From the NCBI GenBank assembly GCA_038844785.1, contig JAWBRA010000013.1, forward strand, positions 1 through 49,218: a stretch of DNA of 49,218 nt, read 5' to 3'. A program made the position numbers and the translations under genes. Position 1 is the stretch's first letter, and each line of letters begins with the position of its first letter. This stretch comes from Candidatus Caldarchaeum sp. (GTDB lineage Archaea; Thermoproteota; Nitrososphaeria_A; Caldarchaeales; Caldarchaeaceae). A model generated the notes under the pieces. It saw only the letters and a list, made by a program, of their open reading frames with translations. It did no database searches and was not told the origin of the DNA. Below are positions 1-49,218 of this stretch, piece after piece.

Positions 1-55
1 CATTTCTACCACCAAAGAAACCTATAAGACGGCCGAGGCCTACCCCAACTCTGCA

Positions 56-410
56 TCACCCAGGGATTTGAGGGTAAGGCTCTCGGCCATAGACCTTAAG
101 TTGACAGTCCCCTGCGAGGGCTCTTACAGCAGCCCAGACCGCGGCTGTATGGCAGGCTCGTTCTCCAGCCAAACCTCCCACGCTCCCGGGCCCCGGCATC
201 ATAGGGGCCGTAATCAGGTGATGGGTTATCTCATAGCCTCTTGCCCAGCCCGGTCGGGGCCTCTACGACGACCGTCTTAGCGTTGTTGGCCAAGCTGTCA
301 TATAGTTGTAGTGATAGGTCTGCCTGAAACCTTCGTGTCTCAGCGTGTGGAAAGTGTCTGCGAAGCCTCTCAGGAAGAGGGGCTTCTTCCTTAAGGTCTA
401 CGACTTTCAT
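56..410 (-). pseudogene. Decayed 5' fragment of an XPD/Rad3/DinG-family helicase
   Basis: Manual translation from ATG 410 (preceded by AGGTGG) gives MKVVDLKEEAPLPERLRRHFPHAETRRFQADL...KTVVVEAPTGLGK (Q-motif-like plus Walker A), then a stop at 231-233. The expected continuation TAAVWAAVRALA...LKV resumes at 148 in another frame. Confidence 0.6.
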
Positions 411-419
411 CCAACCACC

Positions 420-644
420 TCATAGAAGTCCTAGAACCCTCAGAGCTATGCCTGCGGCAACCGTGGACACCCAGAGCCAGAAGAACCTGTCAAGCTTCCT
501 GTCAACGTCTCTCCTCAGCTCTTCGATTGACGCCTCAAGCCTTTCAAAACGTCTGTCAATGGCTTCAAACCGTTTGTCTATGGCTTCGAATGTCTTCTGC
601 TGCTGCTTAACGACCCCGCGAACATCCAGCTCTTCTCGCCTCAA
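420..644 (-). CDS. Small coiled-coil protein with heptad repeats and a C-terminal TM helix (DUF1640/paREP-like), possibly a fragment
   Basis: FEAIDKRFEAIDRRFERLE repeats, then hydrophobic FFWLWVSTVAAGIAL. Its stop abuts the RBS of the helicase fragment. Start uncertain. Confidence 0.55.
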   Translation of the reverse strand: MRREELDVRGVVKQQQKTFEAIDKRFEAIDRRFERLEASIEELRRDVDRKLDRFFWLWVSTVAAGIALRVLGLL

Positions 645-647
645 AGC

Positions 648-875
648 GTGATTGTACCTCTCGCTTTATCCAGTTTAGGTGTCATACTGTTGAGCATAGG
701 AAGGGCTGGATACTTCCTCAGGAAGCTTACCGTGATTGAAGGCGTGGCGATATCCGTCGCAGGGGCGTTGATGGGCATGTATCCATCCAACACAACCATG
801 CTGATAGCTTCCATCTCCATCTTTGCCATGGTCCTGGCAGCCCAACTATTCAAAATGAGAGCGACAGGCAGGTGA
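648..875 (+). CDS. Small membrane protein (about 3 TM), function unknown
   Basis: Three hydrophobic segments. It starts only 3 bp from a divergent ORF, so one of the two starts is doubtful. Confidence 0.4.
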   Translation: MIVPLALSSLGVILLSIGRAGYFLRKLTVIEGVAISVAGALMGMYPSNTTMLIASISIFAMVLAAQLFKMRATGR

Positions 876-1011
876 TTTTTGCTCAACCTTTCACGCAGCG
901 ATTTCTCAAACACAGAGCAGCCATCAAAACTCTGTAACCGCATGGGTTTCGCCAAGCCTATCACGCCTTTCAAACGTTATCTCTAAAAACACGCGGTTCA
1001 GACTACATCCC

Positions 1012-2211
1012 GTGAATGGACCACTGTCGGGCATCAGAGTTTTAGAGTTCGGCTCAGCTGTTGCAGCGCCGCTTTGTGGTGCGATTTTAGCCGAGATGGG
1101 TGCTGATGTTATCAAGGTCGAGGGTGTTGATAAACCTGACGACGCCCGAAACTGGGGTAAAATGGTCAAAGGCGAAAGCCTGTACTTCCTACATTATAAC
1201 AGGAACAAGAGAAGCTTGGCGGTCAACCTGAAGGATGTGAGAGGCCGTGAGATAGTTTTGAAGCTCGTTGGAAGGTCTGACTGCGTTGTGGAAAACTTTA
1301 GGCCTGGTGTGATGGAGAGGCTCGGCCTCTCATACGGTTTTTTGAGAGGGTTAAACGAACGGCTGGTCTACTGCTCCATCTCAGGGTTCGGCCAAACCGG
1401 TCCATACTCTCAGCTGCCTGGATATGATGTGATAATTCAGGGCATGTCTGGTCTTATGTCTGTTACCGGTGAGGCTGAAGGGCCGCCTCTCAGGGTGGGT
1501 GTCCCGATAATAGATATTCTCGCGGCTCTGAACGCAGCAATGGCTGTTTGCGCAGCCCTCTTCGTCAGAGAAAAGACGGGTAGGGGTCAGTTCATCGATG
1601 TTTCGCTGCTTGAAAGCGGTGTCATGGCGATGGGGCAGTGGCTCAGCGGATATCTGGGAGCAGACGAGGTTCCACACAGGTTTGGAAATCGATATCCTCC
1701 TCTAGCCCCTTACGAACCCTTCAACGTCAAGGATGGCCAGATTATAGTCGCCGTGGGCAACGAGGAGCATTGGAGAAAGCTTTGCACGTTAATCGGCAGG
1801 GATGACCTGCTCAGAGACGAGCGTTTCAAGACAAACCAAAGCAGGATACGTCCGGAAAACAGGGCAGTTCTAGCAGCTGAGCTGGAGAAAACTTTGAAGA
1901 GCAGGACCGTAGAGGAGTGGCTTAAGGTTTTCTGGGAGGAAGGCGTTCCCGCCGGGCCGATAAACAGTGTTAGGGAGATAGCCGGCGACCCCCATCTTAC
2001 AGTGCGGAAAGCTTTTACAGAGCTAGCTCATCCAGTATTGGGAAACGTCAAATTCATACGCTGCACGCCAGTCTTCAGCGATACTCCAACCTCGATAAAA
2101 TCTCCCCCGCCAACGCACGGCCAGCACACCGAAGAAATACTTCTCGAGCTAGGCTATACAGAAGACCGGGTCAAGCTTCTTGAAGAACAGGGAGTCGTAA
2201 AGAGGAAATAA
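1012..2211 (+). CDS. CoA-transferase family III (CaiB/BaiF)
   Basis: PLSGIRVLEF, GADVIKVE, NRNKRSL, ENFRPG, SISGFGQTGPY, GYD, catalytic Asp in PIIDI, GQHTEEIL. Confidence 0.95.
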   Translation: MNGPLSGIRVLEFGSAVAAPLCGAILAEMGADVIKVEGVDKPDDARNWGKMVKGESLYFLHYNRNKRSLAVNLKDVRGREIVLKLVGRSDCVVENFRPGVMERLGLSYGFLRGLNERLVYCSISGFGQTGPYSQLPGYDVIIQGMSGLMSVTGEAEGPPLRVGVPIIDILAALNAAMAVCAALFVREKTGRGQFIDVSLLESGVMAMGQWLSGYLGADEVPHRFGNRYPPLAPYEPFNVKDGQIIVAVGNEEHWRKLCTLIGRDDLLRDERFKTNQSRIRPENRAVLAAELEKTLKSRTVEEWLKVFWEEGVPAGPINSVREIAGDPHLTVRKAFTELAHPVLGNVKFIRCTPVFSDTPTSIKSPPPTHGQHTEEILLELGYTEDRVKLLEEQGVVKRK

Positions 2212-2389
2212 AGCGGTTGACAGCCGACCGGTTATACAGCCTTGACAGAACATTTTGCCGCGCGATACCGACGGCGACGTTTTAACGTCTCTTGGTTCAT
2301 GTCCGTGATTTTTCTCATGGTCATGTTAAAACATAATAAAAACATCCACTGTAAAGGCAGCGTGATGCGTTGACGCTGAGGTTTATGGG

Positions 2390-3466
2390 GTGGTTTGTTT
2401 GAGGCAGGCTGCTTTCGAAGAAAGAATAGACAAGCTTGCGGAAAGGCTGAGGTCGTCCTCAGTTGATGCGATGATGCTGTGCTCTCCTTCAAACGTCTAC
2501 TACTTCACGGGATATAGAGGAGGTGTCATGGTGGCGTCTGCAGACGGAAGCGTAATCCTTTTTTCAACCCTGCCTGTCTCAACCTCTCTCGCAGGCCGGA
2601 TAGAGGTTGTTGAAAGACTCGGCCGAAGAGATGCGGTTATAATGGCTTTAGAATATGTGGGAAACAGGAGAATATCGCTGGGATACGATACGCTGTCGGT
2701 AGAAACATATCAGACAATTGTCAAAACAACGCCGTCAATCTCACTGACTCCTCTCAAAGACTTGGTGTACGAGCTTAGGCAGGTAAAATCGCCGGAGGAG
2801 CTGGAGGTTTTGAGGAAGGCAAGCCTCTATGCGTCGTCTGCGGTTGAGGTGGCACGAGAGATAATTTCATACGGCACGACCGTCGCTGACATCCGTCGAG
2901 CGATAGCTGACAATGTTTACAGGCAGGGGGCTGAGCTTGCTTTCAACCCTCGCATATCGTTCGGCGAAGACACCTTCCTCAACAAGGACAGCCCATCGGA
3001 CAGGAGTGTGAAACAGGGAGAGCTTGTAAAGATAAGTGTAGGTGTTGTTGTCGACGGGTATGTCGCACCGCTTTCGAGGACATACTTTTACGGCGGCAAA
3101 CCATCGGAAAAGCTGGCCAAATCATACATGTCTTTGCTGCGGCTTAAAGAGATGGTGAAAACGTCAGCATCTCCCTGGACTTCAGCCGTCTCAATATACG
3201 ATAGATGCAGGGCTTTCGCGATAGAGTCTGGGCTTGACCCCGCGACTTTGACATCTTTCGGCAGGGGTGTTGGGCTTGAGGATGAGGAACCACCTCTGAT
3301 AAACGCAAACAGCGCCGACATAATACGTGAGGGGACTGTCATGAGCATCGGCCCAGACCTGCTTCTCCCAGGAAGATACGGCATATCCGTCACAGACATA
3401 TACCGTGTCTCAGCCGATGGAGTGGAACCTTTGACAGACGCCAGCATAGAGCTCGAGATTGGCTAA
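2390..3466 (+). CDS. M24/aminopeptidase-P-fold protein with a degenerate active site
   Basis: N-terminal creatinase-like domain (SNVYYFTGY), LRQVKSPEELE, GYVAPLSRT, GRGVGLEDEEPP. Metal ligands are absent. Start may be TTG 2399. Confidence 0.85.
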   Translation: MVCLRQAAFEERIDKLAERLRSSSVDAMMLCSPSNVYYFTGYRGGVMVASADGSVILFSTLPVSTSLAGRIEVVERLGRRDAVIMALEYVGNRRISLGYDTLSVETYQTIVKTTPSISLTPLKDLVYELRQVKSPEELEVLRKASLYASSAVEVAREIISYGTTVADIRRAIADNVYRQGAELAFNPRISFGEDTFLNKDSPSDRSVKQGELVKISVGVVVDGYVAPLSRTYFYGGKPSEKLAKSYMSLLRLKEMVKTSASPWTSAVSIYDRCRAFAIESGLDPATLTSFGRGVGLEDEEPPLINANSADIIREGTVMSIGPDLLLPGRYGISVTDIYRVSADGVEPLTDASIELEIG

Positions 3467-4245
3467 AGCCCGAAGCGCCTCTGCCTCTGCTGATAGGTTC
3501 TGACAGCCCTCAGCAGGTCAATCATACGGAAGTCTGGGAAGTATATGTCTTGGAAGACGAACTCGCTGTAGGCTGACTGCCACAGGAGAAAATTGCTTAT
3601 GCGGGCCTCGCCTGAAGTCCTGATTATCAAATCAGGCTCAGGGTTGGGAATGTCATGTGTGTAGAGATATTTTTCAAAGACGTGTTCGTCGATCTCGTTT
3701 GCTTTCAAGTTTCCAGAACATGCTTCTGAAGCAATTTTTCTCACGGCGTCCAAGATCTCCAGCCTTCCCCCGTAGGCTATCGCAAGGTTTAGGAAATGTT
3801 TGTCATATTTTTTCGTAGCGTCTTCGAGAGAGTTTAGGGCTGCTGTGACGTTTTCCGGCAACAGCTCCTTCCGTCCGATGACTTTAACCCTAACCCTATG
3901 CCTGTGGATGTCCGGGTTTGTCCTCAGCCTCTCAGCTCTTTCAACGATCAACTTAAAGATCTCCTCAACTTCCTCAGGCGTCCTTCTCAGGTTTTCCGTC
4001 GACAAAACATACAGGGTGACTGTCTCTATGCCCATCCTGAGCATTTTACCAAGTATTTCCTCTACCCTGTCGGCTCCGGCAGAATGTCCTCGCCACGGAG
4101 GCCAGCCTCTACGCCTAGCCCATCTCCTGTTCCCATCAAGTATCAACGCTATATGTTTTGGCAGAGGTTTTTTGGAGACAGTGTGGTAAAGCCAACGTTC
4201 GTATATCCAGTAGACGCCTAGGTACCTGAGAAGAGCCCTAAGCAT
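3463..4245 (-). CDS. uppS: cis-Prenyltransferase (undecaprenyl/polyprenyl diphosphate synthase)
   Basis: PKHIALILDGNRRWA, STENLRR, AIAYGGR, PDLIIRTSGEARISNFLLWQSAYSE. Confidence 0.97.
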   Translation of the reverse strand: MLRALLRYLGVYWIYERWLYHTVSKKPLPKHIALILDGNRRWARRRGWPPWRGHSAGADRVEEILGKMLRMGIETVTLYVLSTENLRRTPEEVEEIFKLIVERAERLRTNPDIHRHRVRVKVIGRKELLPENVTAALNSLEDATKKYDKHFLNLAIAYGGRLEILDAVRKIASEACSGNLKANEIDEHVFEKYLYTHDIPNPEPDLIIRTSGEARISNFLLWQSAYSEFVFQDIYFPDFRMIDLLRAVRTYQQRQRRFGL

Positions 4246-4251
4246 AAGCTA

Positions 4252-5433
4252 TCACTGTCTTTTGCCTGCTGCTTTCTTAAACTGTTTCCCGTAGATAGAC
4301 CTTAGTATGCGTGTCATCGCGAAAGTGATGCCCAGTGTTATCACACCCAAGACGGCTGTTAGAACGAACAGGAAAGTTGAGGTGTCTCCAGCCGTCAGCG
4401 ATTGCGGCTGCTGTAAAATCGTTCCAGCCCTTTTTATCAAGGCCCAAAGCCAGATTGAGAGAACTCCTGCATGTATTGTTCTCCAGAAACCATAGTATCT
4501 GATTATGTAGTAGTATATCATGTTCGAAAGCACAACCACTAGGGCGCTGACAGCTATTAAGTCTATGCTGTTGCTGATGAACACCCCGCTCACCTTCATC
4601 ACTGTGGCGAGCAGTACGCTGAAGTCCTGCAGCTGCTGGGGTGTTAGGTTGAGGGAAATGTAGGTGCTGTAAGCGGCTGTAACCCCGAGGTATGAGCCGA
4701 CCAGGAGGGAGGCTGCTGCGCTAAGGTATGCGAAAGCTCTTATCTGACCTATGGCGGGCATGTGGGAGATGCGGTAAAAGCCTGTGAAAAACCGTGAAAG
4801 ATGCATGTCTACCCTAAAACCCCAGAAAAACAGTAAAAGACCCAGAAACAGCATGAGTATGTAGGGCTGTGCTAGGCCGAAAATGCTCAAAACAGCAGAT
4901 AACGCGATGAAGCCTCCGGGAATGCCCAGTAGGAATTTTGCGTAACGTGGGTCTGTGAGCCCGAGTCTTAAGTATTTGCCGAGAATGAGCCACGATTGTT
5001 CAACAGTCTGACTCTGCTTGACCGTCACCCTTTGTACAGAAATTATCGCCAGCTGCGAGGATATTATGGGGGCTACTATGGCGTCGGTGGCGCCGTCGCT
5101 GACAAAAATGCATTTTTGGGCGGGGAACTTTTCCAAAACCTCTCTGAGCTGGTTGAAGACTTTCATGTCTGCTTCAAGCCCTTCCTTGGGCGAGCCTGTC
5201 AAAGTCACTACTTCAACTTCCTCGTTTCCGTTTTTCACAAGCTCGTCGTAGAGCTTGACAGCGTAGAAGACTGCGTTGGCGTCGGGGTCTTCAGGGTCTG
5301 CTAGAGCAAGTTTCACAGCTGCGTTGACGTTTTCCTCCCTGCCAACGACAGGGCCTTTGATACCTGTTTTTTGACCTAGGTCATCGTCTCTGTCAACGGT
5401 GATCACCAGCAGCCTCCTGCTTTCTTCAGCCAT
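4252..5433 (-). CDS. DUF373 family archaeal membrane protein
   Basis: LVITVDRDDDLGQK, DPEDPDAN, FVSDGATD, VKQS, followed by multiple TM helices. This family is typically found next to uppS. Confidence 0.9.
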   Translation of the reverse strand: MAEESRRLLVITVDRDDDLGQKTGIKGPVVGREENVNAAVKLALADPEDPDANAVFYAVKLYDELVKNGNEEVEVVTLTGSPKEGLEADMKVFNQLREVLEKFPAQKCIFVSDGATDAIVAPIISSQLAIISVQRVTVKQSQTVEQSWLILGKYLRLGLTDPRYAKFLLGIPGGFIALSAVLSIFGLAQPYILMLFLGLLLFFWGFRVDMHLSRFFTGFYRISHMPAIGQIRAFAYLSAAASLLVGSYLGVTAAYSTYISLNLTPQQLQDFSVLLATVMKVSGVFISNSIDLIAVSALVVVLSNMIYYYIIRYYGFWRTIHAGVLSIWLWALIKRAGTILQQPQSLTAGDTSTFLFVLTAVLGVITLGITFAMTRILRSIYGKQFKKAAGKRQ

Positions 5434-5538
5434 CTATCCGATTACACCAACCCATCTGACGGATATAACGATATATTTCTAATAAACAGAACGCTTAAAA
5501 AATTTAAATGAAACGGATCCAATCTACGCACGAGCATT

Positions 5539-6165
5539 ATGAAAACCGTCGGAGGCCTCGGCTATATTTTCTCACTAATTCCATTAATTAACATTGTCTC
5601 ACCAATTTTGATTGGTATAGCTTGGTTTCAGATGGGTGGGAAGACTAGGCAAACGCTTTTTAAAGCGACGGGCATTCTTATGTTTGTCTCGTTCATCTTA
5701 GCCATAGCCGTTTTTGCCTCATTTTTCTCGGTGTTGTTCCCCGTAGCCTTCTCTCTGGGTTCGGGGAGTTTTGAGCCATCGGTTTTTCTCTCATTATTGC
5801 CTTTGCTCGGGGTATTCTTTGTTGTTTCAATAGCTGCGGCTGTTATAGGGTTAGCCACCTTCATACTGGAGCTGGCCTCACACTTTAGAGCGTCCAACAT
5901 ATACATGTCGAGATGGTTTAGAAGAGCTGGTTGGATGAGGATAGTGACAATAATTCTTGCAGCAGTGGTTTTAGCGGCTATCGTCGCGTTTATGCCATCA
6001 ATCCTCGCTGGAGGGTCTTTCCCAGACCTTCTAGGTCCCACGTTTCTTTTGGCTTTTATTCCGTTGTTTATCGTAGGCCTTTTAGGACCTATTTTCTCGG
6101 CGATAGCTTTTTTCAGCCTGCCTGAGGAAACACCGCCTCCCCCGCCCCCCGCTCCCACGGTTTAG
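5539..6165 (+). CDS. Membrane protein (DUF996/DUF973-like) with a Pro-rich tail
   Basis: Two-fold repeated TM pattern (LFKATG / WFRRAG), AIAFFSLPE, then PPPPPPAP. Confidence 0.7.
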   Translation: MKTVGGLGYIFSLIPLINIVSPILIGIAWFQMGGKTRQTLFKATGILMFVSFILAIAVFASFFSVLFPVAFSLGSGSFEPSVFLSLLPLLGVFFVVSIAAAVIGLATFILELASHFRASNIYMSRWFRRAGWMRIVTIILAAVVLAAIVAFMPSILAGGSFPDLLGPTFLLAFIPLFIVGLLGPIFSAIAFFSLPEETPPPPPPAPTV

Positions 6166-6203
6166 GAGACTATTTTACCAAGCCATTCTGCTGAATTCCG
6201 GAG

Positions 6204-7790
6204 ATGGCGGCTGTTCTCCACAGGCTTGAGAAGGCTGTCTTAGTTGCGTTAGCTCGTTTAGGGGGGAGTTCTACTTACGAGGAGTTGGCTGACAAAGTCG
6301 CGGCGGTCCTCGACGAGGCTGGGGTCGGCTGGAGCTTGGAGGCCGGGGGGAGAGTTTCAGCCGTAGCAAAAGCGTGCGGATGGCTGAGGGAAAAAGGCTA
6401 CATCTCAGTACAGGAGGATGCGCCGCAAAAAGTTTTAGTGATTGACGACGAGGGGGTTGAATACGCGGTTCACGGCTTTCCCGAGAGAAGGCTTGTAGAT
6501 TTCCTCAGAGAAAAAGGAGGTGAGGCGTCGGTCGAAGTTTTGAAAGGGATGGATAAGTCCGACATAGGGCTCATGTGGGCGAAAAGGCTTGGATGGGTTG
6601 AGTTCGTCAAAAAAGACTCGGCTACGGTGGTTAGGCTCAGCCAATGGCCCGCTCCTAAGACAGTATATGAGCAGGTTGTGGAACAGCTCCACCTTGTAAA
6701 ACAGCTTGACGTTAAACAGCTTTCTAAAGAGGAGGCTGAGGCCGTCGACCAGCTTCTTAAACGTCAGAAAGTGGTCAAGCTCGTTGAGAAGAAGGTTAGG
6801 AGGGCTGTTTTGACTGATGAAGGACTACGTATCGCCGAGTATTTTTCCTCAAAGCCTTTACCGTCTCTTTTATCCGAGGTCACACGTCTCACGCCTGAGA
6901 TGTTGAAGACCGGAGGATGGCGTGGGCTAGCTTTCAGCGTCTATGATGTCGCCGCAGCCACGCCGCCGGTCTTTGCGGCGAAACGTCATCCGCTAAGCGA
7001 GGTCATACGCATGGTCAAGCAGACATATGTGGAGATGGGGTTTGAGGAGATTGAAGGCCCTATCGTGGAGCTGGCTTTCTGGAATTTTGACGCATTGTTT
7101 CAGCCCCAAGACCATCCCGCCAGAGAGATGCAGGACACTTTCTACCTGCTTGAACCTTCTGTCGGAGACCTTCCAGCAGAGTATGTTGAAAGCGTTAAGG
7201 CTGTGCATGAAGATGGAGGTGGCACAGGCTCGAAAGGCTGGGGATACAGATGGTCTGAGGATGAGGCGAGGAGGCTATTGCTACGAACACATACGACAGC
7301 CACGACCATACGCCACCTCGCAGCCAACAAAACACCGCCCGTCAAAGTCTTCAGCGTAGACCGCATATTCCGCAACGAGAAAGTCGACTGGAAACATCTG
7401 GCTGAGTTCCATCAGATAGAAGGTATCGTCGTGGAGAAGGGGGCGAACCTGAGGATGCTGATGGGTGTTCTGAAGGATTTCTACTACAGGCTGGGGCTCA
7501 GGGAGGTTAGGTTTAGGCCGAGCTACTTCCCCTACACCGAGCCTTCGATGGAGGTTGAGGTCAGGCTGGGCGGCCGCTGGCTCGAGCTGGGAGGCTCAGG
7601 CATCTTCAGGCCTGAAACAACGCATCCGTTCGGCGTACGCTACCCTGTGCTGGCTTGGGGGCTTGGGCTCGAGAGGCTTGCGATGGTGATATACGGGGTT
7701 GACGACATCAGGTCGTTCCACTTAAACGACCTCAAATGGCTTCGAAGCGTCTCACCGCTCCAGCCTCTGCACGCCGCGGAGAGGGTTTAA
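6204..7790 (+). CDS. pheS: Phenylalanyl-tRNA synthetase alpha subunit (archaeal type)
   Basis: FWNFDALFQPQDHPAREMQDTF, LLRTHTT, FRNEKVDWKHLAEFHQIEG, YFPYTEPS, AWGLGLERL. Confidence 0.98.
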   Translation: MAAVLHRLEKAVLVALARLGGSSTYEELADKVAAVLDEAGVGWSLEAGGRVSAVAKACGWLREKGYISVQEDAPQKVLVIDDEGVEYAVHGFPERRLVDFLREKGGEASVEVLKGMDKSDIGLMWAKRLGWVEFVKKDSATVVRLSQWPAPKTVYEQVVEQLHLVKQLDVKQLSKEEAEAVDQLLKRQKVVKLVEKKVRRAVLTDEGLRIAEYFSSKPLPSLLSEVTRLTPEMLKTGGWRGLAFSVYDVAAATPPVFAAKRHPLSEVIRMVKQTYVEMGFEEIEGPIVELAFWNFDALFQPQDHPAREMQDTFYLLEPSVGDLPAEYVESVKAVHEDGGGTGSKGWGYRWSEDEARRLLLRTHTTATTIRHLAANKTPPVKVFSVDRIFRNEKVDWKHLAEFHQIEGIVVEKGANLRMLMGVLKDFYYRLGLREVRFRPSYFPYTEPSMEVEVRLGGRWLELGGSGIFRPETTHPFGVRYPVLAWGLGLERLAMVIYGVDDIRSFHLNDLKWLRSVSPLQPLHAAERV

Positions 7791-7791
7791 C

Positions 7792-9444
7792 ATGCCTGTC
7801 GTAAACATACGCGTCAGAAAGCTTCAAAGGCTTTTAGGTGTTGAAATCTCATTGGAGGAGCTGGGGGAACATCTGGCGTCGCTCGGCTTGAGCGTTGAAG
7901 AAACAGCCGACGATGTGCTACGGGTGGAGTACAACCCCAACAGACCCGACTTCTCCAGCGTCTACGGCGTGGCAAGGGCTCTCAAAGGCTTTCTCGGCAT
8001 CGAGACCGGCTCGCCAAAATACTTGCTCAAGAAGCCCAGGGTTAAGATGTACGTAGACAACTCTGTTGCAAGCGTCAGGCCCTTCATAGCCTGTGCTATC
8101 GTAAGGCGGTTGGAGCTGGGGGAGGAAGAGCTGGAAGAAATGATAGCTATGCAGGAGGACCTGCATTGGATGCTTGGTAGAAACAGACGGAAGATGGCCA
8201 TCGGCTTGCATGACATTTCAGCCATAATCCCGCCGTTCACATACAAAGCCGTAGGGCCTGAAGAGGTGAGGTTCACACCGCTAAAAGACTACAGGAAAAT
8301 GACACTTAAGGAAGCGCTTGCCAGAAACGAGATAGCCAGAAAATACGCCTCGCTTGTAGCCAACTATCCCAGATATCCCGTGATAGTGGATTCGCGTGGG
8401 GAGGTTTTCTCAATGCCTCCAGTGGTCAACGCGGCTTTGACCGAGCTTAACCCCGGCGTAAGAGATGTTTTCATAGACGTTACTGGGACGGAATGGAGCA
8501 AAGTGTCGCAGGCCCTCAACATCCTCGTCGCAGCAATGGCTGACATGGGCGGGAAAGTCGAGCAGGTGAAAGTTGTTTATGGAAGCAGGGTGAGAGTAAC
8601 GCCGGAGATGCATCCTGGGAAAATGCTTCTCAAAACAGAGCTTGCCTCCTCGTTGACAGGCCTCGACCTAACACCAGCCAAGGCTGCGATGCTTCTGAGG
8701 AGGATGAGGATGGATGCTAGGGTTTCGGGGAAGAGGGTTGTCGTCCGGTATCCAGCCTACCGTGTCGACCTGCTACATCCGGTCGACCTTGTGGAAGACA
8801 TCTCCATAGCTTATGGCTATAATAGAATGACGCCTCAGAGGCCGGCTTCTAACACTTACGGAAAGCTTCTCCCACAAACCGAGCTGCTGGAGAAGATTGC
8901 CGAGATAATGGTTGGATTGGGTTACACGGAGGTGCACAACCTGATGCTTACCAATGAAAATCTACACTATGCTGTCATGCAGTTGGATGAGGAGAGGCAT
9001 GTAAGGTTGGCGAACCCAGCCACCCGCGACTACACCATGGTGCGCACATCCCTCATCCCCTCGATACTTTTCACCCTCACGTCGAACAAGGACAACCTTT
9101 ACCCGCAGCGTGTCTTCGAGATAGGCGACGTCATAATCCTCGACGAGACACGTCCAGAGAAAGCGGTTAGATACAAGAGGCTTGCGGCCGCAACAGCTCA
9201 CGCGGAAGCCGACTACACCGAGATAAAAAGCACGTTGGACGAGCTGTTTAAGCTCCTGAAGCTCAAGCCATCTTACGTTCCAGCTGAGAAAAACTCCTTC
9301 ATGCAGGGCAGGTGCGCATCCCTCCAGCTAGACGGCGTAGAGGTGGGTGTTGCCGGAGAGGTTTCTCCCACAGTCCTGGAGAACCTTGGGCTGACCATGC
9401 CCGTAGCAGCCTTCGAGATAATGCTGGAGACAATCCTGCGGTAG
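7792..9444 (+). CDS. pheT: Phenylalanyl-tRNA synthetase beta subunit
   Basis: NPNRPD, QEDLH, RNRRKMAIGLHD, YRVDLLHPVDLVEDISIAYGYN, RTSLIP; coupled to pheS. Confidence 0.98.
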   Translation: MPVVNIRVRKLQRLLGVEISLEELGEHLASLGLSVEETADDVLRVEYNPNRPDFSSVYGVARALKGFLGIETGSPKYLLKKPRVKMYVDNSVASVRPFIACAIVRRLELGEEELEEMIAMQEDLHWMLGRNRRKMAIGLHDISAIIPPFTYKAVGPEEVRFTPLKDYRKMTLKEALARNEIARKYASLVANYPRYPVIVDSRGEVFSMPPVVNAALTELNPGVRDVFIDVTGTEWSKVSQALNILVAAMADMGGKVEQVKVVYGSRVRVTPEMHPGKMLLKTELASSLTGLDLTPAKAAMLLRRMRMDARVSGKRVVVRYPAYRVDLLHPVDLVEDISIAYGYNRMTPQRPASNTYGKLLPQTELLEKIAEIMVGLGYTEVHNLMLTNENLHYAVMQLDEERHVRLANPATRDYTMVRTSLIPSILFTLTSNKDNLYPQRVFEIGDVIILDETRPEKAVRYKRLAAATAHAEADYTEIKSTLDELFKLLKLKPSYVPAEKNSFMQGRCASLQLDGVEVGVAGEVSPTVLENLGLTMPVAAFEIMLETILR

Positions 9445-9449
9445 AGGCG

Positions 9450-10771
9450 GGTTCTGAGCTACATAGTCTTAAGTAGACTTGTGTAGCTGTTGGGATTCAC
9501 CAGCCTAGGGCTCCTCACGGGTTCATAGGAGCCTTCATCAGCTCGTTGAAGAGCTTAGGGGATGGGGAAAGCCCCTCCATCTGTAGGTATAGGTTTATGG
9601 CTGCGTTTAGCTGTCTGTTAACCCTCAACCCACATCCCTTACATTCGTATTTTGCTCCTTTCGGGGAATTAGTCATCCCACATCTGGAGCATCTTTTGCT
9701 TGTGTTCTTCGGGTTGAGGGTCATGGTCTTCGACTTGTATGCCATGAGGGACTGTATGGTCTTCCAGTCGCTCTTCGCAACCTGCCTGTTATGTCTCCTT
9801 GAGCTGTTGAACATCCGCTTCTTCTCCAGGCTTTCGAAGCCATGTATGTATCCTTCGTATTCTCTGGTGAGGGAGGTGGTTAGCTTGTGGATGAAGTCTC
9901 TAGCCCTGTTTCTCTCCCTCCTCGAGTATTTGGCTAAAACCCTTCTGAGTGAGGGTTTCTTGGATGCCTTCTTCTGCAGCCTCCCCTCTTCAACTCATAG
10001 ACCCTGTGTATGTGGAGGAGCTCTGTCAAACAGACCGTGACCCAGCCCAGCTTCGGGTTAAACCCATCCAAGCTCCTCTCATTGCAGTCCCATGCGACCC
10101 TGCCTTTTACATCCCCCTCCTTTTCTTTGAACCTGAACGTGACTGTCAGATACTTCTCTCCGAGTATAAGCTCGCCTAACCCTGCTCCCACCCTGTTTGA
10201 AAACCATGCCTTTGAGATGTCGAATTCCAGATACTCTGTATAAGGTTTGACGCTGACCGTTATCCTTCCATCCCTAAACCTATATAGTGTCTTCTTTATT
10301 CTAACAAACCTTTTCTTGACGGTGGGCTTCTCCCCACCCCTCTCACCTCTAACATAATTTCTCCTCCAAGACTTGATGATGCTGTATGCCTGCTTAATAG
10401 CCGAATCGACATAGTGCTTCGAGTAAGCCCAATCCTTCATCAATAAACCCCTTAGGTAATGGTTCTTGAACGCTCCATCTTTAGGTATTATTGGGATGAC
10501 CCTGCGCCTCCCAAGCCTGTTGAATCTCTCAACCCACCTAACCCTAGCCCATATCTCATCTACAGCCCTTTGAAGCATCAGCCTATACGTTTCCAGGAAG
10601 TCTGAAACTTCGTATCCATGCTTAATGTTATATGCTCTAACTTGATATGAGTTGCTCAACACATTCAACGCCCAAGAACCCTCTTAGCCTCTTTGAAAGT
10701 TTCTCCATCAGAAGGCATTACGACTTATAACTAGTTAGGTCTATCCACCCCGAAACTGCTGACCACGGCGT
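9450..10771 (-). mobile_element. Non-autonomous tnpB insertion sequence, probably IS607-derived (copy 1)
   Basis: Contains tnpB. One end begins GGTTCTGA plus a hairpin (9457-9488); the other carries CGAAACTGC (10751). Both motifs recur at the ends of copy 2. Boundaries approximate. Confidence 0.75.
9515..10668 (-). pseudogene. tnpB: TnpB-family RNA-guided nuclease, frameshifted
   Basis: KHYVDSAIKQAY, RuvC-I AWDCN, RuvC-II HGFESL, Zn finger CSRC...CKGC, RuvC-III NRQLNAAIN. One base is missing near 9983-9986 (YELKRR|RLQKKAS). Confidence 0.88.
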
Positions 10772-10890
10772 AAACGACCGTTTTTGACCGACGCCTTTTT
10801 CGCGAAGCCGGCGACCACCGCCGAATAACGGCTGTTGGCTGGCCGTGGTTAGCGGAGCGTTTCTAACTGAAGATATATATAGGTATACTC

Positions 10891-11410
10891 GTGAGTATAA
10901 TAATCGTGAGTATACCTTTCTACGACCGCGAAGAGGAGCTTCAAACCCTCATAGAGGCGGTTGACTCGCCGAGGGCTGAGCTCGTGATAATATACGGTCG
11001 GCGGAGGATAGGGAAGACGACGCTGGTGAGAAGGCTGCTGAGCGATCGGAAGGGTGTCTACTTGTATGTTGAGGTGCTTTCTAAACTGTTGAGAGGTTTC
11101 ATGGTTGGTGTTTACTGGGATAGGGAAGGAGATGAGATTGACGTGGCTGCTATGAGAGACGGGGCAGCACTATTCTTTGAATGTAAAACCGCTGGCGTCA
11201 GAAGAGAAGATGCAGCCCTTTTCAAGGGAAGAGCTGAGCATGTGGCGAAGAAGCTTAACTTGAAGAAAGCGGCAATACTGTTTCTGGTCCCCCAATCATC
11301 TGAGAGAGGTTTACGGGGTGAACGTAATCGGTCTTAGAGAGCTGTTGGAGAAGCCGGACAGGCTTAGGGAGGTGTTAGCGCTGGCTGAGACTAGCCATCT
11401 GAAAACGTAG
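10891..11410 (+). pseudogene. Archaeal ATPase (ATPase_2/DUF234 family), internally deleted and frameshifted
   Basis: FYDREEEL...IIYGRRRIGKT is joined after about 60 aa to the C-terminal YWDREGDEIDVAA...FFECK domain. The tail VYGVNVIGLRELL lies in another frame, ending at 11410. Confidence 0.75.
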
Positions 11411-11510
11411 CGGAGAATGCGATGCCGTAGGGTTTGGAAACATCATGTCAGCCTTGAAATCATTGAGACAGGGCTAAACAGCTAAATGAAGGCCTGGCAC
11501 ATTTTCTGAC

Positions 11511-11592
11511 GCCCCACCACCGCCTTAAGCATCGCCTGAGACACGGTGCATCACCCGTCGATGAAGCGGTGAGTTAGGTGGTGGGGACAACT
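11511..11592 (+). ncRNA. Box H/ACA pseudouridylation guide RNA (single hairpin), predicted target 23S rRNA helix 69
   Basis: 10-bp stem CCCCACCACC (11512-21)/GGTGGTGGGG (11577-86), then ACA (11587-89). Pocket GCCTTAA/GAGTTA. K-turn boxes CTGA (11536-39) and GATGA (11560-64). Confidence 0.8.
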
Positions 11593-11598
11593 GTTAGG

Positions 11599-12384
11599 TC
11601 ACCTGATTTTTTCAACAACGGCCTCCGTATAGAAGTCAAAAAACCTGATATATCCTCTCTTTCGGTAAAACAGTACGCCGATGAGGAGGTCTAGCGGGAG
11701 TAAGAAGATTTTGCCGCCGTTCCTTATGGCTGATTCAATAAGACTAATCTTGGTTCTGTCCACCTTTACAACCCTTATCCCCATCAAATACTTCCCTGGC
11801 GTTTGACCTTTATACGCCTCTAGGACGGTAACAAAGACGTAAACGGCGAAGAATATGTGGGCATAAGTGCCTATAAGACGGAAGACAAGTTCACCGACTA
11901 TGGGTATGTGCTCGTAATGGAAAAGCCATGGATGCCCGGCAGGCACTTCACTGAGATGTGCTATAATCTCTATTATGCTACCCCATAAGAGTGGGTCAAG
12001 AAACACTCCTGAAAATATGAAAAATATGGTCGCATCCACTATGAATGCAGCGATGCGCAGAGCGATTATGTCAGCACTTAGTCTAGGCATTTGTGCTAGT
12101 TGCTCTGCGCTACTCGTCTGCAACGATTCATGCATCGTTTGGAGGGCTCTTATGGCCAGCCTGCCCCTCTCCGAGAGGATGTATGTTCCCTTCGGAGTGT
12201 GATCCAGTAGGTTCTTAAGTCTACGTAGGTGGAAGTTCAGCGTGCCCTCACCTACCTTACAAACCTCAAGCAGGTCGGTGTAAGAAACCTCCACCCTATC
12301 ATACACTGTCTTTAGAATAAGCCGCCTAACACGATGGTTTAACGCTTCAACAATATCTTCTACAGCGTCCTCGAATTCGGTCAC
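11599..12384 (-). CDS. ArsR-like winged-HTH fused to an RDD-family membrane domain
   Basis: ALNHRVRRLIL...GTLNFHLRRL...YILSERG, then RIAAFIVD, GQTPGKYLMGIRVV, IRN, and RFFD (RDD motifs). Confidence 0.85.
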   Translation of the reverse strand: MTEFEDAVEDIVEALNHRVRRLILKTVYDRVEVSYTDLLEVCKVGEGTLNFHLRRLKNLLDHTPKGTYILSERGRLAIRALQTMHESLQTSSAEQLAQMPRLSADIIALRIAAFIVDATIFFIFSGVFLDPLLWGSIIEIIAHLSEVPAGHPWLFHYEHIPIVGELVFRLIGTYAHIFFAVYVFVTVLEAYKGQTPGKYLMGIRVVKVDRTKISLIESAIRNGGKIFLLPLDLLIGVLFYRKRGYIRFFDFYTEAVVEKIR

Positions 12385-12574
12385 GTGTGAGCCACGAGAG
12401 ATGTAGGGGTATCGTATTTTTTAAACTTGGTGACATGAGCCTTTTTGCCTCTGCAACGCCACACCTGTAACGTCTATTTAGAGAAACGTGGCTTGTTTCG
12501 CCTGGTTATCGTTGCCGTATGCGGGGTAAAAACATTCAACAGGAGGCTTCAGCAAACATTTACTGTGAAAAAGC

Positions 12575-13228
12575 ATGAGTGAAAAAGGATCTAGGCTGTA
12601 TGTAGGCTTGGCGACAGCTGCGATAGTTATCTCTTTGATCGTGGCAGCCCAGGCCGTATTGAGCTTGTCTCAAACACAGGCTAGGCAGGACGAGATCGCG
12701 AAGCAAGTGTCAGGTGTTTTGGACAAGCTGGCCGCAGCCGAGGCGCGTCTTAACGACTTGGCGAAACAGATTGGAGAAATAAGAACCAGAACAGAGCCAA
12801 AGCTCCAGAAGCTCACTATACTGTTAGGCGAGGGGAAGATAGTACAAGAGGCTGTGAAAGATCCAGCCACTGGCGAGATCAAGCTTCTACCAGAGGAAAA
12901 AGGTGGTGAAGAGGAGTTAACCGGAGAGTACCACCGTTGGGAGCCGGCTGTGATAATTGTGAAGAAAGGCGATACAGTTGAGCTGACGGTAAAGAACCCC
13001 CGCAAACATGCGCATTCGTTTGTGCTGCCGGCCTTCGGCGTTGATACGGGGAGAATACCCGGTAGAGCTGAGCAGCCAGACGAGGCTAAAAGAACGGTGA
13101 CCGTTAGGTTTGTTGCAGACAAAGCTGGAGTATTCCAGTTTCAATGCGGCGTACCCTTCGACCACGAAAAGGGAGACTGTGACGCCGACCACAATTACAT
13201 GGTCGGATACCTCATAGTGTTAGACTAG
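12575..13228 (+). CDS. Membrane-anchored cupredoxin with a coiled-coil stalk
   Basis: N-terminal TM, coiled coil, WEPAVIIVKKGDTVEL, HSF, ADKAGVFQFQC-x10-C-x3-H-x2-M. Confidence 0.85.
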   Translation: MSEKGSRLYVGLATAAIVISLIVAAQAVLSLSQTQARQDEIAKQVSGVLDKLAAAEARLNDLAKQIGEIRTRTEPKLQKLTILLGEGKIVQEAVKDPATGEIKLLPEEKGGEEELTGEYHRWEPAVIIVKKGDTVELTVKNPRKHAHSFVLPAFGVDTGRIPGRAEQPDEAKRTVTVRFVADKAGVFQFQCGVPFDHEKGDCDADHNYMVGYLIVLD

Positions 13229-13263
13229 CATACGCTATCGGCTTCCGAACGACTCCAAAACGG

Positions 13264-14076
13264 GTGGTTGAAATCGGAAATGCAGCTCCCGCAGGTCGGG
13301 TTGTTTCACGGCGCGAAGCCGTAGCAGGCGGGCTGGCGGCTGTTATAGGGGCTCTTGCCTCATCTTCCATATCCTCCGACTCCGACGCCGTCCTAGAGCT
13401 GGAAGCAACAAAGACAGGCACAGAGGAGAAAAAATGGGTGTTCGTGGTAGACACAGATAGATGCAACGGCTGCATGAAGTGTGTCGAGGCATGTCAGGAA
13501 GAGATGAGAGTGCCTCCCGCCTGGAGTGAACACCAGTACAACGGACGGCAGCCTTGGATAGAGGTCTATAAAGTAGGAGACCATTATCTACCGGTCCTCT
13601 GCCAGAACTGTCAGAACGCCCCATGCGCTAAAGTATGTCCTGTCGGCGCTACCTATTACTCCGAAGACCAGATAGTGTTGATAGACCAAGACAGATGTAT
13701 CGGATGCCGTATATGCATAACCGCATGTCCATACCAGCGTCGGTTCTTCAACTGGTTCGACCCGCCCGCATACGGAGACGAAGCCAGCATCCAATACTCG
13801 CCAGATTACAACATACCACATAGGAGGGGTGTTGTGGAGAAATGCATATGGTGTAGACATAGAATCAAGGAAGGAAGGCTGCCAGCCTGTGTAGAAGCAT
13901 GTACTAGGGCAGGTCATAAAGCGCTGTTCTTTGGAGATGCTTTAGAAAACGTGGTGACGAACGGTGAAGAAAACATAATGTTATCAGAGATGGTTGAGCG
14001 GAGAGGGCCTTATCGTCTCAAAGAGGAGCTGGGGACAGAGCCACGCGTCATCTATCTGCCGCCTAGAGGTGTGTGA
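13264..14076 (+). CDS. Four-cluster 4Fe-4S protein (NrfC/QrcC/DsrO/ActB-FeS type) with a twin-arginine signal
   Basis: SRREAVAGGLAA; CNGCMKCVEAC, CQNCQNAPCAKVCP, CIGCRICITACPY, KCIWC...PACVEAC. Confidence 0.92.
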   Translation: MVEIGNAAPAGRVVSRREAVAGGLAAVIGALASSSISSDSDAVLELEATKTGTEEKKWVFVVDTDRCNGCMKCVEACQEEMRVPPAWSEHQYNGRQPWIEVYKVGDHYLPVLCQNCQNAPCAKVCPVGATYYSEDQIVLIDQDRCIGCRICITACPYQRRFFNWFDPPAYGDEASIQYSPDYNIPHRRGVVEKCIWCRHRIKEGRLPACVEACTRAGHKALFFGDALENVVTNGEENIMLSEMVERRGPYRLKEELGTEPRVIYLPPRGV

Positions 14077-14080
14077 CAGA

Positions 14081-16015
14081 ATGAGTGATACATACTCGAG
14101 GATAGAGAACCTGGTCAGGCCTGTCAAAAGACACAGTCTCCGTTTCTACTTGATCTTTACCTCATTGCTTGCTATAGTGGTGTGGGCGGCATATGCTTGG
14201 ACTGTACAGCTTTCCACAGGTCTCGGGGTTACCGGGTTAAGAACCGTGGTGTGGGGGGTCTACATCATAAACTTTGTCTTCTTCATAGGTATAAGTCATG
14301 TAGGCGCCCTGATCTCCGCAATCCTGAGACTCACCGGCTCAGAATGGAGACGTTCCGTAACAAGGATGGCTGAAACCGTAACGTTTGCATCGCTTTTTGT
14401 AGCCTTGCTCATGCCGCTGATAGACCTGGGTAGGCCGGACAGAGTGCTAAACCTGATCGCCTTTGGCAGGGTGCAATCACCTTTAGTGTGGGACTTTATA
14501 TGTATAGGAACCTACTTCATAACTTCTTCGCTCTATCTATATGTGCCCATGATCCCGGATATTGCTTTCCTCAGAGACACCGTCAGTAATGCGTCACCTT
14601 GGAGAAAGAGGTTCTACTCGTTTCTTTCCTTAAACTGGAGGGGGACGTCCGAACAATGGAATGTTCTTGAAAAGGTCGTGAAGTGGTTGACTGTTCTAAT
14701 AGTGTTTATGGTGATAACTGTACACACGGTGGTTTCATGGGACTTCGCTATGACCTTAAGAGTTGGGTGGAACAGTACAATATTCGGCCCCTACTTTGTT
14801 GCCGGCGCAGTCCTCTCAGGCGTCGCCACAGTCCTGCTTATAATGCTTCTCGCCAGAAATGTTTTCAACCTCCAAAACTTCATCACACATAAACACATCG
14901 ACAACATGGCTAAACTCCTGCTGGCGCTGGATATAGCAGTCATATATTTCACAATAAACGAGCACCTAGTGGTCGGCTACAAGTTTTTGGGCACAAAAGA
15001 GCTCGAGGGGCTCTGGCTCGCGTCCCACTTCTGGGGAGCTTACGCCCCTTATTTCTGGCTGCAAGTAATAGGCGGACTCATCATTCCTGCATTCCTGCTA
15101 GCCATTCCAGCGACCAGAAGCTGGAAGGGCTACGTGGCAGCCGCTATACTCATCAACATAGGCATGTGGTTAGAGAGATGGAACATCATAGTCCCAAGCC
15201 TAGCGCTCCCACAGCTGCCATACCCCAGCGGCACGTACACACCTACATGGGTTGAGCTATCTATAACTGCAGGCGCGTTTTCGCTCTTCGCCCTCATATA
15301 TCTGTCCTTCTCCAAACTCTTTCCCATAATCCCTCTCTGGGAGACGGTTGGACACGAGCATGATGCGAAGAGGCTTGCAGCCACTATTCCAGCCCTAAAA
15401 CTCATAGTACCTCAACCAGAGCGCTTGGAAAAACCTGTTACAGCGGTGTCTAAAAGGGTTCTAGCGAAAGCAGTCATCTGGTCGATGACGGGTTTGGCTG
15501 CAGGCTTGTTAGGCGGACGTTATCTAACGCGTCTAATTACTACGCTGTCAAGCGGTAGCAGGGTCTTTTTTGCTGCGAGGCCCCTAAGCACGTTAGGAAA
15601 TGTAGCAAGCTTGGAGGCGCTCAAGGAGCTTGGAATAAGGGTCGTGAGTAATGAGCCCTTCAACAGGGTCGGCACGCTAGAGCTTGCAGACATACGATAC
15701 AACCCTCAAGCATCTCTAATGTCTCTTGTCTTCCGTGACCCGGAACTACCAAACCTACCAATCTATCAGGAGCCTGTGTCGGCCATTGTCTTCATCCAGA
15801 AGACAGGCGCACCGCTAGCTCCGCCGAAAACGCTGCCAGCATCGGTGGAGAGGGTTCAACTCCGAGGGGGCACAGTAGGTCTGCTAACAAGGAGCACGAA
15901 CCTGCTAAAGCTGGAGACGTACGGAGACGGTTACAAAGTCAGCGTGCTAGCCCAAGCCAGCCCTGAAAAGATGTTCGAGATCATGGGCAGAATTACAGAG
16001 GTGATCATGGGTTGA
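14081..16015 (+). CDS. NrfD/PsrC-family quinol-interacting membrane subunit (ActC-like) with a C-terminal extension
   Basis: WGVYIINFVFFIGISHVG, TRMAE, DLGRP, SPLVWD, VHTVVSWDFA, GWNSTIFGPYFVAGA, GMWLERWNI. ATG 14081 follows GAGGTG and the upstream stop. Confidence 0.92.
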   Translation: MSDTYSRIENLVRPVKRHSLRFYLIFTSLLAIVVWAAYAWTVQLSTGLGVTGLRTVVWGVYIINFVFFIGISHVGALISAILRLTGSEWRRSVTRMAETVTFASLFVALLMPLIDLGRPDRVLNLIAFGRVQSPLVWDFICIGTYFITSSLYLYVPMIPDIAFLRDTVSNASPWRKRFYSFLSLNWRGTSEQWNVLEKVVKWLTVLIVFMVITVHTVVSWDFAMTLRVGWNSTIFGPYFVAGAVLSGVATVLLIMLLARNVFNLQNFITHKHIDNMAKLLLALDIAVIYFTINEHLVVGYKFLGTKELEGLWLASHFWGAYAPYFWLQVIGGLIIPAFLLAIPATRSWKGYVAAAILINIGMWLERWNIIVPSLALPQLPYPSGTYTPTWVELSITAGAFSLFALIYLSFSKLFPIIPLWETVGHEHDAKRLAATIPALKLIVPQPERLEKPVTAVSKRVLAKAVIWSMTGLAAGLLGGRYLTRLITTLSSGSRVFFAARPLSTLGNVASLEALKELGIRVVSNEPFNRVGTLELADIRYNPQASLMSLVFRDPELPNLPIYQEPVSAIVFIQKTGAPLAPPKTLPASVERVQLRGGTVGLLTRSTNLLKLETYGDGYKVSVLAQASPEKMFEIMGRITEVIMG

Positions 16016-16953
16016 AGATCTTATCCGCTACATTGATTATGTTTATCGTCATTTCACTATTTATGGGGGCTGTCATGCTATCGATTCCAGCCGAAGCTAA
16101 GATCGTGGTGAAGGGTGAGAACACATCACCCCTAGTAAAGGAGATTGCAATTGTTGTTTCAAGGAAAGGTTTTAACGGTTCAAGGGACTTGAATATAGAG
16201 GCCAACCAAGGAGACCAGCTACGTTTGGTCTTTCTATATGGGGACGGCGACCTAGAATCTGATAATCCACACAAGATAGAGATAGAAGGCTACAACGTGG
16301 CCGTTGAGATCAACAGGGAGGAGACGATAGGCGTGGTGGAGCTGAAGGCGAACCAACCGGGAACGTTTAAGATAAGATGCGTGCTTAGATGCAGAGGGCA
16401 TGAGAACCTACAGGAAGGCCTTATAAAGGTAAAGGAAGTAGGACAGCTTCCCAAGATCTCCACACTTAAGCTCTCAGCCCAAGAGAATAACGAGACAAGA
16501 ACTTATCTGTTAGTTGCAGAGGCTAGGACAGAAGATGGCCTGCCCGTCCGAGGTGTTCAAATAGAGTTCCTCACCAGCTCATCCTTCGGATACGTCAGCA
16601 TCGGGACCTCAGCCACCAATCAAGAGGGGAAAGCCGTCATGGAGTACAAACCAGTAAAAGCAGGGCCTCTGCAAATCCTAGCGGTCTACAAGGCTGATAA
16701 AACAGTCAACGCAACACTGCCTCTTAACCCAGCTTTCGTCTCTCCTCCAGTTTTACCGTTCGAGCTCTCAGAGGCAAACGTGAGAGGTGAAAATCTGTGG
16801 CCTGACCCGAGGCTTGTAGGAACGCCGGCCAGAGCCAACGCTGTGTTATTGGTTTTATTGGCTGCAGTAGTTCTTACGGCTTGGGGGATTGTGTTATGGT
16901 CTTTCCGCTCAATCATACAGTTAAAACGAGGTGAAACTGTGTATGAACGATAG
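16012..16953 (+). CDS. Secreted, membrane-anchored protein: cupredoxin domain + Ig-like domain + C-terminal TM
   Basis: Signal peptide; NPHKIEIEG...ANQPGTFKIRCVLRCRGHENL; Ig-like GLPVRGVQIEF...TNQEGKA; C-terminal hydrophobic helix. Confidence 0.75.
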   Translation: MKILSATLIMFIVISLFMGAVMLSIPAEAKIVVKGENTSPLVKEIAIVVSRKGFNGSRDLNIEANQGDQLRLVFLYGDGDLESDNPHKIEIEGYNVAVEINREETIGVVELKANQPGTFKIRCVLRCRGHENLQEGLIKVKEVGQLPKISTLKLSAQENNETRTYLLVAEARTEDGLPVRGVQIEFLTSSSFGYVSIGTSATNQEGKAVMEYKPVKAGPLQILAVYKADKTVNATLPLNPAFVSPPVLPFELSEANVRGENLWPDPRLVGTPARANAVLLVLLAAVVLTAWGIVLWSFRSIIQLKRGETVYER

Positions 16954-17407
16954 TCAAAAGATAATGGTCCTGATTCCGCTGATAATCGTGGCTTCAGCAA
17001 TAGCTGTTCTAAGCACTAAAAACGAATCTAGCACCCAGACACTATCGTTAAAAGGCTACAATTTCGGAAACGATCTCGCCCAACTCTCGGTAGCAATAGC
17101 CAACGAAGGAACTGAGCCTGTAACCATCAGAAGCATAAGCGTAGATGGGGTAGAGCTAGGGTTAGGAGAAGCATCCAAGCCAGCTACTTTGGGGACGGGG
17201 CTTAAAGGCTTCTCTGGCAGTGAGCTTGTTTTCGCTCCTTATGGAAAGTGGAGATGTTCTTCAGTAAGCGACGGGAAATGCCTGCTAATGCCTAGGAGCG
17301 TAGTAACTCTTTACCTAGGCATTGGTTGGGAAAGAGGAAAAACCTACGTCATTTCAGTTATAACCGACAAGGGAAACTATTCCTTTCTTTTGAAATCACC
17401 ACCTTAG
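16943..17407 (+). CDS. Membrane-anchored beta-sandwich protein of unknown function
   Basis: N-terminal TM; IANEGTEPVTIRSISVDG and WERGKTYVISVITDKGN resemble archaeal surface/pilin-like domains; translationally coupled. Confidence 0.6.
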   Translation: MNDSQKIMVLIPLIIVASAIAVLSTKNESSTQTLSLKGYNFGNDLAQLSVAIANEGTEPVTIRSISVDGVELGLGEASKPATLGTGLKGFSGSELVFAPYGKWRCSSVSDGKCLLMPRSVVTLYLGIGWERGKTYVISVITDKGNYSFLLKSPP

Positions 17408-17453
17408 GGGCGTGTTGGGTAAATGTTTGACGTCTTATACAGAGCTTGCTTCC

Positions 17454-18137
17454 CTAGTGTGTTGTTAGAGCTTCCCAAAGTATGATTACAGCAACAGCAA
17501 CCATGATAGCTCCAAGCCAAAGCTTCGCCGATGCATGTTTTTCATGAAGTAACCTGCGCATCCTTAGCGCAACATGCTTGTTTGTGCAAGTAACCAGTAT
17601 GGTTATGGCTGGAACTATGAAGAAGGTGTTGTAAAGAAGAAGATAGAAAATCTCCCAACCATTCTGTTTGGAGAGAGTTGACAGGAAAAGTGTGTATATG
17701 CCTCCTGTGCATGCGCAGGGGAAGCTGTGTAATCCTGTGAGCGCGCCTGCCCCGATGAGAGCAGGTATTGCCGCCTTTTTAATGAGCTGAACGGCTCCTC
17801 TCCCCAAGTATGTAGAAACATTGTATACTGGAACTAGGTTGGGTGAGATGTAGTTTACTATGTTAGCAGTTCCTATGAGAATCATAATGGCGGCGCTTAC
17901 TCTAGCCAGCACGTGAGGTGCTGTAGGAAAACCGAAAAACACCGTCAGGAATCCAAGCCCAACCAGAAAATACGTCATATAGATTGAGGCAATGAAAGCC
18001 GCGCCCATTAAAAGAACACGTGTCCTGCCGAGGTTGAAGCTGAACATCAACGATATAAGGAGCGCCACTAGGCTCAGAACGCAGATGTTAAGACCGTCAA
18101 CAAAACCGAGAGGTAGCAAGTATATAGCTTCGGCCAT
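17454..18137 (-). CDS. CcdA/DsbD-like transmembrane thiol-redox protein
   Basis: GFVDGLNICVL and FPCACTGGIY Cys motifs, YLLLYNTFFIVP, about 6 TM. Confidence 0.75.
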   Translation of the reverse strand: MAEAIYLLPLGFVDGLNICVLSLVALLISLMFSFNLGRTRVLLMGAAFIASIYMTYFLVGLGFLTVFFGFPTAPHVLARVSAAIMILIGTANIVNYISPNLVPVYNVSTYLGRGAVQLIKKAAIPALIGAGALTGLHSFPCACTGGIYTLFLSTLSKQNGWEIFYLLLYNTFFIVPAITILVTCTNKHVALRMRRLLHEKHASAKLWLGAIMVAVAVIILWEALTTH

Positions 18138-18242
18138 AGGCGCTACCGATAAACATCTCGTGTTTTCAGCTAAAATAGTTATGCTGAAACAGTCTAGGCG
18201 GTTGAGAATTTCTTATATAATGCCGAGCATAACAAACAGCTG

Positions 18243-18674
18243 TTGAGGCGGAGGAAGAGCCGGCACAGGGAGCATACCTCTCTGCAGCTCATAAAAGCAG
18301 TTATTCCCGCTATTCTGTTTACAGCGTTCATTGTCTGGCTCGTTTTGCCGCAGACGCCTTCTCACCCCTCGATCGTTACGGATACAGGTAGAAAGCCTGT
18401 CCTGAACCCTGAGCTGTTTAGAGGTCTGGTTAAAGACGGGTATTTAACTGCAAAGCAGTATCCCCAGCTTCTAGAGCAGTTGAGATGCTACTGTGGTTGC
18501 GACAACCCTAAGCATACCCCCTACCACCGAAACCTCTACGAATGCTTCACAGACACGCATGGCGCCAACTGCCAGGTGTGTGTCGAGGAGGCGTTGATAG
18601 CCAGAAACCTCTACGAGCAAGGGATGGACCCAGCACAGATTAGAAGCTCAATAGATAAGAGATATGGGTTCTGA
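18243..18674 (+). CDS. PCYCGC-motif membrane-anchored protein
   Basis: LRCYCGC...HRNLYECF...HGANCQVCVEEA...IRSSIDKRY. Confidence 0.85.
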   Translation: MRRRKSRHREHTSLQLIKAVIPAILFTAFIVWLVLPQTPSHPSIVTDTGRKPVLNPELFRGLVKDGYLTAKQYPQLLEQLRCYCGCDNPKHTPYHRNLYECFTDTHGANCQVCVEEALIARNLYEQGMDPAQIRSSIDKRYGF

Positions 18675-18685
18675 GGTGCGGTAAG

Positions 18686-19627
18686 TTGAGCATTAGTTGG
18701 ATAGCCCAGCTCCTTACAGCGCTATGTTTGTCTGTTGTCCTCTTCATTCCTTCAGTTTCAGGTCAGAGCCCAGACATAATAACTGTGTCTACGGGGCATT
18801 CGGTTTACACGCTAGGCGAGATGATCGAAATTAGGGCAGTCTTTAAGGGCGCTACCCATGGGACAATAACCCTAACGTTAACAGACCCGTGGGGAACAGT
18901 GGTTAGGAGTTGGTCTTGGGAACATCTCGGAGGAGATTCATACGAGGCGCGGGCAACCCACGTAGCACGGGACCCTGGTAGGTATGTTATCAGGGCCGTC
19001 CACGTAGGCCATCACGGCGAGCCATCCGTGCAAGACTCTAGGGCTGTATCGGTCTGGAGCGCAAAAATCGCTGGACTGGAATATCCCGGCTACGTTGCCG
19101 TCGAAAGGCAGTTTGACGTTAAAGCCATCGTCAAATACACGTTTAATGAAGAGACCACCATCACGTTAGGCATCTGGGATATCAACTCCAAAAGTTGGGC
19201 TGTGAAAACCAATGACACGTTATCAGGAACGGGTATAAAGGAGTATGTGTTAACACTAAAATCCGCCAACACACCCACAATAATGAACCTCTCAGCCAGA
19301 GTTGAATACATGGTTCCAGGCCGTGGATGGCTACACGATGCAACAAGAGATTGGTACATAGATTTCACAGTCCCGGTCTCAATAAAATTCATAACAACGA
19401 CGATAGCTCAACCTATCACTTACACCACCACCGTCACCACACGTATTCTTCAAACCATTGAATCTACGGTAACACAGGTTAAAATAAATCCCACAACCTT
19501 AACAACGGTCCAGATGATAACGTTTACGAAAACCGTTGAAAGGACAACGATACTACAGGCTCGAGACAATACTTTGATCTGGTGGCTTGCAGCCATAGTA
19601 TTCACTGTTGCGGGCGGGGGCTGCTAG
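18686..19627 (+). CDS. Cell-surface protein with a Thr-rich linker; C-terminal anchor appears frameshifted
   Basis: Signal peptide, beta-rich domains, HVGHH motif, Thr-rich stretch. The TM helix is cut at a G5 run; another frame continues LLVYLRAFRFGRR to a stop at 19677. Confidence 0.7.
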   Translation: MSISWIAQLLTALCLSVVLFIPSVSGQSPDIITVSTGHSVYTLGEMIEIRAVFKGATHGTITLTLTDPWGTVVRSWSWEHLGGDSYEARATHVARDPGRYVIRAVHVGHHGEPSVQDSRAVSVWSAKIAGLEYPGYVAVERQFDVKAIVKYTFNEETTITLGIWDINSKSWAVKTNDTLSGTGIKEYVLTLKSANTPTIMNLSARVEYMVPGRGWLHDATRDWYIDFTVPVSIKFITTTIAQPITYTTTVTTRILQTIESTVTQVKINPTTLTTVQMITFTKTVERTTILQARDNTLIWWLAAIVFTVAGGGC

Positions 19628-19785
19628 TTTATCTTAGAGCGTTCAGGTTCGGGAGAAGGGCTTCAAACAATAGTTAGTTCCATACGATAGCACTGCCGTA
19701 TATGAGTTAAAGATGTGGAAATTAACGCTTAGCGGTATCCAGCTCTTATGAATCTTTTAATATCCTCTCTAACACTCTATGTATC

Positions 19786-20403
19786 ATGCCAATAACCCTC
19801 GATGAAGTCGATGTCGCGCTTGTTCGTGCCCTTGCTGAAGATGGAAGACGCTCTTACCGGCAGCTGGCTAAGATCGTTGGTGTGAGCACTCCTACCGCCC
19901 GTCAACGCATCAAGAGGCTGATGGATATCGGGTTCATCAGGAAGATAGCCCCTGTATTCGATTTGGAGAGGGTTGGGAAATCAGCCTCGGCCATCATATG
20001 TTTAAGTGTAGACGCTATGAGGAAGGAAGAAATCATATCCTATCTATCATCGCTGTCCGAGGTCAGGAACGTGTTTTTGACAGCAGGAGAAACTAACATA
20101 ATCATCAGAGCTACAACCCCCGGTATAACGGAGCTGCAAACGTTCCTAGACACCAAAATACTTAGTCACGCCGGGGTCACCGTCCGTGAAAGTCACATAG
20201 TTATAGCCACCGTCAAAGACGAGCAGGGCGTCCCTCTACAGACTAACATACAAATACGCGTAACATGTGATTATTGCGGAGGAGAAATCCAGGGAACACC
20301 GTTTGTTTTCGAGGTAAGGGGAAAAACAGCATACTTATGCTGTAAGACCTGTCTGACCGCATATAAAGCTAAGCACGCATCAAATATGTCTTCAAAAACA
20401 TGA
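19786..20403 (+). CDS. copR: Copper-responsive Lrp/AsnC regulator with a C-terminal TRASH domain
   Basis: LDEVD...DGRRSYRQLAK HTH; CDYCG...YLCCKTC; upstream of copA. Confidence 0.88.
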   Translation: MPITLDEVDVALVRALAEDGRRSYRQLAKIVGVSTPTARQRIKRLMDIGFIRKIAPVFDLERVGKSASAIICLSVDAMRKEEIISYLSSLSEVRNVFLTAGETNIIIRATTPGITELQTFLDTKILSHAGVTVRESHIVIATVKDEQGVPLQTNIQIRVTCDYCGGEIQGTPFVFEVRGKTAYLCCKTCLTAYKAKHASNMSSKT

Positions 20404-20454
20404 TGCGATTCACTTTTTATTTCATTACGATTGTTAGAAACAAGCCTTTTTGGC

Positions 20455-20468
20455 TTGACAATTGTTAA
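20455..20468. promoter_or_regulatory. Candidate operator palindrome upstream of the copper operon
   Basis: TTGACAATTGTTAA, a near-perfect palindrome about 55 nt before the YHS gene. Confidence 0.3.
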
Positions 20469-20522
20469 CAAGAACTGTAAAATAAGACATGGGCTAGAAG
20501 AACACTGAGGTGGAAGAGAAAG

Positions 20523-20738
20523 TTGTTTGGAAAGAAAGTTAGGGACCCCGTTTGCGGAATGAAAGTAGATAAAGGCAAGGTCGTCTTCAAAAGCAACCAC
20601 CACGGCGTGACATATTATTTTTGCTCTGAACACTGTAAAAATGAGTTCGAAAAAAACCCGGCCAAATATCTGACGGAAGAGCCTGCAGAAACGGCTGGAC
20701 ATCATTCCGGCCATCATTTAGGCGGACATTGTTGCTAG
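20523..20738 (+). CDS. YHS/TRASH-domain copper chaperone with a His/Cys-rich tail
   Basis: DPVCGMKV...YYFCSEHCKNEFEKNPAKY; tail GHHSGHHLGGHCC. Confidence 0.9.
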   Translation: MFGKKVRDPVCGMKVDKGKVVFKSNHHGVTYYFCSEHCKNEFEKNPAKYLTEEPAETAGHHSGHHLGGHCC

Positions 20739-20772
20739 GCTTGTTATGCCGAACATCTATAGGAAGCGGTGC

Positions 20773-20973
20773 ATGATGCTCGAAACCCTGCTGAAGGCTC
20801 TTTGCTTCTTAGCACCATCATCCCTTATAATATCGTTGTTCTACCTGGGGGCACCTTGGTGGTTCCTAATCATGGTTGCTGTAGTCACATGCCCTGTGAT
20901 ACATCTTTTGATGTGGAGGCAGGCTAAGAACAAAATCGATAATTTGGTAAAGAGCAAAGCTGGCACGAGGTAG
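20773..20973 (+). CDS. Small membrane protein (DUF2933-like)
   Basis: 2 TM with CPVIHLLM, resembling the CPxxHxxM motif of cop-associated small proteins; alternative start 20746. Confidence 0.5.
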   Translation: MMLETLLKALCFLAPSSLIISLFYLGAPWWFLIMVAVVTCPVIHLLMWRQAKNKIDNLVKSKAGTR

Positions 20974-20987
20974 GAGGTTAAGCGAAC

Positions 20988-23522
20988 ATGGTGAAGAAGG
21001 AGATTGTCTTACAGATAGGGGGGATGAGCTGCACATCGTGTGCTCAGAGCATAGAGCGTGCGTTAAACAATCTGAACGGTGTGTCGGCTAGAGTGAACTT
21101 TAGCTCTGCAAAGGCCTTTATCAGCTACGACCCGGATAAGACACATCTAGCACAAATAAAGAAAGCTGTAAGCGACCTTGGGTATAGAGTGTTAACAGAC
21201 CAGCTTATCCTCAAAATCGTAGGCATGAGCTGCGCCTCATGCGTCCAAAAAGTTGAGAATGCACTTATGAGTATTGAAGGTGTCTTCGACGTGACAGTAA
21301 ACCTAGCCCTAGGCAAGGCCGTAGTAGAACATGCACCGAACGTCAATGTCTCAGATATTCTTCAAGCTGTGAGAGCTGCAGGCTATGAGGCGTCGGAGGC
21401 TGTTGAAGCTGGGCTTACGGTTGACAAGGAGAAACTGGAGAGAAGGAATGAAATAAAACGTCAGGCAATCAATCTAGCTATCGCAGCCCCCGTAGGAATA
21501 CTTGTCATGCTTGGAGAGTTCCGTATGTACTGGATGCAGTATTTCAACATCCCTGAAATTCTTGGCAACAAATTTGTCCTACTAGCTTTAACCACAATCA
21601 TAATCCTAGGCCCAGCTAGACAGTTCTTCGTAAAATCGTTCAGAGGTCTGATGCATGGTGCCACAGACATGAACCTTCTCTATGCTACGGGCATAGGTGC
21701 AGCGTATTCGGTGAGCGCGTTCAGCACCTTTGTACCTTTCGGAGGAGGGCTGCCGAACGTGTGGTTCGAGGCTTCTGCTCTTCTGACGGCGTTCATAGTT
21801 CTCGGACGGTTCCTGGAAGCGCTTACACGGGGGAGGACGTCTGAGGCTATAAGGAGGTTAATGAGCCTGAAGCCAAAGACCGCAACAGTGATTCGAGACG
21901 GTAAAGAGCTAGAGATTTCCTCCGACGAGGTTGTGGTAGGAGATATTGTCCTAGTAAGGCCGGGCGAAAAGATTCCCGTAGACGGCGTTGTAATCGACGG
22001 CTTCTCGTCTGTTGATGAGTCGATGGTCACAGGCGAAAGCATGCCCGTGGATAAAAACGTTGGAGACGAGGTTATAGGAGCTACGGTCAACAAGACAGGC
22101 TTCCTTAAAATCAAGGCAACCAAAGTAGGCAAAGACACAGCACTAGCCCAAATCATAAACCTAGTGGAGCAAGCTCAGACCTCGAAGCTTCCAATCCAGA
22201 GGCTGGCGGACTGGGTTGCCGGACACTTTATCTTCTCCATTCATGTACTTGCGTTAGCGACGTTCTTATTCTGGTTCTTCATAGGGTATGATGTCTTCTT
22301 CATGCCTAAAGGCGGGGAGGTGTTCGCGGGCTTCTGGTACCGTGCTGCTCCACAAGCCTCTCCAGCAATGGTCGCGTTACTCATCTCGATAGCCGTCCTA
22401 GTCATCTCCTGCCCATGTGCTGTAGGTCTTGCCACTCCATCAGCCGTTATGATGGGGACAGGAAAGGCCGCTGAGAACGGTATTCTGATCAGGGAGGGTG
22501 AGGCCCTAGAAACAGCACACAAGCTCGATGTCATCATCTTCGACAAAACGGGTACCTTGACCAAGGGCGAGCCAGCGGTAACGGATATAGTGCTCAAACA
22601 AGCGGCAGAGATGCTTATAATGGACAACCCCCATCCGTTCAACGAAGAACATCTACTCAGACTGGCGGCAATCGCAGAAAAGAGGTCTGAACATCCGCTG
22701 GCTCAAGCCATAGTGAAAAAGGCCGAGGAAAAAGGGATAGATATACCTGATCCAGAGCTGTTTGAGGCTATCCCGGGACAGGGCGTTAAAGCAGTATACG
22801 ATGGGAAAACAATACTGATTGGTAACCGAAAGTTGATGGCAAGCAATAACGTACAGATAAACGATCTTGTGGATAAGGTTAGCGCTTTAGAGGATGAGGG
22901 GAAAACGGCCATGATCCTTGCATACGGCGGCGTGGCCTTAGGCGTCATAGCCGTTGCAGACACTCTCAAGGAACACTCAGCTGAAGCCGTTGGGATGCTT
23001 CAGAAGATGGGCATTGAGGTGGCTATGCTGACGGGGGATAACAGGAGAACTGCAAACGCTATCGCAAGGCGGCTGGGCATCAAGCGGGTTTTGGCAGAGG
23101 TTCTTCCGGCAGAAAAGGCCGAAGAGGTGAAGAAGCTGCAGATTGAAGGTAAGAAGGTAGGATTCGTTGGAGATGGGATCAATGATGCTCCTGCATTAAC
23201 CCAAGCAGATCTGGGAATAGCTTTGGGAAGCGGTACCGACATAGCCATGGAAGCGGGAAAGATCGTACTCATCAAAGATGATTTAAGGGATGTGGTCAAT
23301 GCTATCGACATCAGCAGGCGAACTATGAGGAAGATTAAGGAGAACCTGTTTTGGGCCTTCTTCTACAACGCCGCCGCAGTACCGCTGGCTATGGGTGTGC
23401 TCTATCCGTCAATGAGCTTTGTGGTAAGCCCTGAGCTCGCAGCGCTGCTTATGGCCATCAGCTCTTTCACCGTGACCATCAACACACTGACGATGAAGAG
23501 GATGAAGCCTAAAGTTAGGTGA
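20988..23522 (+). CDS. copA: Cu(I)-translocating P1B-type ATPase
   Basis: Two GMSCxxC HMA domains, [28 protein letters not shown] and MxxSS ligands. Confidence 0.97.
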
Positions 23523-23527
23523 CGTAA

Positions 23528-23734
23528 ATGGGTCGAATCGCAAGAAAAATTGCTACTGTAGGCTCATGCCTACTCTTAGCCGGCTTCATCGCGACCCTGT
23601 TCGCAGTAGGTGCCCTAAGAACCGGAAAGTACTCGCAGACAGATATTTATTTGGGAACGGTGTGGGTTTTCGTCTTGTCGCTGATTATATCTTCGCCCCT
23701 CCTCATTCCAATGCTGAGGAAGGTGGTGAACTAG
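23528..23734 (+). CDS. Small 2-TM membrane protein
   Basis: Two hydrophobic helices; tightly packed between copA and the next gene. Confidence 0.6.
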   Translation: MGRIARKIATVGSCLLLAGFIATLFAVGALRTGKYSQTDIYLGTVWVFVLSLIISSPLLIPMLRKVVN

Positions 23735-24379
23735 ATGCAGGACTACGGCTATGGGCAGTGGTGGCTCACAGCGTTTAACATAGCTCTGTTCGGAGGCTTT
23801 CTAGCCCTCCTCCCCTATCGTAAAACATCAACGTCTTCACGCCTCACTAAAGGAGTCTTTCTATCTTTTATCATAGCACTTTTCACAGAGATGTACTGCT
23901 TTCCACTAACAATATACATGTTAACTTGGCTTACAGGTTATAAGAATCCATTGACCCATGAGTCAGGGCATATGCTCTATCCCGAGCTTGGAATGCTCTC
24001 TCCACTCCACTTCCTGTCAATCCTAATCATAGGTGGGGGAATACTCCTTATCATCAAAGGCTGGTTAAAGATATACAATGCGAAAGGCTCTCTCGTAACC
24101 GACGGAGTATATTCCTACGTCAGGCATCCGCAGTATCTGGGCATCTTCTTAATGACCTCAGGCTTTCTCCTTCAGTGGATAACAATACCCACAGCCATAA
24201 TGTTCCCCATACTTTTAGTCATGTACTATCGTCTAGCTAAAAGTGAGGAGAAAGAATTGGAAAGAATCTTTGGTGAGGAGTACACGCGGTACAAGCTTGC
24301 TGTCCCAATGTTTCTACCTAGAAGACTTCTCACACTTTTCAAGACTGTTCCCAAGATCTATGAGAGGCGTATTAGATGA
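23735..24379 (+). CDS. Isoprenylcysteine carboxyl methyltransferase-family membrane protein (cop-associated)
   Basis: FIIALFTEMY.FPLTIY, LVTDGVYSYVRHPQYLG, EEKELERIFGEEY. Confidence 0.88.
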   Translation: MQDYGYGQWWLTAFNIALFGGFLALLPYRKTSTSSRLTKGVFLSFIIALFTEMYCFPLTIYMLTWLTGYKNPLTHESGHMLYPELGMLSPLHFLSILIIGGGILLIIKGWLKIYNAKGSLVTDGVYSYVRHPQYLGIFLMTSGFLLQWITIPTAIMFPILLVMYYRLAKSEEKELERIFGEEYTRYKLAVPMFLPRRLLTLFKTVPKIYERRIR

Positions 24380-25278
24380 AGGATAGGCTCAGGTTCATTA
24401 TCCATGGGGTATTGGCGTCCGGAACACTCCTGTCCATCTACTTTCTCGTGGTCAGTCTTGCACAATCATACCTACACGCAGTCGAGGAGTTTTTCTCCCT
24501 ATCATACCTAATGCTTCCATTGGTATTAGGTTTCGGAGTTCAAGTCTCACTATTTTCCTATTCGAGACATCAGGCTAAGACATTGCGCGGAGGCTCAGCA
24601 TGTATAGCCGTCAGCGGAGGTGTCTCCTCAACAGCCATGATAGCTTGCTGCGCTCATCACATCACCGACGTATTACCCTTGCTAGGATTCACAGCAGCAG
24701 CTGTTTTCCTCACGGTTTATCAAGATATCTTCATCATGGTCGGGCTGCTGTCAAACATTATTGGCATCACATTCATGCTAAGCTTAATCCAGAGACATCG
24801 ATTATACGCATCTGATGGAATAATGGCGAAGTTCATGAGAGTTGACATGGTGAAGCTCATGACCCTGGTCTTAATTGTGTTTGCAGTAGCCGCCGTTCCT
24901 TTAATCTGGAGCATCGTTACTAGTCCTAGGACGGCTGGCGTAGAAAGTGTCACAGGCGTGATAACACTGTCTAGTGTGGTTAACGATGCAAACGGACTTG
25001 TTGTTGAAGTGATGCCTCTCCCGCTCTCCTTCGGCCAAGATATCAATTTCAGAGTGAAGATGGATACTCACGTAGGCGATTTAGATTTCGACCTAACTGA
25101 AGTAGCATATTTAGAAGATAGCAATGGACAGATGTATCTTCCAAAAGGATGGAGCGGTTCACCACCCGGAGGGCATCATAGAGAAGGCATACTGTCTTTC
25201 CCACCCTTGTCGGGCAAGCCACGTTCGATTAAGCTGGTTTTAGAGGCGCTGTACGGTGTTGACAGGGTTTTTGAATAG
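24376..25278 (+). CDS. CCAHH-motif membrane protein fused to a His-containing soluble domain
   Basis: AMIACCAHHITDVLP within the TM region; C-terminal MDTHVGDL...PPGGHHREGILSF. It ends exactly at the IS end. Confidence 0.75.
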   Translation: MKDRLRFIIHGVLASGTLLSIYFLVVSLAQSYLHAVEEFFSLSYLMLPLVLGFGVQVSLFSYSRHQAKTLRGGSACIAVSGGVSSTAMIACCAHHITDVLPLLGFTAAAVFLTVYQDIFIMVGLLSNIIGITFMLSLIQRHRLYASDGIMAKFMRVDMVKLMTLVLIVFAVAAVPLIWSIVTSPRTAGVESVTGVITLSSVVNDANGLVVEVMPLPLSFGQDINFRVKMDTHVGDLDFDLTEVAYLEDSNGQMYLPKGWSGSPPGGHHREGILSFPPLSGKPRSIKLVLEALYGVDRVFE

Positions 25279-26478
25279 GTTCTGAACTAAGTATGGATGT
25301 GTGGATTCCATGCTTAGTCCTTGAGCTTCATCGCTCTTGGCCTTCTCAGGGTTCATCGGAGGCTTCATTGGGCTTTGCTCCTTTCGGGGGGAGCCCGTAA
25401 CTCCCCACATCCTAAGGTATGTTTTCCATATGTTTGTTGATGCGTTTTTCTGCCTGTCGGTTACGAGTCCGCAGCTTGGGCATTTGAACATACCTGCTCC
25501 TCTTAGGTCTTTATTATAGTACCCGCATTTGGAGCAGGTTTTTGAAGTCCTATAAGCCTTGACAAACACCGTCGCATAACCATTCCATGCAGACTTATAA
25601 ACTACATACCTTTGAAGCTTGATGTAATCATGCTTACTGTTCTGTCTGTTTATACTTCTACTCTTTGTCCTAGCTATTCTCTCCTTGAAGTTTCTTAAAT
25701 CCTCGAATACGTTTGTCCTATCAGATAATCTTTTTGCAAGTTTATGCAATACATCATCAGCCCAGTTCCTCTCCCTTGAACTGTATCTCCTCAGGAGCTT
25801 CTTCCTAGTTTTTCAGGCAGCCTCTGTATAGTCCTTCTCTTAATCTCATATGTTCTGTGAATTGTGTAGATCTCCTGCAGACTCATCGAGTAATGGTTCT
25901 GGCCGTCGAAGCCGTCTAATGTTAAGAGGTTTATGTCCCAAGCTATCGGGTCTTTAACCTTCAGCCACACCTCCTTTCTAACAGTAACTATGAGCCTATC
26001 CTTTTTGAGTATAAGTTCTCCGAGCTCAAAACCCCTTATCCTACTCCAGCACCATGTCCTCCTCAAATCCATAACCACATTCTCTTCGTAGGGTCTTACT
26101 GAGATTCTGAGAACACCATCCCTATAACTGTAAAGAGTCTCCTTAACCCTAACAAACCTCCTCCTCAACTCAGGCCTTCTTCTCCCAGCCTTTCCACGAA
26201 GGTATCTCTTCCTCCACGACTTAAGCATAGAATATGCCTGTTTTATAGCAGAATCCATATAATGCTTAGAGTAACACCATCCCCTAAGATGCTTCTCTCT
26301 AAGCTCTCTCCTAAAGGCCTTATCCTTCCTTAAGAAAGGTATGAGCCTCTTGCCCCTCTTCACCCACGCTATATTCCCCCATAAGTCTTCCATGGCAGCG
26401 CTTAAGACATTCATAATAATTCTCTATAAACTCATATACCTCAAGCTTATGCGGTATCGAGTATGCTTTAACTAACAA
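25240..26478 (-). pseudogene. tnpB: TnpB-family nuclease with two frameshifts
   Basis: LVKAYSIPH start, KHYMDSAIKQAY, AWDIN, VFEDL, CSKC...CPSC, DRQKNASTNI; frameshifts near 26415 and 25810. Confidence 0.88.
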
Positions 26479-26559
26479 GATTTCTTCGCTTCCCTAATCG
26501 TATAGAGCTTTTCAGACATCATTTAAACATATTTGTTACGAAACTGCCGATTACGTCGT
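25278..26559 (-). mobile_element. Non-autonomous tnpB insertion sequence, probably IS607-derived (copy 2)
   Basis: GGTTCTGA end plus hairpin 25286-25318; CGAAACTGC at 26539; remnant MSEKLYTIREAKK (26519-26481) resembling the N-terminus of an IS607 serine recombinase. Confidence 0.78.
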
Positions 26560-26633
26560 CGGCTGCGGCCTTTTAAACTGTATCTGTTTTTGGGACAATA
26601 TCTTTAAACGTCTGAAACAATTTTTGTCAGGGG

Positions 26634-26843
26634 ATGAACGCCACATCATTCATCCTTCTGGCAGTATCCTTTCTCACAGCCCTACTTCTGCTGGTCTTCT
26701 TGTTTTCTCGTCGGGAAGGCAGAGCCGAGGGGTTTGCCTTCATCCTGCTGGGGCCTCTACCGTTGGTTGTGAAAGGACGAGCGGCTGTGATACTGCTGGC
26801 TGCCGCGGTTGTTTTGGTTTTCTTGTTGCTGGTGATGTTTTGA
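26634..26843 (+). CDS. DUF131-family small membrane protein
   Basis: EGFAFILLGPLPLV motif between TM helices. Confidence 0.65.
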   Translation: MNATSFILLAVSFLTALLLLVFLFSRREGRAEGFAFILLGPLPLVVKGRAAVILLAAAVVLVFLLLVMF

Positions 26844-27097
26844 TGCGGCATGCTTTTCTCATCCCACTCATTTTTACGCTGGCCTTACTCGCCGTTCTAA
26901 CAGCCTCGCTTCTAACATCCTCGGAGGCCGGCTTCCGGGGAGTGGGCATAGTGGTCATAGGGCCTCTGCCGATAATAATAGACACCTCAGACCCCGCAGC
27001 CATCCCGCTCCTTCTAATCCCATTCATATTAGCGGCGTTAGCGTTCTTCTTGATGTTTCTGAAAACCCGGAGAAAAGTCCGGCTGAATATAGAGTGA
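26843..27097 (+). CDS. DUF131-family small membrane protein (tandem paralog)
   Basis: GVGIVVIGPLPII motif; its ATG overlaps the upstream TGA (TGATG). Confidence 0.7.
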   Translation: MRHAFLIPLIFTLALLAVLTASLLTSSEAGFRGVGIVVIGPLPIIIDTSDPAAIPLLLIPFILAALAFFLMFLKTRRKVRLNIE

Positions 27098-27104
27098 GGT
27101 GACG

Positions 27105-27881
27105 CTATTTTTTAGGCTTGACGACGTAGCTCTCGCTCCAAAGATACTCGAAATAGTTTTTTGCAAACCTCGCTAAGCCTGCGTGGTCCGACCATATCGC
27201 GAGAACAGGTCCTTCATCCTCGGAGAAGACTATCACAACCTCTCTGTTGTCGCAAATGATTCCGCCTCCAAACATCTGGTCTCGGGTTCGAACCTCAGCG
27301 ACTTCTGAAAGCTTTTTGACGATAGAGGCTGCTACGGAGTTTGAAACCATGACCTGAACCCTAGCGTCCCTAGCCCGTGCGGAAAGGATGAGCCCGTAGA
27401 GGTTGTCAGCCATATCCTTCGTCAGCTGAGGAGCCGCTATCAAGAGCTCGTGTTCACATCTGGCCACGGCCTCGCGTATCTTGTCGGCGACGCTTTTCTC
27501 GCCTCGGAGTATCCATATGTCAGGCCTTTCACGTCCTCCCTTCATCTCGAACACGGGCATCAGCTCTCTCACAACCATCTCCGACTTACGTCTCACATCG
27601 CGTTCGATTGACTGGACGAGCGTTTCGATGGCCGCTGCGGGGGATTTTGGGAAATACTTGGCCGGCCTGCCTTGCTGAGACTCGATAAACCCTTTCTCGG
27701 CGAGGGAGCCTAGAACTTCGTAGACCTTTGAGTAGGGTATCAGCTTCATCTCGCTCAGCTCGCCAGCTGTCAAGGGGCCGTTCTCAACCAAGGCGATGTA
27801 GGCTCTTGCCTCGTACTCTGTCAAACCAAGCTCTTGGAGAGCTCGTCTAACCCTTTCGCTGACAACAGACTCTTCAGACAT
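27105..27881 (-). CDS. TrmB-family transcriptional regulator
   Basis: LQELGLTEYEARAYIAL, IPYSKVYEVLGSL, GRPAKY, FAKNYFEYLW; ATG at 27881. Confidence 0.92.
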   Translation of the reverse strand: MSEESVVSERVRRALQELGLTEYEARAYIALVENGPLTAGELSEMKLIPYSKVYEVLGSLAEKGFIESQQGRPAKYFPKSPAAAIETLVQSIERDVRRKSEMVVRELMPVFEMKGGRERPDIWILRGEKSVADKIREAVARCEHELLIAAPQLTKDMADNLYGLILSARARDARVQVMVSNSVAASIVKKLSEVAEVRTRDQMFGGGIICDNREVVIVFSEDEGPVLAIWSDHAGLARFAKNYFEYLWSESYVVKPKK

Positions 27882-28398
27882 AGCGGGCCTCAGCCACCAG
27901 ATACCGGGCCACAGCCTTTGCAACCGGGTAGCCCACAGCCACGACGGCGATCAGAGAACCGCTTAGTATACCAAGCCATGAGAAGACAATCCCCGGAACA
28001 ACAAAACCCAGCACAGGCGTGGGCGGAACCCTGATCAACACGTAAAGGTAGGAGCCGACGATGAATGTGACGACCAGAGCTTGTAGGACGCTTATGACCA
28101 GCCATGAGCCTTTGAAGACAAAGTTTCGCGCCATCTTCCAAGCCATGTAGGTTGCGACAAGGTTTGTAAGCGTTCCTCCGAGAAGGTCAACCGGGCCGAA
28201 GGGGCTGAACATGTTGGCTACGAACGTTCCCACGGTCACGCCGAAAACAGCGGGCAGCCCGAAAACCATAGCCATCGGAAGAAGGGCGTCAGATATCCTG
28301 ACCTGTATTATTTCGAAGCTGATGCCCGGTAACGCTATGACGCCAGCAGCGTAAAGGCCGGCGAAAACAACCGCGGCCGACAAATCCCTCGCTCTCAT
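27874..28398 (-). CDS. queT: QueT-family transporter (ECF S-component)
   Basis: ISFEIIQVRISDALL, GVTVGTFVANMFSPFGPVDLLGG; ATG at 28398. Confidence 0.85.
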   Translation of the reverse strand: MRARDLSAAVVFAGLYAAGVIALPGISFEIIQVRISDALLPMAMVFGLPAVFGVTVGTFVANMFSPFGPVDLLGGTLTNLVATYMAWKMARNFVFKGSWLVISVLQALVVTFIVGSYLYVLIRVPPTPVLGFVVPGIVFSWLGILSGSLIAVVAVGYPVAKAVARYLVAEARYV

Positions 28399-28521
28399 GA
28401 CGTCTAAAAACCATGGCGTTGGAATTAAAGATATTCTTAAAAACCTGCGTGGTAATGTCGGAGAATTGTTGCGGAATCGGCGGAGTGTCTGGAACATTAA
28501 AGTCTGTTTTTCTTCCGAGGG

Positions 28522-29313
28522 CTAGCCTAGCTCTTCGTAAGCTGAGGGTACACGGCTTGCCAGCCTGGCTGAACGCATCTTAGCCGGTGTTTCAGGCTCT
28601 ATTTCAGCGGTGATGAGCTGCTCCCCGTCCCCTGCTTCGGCCAAGGTCTCCACAACACCGACACCCACGGCTGTTTCTCTCACCGTTATTATGGCTGACC
28701 GGCCGCCGTATCTGCGGGGGAGGGCTATGTTAACCCCTACAACGGGCAGCCTGTTCTCCAAGCATCTTGCTTCTAGGTATGTTCTCCACGGCCCACACCC
28801 CTCCGCAACTATCCTGGATGGGTTGAAGACTATTTCAGCACCTTTAAGGGCTAGGCTTCTCGCAGCCTCGGGAAAGACTATGTCATGGCAGACCAGTATC
28901 CCAGCCTTAACGCCGTTGATTTCGAAGACGTGAAACCTCTCACCGCGTTTGAAGACCGTTCTCTCATGCCTGAAAAGATGCACCTTCTCCTGAACCCCGA
29001 CAACTTCGCCGTTGGACGATATGACGGGAGCCACCACCCTAGGCCCTTCCAACCCAGCTGCATAAAGCCCTCCGGCTAGAACCCATACTTTATTGTCGGC
29101 TGCAGCTTTTGAGAGCTTTTCTACGATGGTCTTGTATTTTGAAAGTATTTCAGACAGCTCCGACAGCGGGGTGGTGTGAAACCAGGCCTCCGGCAGGCAT
29201 GCAACTGATGCCTTCATGTCTCGGGCTAGGCCGATGAATTCAACGGCTTTCTCAAGGCTTTTTTCAACGTTTGATGGTGTGAGCTGGACAGCGGCCACCC
29301 TAACCTTCCTCAT
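28522..29313 (-). CDS. Carbon-nitrogen hydrolase (nitrilase superfamily)
   Basis: VAAVQL, CLPE (Glu), EKVHLF (Lys), ILVCHDIVFPE (Cys), ARCLEN; ATG at 29313. Confidence 0.92.
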   Translation of the reverse strand: MRKVRVAAVQLTPSNVEKSLEKAVEFIGLARDMKASVACLPEAWFHTTPLSELSEILSKYKTIVEKLSKAAADNKVWVLAGGLYAAGLEGPRVVAPVISSNGEVVGVQEKVHLFRHERTVFKRGERFHVFEINGVKAGILVCHDIVFPEAARSLALKGAEIVFNPSRIVAEGCGPWRTYLEARCLENRLPVVGVNIALPRRYGGRSAIITVRETAVGVGVVETLAEAGDGEQLITAEIEPETPAKMRSARLASRVPSAYEELG

Positions 29314-29317
29314 CCTC

Positions 29318-30547
29318 TCACCTTCCCGAAAGCATGGAGGCCGCTTTGTCCAGCAGCATGGCAGCGACCTCGCTCTTCCTCCTGTTGACAACTTGGACCA
29401 CGCCATCGTTCCGGTCTATTATTATGCCGGAGGTTGTTTCAGAGCCGAACCAAGCCTCAGGCCTACTCACGTCAGACGCATACACAATGTCCGAGTAGGT
29501 GAGCAGCCTTCGCGCCTTATCCAGCAGCTGCTTGTCGTCAACTCTATACTCTGCTTTGAACGCCACTACAACCGTTGAAGGGCTGAGAGATTTTGCAAGC
29601 GGCAGCACCTTGTCGACGGCGCTGAGCTGGATGGAGATTCTCGGCTGGAGGGCTGTGTCAACCTTGTTCTCTATTTTTGCTACGGGCTTGTAGTCGGCGA
29701 CGGCGATGGCGCTGAAGTAGATGTCCGGAGGGGTTGTTTTGAAGATTCTGGTTATCGTTTCTCTGAGGCTTTCAGAATCGTTCACGCTTACCTTCTTTAT
29801 GTAGCTCGGAGGCTCTACTGAGGCGTGGCCTAGAATCAGAGTTGTCTCCGCCCCTCTTCTGTAAGACTCTAAAGCTATCTCCAACCCCATCCTGCCGGAG
29901 CTCTGGTTGGTTACAACCCTTATAGGGTCTAAATACTCCACGGTCGCTCCCGCTGAGACCAGAACTTTCACACCTTCAGGCAGCCTCTTAGGGTGGAGCA
30001 GCCTTAAGACATGCTCAGCTATGTAGGCTGGCTCGGCGAGCTTCGCCTTCTGCTCTACAACAGATGGCTCTAGAACGACTACACCCATACGACGCAATTT
30101 TTCAACATTCCTACGGGTCTGCTCAGCCATCCACATGGGTTCATGCATGGCGGGTGCCACAGCAACAATCTTCCCATACCCCATCGCGGTAAGGGCTAAA
30201 GCCGTCACAACGTTGTCAGCGATTCCGGACGCTATTTTAGCCAACGTGTTTGCTGTGGCAGGCGCTACCAGAACAAGGTCCACCTCCCTTCCGTATCTAA
30301 CGTGCTCCAGCTCCCCCGTCATGTCGGTTACAGCAGGGTTTCCTGTAGCCCATTGCAGAAGCGTAGGCGTCACAAGCCTGCAGGCATCACGTGTGAGGAA
30401 CGCTGTAACCTCAGCCCCATGTCTCATCAACTCTCTCGCTATCGCAGGGCTTAGGTAGGCTGAAACACTGCCCGTGACGCAGAGAGCAACCCTCCTACCC
30501 TTAAGCACATCGCTCAAAGAGCCCACAATCTCCTTAGAGGGATGCAT
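29318..30547 (-). CDS. coaBC: Phosphopantothenoylcysteine decarboxylase/synthetase
   Basis: CVTGSVSAY, APATANTLAK, APAMHEPM, SAGATVEYLDPIRVVTNQSSGRMG, AVADY, FKAE. Confidence 0.96.
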   Translation of the reverse strand: MHPSKEIVGSLSDVLKGRRVALCVTGSVSAYLSPAIARELMRHGAEVTAFLTRDACRLVTPTLLQWATGNPAVTDMTGELEHVRYGREVDLVLVAPATANTLAKIASGIADNVVTALALTAMGYGKIVAVAPAMHEPMWMAEQTRRNVEKLRRMGVVVLEPSVVEQKAKLAEPAYIAEHVLRLLHPKRLPEGVKVLVSAGATVEYLDPIRVVTNQSSGRMGLEIALESYRRGAETTLILGHASVEPPSYIKKVSVNDSESLRETITRIFKTTPPDIYFSAIAVADYKPVAKIENKVDTALQPRISIQLSAVDKVLPLAKSLSPSTVVVAFKAEYRVDDKQLLDKARRLLTYSDIVYASDVSRPEAWFGSETTSGIIIDRNDGVVQVVNRRKSEVAAMLLDKAASMLSGR

Positions 30548-30613
30548 CCAAGCTGTTTGACGTGAACGCCGGTATATCGGTTTTCCGGTCAGCCAAAAAA
30601 CCGGGAATAAACA

Positions 30614-31081
30614 TCATTTCACTATAAACTTCCCCCACATGCCTAAGGTAACATGCCCTGGGACGTTGCAGATATAATAGAAAGCCCCCTCCGTTTCAGC
30701 CTTGAAAACTATCTCAACCGCCTGACCTGGGTTGACAGGTTTCGCGGGGGTTCCTGCCTGCGCTCCGCGGAACATAGGCGTTGCTTCTGGGTCTTCCTTG
30801 ACGTTGCTGACGACGACGAACGTGTGAGGCTGTATGCCTATGTTTTCAAACCTTATCTTGATTACGGACCCGCGTTTGACCATGATCTCAGGCCCAGGTG
30901 ATGTTATGTTTTCCTTAGAGAGGCCGAAGCCATAACGGGTACCAGCCTCGCCCATGTAGATGACGTATTCGACGTCAGGTTTAACAGTCTGGGCAGGGCC
31001 TTGACCTGTCAAAACAAACATGAAGACGCCGACGGCTATCGCTGCTACAATCCCTGCAACAGCGAGAGCCAACGCTCTCAT
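30614..31081 (-). CDS. Membrane-anchored type-1 blue copper protein
   Basis: N-terminal TM; PHTF...YYICNVPGHVTLGMWG (His, Cys, His, Met). Confidence 0.9.
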   Translation of the reverse strand: MRALALAVAGIVAAIAVGVFMFVLTGQGPAQTVKPDVEYVIYMGEAGTRYGFGLSKENITSPGPEIMVKRGSVIKIRFENIGIQPHTFVVVSNVKEDPEATPMFRGAQAGTPAKPVNPGQAVEIVFKAETEGAFYYICNVPGHVTLGMWGKFIVK

Positions 31082-32556
31082 AGCTGTCTACGCCTCATCA
31101 AACCAGCTAAAAACAGTAGCTGGCCAACGGCAAGTATTACGCCGAAGACAAACAAAGCTATAGAGGGTTGAATAGTCTCTGATGGAATTGGGTAAAACCT
31201 TCTAGGGATGCCGGCAGCACCCATGTAGGACATCGTGTAGAGGAACCCAAACCCTGCCATAGCTGTTAAGATGATGTGGGCGTAAGCGAGCTTTTCTCCC
31301 ACAGTCCTACCCAGTATTAGCTGTACGCTGTGGTACATAGCTCCTATCCAGACAAGGGTGACTGACAGCAGGATTGTCATCAAATGGGCTGTGGCGTAGT
31401 ATGTTCCATGGAGCTGGAAAGCCCAGCCTATGGTGCCGAGCTGCATAGCAACAAAGCCGTCCGTGATATACAGCATAAACCCTAGCAAGGCGGCTAGAAC
31501 GGCTGGTGTAAGCCTAATTCCAGACCTGTAGGCTGTTGCGGAGACGTTGAAGACGGAGAATGCGGCGCCAAACCCTGTGAGCCAGCTGGCAGCCTGCCCC
31601 GTGTAGCTGAGACCCACCGGCTGTGAGGTTGGCATCGTGAACAGGTGATGGGGGAAAGCTATCACAGCGGCGGCGGTGTAGAAGACTATGGCGAATATTC
31701 CAAGCTTCTCGCTGTAAAGCCTCGGCTCAGCTCCAGCAGGTCTTGAGTAGTCCGCTGTGTAGCGTGGTATAAGCCAGTATACAGTGCCCAACGCCATTAT
31801 CCCCATGGCCTCCATCAGGTTGTGGGCGAAGACCCAGAAAGGATAGTTGAAGTTGAGAGGGTTTAGAAACCATGCGACAGACTCCAGCGATAAAACCCCT
31901 ACCAGAGCTAGGCCTATGAATAAAGCTCCCAACAATATCGCTGAGCCAAGCGGGGGTATTATGAAAATGTAAGGCAGCATGCCCGCCATCCCCGCCGGAT
32001 TAAGCGTGCCTACGAAACGCTCCAGCACTAAAGCTTCTTTCGTCTTCCCGAAGAACATCAACCACGCCAGCATCATAGGATACAGGATGATCACGTCGAT
32101 AAGCGTGAGAACAATCCCCCAAACCATGACAGCCACCATGTCCAAACTCCATAGACCTTTGAGGGCGCCGACCGCGGGTAACGGGAACATCAGAGTGTAG
32201 CTTATCCTGACGCCAGAGATAGCTGCGATAAACATCATCAACACTCCAAGGTTAGAGAGTATGTATGAGGCTGTTGTTAAAAATCCTTTTACAGGTTTTC
32301 CATAGCAGATACCGGCTCTAAGAAGGGAGAGGCTTTTCATCAGCTGGAAGAGGCCGCCGAAAACCATCAGCATACCGTGAGCAGTCATGGCTTCGTAGTA
32401 AGCAGGTATAGAAAGCGTTCTGGTGGCATGGGATAGAACCATTAGAAGCGCTGCGAAGCCTCCTGTGAAAAACCAAGCCAACGAAGAGTAGAACATCAGA
32501 CGCGGCATGTTCACTATGTCCTTCAAGGTGTATTCCAAAGCCTCCGCCCTAGCCAT
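31078..32556 (-). CDS. Heme-copper superfamily subunit I, NO-reductase-like (nNOR-type signature)
   Basis: TAHG, WVFAHNLME (Glu in place of the cross-linked Tyr), FPHHLF, TAHLM (Met in place of the second His), GIPRR. Confidence 0.8.
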   Translation of the reverse strand: MARAEALEYTLKDIVNMPRLMFYSSLAWFFTGGFAALLMVLSHATRTLSIPAYYEAMTAHGMLMVFGGLFQLMKSLSLLRAGICYGKPVKGFLTTASYILSNLGVLMMFIAAISGVRISYTLMFPLPAVGALKGLWSLDMVAVMVWGIVLTLIDVIILYPMMLAWLMFFGKTKEALVLERFVGTLNPAGMAGMLPYIFIIPPLGSAILLGALFIGLALVGVLSLESVAWFLNPLNFNYPFWVFAHNLMEAMGIMALGTVYWLIPRYTADYSRPAGAEPRLYSEKLGIFAIVFYTAAAVIAFPHHLFTMPTSQPVGLSYTGQAASWLTGFGAAFSVFNVSATAYRSGIRLTPAVLAALLGFMLYITDGFVAMQLGTIGWAFQLHGTYYATAHLMTILLSVTLVWIGAMYHSVQLILGRTVGEKLAYAHIILTAMAGFGFLYTMSYMGAAGIPRRFYPIPSETIQPSIALFVFGVILAVGQLLFLAGLMRRRQL

Positions 32557-32559
32557 TGG

Positions 32560-33099
32560 CTACCACCCGACCGAGAACTCTCCCAGCATGAACGGATGAC
32601 CGTCTCCACAGTATTCTAGACAGCGGATTAGATATTTCCCCGCAGGCAACCTGAGAACAAGCTCCTCCTTCATGCCCGGCATAAGCATGACTGTTGCCAA
32701 CAGCCTGTTGTCCGAGCTGTATACGGCGACCGAGTGTATTGTGTCAATGCTTGATGCAACAAGCTTGACAGGAACGTCGGCCGCAAGCTGTTTGGGCGAT
32801 ATGCGATAGCCCCACATAAAAGCCTCGACAGTAAGTGTTTGAAAACGGTCACCGGTTTCCACCACTCCTCCAAGCCCTTCAGGCACAGAACCTATGCTGG
32901 AGAGGTTTATAACGGTCCAGACAGCCGCGACCAAGAGGACCCACGCAAGCTCCCAAAGCCACATACCCCCGGCAGGACCACGGGCTTCACGGCGGCCACG
33001 CCTCAGGCTCAGAAAAACCACCAGCAGAAACGCCACGATAAACGGTGTGGTGAGGTAGATGAATGTTATGAGGGCTCCCGGGGCAGTCCATAAAGACAT
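32560..33099 (-). CDS. CuA-containing subunit II of the above enzyme
   Basis: 2 TM, AFMWGY, SIDTIHS, CLEYCGDGHPFM; ATG 33099 follows an AT-rich promoter. Confidence 0.88.
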   Translation of the reverse strand: MSLWTAPGALITFIYLTTPFIVAFLLVVFLSLRRGRREARGPAGGMWLWELAWVLLVAAVWTVINLSSIGSVPEGLGGVVETGDRFQTLTVEAFMWGYRISPKQLAADVPVKLVASSIDTIHSVAVYSSDNRLLATVMLMPGMKEELVLRLPAGKYLIRCLEYCGDGHPFMLGEFSVGW

Positions 33100-33174
33100 A
33101 TACGACAAATATTTTAACCATATAATAAACTTATATCGTGAATATATATAAAAGTCCGAAAGCTTACCCTCCAT

Positions 33175-33609
33175 CTAGCTCCAGTACTCAGGTTTCTCCG
33201 ACTTTCTCCTAACCTCCGGCGAGTCGGTAGAAAGCCGCCAGTCGCCTGAAGCCATCCTCTCTATCACTATTCCAAGCTCCTCGCCCAGTTTGTCGTTTAT
33301 TAGGACTTCTTCCTCTATGTCGGATATCAAAGCGTCGCAGACGGTCTTGTTTCTAGCCTCTCCGCCCACCAGTATCGATACGTCTAGCCCGTTCTTAACC
33401 AAGTACATGCGTGAAGGGCCTCCAGCCGTGCCCAGCACGACGACCTCAGCTTCTCTGGGAGGAGGCCATAGCTGGAGCTTTTCAGCCAGCCTTCTAGGTA
33501 AGACCAGCTGAGGCCTTTCGGTTTCGAAGCCTGTGTTGACAAGCGCCGACGACTCCGCAACATTGTTAAGACCGCGGGCTTCTATCCTTATCCTTACCCT
33601 CACCGCCAC
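33175..33609 (-). CDS. Retropepsin-like (clan AA fold) archaeal protein
   Basis: ALVNTGFE (NTG in place of DTG), GTAGG, EEVLI...LGI. Confidence 0.65.
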   Translation of the reverse strand: MAVRVRIRIEARGLNNVAESSALVNTGFETERPQLVLPRRLAEKLQLWPPPREAEVVVLGTAGGPSRMYLVKNGLDVSILVGGEARNKTVCDALISDIEEEVLINDKLGEELGIVIERMASGDWRLSTDSPEVRRKSEKPEYWS

Positions 33610-33832
33610 CGTTCTTCACCAGCGTGAATATATGGCCTATCCTCCTCCGTCTGCTGAAAATATGTCCAACCCGGCCTTTCAGAAGAAGCATCCCACATGT
33701 ATGTTTCCACCCCTCTTTAAAGGTGTTTCCACTGCTTTTCCCAGAGCCAGCTGGCATACGTCTCTAAACTGCAGCAGCAGAGCCAAAGCTTTCTGAAAAA
33801 GGTGCAGGCGCTGTCTGCTGGTGTTACGTCGT

Positions 33833-34552
33833 TTAGAGCTTGAACCCCCATACCGGCAGTATTTCCGGAAGCTTTCTCTCAAACTCTTCCCTTGTGCCCG
33901 AGAACCTGTTCTGGCCGAGCTCAATCATGTAAACATAGTCGGCTATTGACAAGGCCTTGGCCACGTTCTGTTCAACCAGGAGTATAGTCTTTCCCTCGTC
34001 CGTCAGCGACTTTATGGTTTTGAAGATTTGTTCGAGAAACTTGGGCGAAAGCCCTGAGGATGGCTCGTCCATCAGGATGAGGCTTGGGTTTGTCAGGAGC
34101 GCTTTCGCTATCTGCAGAAGCTTTTGCTGGCCTCCGCTGAGGTTTCCGGCTTTTTCATTTTTTTTCTGCTCTAAACCCGGGAAACGGGAATAGGTTTCCC
34201 CAATCCTTTCCCTAACAAGGTTTTTGTCTCCCTTGAAAAGCCACAGCCCCGCCCTCAGGTTTTCATCTACGGTCAAGTGTGGAAAAACTCCACTGTTTTG
34301 AGATACATAAGCTACACCCCTGCGCATCATGTCGTGAGGTTTCAGCCCTGTCACATCAACTCCTTCATGGATTATCTGGCCGTGGAACGGTTTAAGATAG
34401 CCGAAAATCGTTTTGAGAAGGGTTGACTTGCCCGACCCGTTGGGCCCAACAACGCATGTGACCGAACTCTTGTAGACCGTCATCGAGACTTTTCTCAGAA
34501 CGTTAACATCCCTGAAGTAGCCGGAGTAGAGGTCTTTGACCGCCAGCGCCAC
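33833..34552 (-). CDS. livF: Branched-chain amino acid-type ABC transporter ATPase
   Basis: GPNGSGKST, AGNLSGGQQK, MDEPSSGLSP, LLVEQN. Confidence 0.93.
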   Translation of the reverse strand: MALAVKDLYSGYFRDVNVLRKVSMTVYKSSVTCVVGPNGSGKSTLLKTIFGYLKPFHGQIIHEGVDVTGLKPHDMMRRGVAYVSQNSGVFPHLTVDENLRAGLWLFKGDKNLVRERIGETYSRFPGLEQKKNEKAGNLSGGQQKLLQIAKALLTNPSLILMDEPSSGLSPKFLEQIFKTIKSLTDEGKTILLVEQNVAKALSIADYVYMIELGQNRFSGTREEFERKLPEILPVWGFKL

Positions 34553-34553
34553 A

Positions 34554-35258
34554 TCAGACGCCCAGGTAATGCCTTATCACCTCCCTGTCAGCCTGTATCT
34601 CCTCCGGCTTGCCTTCGGCTATCTTCCTACCATCGCTCATGACTATCAGCCTGTCGCTGATCCATGATATCGTGTGTATGTCATGGCTCACTATCAAGAA
34701 AGTTTTTCCCTCCTTCTTCATGTTCATGATAAGCTCGACAAGCCTTGACACTATGGATGGGTGGACGCCTGCGAAAGGCTCGTCCAAAAGCAGAATCTCA
34801 GGCTCGAGCATCAACGCCCTGGCGAACTCGAGAAGCTTTTGCTGGCCGCCTGACAGGGTTCCAGCCTTTTCATAAAGCTTGTCGGAAAGGTTTACGAGAC
34901 GCAGCAGCTCGCCGGCCTTCTTGTAAAGGCCCTGACGGCTGGAGGCGTTCTGGCTTATTGGCGCAAGCATGTTTTCTATGACGCTGAGGTCTTTGAAGAC
35001 CTTGGTTATCTGGAACGTTCTTCCAACCCCCATCATGGCTATCTGGTGGGGTTTTAACAGGTGGATGGGTTTGTTGTTGAGCAGAATGCTGCCTGTGTCT
35101 GGTTTGGTTACTCCGTTTATCAGGTTGAGGAGTGTTGTCTTCCCAGACCCGTTGGGCCCGATTATCCCCAGAACCTCTGCTCTCCCAGCCTCAAGGCTTA
35201 ATCTGTCCACAGCTGTGATGCCGCCAAACCTTTTTGAAACGAGCTCAACATGGAGCAA
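34554..35258 (-). CDS. livG: Branched-chain amino acid-type ABC transporter ATPase
   Basis: KRFGGITAVD, GPNGSGKTT, GRTFQI, LLDEPFAG, VSHD. Confidence 0.93.
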   Translation of the reverse strand: MLHVELVSKRFGGITAVDRLSLEAGRAEVLGIIGPNGSGKTTLLNLINGVTKPDTGSILLNNKPIHLLKPHQIAMMGVGRTFQITKVFKDLSVIENMLAPISQNASSRQGLYKKAGELLRLVNLSDKLYEKAGTLSGGQQKLLEFARALMLEPEILLLDEPFAGVHPSIVSRLVELIMNMKKEGKTFLIVSHDIHTISWISDRLIVMSDGRKIAEGKPEEIQADREVIRHYLGV

Positions 35259-36204
35259 TGGCGTTGCTCATCCCCTCCTCCTGCGTCTTCCGCTTCGGCG
35301 CCAGCAGTTTTAAAAAGGCTCCATAAAGCCCTGACGGCATGAATCTTATTATGAGCATCATGACGATGCCTAGCAGGATTATCCTGTATTCTTCTATGAA
35401 CCTCAGGTATTCAGCGGTAAGGGTCACTACGTAGGCTCCTATCACAGGACCTACAATAGACCCGCCGCCACCTATCCCCCACATAAGCACCAGCCTCAGA
35501 AGATGGTCTAGGAAGAAGACGCTTGCTCCAATGCTTGTCATGTATGTTGTGAAAAACCCTCCCGCAAGGCCGGCGAACATAGAGCCTACGACGTTGGCAA
35601 CCAGTTTGTGCTTCACCGTGTCGATGCCTATTGTCTCTGCAGCTATCTCATCCTCTTTCAATGCCTTCATCCGCAGCCCCAGCCTGGAGCCTCCAAGAAG
35701 AAACAATACAACCACTGTTACAAGCATGAACGCTAGTGTTATGTAGAAGTTTGTTATCGGGCTTTTAGAGATCGGCGCTATTCCGTGGAGGCCTAACTCG
35801 CCTCCTGTTATTTCGTGGAACTGTCTGGCTAGGGCGTAGGAGAGTACGAGAAGCGCGAAGGTTACGAGGGTTAGCAGCAGGTATCTGAACCTTAGGCACA
35901 GTATCCCGACTACGAAGCCTAGCACAGCGCCAGTCAAGCCGCCGGCGAAGACTGCCGCTGACGGCGGGAGGTTAAACCATAGGATAAGCCAAGCCGTAGC
36001 AAAAGCACCCCATCCAAAAACGGCAGTATGCCCGGCTGTCAACTGCCCCGTGTAACCCACTATAATGTCCAAGCTGGCAGCAAGCACTGCAAAAATATGT
36101 ATGATTATAAAAACTCTGAGGAGGTAGCTGTCGCCGGTCAATAATGGATGTGCTGCGTAAAGGCTTACCAAAGCTGAGGCTAGGATGAGCTGTTTGCTTC
36201 TCAT
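35245..36204 (-). CDS. livM: ABC permease
   Basis: GYTGQLTAGH, TGGELGL, SRLGLRMKALKEDEIAAETIGI. Confidence 0.92.
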   Translation of the reverse strand: MRSKQLILASALVSLYAAHPLLTGDSYLLRVFIIIHIFAVLAASLDIIVGYTGQLTAGHTAVFGWGAFATAWLILWFNLPPSAAVFAGGLTGAVLGFVVGILCLRFRYLLLTLVTFALLVLSYALARQFHEITGGELGLHGIAPISKSPITNFYITLAFMLVTVVVLFLLGGSRLGLRMKALKEDEIAAETIGIDTVKHKLVANVVGSMFAGLAGGFFTTYMTSIGASVFFLDHLLRLVLMWGIGGGGSIVGPVIGAYVVTLTAEYLRFIEEYRIILLGIVMMLIIRFMPSGLYGAFLKLLAPKRKTQEEGMSNAIAPC

Positions 36205-37061
36205 GCTACTCTCTCCTTAACTCCAAATATTCCCTGCGGCCTGAGCAACAGCACAAGGATTATCGCGACGGCGAGGTTGACGAACCTGAACCAGCCTCCG
36301 AAGTATACTGCTCCGAACACGTCCGAGAAAGCAAGTATGAAGGCGGCTGGAACTATGCCCCAAAGGCTTCCTAAGCCGGCTAGTATTGAAACAGCTATTG
36401 CCACCATATTCATCTGGCTCATCAGTATGGGTGAGAGGAAAAGCGTTGAAGCTATGCTGACGCCTGTCGAGACGGACATCACGGATGAAAAAAGCACGCC
36501 CAGCATTATCATAAGCTCTGGATTGATACCTGATGCAGCCGCGGCGTCAATGTTATCTATCGTAGCCCTTATCCCAAGCCCGACCCAAGTCCTGTTCACC
36601 AGCAGCCAGAGCACGGCTATGGCTGAAAGAGTCAGCACTGTGACGCCTATCTTCTGGAAGCTCACTGACAGCACTCCAACCTCTACTGTTCCAGGCAGAA
36701 ACGTGGGGAACGGCAACCCCCAAGGCCCGTATATCACCACCGTCAACCTCTCGAGAACAATCAAAAGGGCAAGCGTCGAGAGTGTGCTTGGGATGTGATG
36801 ATGCCTTATGGGGTGGAGGAAGTATCTGTAGAAAAGTGTGTTGCAAACGCTTAGGGTCGCAACGCTTACTATGACTGACGCTGTGAGGGGAAGCCCTAGG
36901 TATGTAAAAGCTGTGTAGGTCAGGTATCCGCCCAGCATAAGCAATGCGCCGTGGGCAAAGTTGAAGATTCCAGTTGACATGTAAAACAGCGAGAGGCTGA
37001 TGCCTGCTGCTGCGAAAATGGAGCCGAGCAACAGGCTGTCAAGCAGTTGGGTAAGAACCAT
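36201..37061 (-). CDS. livH: ABC permease
   Basis: GIFNFAHG, GLGIRATIDNIDAAAASGIN, LLLRPQGIFG; ATG at 37061. Confidence 0.92.
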   Translation of the reverse strand: MVLTQLLDSLLLGSIFAAAGISLSLFYMSTGIFNFAHGALLMLGGYLTYTAFTYLGLPLTASVIVSVATLSVCNTLFYRYFLHPIRHHHIPSTLSTLALLIVLERLTVVIYGPWGLPFPTFLPGTVEVGVLSVSFQKIGVTVLTLSAIAVLWLLVNRTWVGLGIRATIDNIDAAAASGINPELMIMLGVLFSSVMSVSTGVSIASTLFLSPILMSQMNMVAIAVSILAGLGSLWGIVPAAFILAFSDVFGAVYFGGWFRFVNLAVAIILVLLLRPQGIFGVKERVA

Positions 37062-37101
37062 GGTGTGCTGTTGAAAAATATGTTTGGATGATTTACGTTT
37101 T

Positions 37102-38406
37102 TCACCCACCGGTCCTTGGAACCCTCACCCACGGCGCTGGCTTCCAGCTGTCGGGGTTACCGACAGGCCGCGGCCAGACAACCACTACCTTAGGCTGTCC
37201 GTCGACAACCTGCCACTGCCCCACAGGCCCTCCAAGAGGGCTTTCTATCTTATACGGCGGCCCAAGCCAAGACATGTGCTGATGGTATTTTGTAAACTTC
37301 ACCTTTCCCCTCAAGGTCTGAAACTCGTTTTCCTCCATCGTTTTGACGAGCTTGTCGGGGTCTGTTGAACCAGCTATCTTGATCGCTTGGAATATGACTT
37401 GAAGAGCCTCGTAGGTGTCTGCGGCTTGGTTGAGTGCTTCAGTTCCATATTTTGCGATGTATTTCTCTGTCCACGGAACGAGCTCGGGCGTCACGGCCAG
37501 CTTTATGACTGGTGCTGCGAAGGCTGTTGTCTCGTACTGGACTCTGCCCTCGGTCTTAGCCCAAGCCTCAGGACTGGCTATCGGGTTGTTCACGCCGATA
37601 AGAAAGGCGTTTATCTTCTGCTCGGCGTAAAGCTTCGTAACCAAGTAGCCGTTGTCCGAGGAGAAGACTGGGAAAACGACGTCTGCGCCCCAGCTTTCTA
37701 TGGCCTTCAACTCCGGTATGTCTGTCACACCCAAGGGGACAACCCATGTCTTGACTGTGAAGCCCTTTGCCTCCAGCCGAGGCGTCTCAGCCGCCACCAA
37801 CCCTCTGGCCCAAAGGACATCCTCCTGAAGGAATGCAACCTTCTTTACACCATACTTCGGAGCCAAATAATTTGTGATGAAGTCTGTAAGGACGTTTCCC
37901 AGCGATGTCGCGTTGGTGGTAGACCTGAAGACGTACTTGTATCTTTGATAGTTGTCTATGACGAGTTTTGTCAACGCAGGTGTTTGGGCTGTTCCGACGA
38001 CGAGCGGGACTTTATGGTCAGCCGCCAGCTCCGCTACAACCATGGCTACTTCACTCCTGAAAATTCCAGCCAACGCCACAACCTTGTCCTGCAGTATCGC
38101 TCTCTCAGCCACAAGCTTACCCGTGTCCGGCTTATCCTCGTAATCGTAGACAATGACGTCTACTTTCCGGCCGAGCAATCCTCCGGCTGCGTTGATGTCC
38201 TGCTCAGCAAGCTCGGCGGCGTTGGCCATTGCTTTGCCGGCTCTTGCTGGAGGACCTGTCAACGGTGCCAAAACACCCACCTTTATCGGCTCCGCTGGAG
38301 CCGTAAACAACACACCAAGCATAAGGTAGAGACCAGCTCCTACAGCAAGAACAACCACCACTATAGCTATCACTAGCGTTTTGGAGACAGCCGTTGCTGT
38401 TTGCAT
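37102..38406 (-). CDS. ABC substrate-binding protein (LivK/LivJ family), membrane-anchored
   Basis: PIKVGVLAPLTGP, INAAGGLLGRKV, YVFR. BRE/TATA AAAAGTTTATAAG (38441-38429) favours ATG 38406 over 38424. Confidence 0.92.
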   Translation of the reverse strand: MQTATAVSKTLVIAIVVVVLAVGAGLYLMLGVLFTAPAEPIKVGVLAPLTGPPARAGKAMANAAELAEQDINAAGGLLGRKVDVIVYDYEDKPDTGKLVAERAILQDKVVALAGIFRSEVAMVVAELAADHKVPLVVGTAQTPALTKLVIDNYQRYKYVFRSTTNATSLGNVLTDFITNYLAPKYGVKKVAFLQEDVLWARGLVAAETPRLEAKGFTVKTWVVPLGVTDIPELKAIESWGADVVFPVFSSDNGYLVTKLYAEQKINAFLIGVNNPIASPEAWAKTEGRVQYETTAFAAPVIKLAVTPELVPWTEKYIAKYGTEALNQAADTYEALQVIFQAIKIAGSTDPDKLVKTMEENEFQTLRGKVKFTKYHQHMSWLGPPYKIESPLGGPVGQWQVVDGQPKVVVVWPRPVGNPDSWKPAPWVRVPRTGG

Positions 38407-38492
38407 AGCGGTTTTAGAGAACATAGGTCTTATAAACTTTTGAACTTAAATCTATAGATAATGTGGACACCGCCTGCCGTGGAGGCTGACAA

Positions 38493-39125
38493 CTAAGTGT
38501 TTAGCAGGTTTTCTGCAATTTTTTTATGAGCCCTTCTGAGCATTTCCGAAACTGCTTTCGGTGACGTTCCGAAGACACGCGCCAGCTCCGCCATCTTCGT
38601 CTTCCTCGGCGTGTCGTAAAATCCTACCTTGAGAGCTGTTTTCAGCAGCTTTTCCTGTTTAGCGGTCAGTAGCGGGAGCGGGATGTCCGAGGCGCTGTGG
38701 CTGACCTCCTCTACGACCATCGTAATATGTTTGTTCTCCAACTCGTCTATGAAACGTTTAAACTCTTCGCCGTCTTCAAACAAGGCTGTGAAATTCAGAA
38801 ATTCCGTGGATGGATTGACTTTGATTAAATGCCTGAAAGGTATGCCTGTTACGGCGCAGGCGCACCTACGTGTTTTCACTATTCCAATGTAAGTGTTGTC
38901 TCTTAACGTTTCTTTGAAGACAGCTTTCTCAACAGACGGTATGTTTTTTACAACAGCCCTCATTTCTCCCGCCCTCAAACTCTCCGACGTAACTAAGCAC
39001 AGTGAAGAGGAACCGGGCCCGTTTTGCTGAGGGATGCATTGAAGCACGTTGACATTCACACCATTCTTCGCAAGCTCACGCACCCAGGGGCATTGAACCT
39101 GGATTCTCATCCGTGCAACAAGCAT
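38493..39125 (-). CDS. Bat-like (HTH_10) transcriptional regulator
   Basis: C-terminal LTAKQEKLLKTALKVGFYDTPRKTKMAELA...SEMLRRAHKK. Confidence 0.88.
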   Translation of the reverse strand: MLVARMRIQVQCPWVRELAKNGVNVNVLQCIPQQNGPGSSSLCLVTSESLRAGEMRAVVKNIPSVEKAVFKETLRDNTYIGIVKTRRCACAVTGIPFRHLIKVNPSTEFLNFTALFEDGEEFKRFIDELENKHITMVVEEVSHSASDIPLPLLTAKQEKLLKTALKVGFYDTPRKTKMAELARVFGTSPKAVSEMLRRAHKKIAENLLNT

Positions 39126-39173
39126 CGCTGTTTCTGTCGTTTTCAGAAAGTATTTAAAACTTTTCGGGAAAAG

Positions 39174-39647
39174 TTATTTTTCCACGATGAACTTTCCCCA
39201 CATCCCTAGCTCCGCATGGTTGGGCACCGTGCATATGTAGTAGTACTCGCCGGGCGCGTTGGGTTTGAAGACTATGCTGGCGGATTTTCCTGGCTCGACC
39301 GGGCGAGACGGCGTTCCCAGCTGAGAGTAGAACAACACCTGGGACGTGGATGTTTTATCGCGTGTGACGGCGAACGAATGCGGTATCTTTCCCCTAACCT
39401 CCAACGTTATCTTGACCACGTCACCCACCTTCACCTTAACTGTCGGACCAGGTTCCGACGGCTCGCCGTCTTCATGACCGAACAAGAATTTTCCACTGAC
39501 TTCGGTCGCTACCAGATGTATTTCGACGGTCGGCGGCTCAGTAATAACAGGAGGCGCCGGAGGCATGATGAGAACGGCTGCGATGCCTCCGATAAGTCCG
39601 AGCCCAGCAACCAACGCCAAAAACGAAGCAATCATCACGCTGTCCAA
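39174..39647 (-). CDS. Membrane-anchored type-1 blue copper protein (paralog of 30614-31081)
   Basis: PHSF...YYICTVPNHAELGMWG. Confidence 0.9.
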   Translation of the reverse strand: MDSVMIASFLALVAGLGLIGGIAAVLIMPPAPPVITEPPTVEIHLVATEVSGKFLFGHEDGEPSEPGPTVKVKVGDVVKITLEVRGKIPHSFAVTRDKTSTSQVLFYSQLGTPSRPVEPGKSASIVFKPNAPGEYYYICTVPNHAELGMWGKFIVEK

Positions 39648-39653
39648 TTTCGA

Positions 39654-39914
39654 TCACCTCACTATGCTTGTCACCATGCCCACGATCAACCCCACGGCTA
39701 TCAGCACGGCTACAGCATACAGCAGTTTAATCCAACGCGTCTCCATCAGCAGATGCTGGTAAAACAACGCTATCAGAACAGCTTTCAAGAAGGCTAGGCC
39801 GATTATTCCGGAAACGACCAGCGACAATGTCATGGGTAGACGGAGGATGGCCAGCTCGAGAACTGTTGCGAGCATTAACACAGCCCAAACACCTATGTAA
39901 ACGTTTACCTTCAT
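39654..39914 (-). CDS. Heme-copper oxidase subunit IV
   Basis: 3 TM, LAFLKAVLIALFYQHL; within the cox operon. Confidence 0.85.
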   Translation of the reverse strand: MKVNVYIGVWAVLMLATVLELAILRLPMTLSLVVSGIIGLAFLKAVLIALFYQHLLMETRWIKLLYAVAVLIAVGLIVGMVTSIVR

Positions 39915-39926
39915 GCCCACACCTCC

Positions 39927-42263
39927 CTAAACAAGGTAGAACAACGGAAACAGAAACACCCAGACTATGTCGACGAAATGCCAGTAAAGCCCGAAGTATT
40001 CCACACTTCCATGGTTGTCTTTTGTGTAGAGGTTTTTGAAAGCCTTGACCAACAGATAAGCTAGGACTATTAACCCTGCTGTCACGTGGGCTCCGTGAAC
40101 TCCTGTTGTAATGTAGAAGGTGGTTGCTGGGAGTCCGCTGGTGAACGTAAAGCCCTGCTCGAAGAGATGGAGCCACTCCATCCCTTTGATAACCAAGAAA
40201 GCCAGCCCAAGCACAAACGTGGCCAACAGCGAAGCTTTCAAAAGGTCATTCCGTCCAGCTTTGGCGGCGGCCAACGCTAAGACTGCGGTCATGCTGCTTG
40301 TCAAAAGTATGAAAGTGTTGATAGCGCCTGTTGCTATGTCGTGTGTTGTTCCCGGCCCAGGCCAGTACGAGCTGTTGAGCCTCACAAACACGTAGGACCC
40401 TATCAACCCACCAAACAGCATAACCTCGCTGTAAAGAAAGGTCCAGACACCCAGCTTCATTCTCTCTATTGTTTTGAAGGGCCAGTGCTCTTGAACAGCC
40501 GACTCTACGGCTTTGAATTTTCCGGCCAGATCGTCTCTAGCCCAGCCAGCTATGCTGGCCACGAGAAGAGCGAGACCTACGAACGCTATGGGAGGGAACA
40601 CGAATATCAGGAAGATTAGGAGAGTGGCTAGTGAGATTGTTAAAGGCCATGGGCTGTAGTGTTCTCCGCCAGCTCCGCCGCCGTTGGCGAAGGAAGGCAA
40701 CACCTTTATCGTTCCATCGGGTTCCACCACCGGTTCTCCGTCGAAGTTGTGGATAGGCGGCGGGGAGGTTGTCATCCATTCGAGGCTCCAGCTCTCCCAC
40801 GGGTTGTCGGGAGCCCGTTCACCGCTGCGGAGGCTTCTGAAAAGGTTTAGGAAGAAAACAGGCCATGATGCTGCGAACACGAACGCTCCAATGGTTGACA
40901 GCAGGTTGTTAAGCCCCCATCCAAACCCTGCGTCGTATGTGAAAACTCTCCTCGGCATGTCAACCAGCATGTGCATAGGCACGAAAAGAAGCAGGAAGCC
41001 AACCAAGTATATGATTAGATGTATTCTTCCCAGTGTTTCGCTGTACATCCTGCCGCTCATCTTCGGCCACCAGTAGTACACCGCCGCGACGAGCGCGGTG
41101 GCAGCTCCGCCCACTAGCGTGAAGTGGAAATGGCCGACAACCCAGTAGGTTCCTCTCAGGCCAAGGTCTAAGGCGACCGAGGAGTTGAACACGCCTGTTA
41201 TTCCGCCTACTATGAACAACCCTATTGACGTGACGGCGAACAGCATTGGAACCCTGAACCTAATTGCGCTCCCGACCAACGTAAGGATGTAGGACAGAAT
41301 GATAACTCCGAAAGGTATCGAGATCGTTTCAGTGAGTACTGTCATGATTTTTCTCCAGAGAGGTGATATACCTGTGGTGAACATGTGATGCCCCCAAACC
41401 ATTATGCTGAGCACTGAGCCGGCTATAGCCGCCGCCACAATCACCTTCTTCCCGTAAAGCGGTCTACGGCTGAAAGTGGATAGTATGTCCCCCAGTGCAA
41501 GCAGTCCCGGAAACAACAGTATGTAAACCTCTGGATGGCCGAAGAACCATAGGATGTGGTCCCAGAGAAGAGCGCCGCCTTCTGGTGATGATAGATATGT
41601 TGTGCCTAACACTCGGTCGGCGGCGAGCATCAAAACCCCCGCAGCCAGAGGTGGGAAAGCAAACAACATGAGGAAGACGGTTAGCAATATCCCCCACGTG
41701 AACATCGGGAGCTGCATAAGAGACAGCCCTTTAGCACGCATCCTGAAGATCGTGGTCAGGAAGTTGACCGTGCTAAGGGATACGGAAGCTATAAGCATCA
41801 ACAAGCCAGCGCCACCGAGCGTGACACCGACCTGAGGCGAGAAACGCGAAGTGCTGAGAGGCGCGTAGACTGTCCAGCCTGTGTCTAAAGCACCGCCGGG
41901 CGTGAAGAACCCTAAAGCCGCGAGAAGTCCTCCGAAGAGGATGAGCCAGAAGCTCATGGCGTTAAGCCTTGGGAAAGCCAGGTCACGTGCGCCGATCTGA
42001 AGCGGGACTACATAGTTAGCTAAAGCAAAGGCTAACGGGGATAGGAACCATAGGAGCATAACTATTCCGTGGACTGTCACGGCTTGGTTGAAAGAGCTTG
42101 CGGTCAGGAAATTGTTGTCCGGATACATCAGCTGAATCCTGAACAGCAGCGCCAAAGCGCCGCCAGCGACCAGGAAGTATAGAGACATCAGGAAGTACAG
42201 GATGCCGACATCCTTGTGGTTTGTTGTAAACAGCCATCTCCTTACTGAGTTATGGGGTATCAT
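39927..42263 (-). CDS. coxA: A1-type heme-copper O2 reductase, subunit I fused to subunit III
   Basis: TTNHKDVG, VHG, GARDLAFPRLN, GWTVY, WFFGHPEVY, WGHHMF, GHFH, MPRR; C-terminal FLYSEVMLF, TGVHGAHV, YWHFVDIVW. Confidence 0.95.
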   Translation of the reverse strand: MIPHNSVRRWLFTTNHKDVGILYFLMSLYFLVAGGALALLFRIQLMYPDNNFLTASSFNQAVTVHGIVMLLWFLSPLAFALANYVVPLQIGARDLAFPRLNAMSFWLILFGGLLAALGFFTPGGALDTGWTVYAPLSTSRFSPQVGVTLGGAGLLMLIASVSLSTVNFLTTIFRMRAKGLSLMQLPMFTWGILLTVFLMLFAFPPLAAGVLMLAADRVLGTTYLSSPEGGALLWDHILWFFGHPEVYILLFPGLLALGDILSTFSRRPLYGKKVIVAAAIAGSVLSIMVWGHHMFTTGISPLWRKIMTVLTETISIPFGVIILSYILTLVGSAIRFRVPMLFAVTSIGLFIVGGITGVFNSSVALDLGLRGTYWVVGHFHFTLVGGAATALVAAVYYWWPKMSGRMYSETLGRIHLIIYLVGFLLLFVPMHMLVDMPRRVFTYDAGFGWGLNNLLSTIGAFVFAASWPVFFLNLFRSLRSGERAPDNPWESWSLEWMTTSPPPIHNFDGEPVVEPDGTIKVLPSFANGGGAGGEHYSPWPLTISLATLLIFLIFVFPPIAFVGLALLVASIAGWARDDLAGKFKAVESAVQEHWPFKTIERMKLGVWTFLYSEVMLFGGLIGSYVFVRLNSSYWPGPGTTHDIATGAINTFILLTSSMTAVLALAAAKAGRNDLLKASLLATFVLGLAFLVIKGMEWLHLFEQGFTFTSGLPATTFYITTGVHGAHVTAGLIVLAYLLVKAFKNLYTKDNHGSVEYFGLYWHFVDIVWVFLFPLFYLV

Positions 42264-42268
42264 GGCCG

Positions 42269-43015
42269 CTAAACCCCGCCTCCATACCAACTCTTGAAAG
42301 CCTGCTCAGAAACCACCGAGATCTTAGCCTTCATGTAGGCATGTCCTCCGCCGCACAATTCGTAGCATTGGACGAGGTATTCGCCGAGAAGCTGCGACGT
42401 CATCCACAGGTAGTTTACTTTTCCAGGTATGGCGTCAACACCTGTCTTGAACTGAGGCATGTGGAATTTGTGGAAGACGTCGCTGCTCGTAATCTCGAAG
42501 ACCACAATCTTGCCTGCCGGGATTACCGCCTCGTTGACCACAGCTCTTCCGTTTGGATAGATGAACTTCCAACCCCACTGAAAACCTTCAACCTTGACAA
42601 CCATGACAGAACCGTCCTTAGGCAGCGCTGCAACAAGCTGGGGTGGAGCTTGACCACACAACACTCCCCACATTCCAACGAACAACACAGAGCCGCTTGT
42701 GGAACCCGGACCTGTAGGGGCTTTCTCAAAGAATTCAGAGGCTTGCATCGTGCCGAACGACACGACGAAAAGTATCCCCGCAACAATCACAGTAAGTATT
42801 AACGCAGCACCTATGGTTCCCCTCTCGGCCGGAAGCCTGCCAGGCTTTATAGCGTCAGCTGGCTCGGGAAGCTCCCGCCTAGACCTGTACTTGAAGAGTG
42901 CGTAGACCATCAAGCCTATGACCACTGCTCCAGTCACAGTGCCGATCGTCAGGTAAAGGTCGAACAGGGACTGCCAGGTTTGCGAGATTGGTGACAGCTC
43001 ATATGGGTTAGCCAT
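42269..43015 (-). CDS. coxB: Heme-copper oxidase subunit II (CuA)
   Basis: 2 TM, GFQWGWKFIY, SSDVFH, DAIPG, CYELCGGGHAYM; no fused cytochrome c domain. Confidence 0.94.
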   Translation of the reverse strand: MANPYELSPISQTWQSLFDLYLTIGTVTGAVVIGLMVYALFKYRSRRELPEPADAIKPGRLPAERGTIGAALILTVIVAGILFVVSFGTMQASEFFEKAPTGPGSTSGSVLFVGMWGVLCGQAPPQLVAALPKDGSVMVVKVEGFQWGWKFIYPNGRAVVNEAVIPAGKIVVFEITSSDVFHKFHMPQFKTGVDAIPGKVNYLWMTSQLLGEYLVQCYELCGGGHAYMKAKISVVSEQAFKSWYGGGV

Positions 43016-43094
43016 CGGTTTTATCACGCCGTCTGAGATGATATTGGTTTTGGCTGTAAAATTTTACCCCACCTCAGTATTTTACCCTCAAACA

Positions 43095-43101
43095 TTATAA
43101 A
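43095..43101 (+). promoter_or_regulatory. TATA box for the 43123 gene (leaderless spacing)
   Basis: TTATAAA about 25 nt upstream of ATG 43123. Confidence 0.5.
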
Positions 43102-43122
43102 ACACCATCGATTGAAAAAGGC

Positions 43123-43674
43123 ATGAACAGTTCCGGTGTTTCCAAGGCTGCCGTCATAGGCGTCGTAGTGGTCGTTGTGGCGGTTGCGGCGCTGGCCGTG
43201 TTCATGCTGGCTCCACAGGGACCTAGAACCATCAGGCTCGAGGCGTTGGAGTTCGGGTTCAACGGGCCTTCAGGAGGCCCGAAGATAACAGTCAAAGCAG
43301 GCGAAACTTTGAGGATTACGCTCGTTAACAAAGGAAGCGCAGACCATGAATTCATGATCGTCAAAGACATGAAGGGGCTTCTGACACGTTTGAGCGAGAA
43401 GGTTAAGGAGCTTCAGTCGCGTGGCTTGAAAGAGGAGCAAATAACCACCTCGGAAGAGGTTGAAGAGATAATGGACGAACACGTAGCTATAAAGCTTCTC
43501 GTCGGCGGCAAAGAAGCCACAGAGGTTGAGGTGGAGCCGGGCGACACTTTAGAGTACTCAGTCACCTTCAACGAGAGAGGCACCTACTACTACCTGTGCG
43601 CCGAATTCACGGCAACCTTCCCCCAAACACATGCCGACAAAGGTATGTATGGCACGATAGTCGTAGAGGGCTAG
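43123..43674 (+). CDS. Membrane-anchored cupredoxin, divergent from the cox operon
   Basis: GPKITVKAGE, DHEF, YYYLC-x10-H-x4-M (CAEFTATFPQTHADKGM); helical insertion. Confidence 0.85.
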   Translation: MNSSGVSKAAVIGVVVVVVAVAALAVFMLAPQGPRTIRLEALEFGFNGPSGGPKITVKAGETLRITLVNKGSADHEFMIVKDMKGLLTRLSEKVKELQSRGLKEEQITTSEEVEEIMDEHVAIKLLVGGKEATEVEVEPGDTLEYSVTFNERGTYYYLCAEFTATFPQTHADKGMYGTIVVEG

Positions 43675-43764
43675 CATCAAACCCCTGTCCACAAAACCCT
43701 CGCTGAAAATGATGTGCCTCCGTTTTCGACGATGTTAAGCCATCACCTTGCCATTATATAGAAA

Positions 43765-44166
43765 CTACTTTCGAGCCCATGTCCATGTCTCACCCGTCCA
43801 CTTGAGACCATACCGTTTCTTCACGTCCTCAAACAATCTCCGGACTTTCTCTAAAAAAATAGCGTCTGACTGGAGAACCACTCCGTACTCCAAAGCATCA
43901 AGGATAAGAAGGTTCGGCCTTTCAATCTCTTTAACGAACATCTCTGGAGTATAGCCTATTGGGTCTATCCCCGGCTGTTTGAGGTGCATAAAGTTTTCGC
44001 CAACGTCCGGCGACAACTTTTCGGAAACAACCACAACATCTATGTCACTCTCCTGTGTCCAGGAATTTCTGACGAAAGAGCCGAAAACTATGACGAGACA
44101 TGGCTGAAAACTCTGCCTCAGCCATTCAAGATAATTCTCCAATCTTTTCTTCAACAGCTCGTACAA
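43765..44166 (-). CDS. Minimal nucleotidyltransferase (MNT)
   Basis: VFGSFVR...SDIDVVVVS. Confidence 0.9.
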   Translation of the reverse strand: MYELLKKRLENYLEWLRQSFQPCLVIVFGSFVRNSWTQESDIDVVVVSEKLSPDVGENFMHLKQPGIDPIGYTPEMFVKEIERPNLLILDALEYGVVLQSDAIFLEKVRRLFEDVKKRYGLKWTGETWTWARK

Positions 44167-44524
44167 TCATACTCGCCTCCTGTAAAGCCCTTGCGGCATC
44201 CTGCTCCGTGTAATAGTCGACAGGGGCTCCGGAGTAGAAGGTGTTCACATAGCGTGACTGCAGATAATGTCTGTCCAGGTTAAGCGCAGCCCTATACAGG
44301 TCTTCAGAGAAGTCTACGTTCATGTCGCTGCATCTTCTCAAAAGCTCGGACACGCTATGCCCCCTCGCTTCAACCCCTAGGTAGGCAAGTAAAGCTTTTA
44401 CCGAGAATTCGGCTGCTTGATGCGAAAAGAAACATGAAGCCCAGAAATGTCCCTGCTTGAGAGAATCCTCAGCCTGTGCCAACGCAGCCTTCGACTGCTT
44501 TATCCAGTCACCCCACCTCCTCAA
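44126..44524 (-). CDS. HEPN-domain protein of a HEPN-MNT pair
   Basis: CFFSHQAAEFSVKA, GHSV, LDRHYLQSRY; likely start TTG 44524. Confidence 0.9.
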   Translation of the reverse strand: MRRWGDWIKQSKAALAQAEDSLKQGHFWASCFFSHQAAEFSVKALLAYLGVEARGHSVSELLRRCSDMNVDFSEDLYRAALNLDRHYLQSRYVNTFYSGAPVDYYTEQDAARALQEASMIVRAVEEKIGELS

Positions 44525-44896
44525 CACACAAATTCCTACAACGGCTGGATTTAACTGCATGTACAACATGCCGACAAAAACCGACATCCCACCGCAGAAA
44601 CACCGCTCTCCCCGCAAACAAGTCTTCCACAGGCCGCCGTCCAACCCACAGCACGTGTGTGAAATAAGGTGTAAACCTTTAGACGCATGCGATACCGCAA
44701 ACTTTCGACGTCAGCTATAGCATAAACGATGCAGGTTCTGTTTCAAACCTATAAATCTTTTGCAAACCTGCAAAATTCCAGCAACCTCAACAAAGCTTGA
44801 GAAGCCTATGTCGAAAAGCGGCAACAATTTTATCCTCTGATTCTAGTTTTTTAAAAGTAATCGGGCTAGGAAATTTTTATCTGATTGATTTTCAAG

Positions 44897-46072
44897 ATGA
44901 GACCTATCATGAAGTCATCCGGAATTAGATTGGTGCTGGTTGCCGCAGTTGTTTTCATTATCGTACTTGGTCTTGTTCTGGAGATTGCGGACGCAGCCTA
45001 CAACCCTGAATCGAAATGGAGGAGAACACGCACCAGGACCACCTCAACCTCTCGGACAATCACAACCACATCATCTAGGGCCACTACGACAACCACGGTA
45101 ACAACTACCACGAGTACGGGATATTCTGACACTTTTCCAGCCGTTAACCCGGCGATTCTCGGCACATGTCCTCCCGAAGTCCACGACAGATACTACGTTA
45201 TCGGCCCCGACGGAAGAAAATACCGTACATGGCATCCAGTAACCGTTCCAATCGACCCAGCAAATCCTTCAAGGGGGTCATGTACGTTCGCCCACGAACA
45301 TGGCGACAACCCGAGGCAGGGAAGCTTCACAGACCTTCCAGCCTTTGGATATGCGGCTAAGGTCGCCGGGATGGTTGAGGAAATAGCTGCACATGCAGGC
45401 TTCAAGGTCTTTTACAAGCCAAGGACAGGTGACGGTTTAGGCAACAACGCGGAATGGAGAATTGTTGTGCACCAGGGTACTGCTGGAGCTCGCCGGCTTG
45501 TTCAAACCTTCCACAGCATTCAGATCGACATCGTCGACGCGGCTGGGAGGAGGACCAAGGTGAACCTGATGGCTCCAACTGGGGACCTCAACCCCAAATG
45601 CGGTCCACGTGTAGGAGACAGAATCATTCCTGACGAAGAATGTGTTTTACGAGGGCTGTATTATGAGGTTTGGTATTTCTCGGTACGTGTAGGTTCAGGC
45701 AACATCCATGGAGCGAGGTTTTTCGCGGCACCCGGAATCGCTGTTTACAACCCGATGACCTACATGAAAGTAGGAGACCTTTCCCAAGTATATCCTATAT
45801 GCGGAGTGGTTGAAGGCCTTCCGTTCGGCGACCGACGCAGCTTCTTCCTCGGCAACCTGAGAGCCGTTGAACATCCAGACTTTGGCTGGGGCAACCCAGG
45901 TCCGTCAACTTTCTGGACAGACGCATACGGAAACGAAAGGACTTCAGGATGCGACGCAACAACATGCATTAGACAAACTGTCCCAGCCGGATACTACGCA
46001 TGGTTCGACGACGACAGCACGTTCGACTGGCCTTGGATAGACCTGCCCGTCGGAGCCCCCGGCGGAAACTAA
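44897..46072 (+). CDS. Secreted protein with a Thr-rich linker and a His/Cys-rich globular domain, function unknown
   Basis: Signal/TM, poly-Thr stretch, TWHP, CTFAHEHGDNP, AHAGFK, VHQGT, FHS. Confidence 0.75.
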   Translation: MRPIMKSSGIRLVLVAAVVFIIVLGLVLEIADAAYNPESKWRRTRTRTTSTSRTITTTSSRATTTTTVTTTTSTGYSDTFPAVNPAILGTCPPEVHDRYYVIGPDGRKYRTWHPVTVPIDPANPSRGSCTFAHEHGDNPRQGSFTDLPAFGYAAKVAGMVEEIAAHAGFKVFYKPRTGDGLGNNAEWRIVVHQGTAGARRLVQTFHSIQIDIVDAAGRRTKVNLMAPTGDLNPKCGPRVGDRIIPDEECVLRGLYYEVWYFSVRVGSGNIHGARFFAAPGIAVYNPMTYMKVGDLSQVYPICGVVEGLPFGDRRSFFLGNLRAVEHPDFGWGNPGPSTFWTDAYGNERTSGCDATTCIRQTVPAGYYAWFDDDSTFDWPWIDLPVGAPGGN

Positions 46073-46204
46073 TAACTCCTCGTCGAATTCGAACATCGTT
46101 AAAACCATTTCTTTTCTGTATTTCGTGGTCAAACCGCTTAACCCGTTTCACCGTGGGTATGTTTGGAAAATGCTTAAAATGCCAGCGGCCGGCTGAAAAC
46201 CGGT

Positions 46205-49200
46205 ATGGCGGTAATCCTCGAAAGATCGGAAACGTATGTAGGACGTAAGCTCGTCACAAAAACAAGAAGCATCTGCCCAGAATGCAACCGCATCCTCGAA
46301 GCAGACGTCGTCGAGGAGTACGGCAAAATCAAAATATACAAAACATGTCCAAAGCATGGAGAGTTCGACGACCTTTACTTCGGCGACGCAGAAATGTACT
46401 ACAGGTTCGCCAGATGGCTTCACGACGGCAAGGGCACAGGCAACCCCAACGTCGAAATGCCCCGCTGCGCATGCCCAGCCAACTGCGGCCTCTGCAGCAG
46501 CCACCTCAGCCACACAGGCCTCTCAAACCTCGTAGTCACAAACAGATGCGACCTACACTGCTGGTACTGTCTGCCAGGCGATGAGGAGATTATAGTCAGG
46601 GATGCTGAGGGCGTAAGGCTTGTGAAGGCTGGGGAGCTTGTTGACGGGTTTTTCAGAGACGGAGAACCTGAGCCTGCAGGCGAGGGGGAGTCGGTGAAAG
46701 TGGACGGCGTGGAGGTTCTTTCGTTTAGGAATGGACAGGCGGCCTGGTCCAAGCTGCGGAGAGCCTACAGGAGAAGGTACAGCGGAAAGATTGTTGAAAT
46801 AATCACGCGCACAGGTAGATCAGTTAAGGTCACCGCGGACCACATGGTTATTGTATTGACGGAGAAAGGGTATGAGAGAAGGAGGGCATGCAACCTCAGG
46901 AAAGGCGATAAGCTGCTGACCTTGTGGAGCTTCGACGCAGGCGGCAGCAAGCCTAAAGCCCAGCTAAACCTGCTCAAGGATTTCACAACCCTTCCGGTAG
47001 ACCTGCAGAAGAAAACATACGTAAGAGGCTTCGCAGGCAAGCTTGATGAACGCTCTGTCACAGCCCCGCCGGACAAAGTCTACAGATGGTTTTACAGAGA
47101 CTCAATACCCCTAGCCGCCATACAGGCTGTAGCAGGTCGGCTGGAGAACGTCTCCGTCGGACTAGACGCAACAGACATCCAGATGCCAGACGTCCTCAAC
47201 CTCACAGAAGACTTGATGGAGCTCGTAGGCTATTTCATCTCCGACGGACACTACACATACAAAGACGTTAGAATAACGGTGGGTGACGAGTACGTTTACA
47301 AACGCCTTCAGCAGATCGTGGACGGCCTTGGTCTTAGAGCCAGCGTTCTTAGGTTTGATAAACACAGCAAAACGCCGCAGCTTGTGATCGGAAGCAGGCT
47401 TTTGAAAACAGTTTTCGAACACGTCTTCGAGATACCTGCAGGCGCGCCGAACAAAAGGCTTCCACCATTCTCCCACGGACTGCCTAAACATCTGAAGACA
47501 GCCCTACTCACAGGGCTCGTCAACGGCGACGGATACGTGGTCAGGGGGAGGAAAAACTGTAGCATAGGCTACGCAACAACCTCCAAAGGACTGGCCAGAG
47601 ACATTGTCCTCCTACTAGCTTCGCTCGGCATCTTCTCCCGCGTATACCGGGTTCCAAAACACAAGATGAAAGGCGCTAAACACGACCTGTACAAGATATA
47701 TGTCGCAGGCAAAGATCTTGAGAAGCTTGTCGCGCTCACCAAACTTAAGCCATCCCATCTTTCAAAGCTGGCCGGCCTAGGTCCGAGGAAAGAAGCCAAG
47801 GTACGGAGGCTAGGAGACTTCGCAGTCGACGAAGTAGCTGACGTCGTCGAACAGCACGTAGAACATGAACACGTCTACGACATAGAGGTAGAGGAGGAAT
47901 CGCATACCTTCATCTGCGGCGGCGGAATACTCGTCAGCAACTGCTTCTTCTACGCCGAGAAAGCAGGCTACATCTACGAGCCGACGCTAGAGCAGATACG
48001 TGAGATGGTTAAACAGCTCAAGGCAGAAAGGCCTGTCCCCGGCAACTCTGTCCAGATAACAGGCGGCGAACCCTGTCTAAGAGACGACCTTCCCGAAATA
48101 ATCAGGATACTCAAGGAAGAAGGAGTAGACCACGTACAGCTCAACACAAACGGCATCAGGCTGGCCCACGACTTCGAGTTCTTCAAACGAGTCAAGGAAG
48201 CAGGCGTCAGCAACCTCTACATGAGCTTCGACGGAGTCACACCACGCACAAACCCGAAAAACCACTGGGAGGTTCCCAAAACGCTTGAGAACGCACGCAA
48301 GCTCGGAGTAGGCGTAGTCCTCGTCCCCACAGTCATCAAGTCCGTCAACGACCACGAGCTCGGCGACATCATACGATTCGGCTTCCAGAACATCGACGTA
48401 GTCCGAGCGGTCAACTTCCAGCCCGTCAGCCTCACAGGCAGAATGCCCAAAAAAGAACGCGAAAAATACCGCATAACAATCCCCGACTGCATCATACGCA
48501 TCGAAGAGCAGACAAACGGCGAAATCCCCCGCGACGCATGGTTCCCAGTCCCAGCATGCACACCCCTAACAAACTTCATCGAAGCAATAACCAGACGCGC
48601 ACAGTACGAGCTAAGCATACACTTCGCATGCGGAGCAGGAACATACGTCTTCAAAGACCACGACAAACTCATACCCATAACAGCCTTCGTCGACATAGAA
48701 GGCCTCATCAAAACCCTCCAAGACAAAACCGAAGAAATCCAAGCAGGCAAAAACCCATACTACGTAGCCCTAAAACTCCTCGCAAACATCAGCAAACACA
48801 TCAACACAAACAAACAACCAACAGGCCTCAACCTCAAACACCTACTATACAACATCATCATCAAACACAACTACCACACCGTAGGCGACTGGCACCGACG
48901 ATCACTCTTCCTCGGAATGATGCATTTTATGGATTGTTATAACCATGATGAGGAACGCTTGAGAAGATGCGACATCCACTACCTAACGCCCGACATGCGC
49001 ATTATACCGTTCTGTGCTTTCAACGTCATACCGCACTGGTACCGTGACAGAATACAAGCTATGTACGGTGTACCTATCGCCGAATGGGAAAGAAAGACTG
49101 GCCGGAAGCTTAAGGACGATTTTTACAAACGCCAGCTGCCAGCCAAACAAACGGCAGTGCCTGCGGCTTCGACTAAAACTGCTGGGTTCGGTGGACTCAA

Positions 49201-49218
49201 GCCGCTGCCGACTGTTCA
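46205..49218 (+). CDS. tes: Tetraether lipid synthase (GDGT-MAS) radical SAM enzyme, intein-containing; 3' end runs off the window
   Basis: Manual translation: SICPEC...KTCPKHG, CPANCGLCSSH, VTNRCDLHCWY|intein|CFFYA, QITGGEP, QLNTNG, RAVNFQPVS, HFACG, RCDIHY...IIPFCAFN. Absent from the ORF track because no stop lies within the window. Confidence 0.9.
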   Translation, partial: MAVILERSETYVGRKLVTKTRSICPECNRILEADVVEEYGKIKIYKTCPKHGEFDDLYFGDAEMYYRFARWLHDGKGTGNPNVEMPRCACPANCGLCSSHLSHTGLSNLVVTNRCDLHCWYCLPGDEEIIVRDAEGVRLVKAGELVDGFFRDGEPEPAGEGESVKVDGVEVLSFRNGQAAWSKLRRAYRRRYSGKIVEIITRTGRSVKVTADHMVIVLTEKGYERRRACNLRKGDKLLTLWSFDAGGSKPKAQLNLLKDFTTLPVDLQKKTYVRGFAGKLDERSVTAPPDKVYRWFYRDSIPLAAIQAVAGRLENVSVGLDATDIQMPDVLNLTEDLMELVGYFISDGHYTYKDVRITVGDEYVYKRLQQIVDGLGLRASVLRFDKHSKTPQLVIGSRLLKTVFEHVFEIPAGAPNKRLPPFSHGLPKHLKTALLTGLVNGDGYVVRGRKNCSIGYATTSKGLARDIVLLLASLGIFSRVYRVPKHKMKGAKHDLYKIYVAGKDLEKLVALTKLKPSHLSKLAGLGPRKEAKVRRLGDFAVDEVADVVEQHVEHEHVYDIEVEEESHTFICGGGILVSNCFFYAEKAGYIYEPTLEQIREMVKQLKAERPVPGNSVQITGGEPCLRDDLPEIIRILKEEGVDHVQLNTNGIRLAHDFEFFKRVKEAGVSNLYMSFDGVTPRTNPKNHWEVPKTLENARKLGVGVVLVPTVIKSVNDHELGDIIRFGFQNIDVVRAVNFQPVSLTGRMPKKEREKYRITIPDCIIRIEEQTNGEIPRDAWFPVPACTPLTNFIEAITRRAQYELSIHFACGAGTYVFKDHDKLIPITAFVDIEGLIKTLQDKTEEIQAGKNPYYVALKLLANISKHINTNKQPTGLNLKHLLYNIIIKHNYHTVGDWHRRSLFLGMMHFMDCYNHDEERLRRCDIHYLTPDMRIIPFCAFNVIPHWYRDRIQAMYGVPIAEWERKTGRKLKDDFYKRQLPAKQTAVPAASTKTAGFGGLKPLPTV
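46568..47941 (+). mobile_element. Intein with LAGLIDADG homing endonuclease (458 aa)
   Basis: Block A CLPGDEEI, block B TGRSVKVTADH, LVGYFISDG and LTGLVNGDG motifs, block F VYDIEV, C-terminal ILVSN followed by extein Cys. Confidence 0.95.

Follow-up and report, generated by a model that had tools for sequence, protein, structure and literature searches.

The hairpin considered here lies in the window (the whole stretch of DNA analysed, 49,218 nucleotides from Candidatus Caldarchaeum sp.), in the intergenic region between an ORF that ends at position 11337 on the + strand and a convergent ORF at 11599-12384 on the - strand. It is a single hairpin at 11512-11589 (+), in which a lower stem, a pocket, an upper stem of 5-6 bp, a K-turn, an apical stem and an ACA can be recognized. 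A protein-coding reading of this region was rejected, as no ORF of 40 aa or more lies over 11511-11592 on either strand. No functional link between the neighbouring ORFs and a guide RNA was found, and there are no tRNA genes in the window. The individual features are as follows:

11482-11489, + strand: TATA-like box CTAAATGA, some 26 nt ahead of where the RNA is predicted to start; putative promoter element
11511-11589, + strand: very probable H/ACA sRNA gene (hairpin plus ACA); 5' end at 11511/11512, deduced from the permuted joint in the reads and the distance to the TATA-like box, 3' end uncertain
11512-11521, + strand: lower stem, 5' strand CCCCACCACC, pairs with 11577-11586
11522-11529, + strand: 5' guide (pocket) strand GCCUUAAG; predicted partner 23S (C)UUAAGGU, E. 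coli 1924/1925-1931
11530-11535, + strand: upper stem (H2), 5' strand CAUCGC, pairs with GCGGUG at 11566-11571
11536-11539, + strand: non-bulged strand of the K-turn, with extra C11536, U11537 (3n), G11538 (2n) and A11539 (1n)
11540-11559, + strand: apical stem-loop, the C-stem of the K-turn
11560-11565, + strand: bulged strand of the K-turn, with the 3-nt bulge GAU, G11563 (1b), A11564 (2b) and A11565 (3b)
11566-11571, + strand: upper stem, 3' strand GCGGUG; G11571 is common to the 3' guide
11571-11576, + strand: 3' guide strand GAGUUA, predicted to pair with 23S UGACUC (1917-1922), or in register (ii) only G11573-A11576 with 1917-1920
11577-11586, + strand: lower stem, 3' strand GGTGGTGGGG (as RNA GGUGGUGGGG), 10 perfect pairs with CCCCACCACC
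11587-11589, + strand: ACA box, directly 3' of the lower stem
11607-11612, + strand: oligo-T run TTTTTT, a likely archaeal terminator, within the 3' end of the convergent ORF 11599-12384 (-)

The elements on which the first-pass annotation had based its proposal of a box H/ACA guide RNA can be followed directly in this sequence. The 10-bp basal stem with an ACA immediately behind it is formed by 11512-11521 and 11577-11586 with the ACA at 11587-11589, and the upper stem CATCGC/GCGGTG as well as the CTGA (11536-11539) and GATGA (11560-11564) elements are all present. Its pocket strands are likewise found, viz. GCCTTAA(G) at 11522-11529 and (G)AGTTA at 11571-11576; however, G11571 had been counted in both the stem and the guide, and the hairpin thus has either an upper stem of 6 bp with a 5-nt guide or one of 5 bp with a 6-nt guide. 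The signature of the K-turn consists of the GAU bulge and the G.A/A.G pairs, with the upper stem of 5 or 6 bp and one pair beyond the bulged C, and on this basis L7Ae would be expected to bind here. RNAfold yields the H/ACA hairpin with an energy of -40 kcal/mol (z = -2.67), and equally good folds were seen in 3 of 200 shuffles. Perfect 10-bp stems followed by an ANA occur 29 times in the genome, as against 5-12 times in five mononucleotide shuffles, and the bare stem plus ANA architecture at this locus is weak evidence by itself. The locus stands above chance because it is conserved in relatives, and not because of this bare architecture.

By means of BLAST, the hairpin was detected in 9 of the 12 genomes from the same genus. 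A first covariance model, built from a MAFFT alignment of 10 same-genus copies (A2), gave matches in 34 of the 76 genomes of the order, and a second model (R2), built from 30 aligned matches, identified exactly one copy per genome in 51 of these 76 genomes, which also make up the class-level genome set. By family, R2 found the RNA in 14 of 17 genomes of f1, 3 of 19 of f2, 2 of 4 of f3 and 31 of 35 of f4. It did not find the guide in 25 of the 76 genomes, including 3 of the 12 same-genus genomes, which are 78-90% complete. In A2, 94.2% of the cells are paired and compensatory changes are present at 5 of the 10 lower-stem pairs; the covariation score of this alignment was reached by none of 500 shuffles, and controls with a slid 3' partner were 38-55% paired. 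In the alignment of 30 copies, which was fitted to the covariance model, 95.4% of the cells are paired and 18 of the 23 pairs show compensatory changes. Changes on both sides of a pair are seen across the order at 7 of the 10 lower-stem pairs and 6 of the 7 apical-stem pairs, and the second pair of the upper stem is mismatched in 6 of 9 distinct same-genus rows. When applied unprompted to A2, RNAalifold recovered the lower stem, the apical stem and four upper-stem pairs, and it added four intra-pocket pairs in the free RNA (CUUA with UGAG), which are invariant and have no covariation behind them.

The sequence elements of the hairpin are also retained in these homologs. The lower stem is followed by an ANA in all 30 of them (ACA in 18, AUA in 5, and AAA in the 7 homologs from g4), which in some genera of family f4 is displaced by one base. 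The GA directly ahead of the apical stem is present in 28 of the 30 homologs (the other two, G011 and G058, have CA and AA), and the bulged strand of the K-turn conforms, by a regular-expression search, to N-A/U-U-G-R in 29, the remaining one reading UGUGAA. Departures from the K-turn are seen in the same-genus genome G011, where the 2n G is missing, and in several g4 copies, which have GG where GA is expected. The 5' guide reads CCUUAAGC in 23 of the 30 homologs and CCUUGAGC in 6, with the one remaining copy differing from both; the base preceding CCUUAA varies among G, A, C and U, and that opposite U1931 is mostly G or A, giving a G.U or A-U pair. The pocket strands are the most conserved part of this RNA across the four families, whereas the stems covary. 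The core of the family was also found in 13 public contigs, assigned to Candidatus Caldarchaeum, Candidatus Pelearchaeum or Nitrososphaerota archaeon. The stem and the ACA, whose conservation in relatives was at issue in the first-pass annotation, are accordingly both retained, with a covarying lower stem and an ANA in 30 of 30 homologs, and the locus is confirmed to be a real, conserved small RNA gene of this hot-spring archaeon of the Caldarchaeum group.

All 20 homologs inspected, which represent all four families, have an A/T box some 20 nt upstream from model position 1 (its forms include ATAAATC, CTATATC, ATTAAAA, TTTTAAG and similar sequences). In the present genome, the TATA-like box at 11482-11489 would place the start of the RNA near 11510-11512. 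In several homologs T-runs are found 10-30 nt downstream of the hairpin, and the flank upstream of the hairpin differs between genomes while the hairpin itself is kept. Thin evidence of transcription comes from the metatranscriptome run X3, of which about 5% was read and which gave 7 reads over the locus; X3 was the only one of four runs to do so, and X1, X2 and X4, which may not contain the organism, gave none. All 7 reads have the orientation that a + strand RNA would give in a dUTP-type library, and their depth is 1-3 over 11300-11588 and zero from 11589 on. Three of the reads, with two start sites, contain a permuted joint from 11585/11586 to 11511/11512, which corresponds exactly to both ends of the lower stem and excludes the ACA. 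This joint suggests either a 75-nt circular form of the RNA or end-to-end template jumping; S. solfataricus is reported to have a circular H/ACA RNA, sR109 (PMC3326292). The reads from X3 also cover the upstream 200 nt (11300-11503), and co-transcription of the hairpin with the upstream ORF is possible.

The fold, the covarying helices and the ANA directly after the lower stem bear out the archaeal single-hairpin H/ACA architecture proposed at the outset, and we consider it highly probable that this is an independent gene for an archaeal box H/ACA guide sRNA of the classic single-hairpin type, about 79 nt in length. The same genome encodes Cbf5 (NF003280, 317.8 bits against a cut-off of 242), Nop10 and L7Ae, and also Gar1, with one in-frame TGA inside the match. 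Both Rfam and RNAfold, which had been named as checks, were run; the predicted hairpin was returned by RNAfold, and no Rfam family matches, either in the whole window at gathering thresholds or on 11300-11800 (501 bases) at E <= 10. This also holds for the Rfam H/ACA families (e.g. HgcE, HgcF and HgcG), whose covariance models gave no match. In the literature searched for guide RNAs in Aigarchaeota/Caldiarchaeum, no description of an H/ACA sRNA or pseudouridine guide was found. It is a known kind of RNA that was previously undescribed in the Caldarchaeum lineage; the guide family and its covariance model are usable for annotating this order, and the guide adds nothing to the understanding of how H/ACA RNPs work.

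In the genome itself, the 23S rRNA in which UGACUCUCUUAAGGU would be sought was found by RF02540 neither anywhere in the assembly nor within 17 kb downstream of the 16S. The 16S gene is present and, as it is 3.2 kb long, it is intron-bearing. Due to the absence of the 23S from this assembly, the target was inferred from the 23S genes of relatives. The region could be located in four genomes of the same genus, and the target was read from these as well as from others in the order. The first-pass annotation had given the string UAACUCUCUUAAGG as the target in the 3' strand of 23S helix 69. This strand is indeed the best complement of the pocket among the rRNAs scanned; however, the string itself is present in no 23S examined, and the pattern TAACT[CT]..TT[AG][AG]GG[CT] was found neither in the genome nor in the 23S loci of eight relatives. 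The actual sequence at this site is GUAACUCUGACUCUCUUAAGGUAGCC, and the helix 69 region reads GGGAGUAACUCUGACUCUCUUAAGGUAGCC in families f1, f3 and f4. The guide pairs with UGACUC (one G.U) and UUAAGGU (one G.U) on the two sides of an unpaired UC, which amounts to 13 of 13 pairs, 11 of them Watson-Crick. The 23S of L003-L006 allows these 13 pairs at its helix 69 site, and the exons of the same-genus 23S genes carry the same target. Within the own genome, 13 of 13 pairs can be formed at only 3 of 859,795 U sites, each with 9 Watson-Crick pairs, and the best match in the 16S locus (the gene with 1.5-kb flanks) is 11 of 13. When flexible registers were allowed, the helix 69 site ranked first and second in L003 and L005, with the next best sites outside the rRNA genes, and no site with 10 or more pairs was found inside the own 16S.

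The positions given here were obtained by gapless alignment to an E. coli 23S gene, in which UCUC corresponds to 1921-1924. The numbering of the site relies on what we take to be the conventional numbers of the helix 69 loop pseudouridines, one of which (1917) is also found in a paper cited below. On this numbering, the uridine which the first-pass annotation had pointed to is E. coli 1923. According to PMC11077068, position 1917 is the E. coli equivalent of S. islandicus U2060, and U2066, which lies 6 nt after it, is a pseudouridine equal to yeast 2266 (Table 1 in that work) that is lost upon deletion of the H/ACA guide sR148. From the equivalence of U2066 and yeast 2266, U1923 corresponds to a known archaeal and eukaryotic site. 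We hold with good confidence that the guide targets the 3' strand of 23S helix 69, and judging from the complementarity it most likely directs Cbf5 to pseudouridylate one or two uridines of this helix. By analogy with the solved and reconstituted archaeal H/ACA RNPs, L7Ae would bind the K-turn, and both pocket strands would pair with the helix 69 3' strand of the 23S and its continuation. U1923 would then be modified, possibly together with U1921, similar to the two pseudouridines that H. volcanii sR-h45 makes from an unpaired UVUN. The protein binding, catalysis and modified position of this RNP are what we infer from these systems.

The pocket can be paired with this target in two registers, which differ in the uridine that is presented to the enzyme. 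In register (i), that of the first-pass annotation, U1923 and C1924 are unpaired between duplexes of 6+7 bp, the upper stem has 5 bp, and the target lies 16 nt from the ACA, just as the annotation had calculated. In register (ii), U1921, C1922 and U1923 are unpaired between duplexes of 4+8 bp (G11573-A11576 with C1920-U1917 and G11529-G11522 with C1924-U1931), the upper stem has 6 bp, and the distance from the ACA is 14 nt. All 30 homologs permit register (ii) with the spacing constant at 14 nt, and in g12-g15, where the ANA is one base further 3', the guide G opposite C1920 shifts along with it so that the 14 nt are kept. Only this genus and g8 have register (i) without interruption; elsewhere there is a U.U mismatch adjoining the target (g4-g7) or two mismatches (g12-g14). 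However, guide and target covary in its favour, as the GAGUUA of this genus (U.G) is replaced in g8, whose 23S also reads UGACUC, by GAGUCA (C-G), which is fully Watson-Crick to it.

Studies on other archaea bear on both registers. In Pyrococcus, an upper stem of 5-6 bp and a distance of 14-15 nt between the ANA and the U are described as functional, and distances of 13 or 17 nt as not; an unpaired UNN is functional as well, and the 3' duplex is the more important one (PMC2377435). The spacing rule given in PMC7075261 is n+15 +/- 1, and in that work an ACA-bearing pocket with an unpaired UVUN, whose fourth base may pair, leads to two pseudouridines. The 16 nt of register (i) are thus beyond the range for Pyrococcus but within n+15 +/- 1 (PMC2377435, PMC7075261), while register (ii) has just 3-4 pocket pairs on the 3' side, the side held to be more important in PMC2377435. 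The UCU(C) at the target agrees with the UVUN rule of PMC7075261. The distribution of the guide is also of interest in this regard. In g2, g9 and g10 the 23S copies read have a C at 1921 and the guide is found in 0 of 16 genomes, whereas g8, the sister genus of these three, has U1921 and the guide in 3 of 3 genomes. This co-occurrence of C1921 with the absence of the guide is suggestive, and it may represent a single evolutionary event. Based on these sequence comparisons, we conclude that the guide is directed at the UCU in the 3' strand of helix 69, of which one or both uridines (1921 and 1923) may be modified; for this genus, we give modification of U1923, with or without that of U1921, somewhat better than an even chance.

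The strongest competing explanation accepts the same H/ACA guide but supposes that U1921 alone is modified (register ii), the complementarity to U1921/C1922 in this genus being incidental. We regard this as unlikely, though to be taken seriously. It accounts for the availability of register (ii) in all 30 homologs at a constant 14 nt, even where the ANA is shifted, for the lack of a guide in the genera with C at 1921, and for the observations that distances of 14-15 nt are functional in Pyrococcus, where a UNN works with its first U modified (PMC2377435), and that conversion falls on the most 5' unpaired U (PMC7075261). However, its 3' duplex would have only 4 bp (one G.U) unless lower-stem pairs open, and the complementarity of this genus and g8 to U1921/C1922, at 15 and 16 nt, would be unexpected if these bases remain unpaired. 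Further, the loss of the guide in g2, g9 and g10 is perhaps one event, and the mapped archaeal site is the equivalent of 1923, that of 1921 being absent from the S. islandicus list in Table 1 of PMC11077068.

Comparison with the known guide RNAs places the RNA described here among the classic ones. The archaeal H/ACA RNAs of this kind (Pyrococcus Pab91, Pab160/Pf9 and Pab19; S. islandicus sR115 and sR435) are built, as here, from a lower stem of some 10 bp and an upper stem of 5-6 bp with a pocket between them, together with a K-turn and an ANA directly after the lower stem, and they share with it the bipartite guide, the unpaired UN or UNN and the presence of genes for the four RNP proteins (PMC2377435, PMC11077068). 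It differs from them in that no sequence or Rfam match exists and in the 16 nt of register (i) compared with 14-15 nt. Pyrococcus also has a different target: the loop of its helix 69 contains only a single pseudouridine (2016, for which Pab40 motif 3 is the guide), and the 3' strand of the stem has none. In contrast, the atypical H/ACA RNA sR148 of S. islandicus guides U2066, the equivalent of U1923, by means of a duplex with the 6 nt upstream of it, and like the RNA here it exploits the UAACUC/UGACUC repeat of helix 69 (PMC11077068). Compared with sR148 by description only, the present RNA has the classic hairpin form, in which two guide strands and an ANA are present. Eukaryotes (yeast 2264 and 2266) and Sulfolobus are known to have pseudouridines in the 3' strand of the helix 69 stem, and these are now predicted in a lineage other than Sulfolobus, via a classic rather than an atypical guide.

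The closest parallel for a dual modification is stem-loop 2 of H. volcanii sR-h45, whose single pocket, with an unpaired UVUN and in need of the ACA, makes two helix 69 pseudouridines two bases apart (PMC7075261). However, sR-h45 is a double hairpin whose targets, E. coli 1915 and 1917 in the loop of helix 69, lie at distances of 17 and 19 nt, while the RNA here would act on the 3' strand of the stem (1921/1923) at 14 and 16 nt, and its dual modification is an analogy drawn from sR-h45. In yeast, the 25S pseudouridines 2264 and 2266 are guided by snR3 and snR84. Unlike the RNA here, both are eukaryotic H/ACA snoRNAs with two hairpins and no K-turn, each devoted to a single site, but they serve the same two helix 69 positions as are predicted for it. 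The equivalence of yeast 2264 to the second site was obtained by counting from 2266.

Another explanation is that the RNA is an H/ACA guide with a different main substrate, viz. a tRNA, another sRNA, or U1917 addressed through the 3' guide alone in the manner of sR148, which we consider improbable. GAGUUA is perfectly complementary to the UAACUC (1911-1916) ahead of U1917, the single 3' guide of sR148 serves the equivalents of both U1917 and U1923 (PMC11077068), and guides with multiple targets exist (sR435 in PMC11077068; PMC2377435). However, at U1917 the 5' guide would be without a partner, no solution with at least 3+3 pairs is obtained there in any of the 30 homologs, and the GAGUCA of g8 mismatches UAACUC; in general, a different substrate leaves the invariant 5' guide CCUUAAG unexplained. 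It is even less probable, to the point of being remote, that the hairpin binds L7Ae in some other role (as a 3'-UTR or processing element of the upstream transcript, or as an L7Ae-titrating RNA) with a fortuitous match to helix 69, as although reads also cover 11300-11503 upstream, the bare stem plus ANA architecture is not rare and partial pairing between the pocket strands is possible, it is the pocket strands that are most conserved across four families while the stems covary, their complementarity is of a level found at 3 of 859,795 U sites and falls on a known pseudouridine site (PMC11077068), and the RNA has its own conserved TATA-like box and is kept while the upstream flank differs between genomes.

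For the preferred target in the 3' strand of helix 69, a further aspect is that the 23S gene is often interrupted at this very place. The helix 69 segment of the 23S was found in 41 of the 76 genomes, and the gene is interrupted within the guide target in at least 21 of these 41. The interruption is at the C1924 site (query position 93) in at least 15 of the 41, with a 16th also visible, and in at least 5, plus a sixth, small introns are present two to three bases further on. In the same genus, the segment was found in four genomes, of which G003, G008 and G009 have the intron at the C1924 site and G012 does not. Exon 1 GACUCU pairs with GGAGUC of the intron in a P1-like manner, with U.G at the junction, the intron ends in G, and the exon-intron pairing covaries in L008. 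On account of these characteristics and of the listing of a subgroup IB4 group I intron at LSU/1923 for an Aigarchaeota genome in Table 1 of PMC6125680, we assign the intron to group I. Rfam Intron_gpI gave no match on L009:4150-5500 at E <= 0.01. A bulge-helix-bulge intron was rejected, as no such motif was detected at the junctions by eye or by cofolding.

In the genes that carry the intron at LSU/1923, more than 0.7 kb separates the two halves of the target. As the arms of the guide would find their partners on separate exons, the guide in these lineages should act only after splicing, i.e. on the spliced rRNA of the 23S genes with the LSU/1923 intron. If exon 1 ends at U1923, then the predicted target uridine would itself be the 5' splice-site uridine, the U in the U.G pair of P1, with the guide arms on different exons. 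A more elaborate proposal is that the guide reads the splice junction, so that excision of the intron licenses pseudouridylation, that one hairpin makes both 1921 and 1923 from the unpaired UCU, and that a part of the RNA exists as a 75-nt circle without the ACA; taken as a whole, this is tentative and rather doubtful. Should the reading of the splice junction be true, reverse splicing of the intron might also become less favourable once the ligated junction is bound by the RNP or carries the pseudouridine. As the target coincides with a hot spot for rRNA introns, it provides a natural test case for whether splicing or modification comes first. The intron in L009 is 1137 nt long and contains a 363-aa ORF with two LAGLIDADG motifs.

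The presence of the guide was compared with the sequence of its predicted target, the 3' strand of helix 69 in 23S rRNA. In the 23S genes from three genera of the order, viz. g2, g9 and g10 (loci L090-L093, L104 and L105), the helix 69 pair A1909-U1921 is replaced by G1909-C1921 (UGACCCUC), and a copy of the guide, when sought in all 16 genomes of these genera, was found in none (0/16). In their sister genus, g8, U1921 is retained and the guide is present.

The same region of the 23S gene is also a site of intron insertion. In three 23S genes from the genus of the source genome (loci L008, L009 and L010), an intron of 764-1137 nt is inserted at E. coli position 1923/1924, and its copy in L009 consists of the following features:

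L009:4251-5387, intron at 1923/1924 in a same-genus 23S gene
L009:4282-5373, intron ORF of 363 aa with two LAGLIDADG motifs

The ORF occupies almost the entire intron in L009. The 5' end of the intron is base-paired with exon 1 over about 16 bp (GCCGGG/UAAC/GACUCU), and this pairing covaries in L008. For LSU/1923 in an Aigarchaeota genome, a group I intron, IB4, is listed in the literature (PMC6125680); the Rfam group I intron model gave no match to L009:4150-5500 at E values up to 0.01. A second and smaller type of intron, about 44-630 nt in length, which begins with CGGGG and ends with CCCGGGAGAAA, is found in the 23S genes L095, L097, L098, L100, L103 and L108, belonging to the genera g4, g6, g14 and g15. 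It lies at about 1926-1928, 2-3 bases past the 1923/1924 site, and the helix 69 target of the guide is likewise interrupted by it.

In the source genome (G000), no 23S rRNA gene was found in the whole assembly (57 contigs searched), including the 17 kb downstream of its 16S gene. The other features observed in this genome are as follows:

C7:41700-44906 (-), 16S match
C4, 75 (-); C37, 75 (-); C36, 13562 (+); C33, 14862 (+), copies of a hairpin repeat of about 75 nt
C33:7125-7346 (+), Gar1 match, 38.1 bits

The 16S match spans 3.2 kb against a model of 1.48 kb, and therefore the gene contains about 1.7 kb of insertions. The hairpin repeat has the form GGAAAGGCCG...CGGCCTTTCC, after which comes either ATA or AGA, and its inner stem is GGACCGTATC/GATACGGTC. 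Two of its copies are located at contig ends, which points to a mobile or repetitive element at which the assembly breaks. The Gar1 match contains one in-frame TGA, for which a sequencing error, a split gene and a boundary effect are possible explanations.

Upstream of the guide lies one ORF:

Window 10891-11337 (+), ORF of 148 aa

It matches only positions 1-49 of the 225 in the archaeal ATPase_2 profile, together with a weak DUF234 piece, and has the appearance of an ATPase gene that is truncated or decayed. RNA reads extend over its 3' end and the 170 nt that follow. At the guide locus itself, three reads of the metatranscriptome run X3, with two start sites, connect window position 11585/6 back to 11511/2. 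The permuted form is 75 nt long and corresponds exactly to the guide hairpin (window 11511-11586) without the ACA; it may represent either a circular RNA or template jumping by the reverse transcriptase.

Follow-up and report, generated by a model that had tools for sequence, protein, structure and literature searches.

The reading we favour for a tight five-gene operon of Candidatus Caldarchaeum sp. is that it encodes a quinol:cupredoxin oxidoreductase, a heme-free minimal form of alternative complex III (ACIII), and, judged from sequence, we give this reading about an even chance of being correct. The operon occupies positions 12575-17407 of the window, the whole stretch of 49,218 nucleotides that was analysed. 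Its products are probably an undescribed link from membrane quinols to copper-dependent terminal enzymes, and our literature searches found no description of such a system. What would be new is that all hemes and the molybdopterin (MoCo)-like domain are lost and that a copper subunit is built in; quinol:cupredoxin activity as such is already known. The first-pass annotation had proposed the same activity. Its points on the missing MoCo and heme subunits, on the likeness to ActC and ActB2 and on cupredoxin conservation hold, and the function itself stays a proposal.

Subunits encoded by the operon

All five genes are read on the forward strand. They encode Cup1, an N-terminally anchored cupredoxin (12575-13228); a TAT-exported, four-cluster Fe-S subunit of the NrfC/ActB2 type (13264-14076); an NrfD-like, ActC-like quinol/quinone subunit recognised by family scan and ActC alignment (14081-16015); CupIg, a cupredoxin-Ig-TM protein whose gene overlaps that of NrfD by 4 nt (16012-16953); and a small, N-terminally anchored, beta-rich protein (16931-17407). 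Open reading frames and family scans bear out this gene run as it had been read earlier, and the reported lack of a molybdopterin subunit and of CxxCH in the run is likewise confirmed. By tblastn with four MoCo subunits of the same genome, no molybdopterin subunit is found in the window (best E 0.055), and none of the 12 proteins from 11599 to 23522 contains CxxCH. In the whole 1.74-Mb genome no ORF has two or more CxxCH motifs, and a scan of 8041 ORFs of at least 50 aa finds a single CxxCH in 15 ORFs of at least 80 aa; no recognisable c-type cytochrome was found in the genome. The other five NrfD loci of the genome each have an adjoining MoCo-type gene.

The NrfD protein matches PF03916 at 111.7 bits (cut-off 25.8). 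Its closest relatives in the PDB by phmmer are the ActC chains 6lod_C (2.5e-64), 6f0k_C (3.1e-64), 6btm_C (5.8e-61) and 8k9e_C (1.5e-56); ActF chains match more weakly (4e-5 to 2e-3) and PsrC chains are absent at E <= 0.01. These matches support the earlier label "ActC-like", and the three motifs then quoted for it fall in ActC-aligned stretches. In the phmmer alignment, three of the four quinol-site residues of R. marinus ActC, as listed in the excerpted text of PMC8076601, are identical in the window protein (S164 to S133, D169 to D138 and D253 to D221), and the fourth, H139, is replaced by Asp (D115), the residue that the same excerpts report at this position in PsrC, QrcD and DsrP. In bacterial relatives D221 is replaced by I or L. 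The ActC-like part spans residues 1 to about 430 and is followed by an extra hydrophobic segment and an alpha/beta domain of about 150 aa. This C-terminal extension (about 15368-16015) is kept in all four archaeal orthologues, and its AF2 model (pLDDT 72) has Dip2269 as top VIA match (Z 9.1), with PsbP/Mog1-type chains at Z 6-7. The protein starts at ATG 14081, 4 nt past the NrfC stop, where the four archaeal orthologues align; the ORF list gives an earlier TTG start at 13994.

The NrfC-like subunit matches Fer4_11 (65.8 bits), with DsrO as top NCBIfam family (180.5 bits, under the cut-off of 200), and aligns over its full length to the C-terminal part of ActB (6f0k_B residues 796-1022, 5.7e-28). 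It has four complete Cys groups (16 Cys) in columns conserved in the alignment, and its twin-arginine signal is shared by the family, the RR motif being found in each of the 12 rows that extend to the N-terminus. In contrast, at four MoCo-linked loci of this genome the Fe-S subunit begins at the first Cys group and has no signal, which suggests that NrfC is exported without a MoCo partner.

Cup1 consists of a transmembrane segment (residues 10-28), a coiled-coil linker and a C-terminal cupredoxin domain, which scores 26.7 bits against Cupredoxin_1 (cut-off 27), or 28.1 bits with in-frame neighbours included. Its type-1-like ligand set is His147, Cys202, His206 and Met209, with an additional Cys191; H147, C202 and H206 are invariant in 50 of 50 aligned sequences, and C191 and D205 are present in at least 90%. 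There are 87 homologous clusters, many with PF13473. The nearest NCBIfam families are the C-terminal domains of NosZ and CoxB, far under their cut-offs, and Cup1 orthologues match a NosZ probe at about 1e-8.

CupIg has a signal peptide, a CuA-like cupredoxin domain, a Big_1 Ig-like domain (27.8 bits, under the cut-off of 34.9) and a C-terminal TM anchor. Its N-terminal domain finds no match in the Pfam scan. The name cupredoxin-Ig is nevertheless justified by the AF2 model (pLDDT 73), whose Foldseek matches are cupredoxin and CuA domains; for the N-terminal domain these include a soluble CuA domain (6ptt_A, TMt 0.63, rmsd 3.4 over 111 columns), ba3 subunit II (5ndc_B) and NosZ (1fwx_C and 6y72_A). 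The candidate ligands are His87 and Cys123-x3-Cys127-x2-His130-x3-Gln134. Among 69 family rows, H87, C123 and C127 are present in all, residue 130 varies (H in 40 rows, M in 28, N in one), and Q134 is kept in 50. We therefore read the site, from sequence and model, as a putative two-cysteine, CuA-like copper centre that is off the canonical CuA spacing. Complex prediction points tentatively to an assembly of NrfD, NrfC and CupIg: CupIg 28-313 as partner of NrfD 1-440 plus NrfC 41-270 scores 0.51 (best of three controls 0.31), with runs agreeing in at least 60% of contacts and a partner pLDDT of at least 70. Of 80 solved complexes, 58 pass the mark for weak support, as do 2 of 110 mismatched pairs, and the range up to 0.60 holds only 7 of those 80 solved complexes and both passing mismatches.

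The small anchored protein occurs in archaeal loci only, where it is kept in 4 of 4 at 32-43% identity, and Pfam and NCBIfam scans give no match for it. Its look-alikes in the ESM Atlas are hypothetical proteins of archaea, of which a few have pilin-type N-termini, a lead only. Divergent to the operon lies the gene for a membrane regulator (11599-12384, reverse strand) with an ArsR/DUF7347-type HTH and a C-terminal RDD domain (Pfam RDD 50.3 bits, DUF7347 20.2 bits). Its orthologue is found divergent beside Cup1 in all four archaeal loci, and about 3 kb upstream in L130.

Conservation, phylogeny and genomic setting

The order Cup1-NrfC-NrfD-CupIg-anchored protein is kept in four of four related Caldarchaeales loci, and a bacterial-looking metagenome contig (L191) has NrfC-NrfD-CupIg-Cup1; the cupredoxin genes are thus conserved neighbours. 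In a FastTree phylogeny of 162 NrfD rows, the window sequence falls in a clade of 56 rows (support 96), none of them MoCo-linked, and the sister clade of 96 rows (support 95) holds every one of the 71 MoCo-linked rows as well as the two true ActC rows. An IQ-TREE analysis of a 45-row subset also places the 23 MoCo-less rows on one side of a branch (SH-aLRT 89). The phylogeny that the first-pass annotation had called for hence gives a MoCo-less clade apart from true ActC, and the nearest relatives in that clade are free of molybdoenzymes. The neighbours of NrfC-NrfD across this clade include Ig-like anchored subunits, cupredoxins, DOMON proteins and monoheme cytochromes c. Where at least 1200 nt are available past NrfD (37 loci), a small carrier candidate is present in 27: 19 have a monoheme cytochrome c, 9 another cupredoxin and 5 a CupIg with the Cu motif. 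In further loci these places are taken by tandem cupredoxins, plastocyanin-like, DOMON+Big_1 or Big_1+cytochrome-like genes. Such varied carriers at the same positions suggest that the redox heads are interchangeable, as expected for an electron-output module.

The distribution of the module is patchy. Only 5 of the 76 class genomes have it, and only 1 of 13 in its own genus, and in the window it lies on a strain-specific 15-kb island (11600-26670) that is missing from the closest same-genus genome. In G009, contig C31 matches the window at 96% on both sides (11441-11969 with window 11064-11590, and 7370-11333 with window 26670-30647), leaving a gap of 108 bp where the window has about 15 kb. 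Searched against 12 same-genus genomes, window 11600-21600 gives no match save one of 72% to the CYCXC gene. The GC content of the island is 0.45-0.50 versus 0.50-0.54 in its flanks. A further segment, from about 30648 to 33045, is likewise missing in G009 and G004.

Besides the regulator and the module, the island contains DsbD-like and CYCXC genes, an ORF at 18686-19627, a copper cluster (19786-23522) and three or four more genes. On the forward strand the cluster encodes an Lrp/AsnC-TRASH regulator (19786-20403), a YHS-domain protein (20523-20738) and a P-type ATPase (20988-23522), which we take to be CopA because it has two N-terminal CxxC sites and matches the L008 gene at 72%. Convergent to the operon is a gene for a six-TM DsbD/CcdA-clan-like membrane protein (17454-18137, reverse strand), which has no Pfam match at E <= 1 and is absent from L007-L010. 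DsbD_TM is found in 10-79% of the members of its ESM Atlas look-alikes, and the structure match has a TM of 0.64; the earlier label "CcdA-like" is kept as a lead only. The anchored CYCXC/PCYCGC-motif protein (18243-18674, forward strand; PF13798 52.8 bits, NCBIfam CYCXC 106 bits, cut-off 90) travels with cop genes, and the sole other copy among the four relatives stands beside the TRASH and CopA genes of L008. These two genes, listed in the first-pass annotation as following the run, lie outside the conserved module, as they occur within 8 kb in 0 of 4 and 1 of 4 relatives, respectively; they belong to the copper cluster that shares the island with the module.

Proposed electron path and alternative functions

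We infer that the operon encodes a single membrane complex derived from the ActB2-ActC core of ACIII, which would have lost all heme subunits (ActA and ActE), the molybdopterin-like ActB1 domain and ActF. Quinol would bind at the outer-face pocket of the ActC-like subunit and pass its electrons through the four Fe-S clusters of exported NrfC to the fixed CuA-like centre of CupIg, which may take the role of cytochrome c1 in bc1. From there electrons could move to Cup1, the second tethered cupredoxin, in the role of cytochrome c or auracyanin, and on to copper-dependent terminal enzymes, namely the CuA of heme-copper oxidases and perhaps NosZ. As in ActC, the complex may couple the oxidation of quinol to the release or translocation of protons.

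Candidate acceptors are found in the same window. A sulfocyanin-like blue copper protein (30614-31081), a divergent heme-copper oxidase subunit I (31078-32556) and an accompanying 204-aa protein (32560-33174) are encoded on the reverse strand, as are a sulfocyanin-like protein (39174-39647), a heme-copper oxidase subunit I (39927-42290) and a COX2 with a CuA domain (42269-43027); a further cupredoxin lies on the forward strand (43123-43674). Across the whole genome we count three loci for heme-copper oxidases, NosZ and 13 matches to cupredoxins, and this content, together with the lack of multiheme or recognisable c-type cytochromes, suggests that copper carriers are the periplasmic currency. 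The divergent oxidase is found in 10 of the 76 genomes, 3 of 5 with the module versus 7 of 71 without it, so that the two go together only in part, in a comparison among related genomes to which no statistical test applies. Nor does the module follow NosZ, which is present in 13 of 76 genomes, and together with the module only in G000 and G033. The genome also has a lone cytochrome b gene and a lone TAT-Rieske gene. It had been suggested that the module could stand in for bc1, but all five genomes with the module have a cytochrome b gene, as do 51 of 76 in the class. The patchy occurrence of the module and the retention of cytochrome b indicate that the module is dispensable for respiration in this lineage; it is an accessory branch on an island with copper export and regulation genes, and no replacement of the conserved cytochrome b complex.

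Since the module shares its island with CopA, YHS and CopR-like genes, a role in copper homeostasis is a live rival, although we consider it unlikely. NrfC-NrfD, co-expressed with CopA, would then link the quinone pool to copper ions and not to a respiratory acceptor, and the cupredoxin-type subunits would either oxidise toxic Cu(I) to Cu(II) without O2, as an O2-independent counterpart of CueO/PcoA possibly driven by pmf through the NrfD subunit, or reduce Cu(II) to Cu(I) for chaperones. One 15-kb island is common to the module and the Lrp-TRASH regulator, YHS, CopA, CYCXC and DsbD-like genes, and a patchy, island-borne distribution is typical of resistance determinants. Copper-efflux genes lie near the module in the window, L008, L012 and L014: L008 has CopA, TRASH, CYCXC and Lrp-TRASH genes within 7 kb, a His-rich CopA lies 4 kb downstream in L014, and genes for CusA-type RND pumps (1134 and 1061 aa) stand just upstream in two bacterial relatives. 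However, efflux genes are found in only 3 of 55 tree-clade loci, many on short contigs, besides L014 and the window, and cuproproteins often adjoin copper-handling genes merely because they need copper. An HTH of the ArsR type, a class that often senses metals, is present in the conserved divergent regulator, but the match (NCBIfam HTH_metalloreg, 20.6 bits) is under the family cut-off of 55. CopI, PcoA and CueO carry Met/His-rich Cu(I)-binding stretches, whereas on sequence reading both cupredoxins here have none. The monoheme cytochromes c, DOMON and plastocyanin-like proteins that relatives have at the same positions also argue for electron carriers and not for copper-ion oxidases.

Somewhat less probable still is that the enzyme runs in reverse, as a cupredoxin:quinone oxidoreductase that would use pmf to push electrons from an outer-face oxidation, for example of Fe(II) or another inorganic donor, uphill to the quinone pool. 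The uphill branch from rusticyanin to bc1 in acidophilic iron oxidisers is a known parallel, and high-potential carriers such as cupredoxins and monoheme cytochromes c are typical of lithotrophic electron entry. In several bacterial relatives (L013-L015, L173, L198 and L199) the module lies beside a porin-like outer-membrane protein with small cytochromes c on its flanks, a layout that resembles outer-membrane electron conduits. The conserved archaeal operon, however, includes no candidate primary oxidase for an inorganic donor, and the three oxidase loci and NosZ require reduced copper carriers, so that the forward direction has obvious customers. NrfD-family subunits have been proposed as ion-translocating modules (PMC8076601, in excerpts), which would suit reverse flow, but characterised ACIII is a quinol oxidase (PMC7439408, in the excerpted text). 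Very improbable, in our view, is an orphan anchor, in which NrfC-NrfD would serve a molybdoenzyme or another enzyme encoded elsewhere and the cupredoxin genes would be unrelated neighbours. NrfC/NrfD pairs usually anchor a catalytic subunit, further MoCo-type matches lie on contigs C28 and C8, and the assembly is 95.5% complete in 57 contigs. Against this, a MoCo gene adjoins in none of the 56 clade rows, NrfC bears a TAT signal, which the four MoCo-linked Fe-S subunits of the genome lack, the cupredoxin genes overlap or abut those of NrfCD and are conserved with them, and the candidate metal ligands of CupIg are kept in 69 of 69 rows.

Comparison with known systems

A quinol:cupredoxin oxidoreductase of this kind would most closely resemble ACIII (ActABCDEF of Rhodothermus, Flavobacterium, Roseiflexus and Chloroflexus), with which the module shares an ActC-like quinol subunit, an Fe-S subunit equivalent to the ActB2 part and an outward-facing, TAT-exported Fe-S module. 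In the excerpted text of PMC7439408, auracyanin, a cupredoxin, is a physiological acceptor of photosynthetic ACIII in Roseiflexus and Chloroflexus, and ACIII has one [3Fe-4S] cluster, whereas all four Cys groups of the module are complete. The module differs further in having no ActA pentaheme, ActE monoheme, ActB1 MoCo-like domain or second NrfD-like subunit ActF; no ActD homologue was detected for it. ActC His139 is replaced by Asp in the window NrfD, which in both trees lies in a separate MoCo-less clade outside the true-ActC group. The two-Cys CupIg subunit, the C-terminal domain of NrfD and the small anchored protein are additions.

NrfCD-type modules (NrfABCD, QrcABCD and the DsrOP part of DsrMKJOP) likewise combine a TAT Fe-S protein with a cofactor-less NrfD subunit and exchange electrons between the quinone pool and periplasmic carriers, and the best NCBIfam matches of the window pair are DsrO, NrfC, QrcC and DsrP, all under cut-offs. 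Their partners, however, are multiheme cytochromes c, in Qrc also a MoCo-like subunit, instead of copper proteins, and the window sequence is much nearer to ActC. The Cbc-type complexes of Geobacter are further NrfCD-type quinol modules with cytochrome partners. CISM enzymes (PsrABC; polysulfide, tetrathionate and DMSO reductase type), of which the same genome has five loci, also have an NrfD-family protein (PF03916) and an Fe-S subunit with four clusters, but there the catalytic molybdopterin subunit bears the TAT signal, whereas the module has no such subunit and its Fe-S protein carries its own.

The N-terminal domain of CupIg has its best single-domain structural matches among the CuA domains of heme-copper oxidase subunit II and N2O reductase, with the ligand order His...Cys-x3-Cys...His in common. 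The canonical CuA motif is C-x3-C-x3-H-x2-M, whereas CupIg differs in spacing and axial residue (C-x3-C-x2-H/M-x3-Q), with Met for the second His in 28 of 69 rows, and its domain is fused to Big_1 and a C-terminal anchor, outside any oxidase or reductase. In function, the closest counterparts would be the archaeal Rieske/cytochrome b-sulfocyanin chains, such as SoxLN-CbsAB and SoxE of Sulfolobales. The job proposed here is the same, from quinol through a tethered blue copper protein to a heme-copper oxidase, in an archaeon that lacks soluble cytochrome c, and sulfocyanin-like genes adjoin both oxidases of the window. The machinery, however, is unrelated, being cytochrome b and Rieske in those chains and Fe-S protein and NrfD in the module, and this genome has both kinds.

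The operon and its genomic island

The five genes of the module run head to tail on the plus strand at 12575-17407, separated by 35 nt and 4 nt at two junctions and overlapping at the other two. The first encodes Cup1, a protein of 217 aa with one N-terminal transmembrane helix and a C-terminal cupredoxin domain, and the second an NrfC-like protein of 270 aa with a twin-arginine signal; its 16 cysteines make up four complete groups, and its top NCBIfam model is DsrO (180.5 bits, under the cut-off of 200). These are followed by NrfD (644 aa, ATG at 14081), by CupIg (313 aa), which has a signal peptide, a domain without Pfam match, a Big_1 domain of low score (27.8 bits) and, at its C-terminus, a transmembrane helix, and by an N-terminally anchored fifth protein of 158 aa, for which the Pfam and NCBIfam scans returned no family and the ESM Atlas gave leads only. 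No inverted repeat that could form a regulator palindrome was found in the 190-bp divergent promoter region. The CxxCH motif occurs neither in the five operon proteins nor in seven neighbours out to CopA, and the whole source genome (1.74 Mb, 57 contigs, 95.5% complete) holds no ORF with at least two such motifs. A tblastn search of the window revealed no molybdopterin-type catalytic subunit (best E 0.055), whereas a gene of this type adjoins all five of the other NrfD loci in the genome. These results confirm the first-pass annotation in that a cupredoxin/NrfC/NrfD run without molybdopterin subunit and without CxxCH protein is real.

The nearest public relatives of the window are Caldarchaeales/Nitrososphaerota MAGs. 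By DNA comparison, positions 11600-26670 are missing from the closest genome of the same genus, G009, on whose contig C31 flanks of 96% identity lie merely 108 bp apart. The stretch is absent from 12/12 congeners, barring distant CopA and CYCXC matches elsewhere, and its GC content is slightly lower than that of its surroundings. A single strain-specific island thus holds the module together with the DsbD-like gene, the CYCXC gene and the CopR-like, YHS and CopA genes. An oxidase segment of about 2.4 kb (~30648-33045) is missing in G009 and in a further class genome, G004. At 17454-18674, in a genome without cytochromes c, a DsbD/CcdA-clan-like membrane protein adjoins an anchored protein with a CYCXC motif; the former (17454-18137) has no Pfam match at E <= 1, and only Atlas look-alikes gave leads to DsbD. 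The two may act as a thiol-reducing pair for copper-site cysteines or in copper handling. Between the PheRS genes and the island, a split TnpB/Cas12f-like element lies on the minus strand at 9450-10766, with ORFs of 244 aa (9934-10668) and 99 aa (9515-9814), on the shorter of which a zinc-ribbon domain of the Cas12f1-like TNB type scores 51.3 bits; at this site the element is lacking in G009 and in the class genome G006. An ORF of 1004 aa at 46205-49216 runs off the contig end.

Related loci and the phylogeny of NrfD

A scan of one genome per species identified four archaeal loci, L007-L010, whose NrfD proteins are 59-71% identical to that of the window over the full length. All four keep the order of a divergent ArsR-RDD gene, Cup1, NrfC, NrfD, CupIg and the fifth gene, and a metagenomic locus, L191, also has NrfC-NrfD-CupIg (31% identity) and Cup1 (42%), so the predicted conservation of cupredoxin synteny is borne out. 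The first-pass annotation had also noted CcdA-like and PCYCGC genes after the run, and these are not part of the conserved module: the DsbD-like gene is near none of L007-L010, and CopA, TRASH, Lrp-TRASH and PCYCGC-type CYCXC genes lie near the module only in L008, in which the CYCXC gene adjoins the TRASH and CopA genes. In L010 (7992-9886) NrfD is broken into ORFs of 416 and 238 aa by a frameshift in the conserved C-terminal helix region. A separate second gene was considered there and rejected, as the 238-aa ORF starts inside the NrfD C-terminus; the break could be an assembly error or mark a pseudogene.

The next relatives, 46-49% identical, come from Verrucomicrobiota, Planctomycetota and Chloroflexota and are NrfC-NrfD pairs without a molybdopterin-subunit gene, in which NrfD is followed by Big_1 plus a transmembrane helix, fused to NrfD or separate, and then by genes for a class-I cytochrome c with one heme and for a porin-like protein. 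In six loci (L013-L015, L173, L198 and L199) the cytochrome c precedes a porin-like outer-membrane protein of 388-475 aa and a small lipoprotein-type cytochrome c, a layout that may represent an outer-membrane electron conduit. A metagenome scan added 79 further loci, many of which are NrfC-NrfD pairs without molybdopterin subunit followed by CupIg-like, Big_1, Cup1-like or cytochrome c genes. A cupredoxin comes directly after NrfD in L131 and L132, while upstream genes include tandem cupredoxins (L172, L175), a plastocyanin-like protein (L147) and a DOMON+Big_1 protein (L131).

A FastTree phylogeny was built from 162 NrfD rows, comprising all loci whose NrfD ORF reaches 400 aa (shorter rows were left out), the window and two true ActC proteins (L212, L213), with two NrfD paralogues of the source genome as outgroup. 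The window belongs to a clade of 56 rows (support 96), none of them molybdopterin-linked, and 71/71 molybdopterin-linked rows join both true ActC rows in another clade, of 96 rows (support 95); a third group is made up of eight flavobacterial rows. A short IQ-TREE search (LG+G4) on 45 of the 162 rows, hand-picked across the groups, gave the same split, with 23 rows without molybdopterin subunit on one side of a branch (SH-aLRT 89) and 17 molybdopterin rows together with two ActC rows (SH-aLRT 96). L014 is absent from both trees, and its gene order was read separately. The module NrfD is thus placed by the trees as sister to the group that contains true ActC, not inside it, and the molybdopterin-linked loci lie in the sister clade.

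Redox carriers were counted in the 37 loci of the window's clade with at least 1200 nt after NrfD. A separate CupIg/Big_1 gene is found in 15 of these and an NrfD longer than 600 aa in 10; a monoheme cytochrome c lies downstream in 19, another cupredoxin is present in 9, and 27/37 have at least one candidate carrier of this kind. Outside this clade, loci of Flavobacteriaceae (L072, L074, L075, L077, L080, L082, L083, L086, L210, L211) have tandem modules of a hexaheme protein, a ~290-aa protein, NrfC (~327 aa) and NrfD (~440 aa), which form their own tree clade and differ from the true ACIII (L213) that these genomes also encode. In L017-L071 and many of L134-L208, which fall into two large groups, an ActC-like NrfD accompanies a true molybdopterin-type subunit and multiheme cytochromes, arranged as c4-c2-MoCo-NrfC-NrfD in the Chloroflexota group and as c5-MoCo-NrfC-NrfD-c4 in the metagenome group; the ActC of true ACIII nests among them in both trees.

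Copper subunits and the proposed electron path

Cup1 scores 26.7 bits against Cupredoxin_1, just below the cut-off of 27, and 28.1 bits in the genome search that included neighbouring stretches; among NCBIfam models it comes nearest to nitrosocyanin, NirK, the NosZ C-terminus and CoxB, with scores far under their cut-offs. Its homologues form 87 clusters, which come from Nitrososphaerota, Bathyarchaeia and some bacteria and mostly carry PF13473. Across 50 sequences His147, Cys202 and His206 never vary, at least 90% retain Cys191 and most have Met209, which marks Cup1 as a cupredoxin fold with a conserved candidate type-1 ligand set (His, Cys, His, Met). For CupIg, an AF2 model from an 11-row alignment reached a pLDDT of ~80-86 in both beta domains. 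A Foldseek search with its N-terminal domain returned 406 PDB matches at E <= 1e-3, led by copper nitrite reductases, CuA domains, NosZ and multicopper oxidases; among single-domain matches, the CuA domains of 6ptt_A (TMt 0.63, rmsd 3.4 A, 111 columns), subunit II of ba3 oxidase and NosZ rank best. As modelled, this domain is a cupredoxin fold, a Greek-key beta-sandwich.

The archaeal CupIg proteins and two metagenomic ones keep His87, Cys123-x3-Cys127, His130, Asn132, Leu133 and Gln134. A profile search of 1.84 billion representatives yielded 4323 proteins at E <= 1e-3, of which 143 reached 1e-30, and long Big_1 repeat proteins are frequent among them; the word-index protein search had found only six relatives, a limit of its sensitivity as judged by the profile search. 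Of the best 150 matches, 68 are 270-480 aa long and align end to end. In these and the window protein, His87, Cys123 and Cys127 are present in 69/69 rows, position 130 is occupied by His (40 rows), Met (28) or Asn (one), and Gln134 occurs in 50. The canonical CuA centre has the pattern His ... Cys-x3-Cys-x3-His-x2-Met; that of CupIg, His87 ... Cys123-x3-Cys127-x2-His130-x3-Gln134, is similar but departs from it. Judged by this conservation, the residues are a candidate metal site that is CuA-like but not identical to CuA. The first-pass annotation had called for a structure prediction of the complex. With CupIg as partner of NrfD and NrfC, the three-chain prediction scored 0.51 (best control 0.31) and reached a mark that was also attained by 58/80 solved complexes and 2/110 mismatches; scores up to 0.60 were given by just seven of those 80 and by both mismatches that passed. 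At least 60% of contacts agree between runs and the partner pLDDT is at least 70. The prediction lends weak support to an NrfD-NrfC-CupIg assembly and decides nothing by itself.

The source genome has three heme-copper oxidase loci, two in the window (30614-33174 and 39174-43674), each with a sulfocyanin-like gene, as well as NosZ and 13 cupredoxin matches. A divergent oxidase at 31078-32556, with a COX1 profile match of just 120 bits, occurs in 10/76 class genomes, including 3/5 with the module, an overlap that is just a lead since these genomes are kin. The NosZ cluster (contig C6, 3500-10700) encodes a 701-aa NosZ with a TAT signal, cupredoxin-like proteins of 169 and 212 aa and a 500-aa membrane protein; this NosZ is 98-100% identical in G006 and in another class genome, G034, and absent from most of the genus. 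NosZ was rejected as a dedicated partner of the module, being present in 13/76 class genomes but together with the module only in the source genome and G033. Full-length CupIg is found in 5/76 class genomes and in 1/13 of its own genus, and the module is accessory and patchy in this lineage. Cytochrome b (465 aa, C6:15867-17264) and a TAT-Rieske protein (273 aa, C16:16901-17722) are lone genes at separate loci, with no operon. Two families of the class conserve cytochrome b by vertical descent, and it is present in 51/76 class genomes, including all five with the module. The earlier suggestion that the module could stand in for bc1, as a replacement for a bc-type complex, is therefore rejected for this lineage.

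The most economical reading, to which we would give an even chance, is that the module functions as a quinol:cupredoxin oxidoreductase. Its core would be a quinol-oxidising module of ActB2/ActC type, with the Fe-S subunit exported on its own signal, and electrons would pass from quinol through the Fe-S clusters to the copper centre of CupIg, then to Cup1, and from Cup1 to the CuA of oxidases or to other copper enzymes. Across the family the core is paired with small high-potential carriers and an Ig-like anchored subunit able to bear a redox head; in the archaeal version, whose host is without c-type cytochromes, both partners are predicted copper proteins. We propose more tentatively, and with somewhat more doubt than belief, that the window holds the archaeal all-copper member of a widespread unnamed class of quinol oxidoreductases, in which an ActB2/ActC-like core without molybdopterin-like domain joins an Ig-like membrane-anchored scaffold subunit whose redox head is exchangeable and may be DOMON, cytochrome c or a copper centre of a new, CuA-like type with two cysteines. 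Archaea without cytochrome c would thereby link quinol to their terminal oxidases by a complete wire of copper alone, free of heme c, which might translocate protons and be switched on by copper supply.

Other readings of the same genes are less probable. The module might serve copper homeostasis as a redox module, as its island context, the cop genes in L008 and the Cus/CopA genes around the related loci L012 and L014 would suggest; however, relatives bear cytochrome c, DOMON and plastocyanin heads, and copper-efflux genes accompany just 3/55 loci of the tree clade and so are not general, which leaves a copper-stress role a less likely, though serious, rival. If true, it would describe an oxygen-independent, quinone-linked copper redox system that is also new. 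The same enzyme running in reverse, as a lithotrophic entry for electrons, we consider less probable still, and, beside a clade free of molybdopterin-linked rows, it is very improbable that the module is an orphan anchor whose catalytic subunit is encoded elsewhere.

To our knowledge, the route from the quinone pool to copper oxidases and reductases is poorly resolved in archaea that lack c-type cytochromes, and it is open for copper-rich Nitrososphaerota generally. Searches of the open full-text literature gave no description of such a module; a review of the NrfD family mentions copper nowhere, and two papers that name NrfD and cupredoxin (PMC12341060, PMC5244752) proved irrelevant in the passages concerned. 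If a quinol:cupredoxin oxidoreductase is the true reading, bc-type complexes and canonical ACIII would be joined by a third solution, a heme-free ACIII derivative with a built-in copper subunit; the ActB2/ActC core would be a portable module that takes interchangeable redox heads, and the pattern His, Cys-x3-Cys, His/Met, Gln would define a conserved copper site that is new. Candidates for this site occur in at least 68 further sequence clusters annotated with nothing past a weak Big_1 match, and the architecture together with the site would surprise a bioenergetics specialist. The claim is directly testable because the system comprises just five genes and its two soluble copper domains are expressible on their own.

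Relation to alternative complex III and molybdoenzymes

NrfD matches PF03916 at 111.7 bits (cut-off 25.8; profile positions 7-310 of 313) and at 114.5 bits in the search of its own genome. Against all PDB chains, phmmer matched it to ACIII subunits only: ActC of Roseiflexus, Rhodothermus and Flavobacterium and 8k9e at E 2.5e-64 to 1.5e-56, which upholds the ActC-likeness first read from its motifs, and ActF chains at 4e-5 to 2e-3; PsrC chains gave no match at E <= 0.01. The quinol-site residues of R. marinus ActC, given as His139, Ser164, Asp169 and Asp253 in section 7 of PMC8076601, map in the phmmer alignment to D115, S133, D138 and D221, of which the last three are identical and D115 stands for His139; the same section lists Asp at the position of D115 for PsrC, QrcD, DsrP and others. 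In a ten-sequence NrfD alignment D115, S133 and D138 never vary, and D221 is kept in the archaeal rows only. By these matches and the trees, the protein is an NrfD-family member in a sister lineage to ActC. Its extra C-terminal domain has no PDB match at E <= 1e-3 in Foldseek; a VIA-wide fold search peaked at Z 9.1 and placed PsbP/Mog1/MucB-type folds at Z 6-9, which is only a lead to an extracytoplasmic domain. Homology with the verrucomicrobial NrfD extension was rejected, as the latter is Big_1 plus a transmembrane helix and aligns to the C-terminal half of CupIg and not to the archaeal domain.

The module thus shares with ACIII a quinol-binding NrfD subunit of ActC type, and NrfC, made up of a signal peptide and an Fe-S part only, aligns over its whole mature length to the B2 part of ActB (6f0k_B 796-1022, 5.7e-28). 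The ActB B2 domain has one 3Fe-4S and three 4Fe-4S clusters, whereas the four complete cysteine groups of NrfC suggest four 4Fe-4S clusters. In contrast to ACIII, which has the molybdopterin-like ActB1 domain, the pentaheme ActA and monoheme ActE cytochromes c and a second NrfD-like subunit, ActF, the module shows no ActB1 in NrfC, the window or any of the 56 clade rows, no CxxCH in its operon proteins and a single NrfD match on the window's contig, C13. Family searches also found no ActD, with the fifth gene and the C-terminal extension of NrfD without match; true ACIII loci (L212, L213) show ActB-ActC-ActD-ActE. Since ActA, ActE, ActB1 and ActF, four defining features, are lacking, we do not file the module as ACIII. 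It differs as well from the Psr/Ttr/Dms molybdoenzymes, in which a bis-MGD catalytic subunit stands beside the Fe-S protein and the anchor; four molybdopterin-linked Fe-S subunits of the source genome have no signal, while the module NrfC would be exported on its own. Quinol:cupredoxin activity has a precedent, as the reduction of the cupredoxin auracyanin by ACIII is established (PMC7439408; PMC10873879). What is new in comparison with these systems is not the activity itself, but a heme-free architecture without molybdopterin domain and with a built-in copper subunit.
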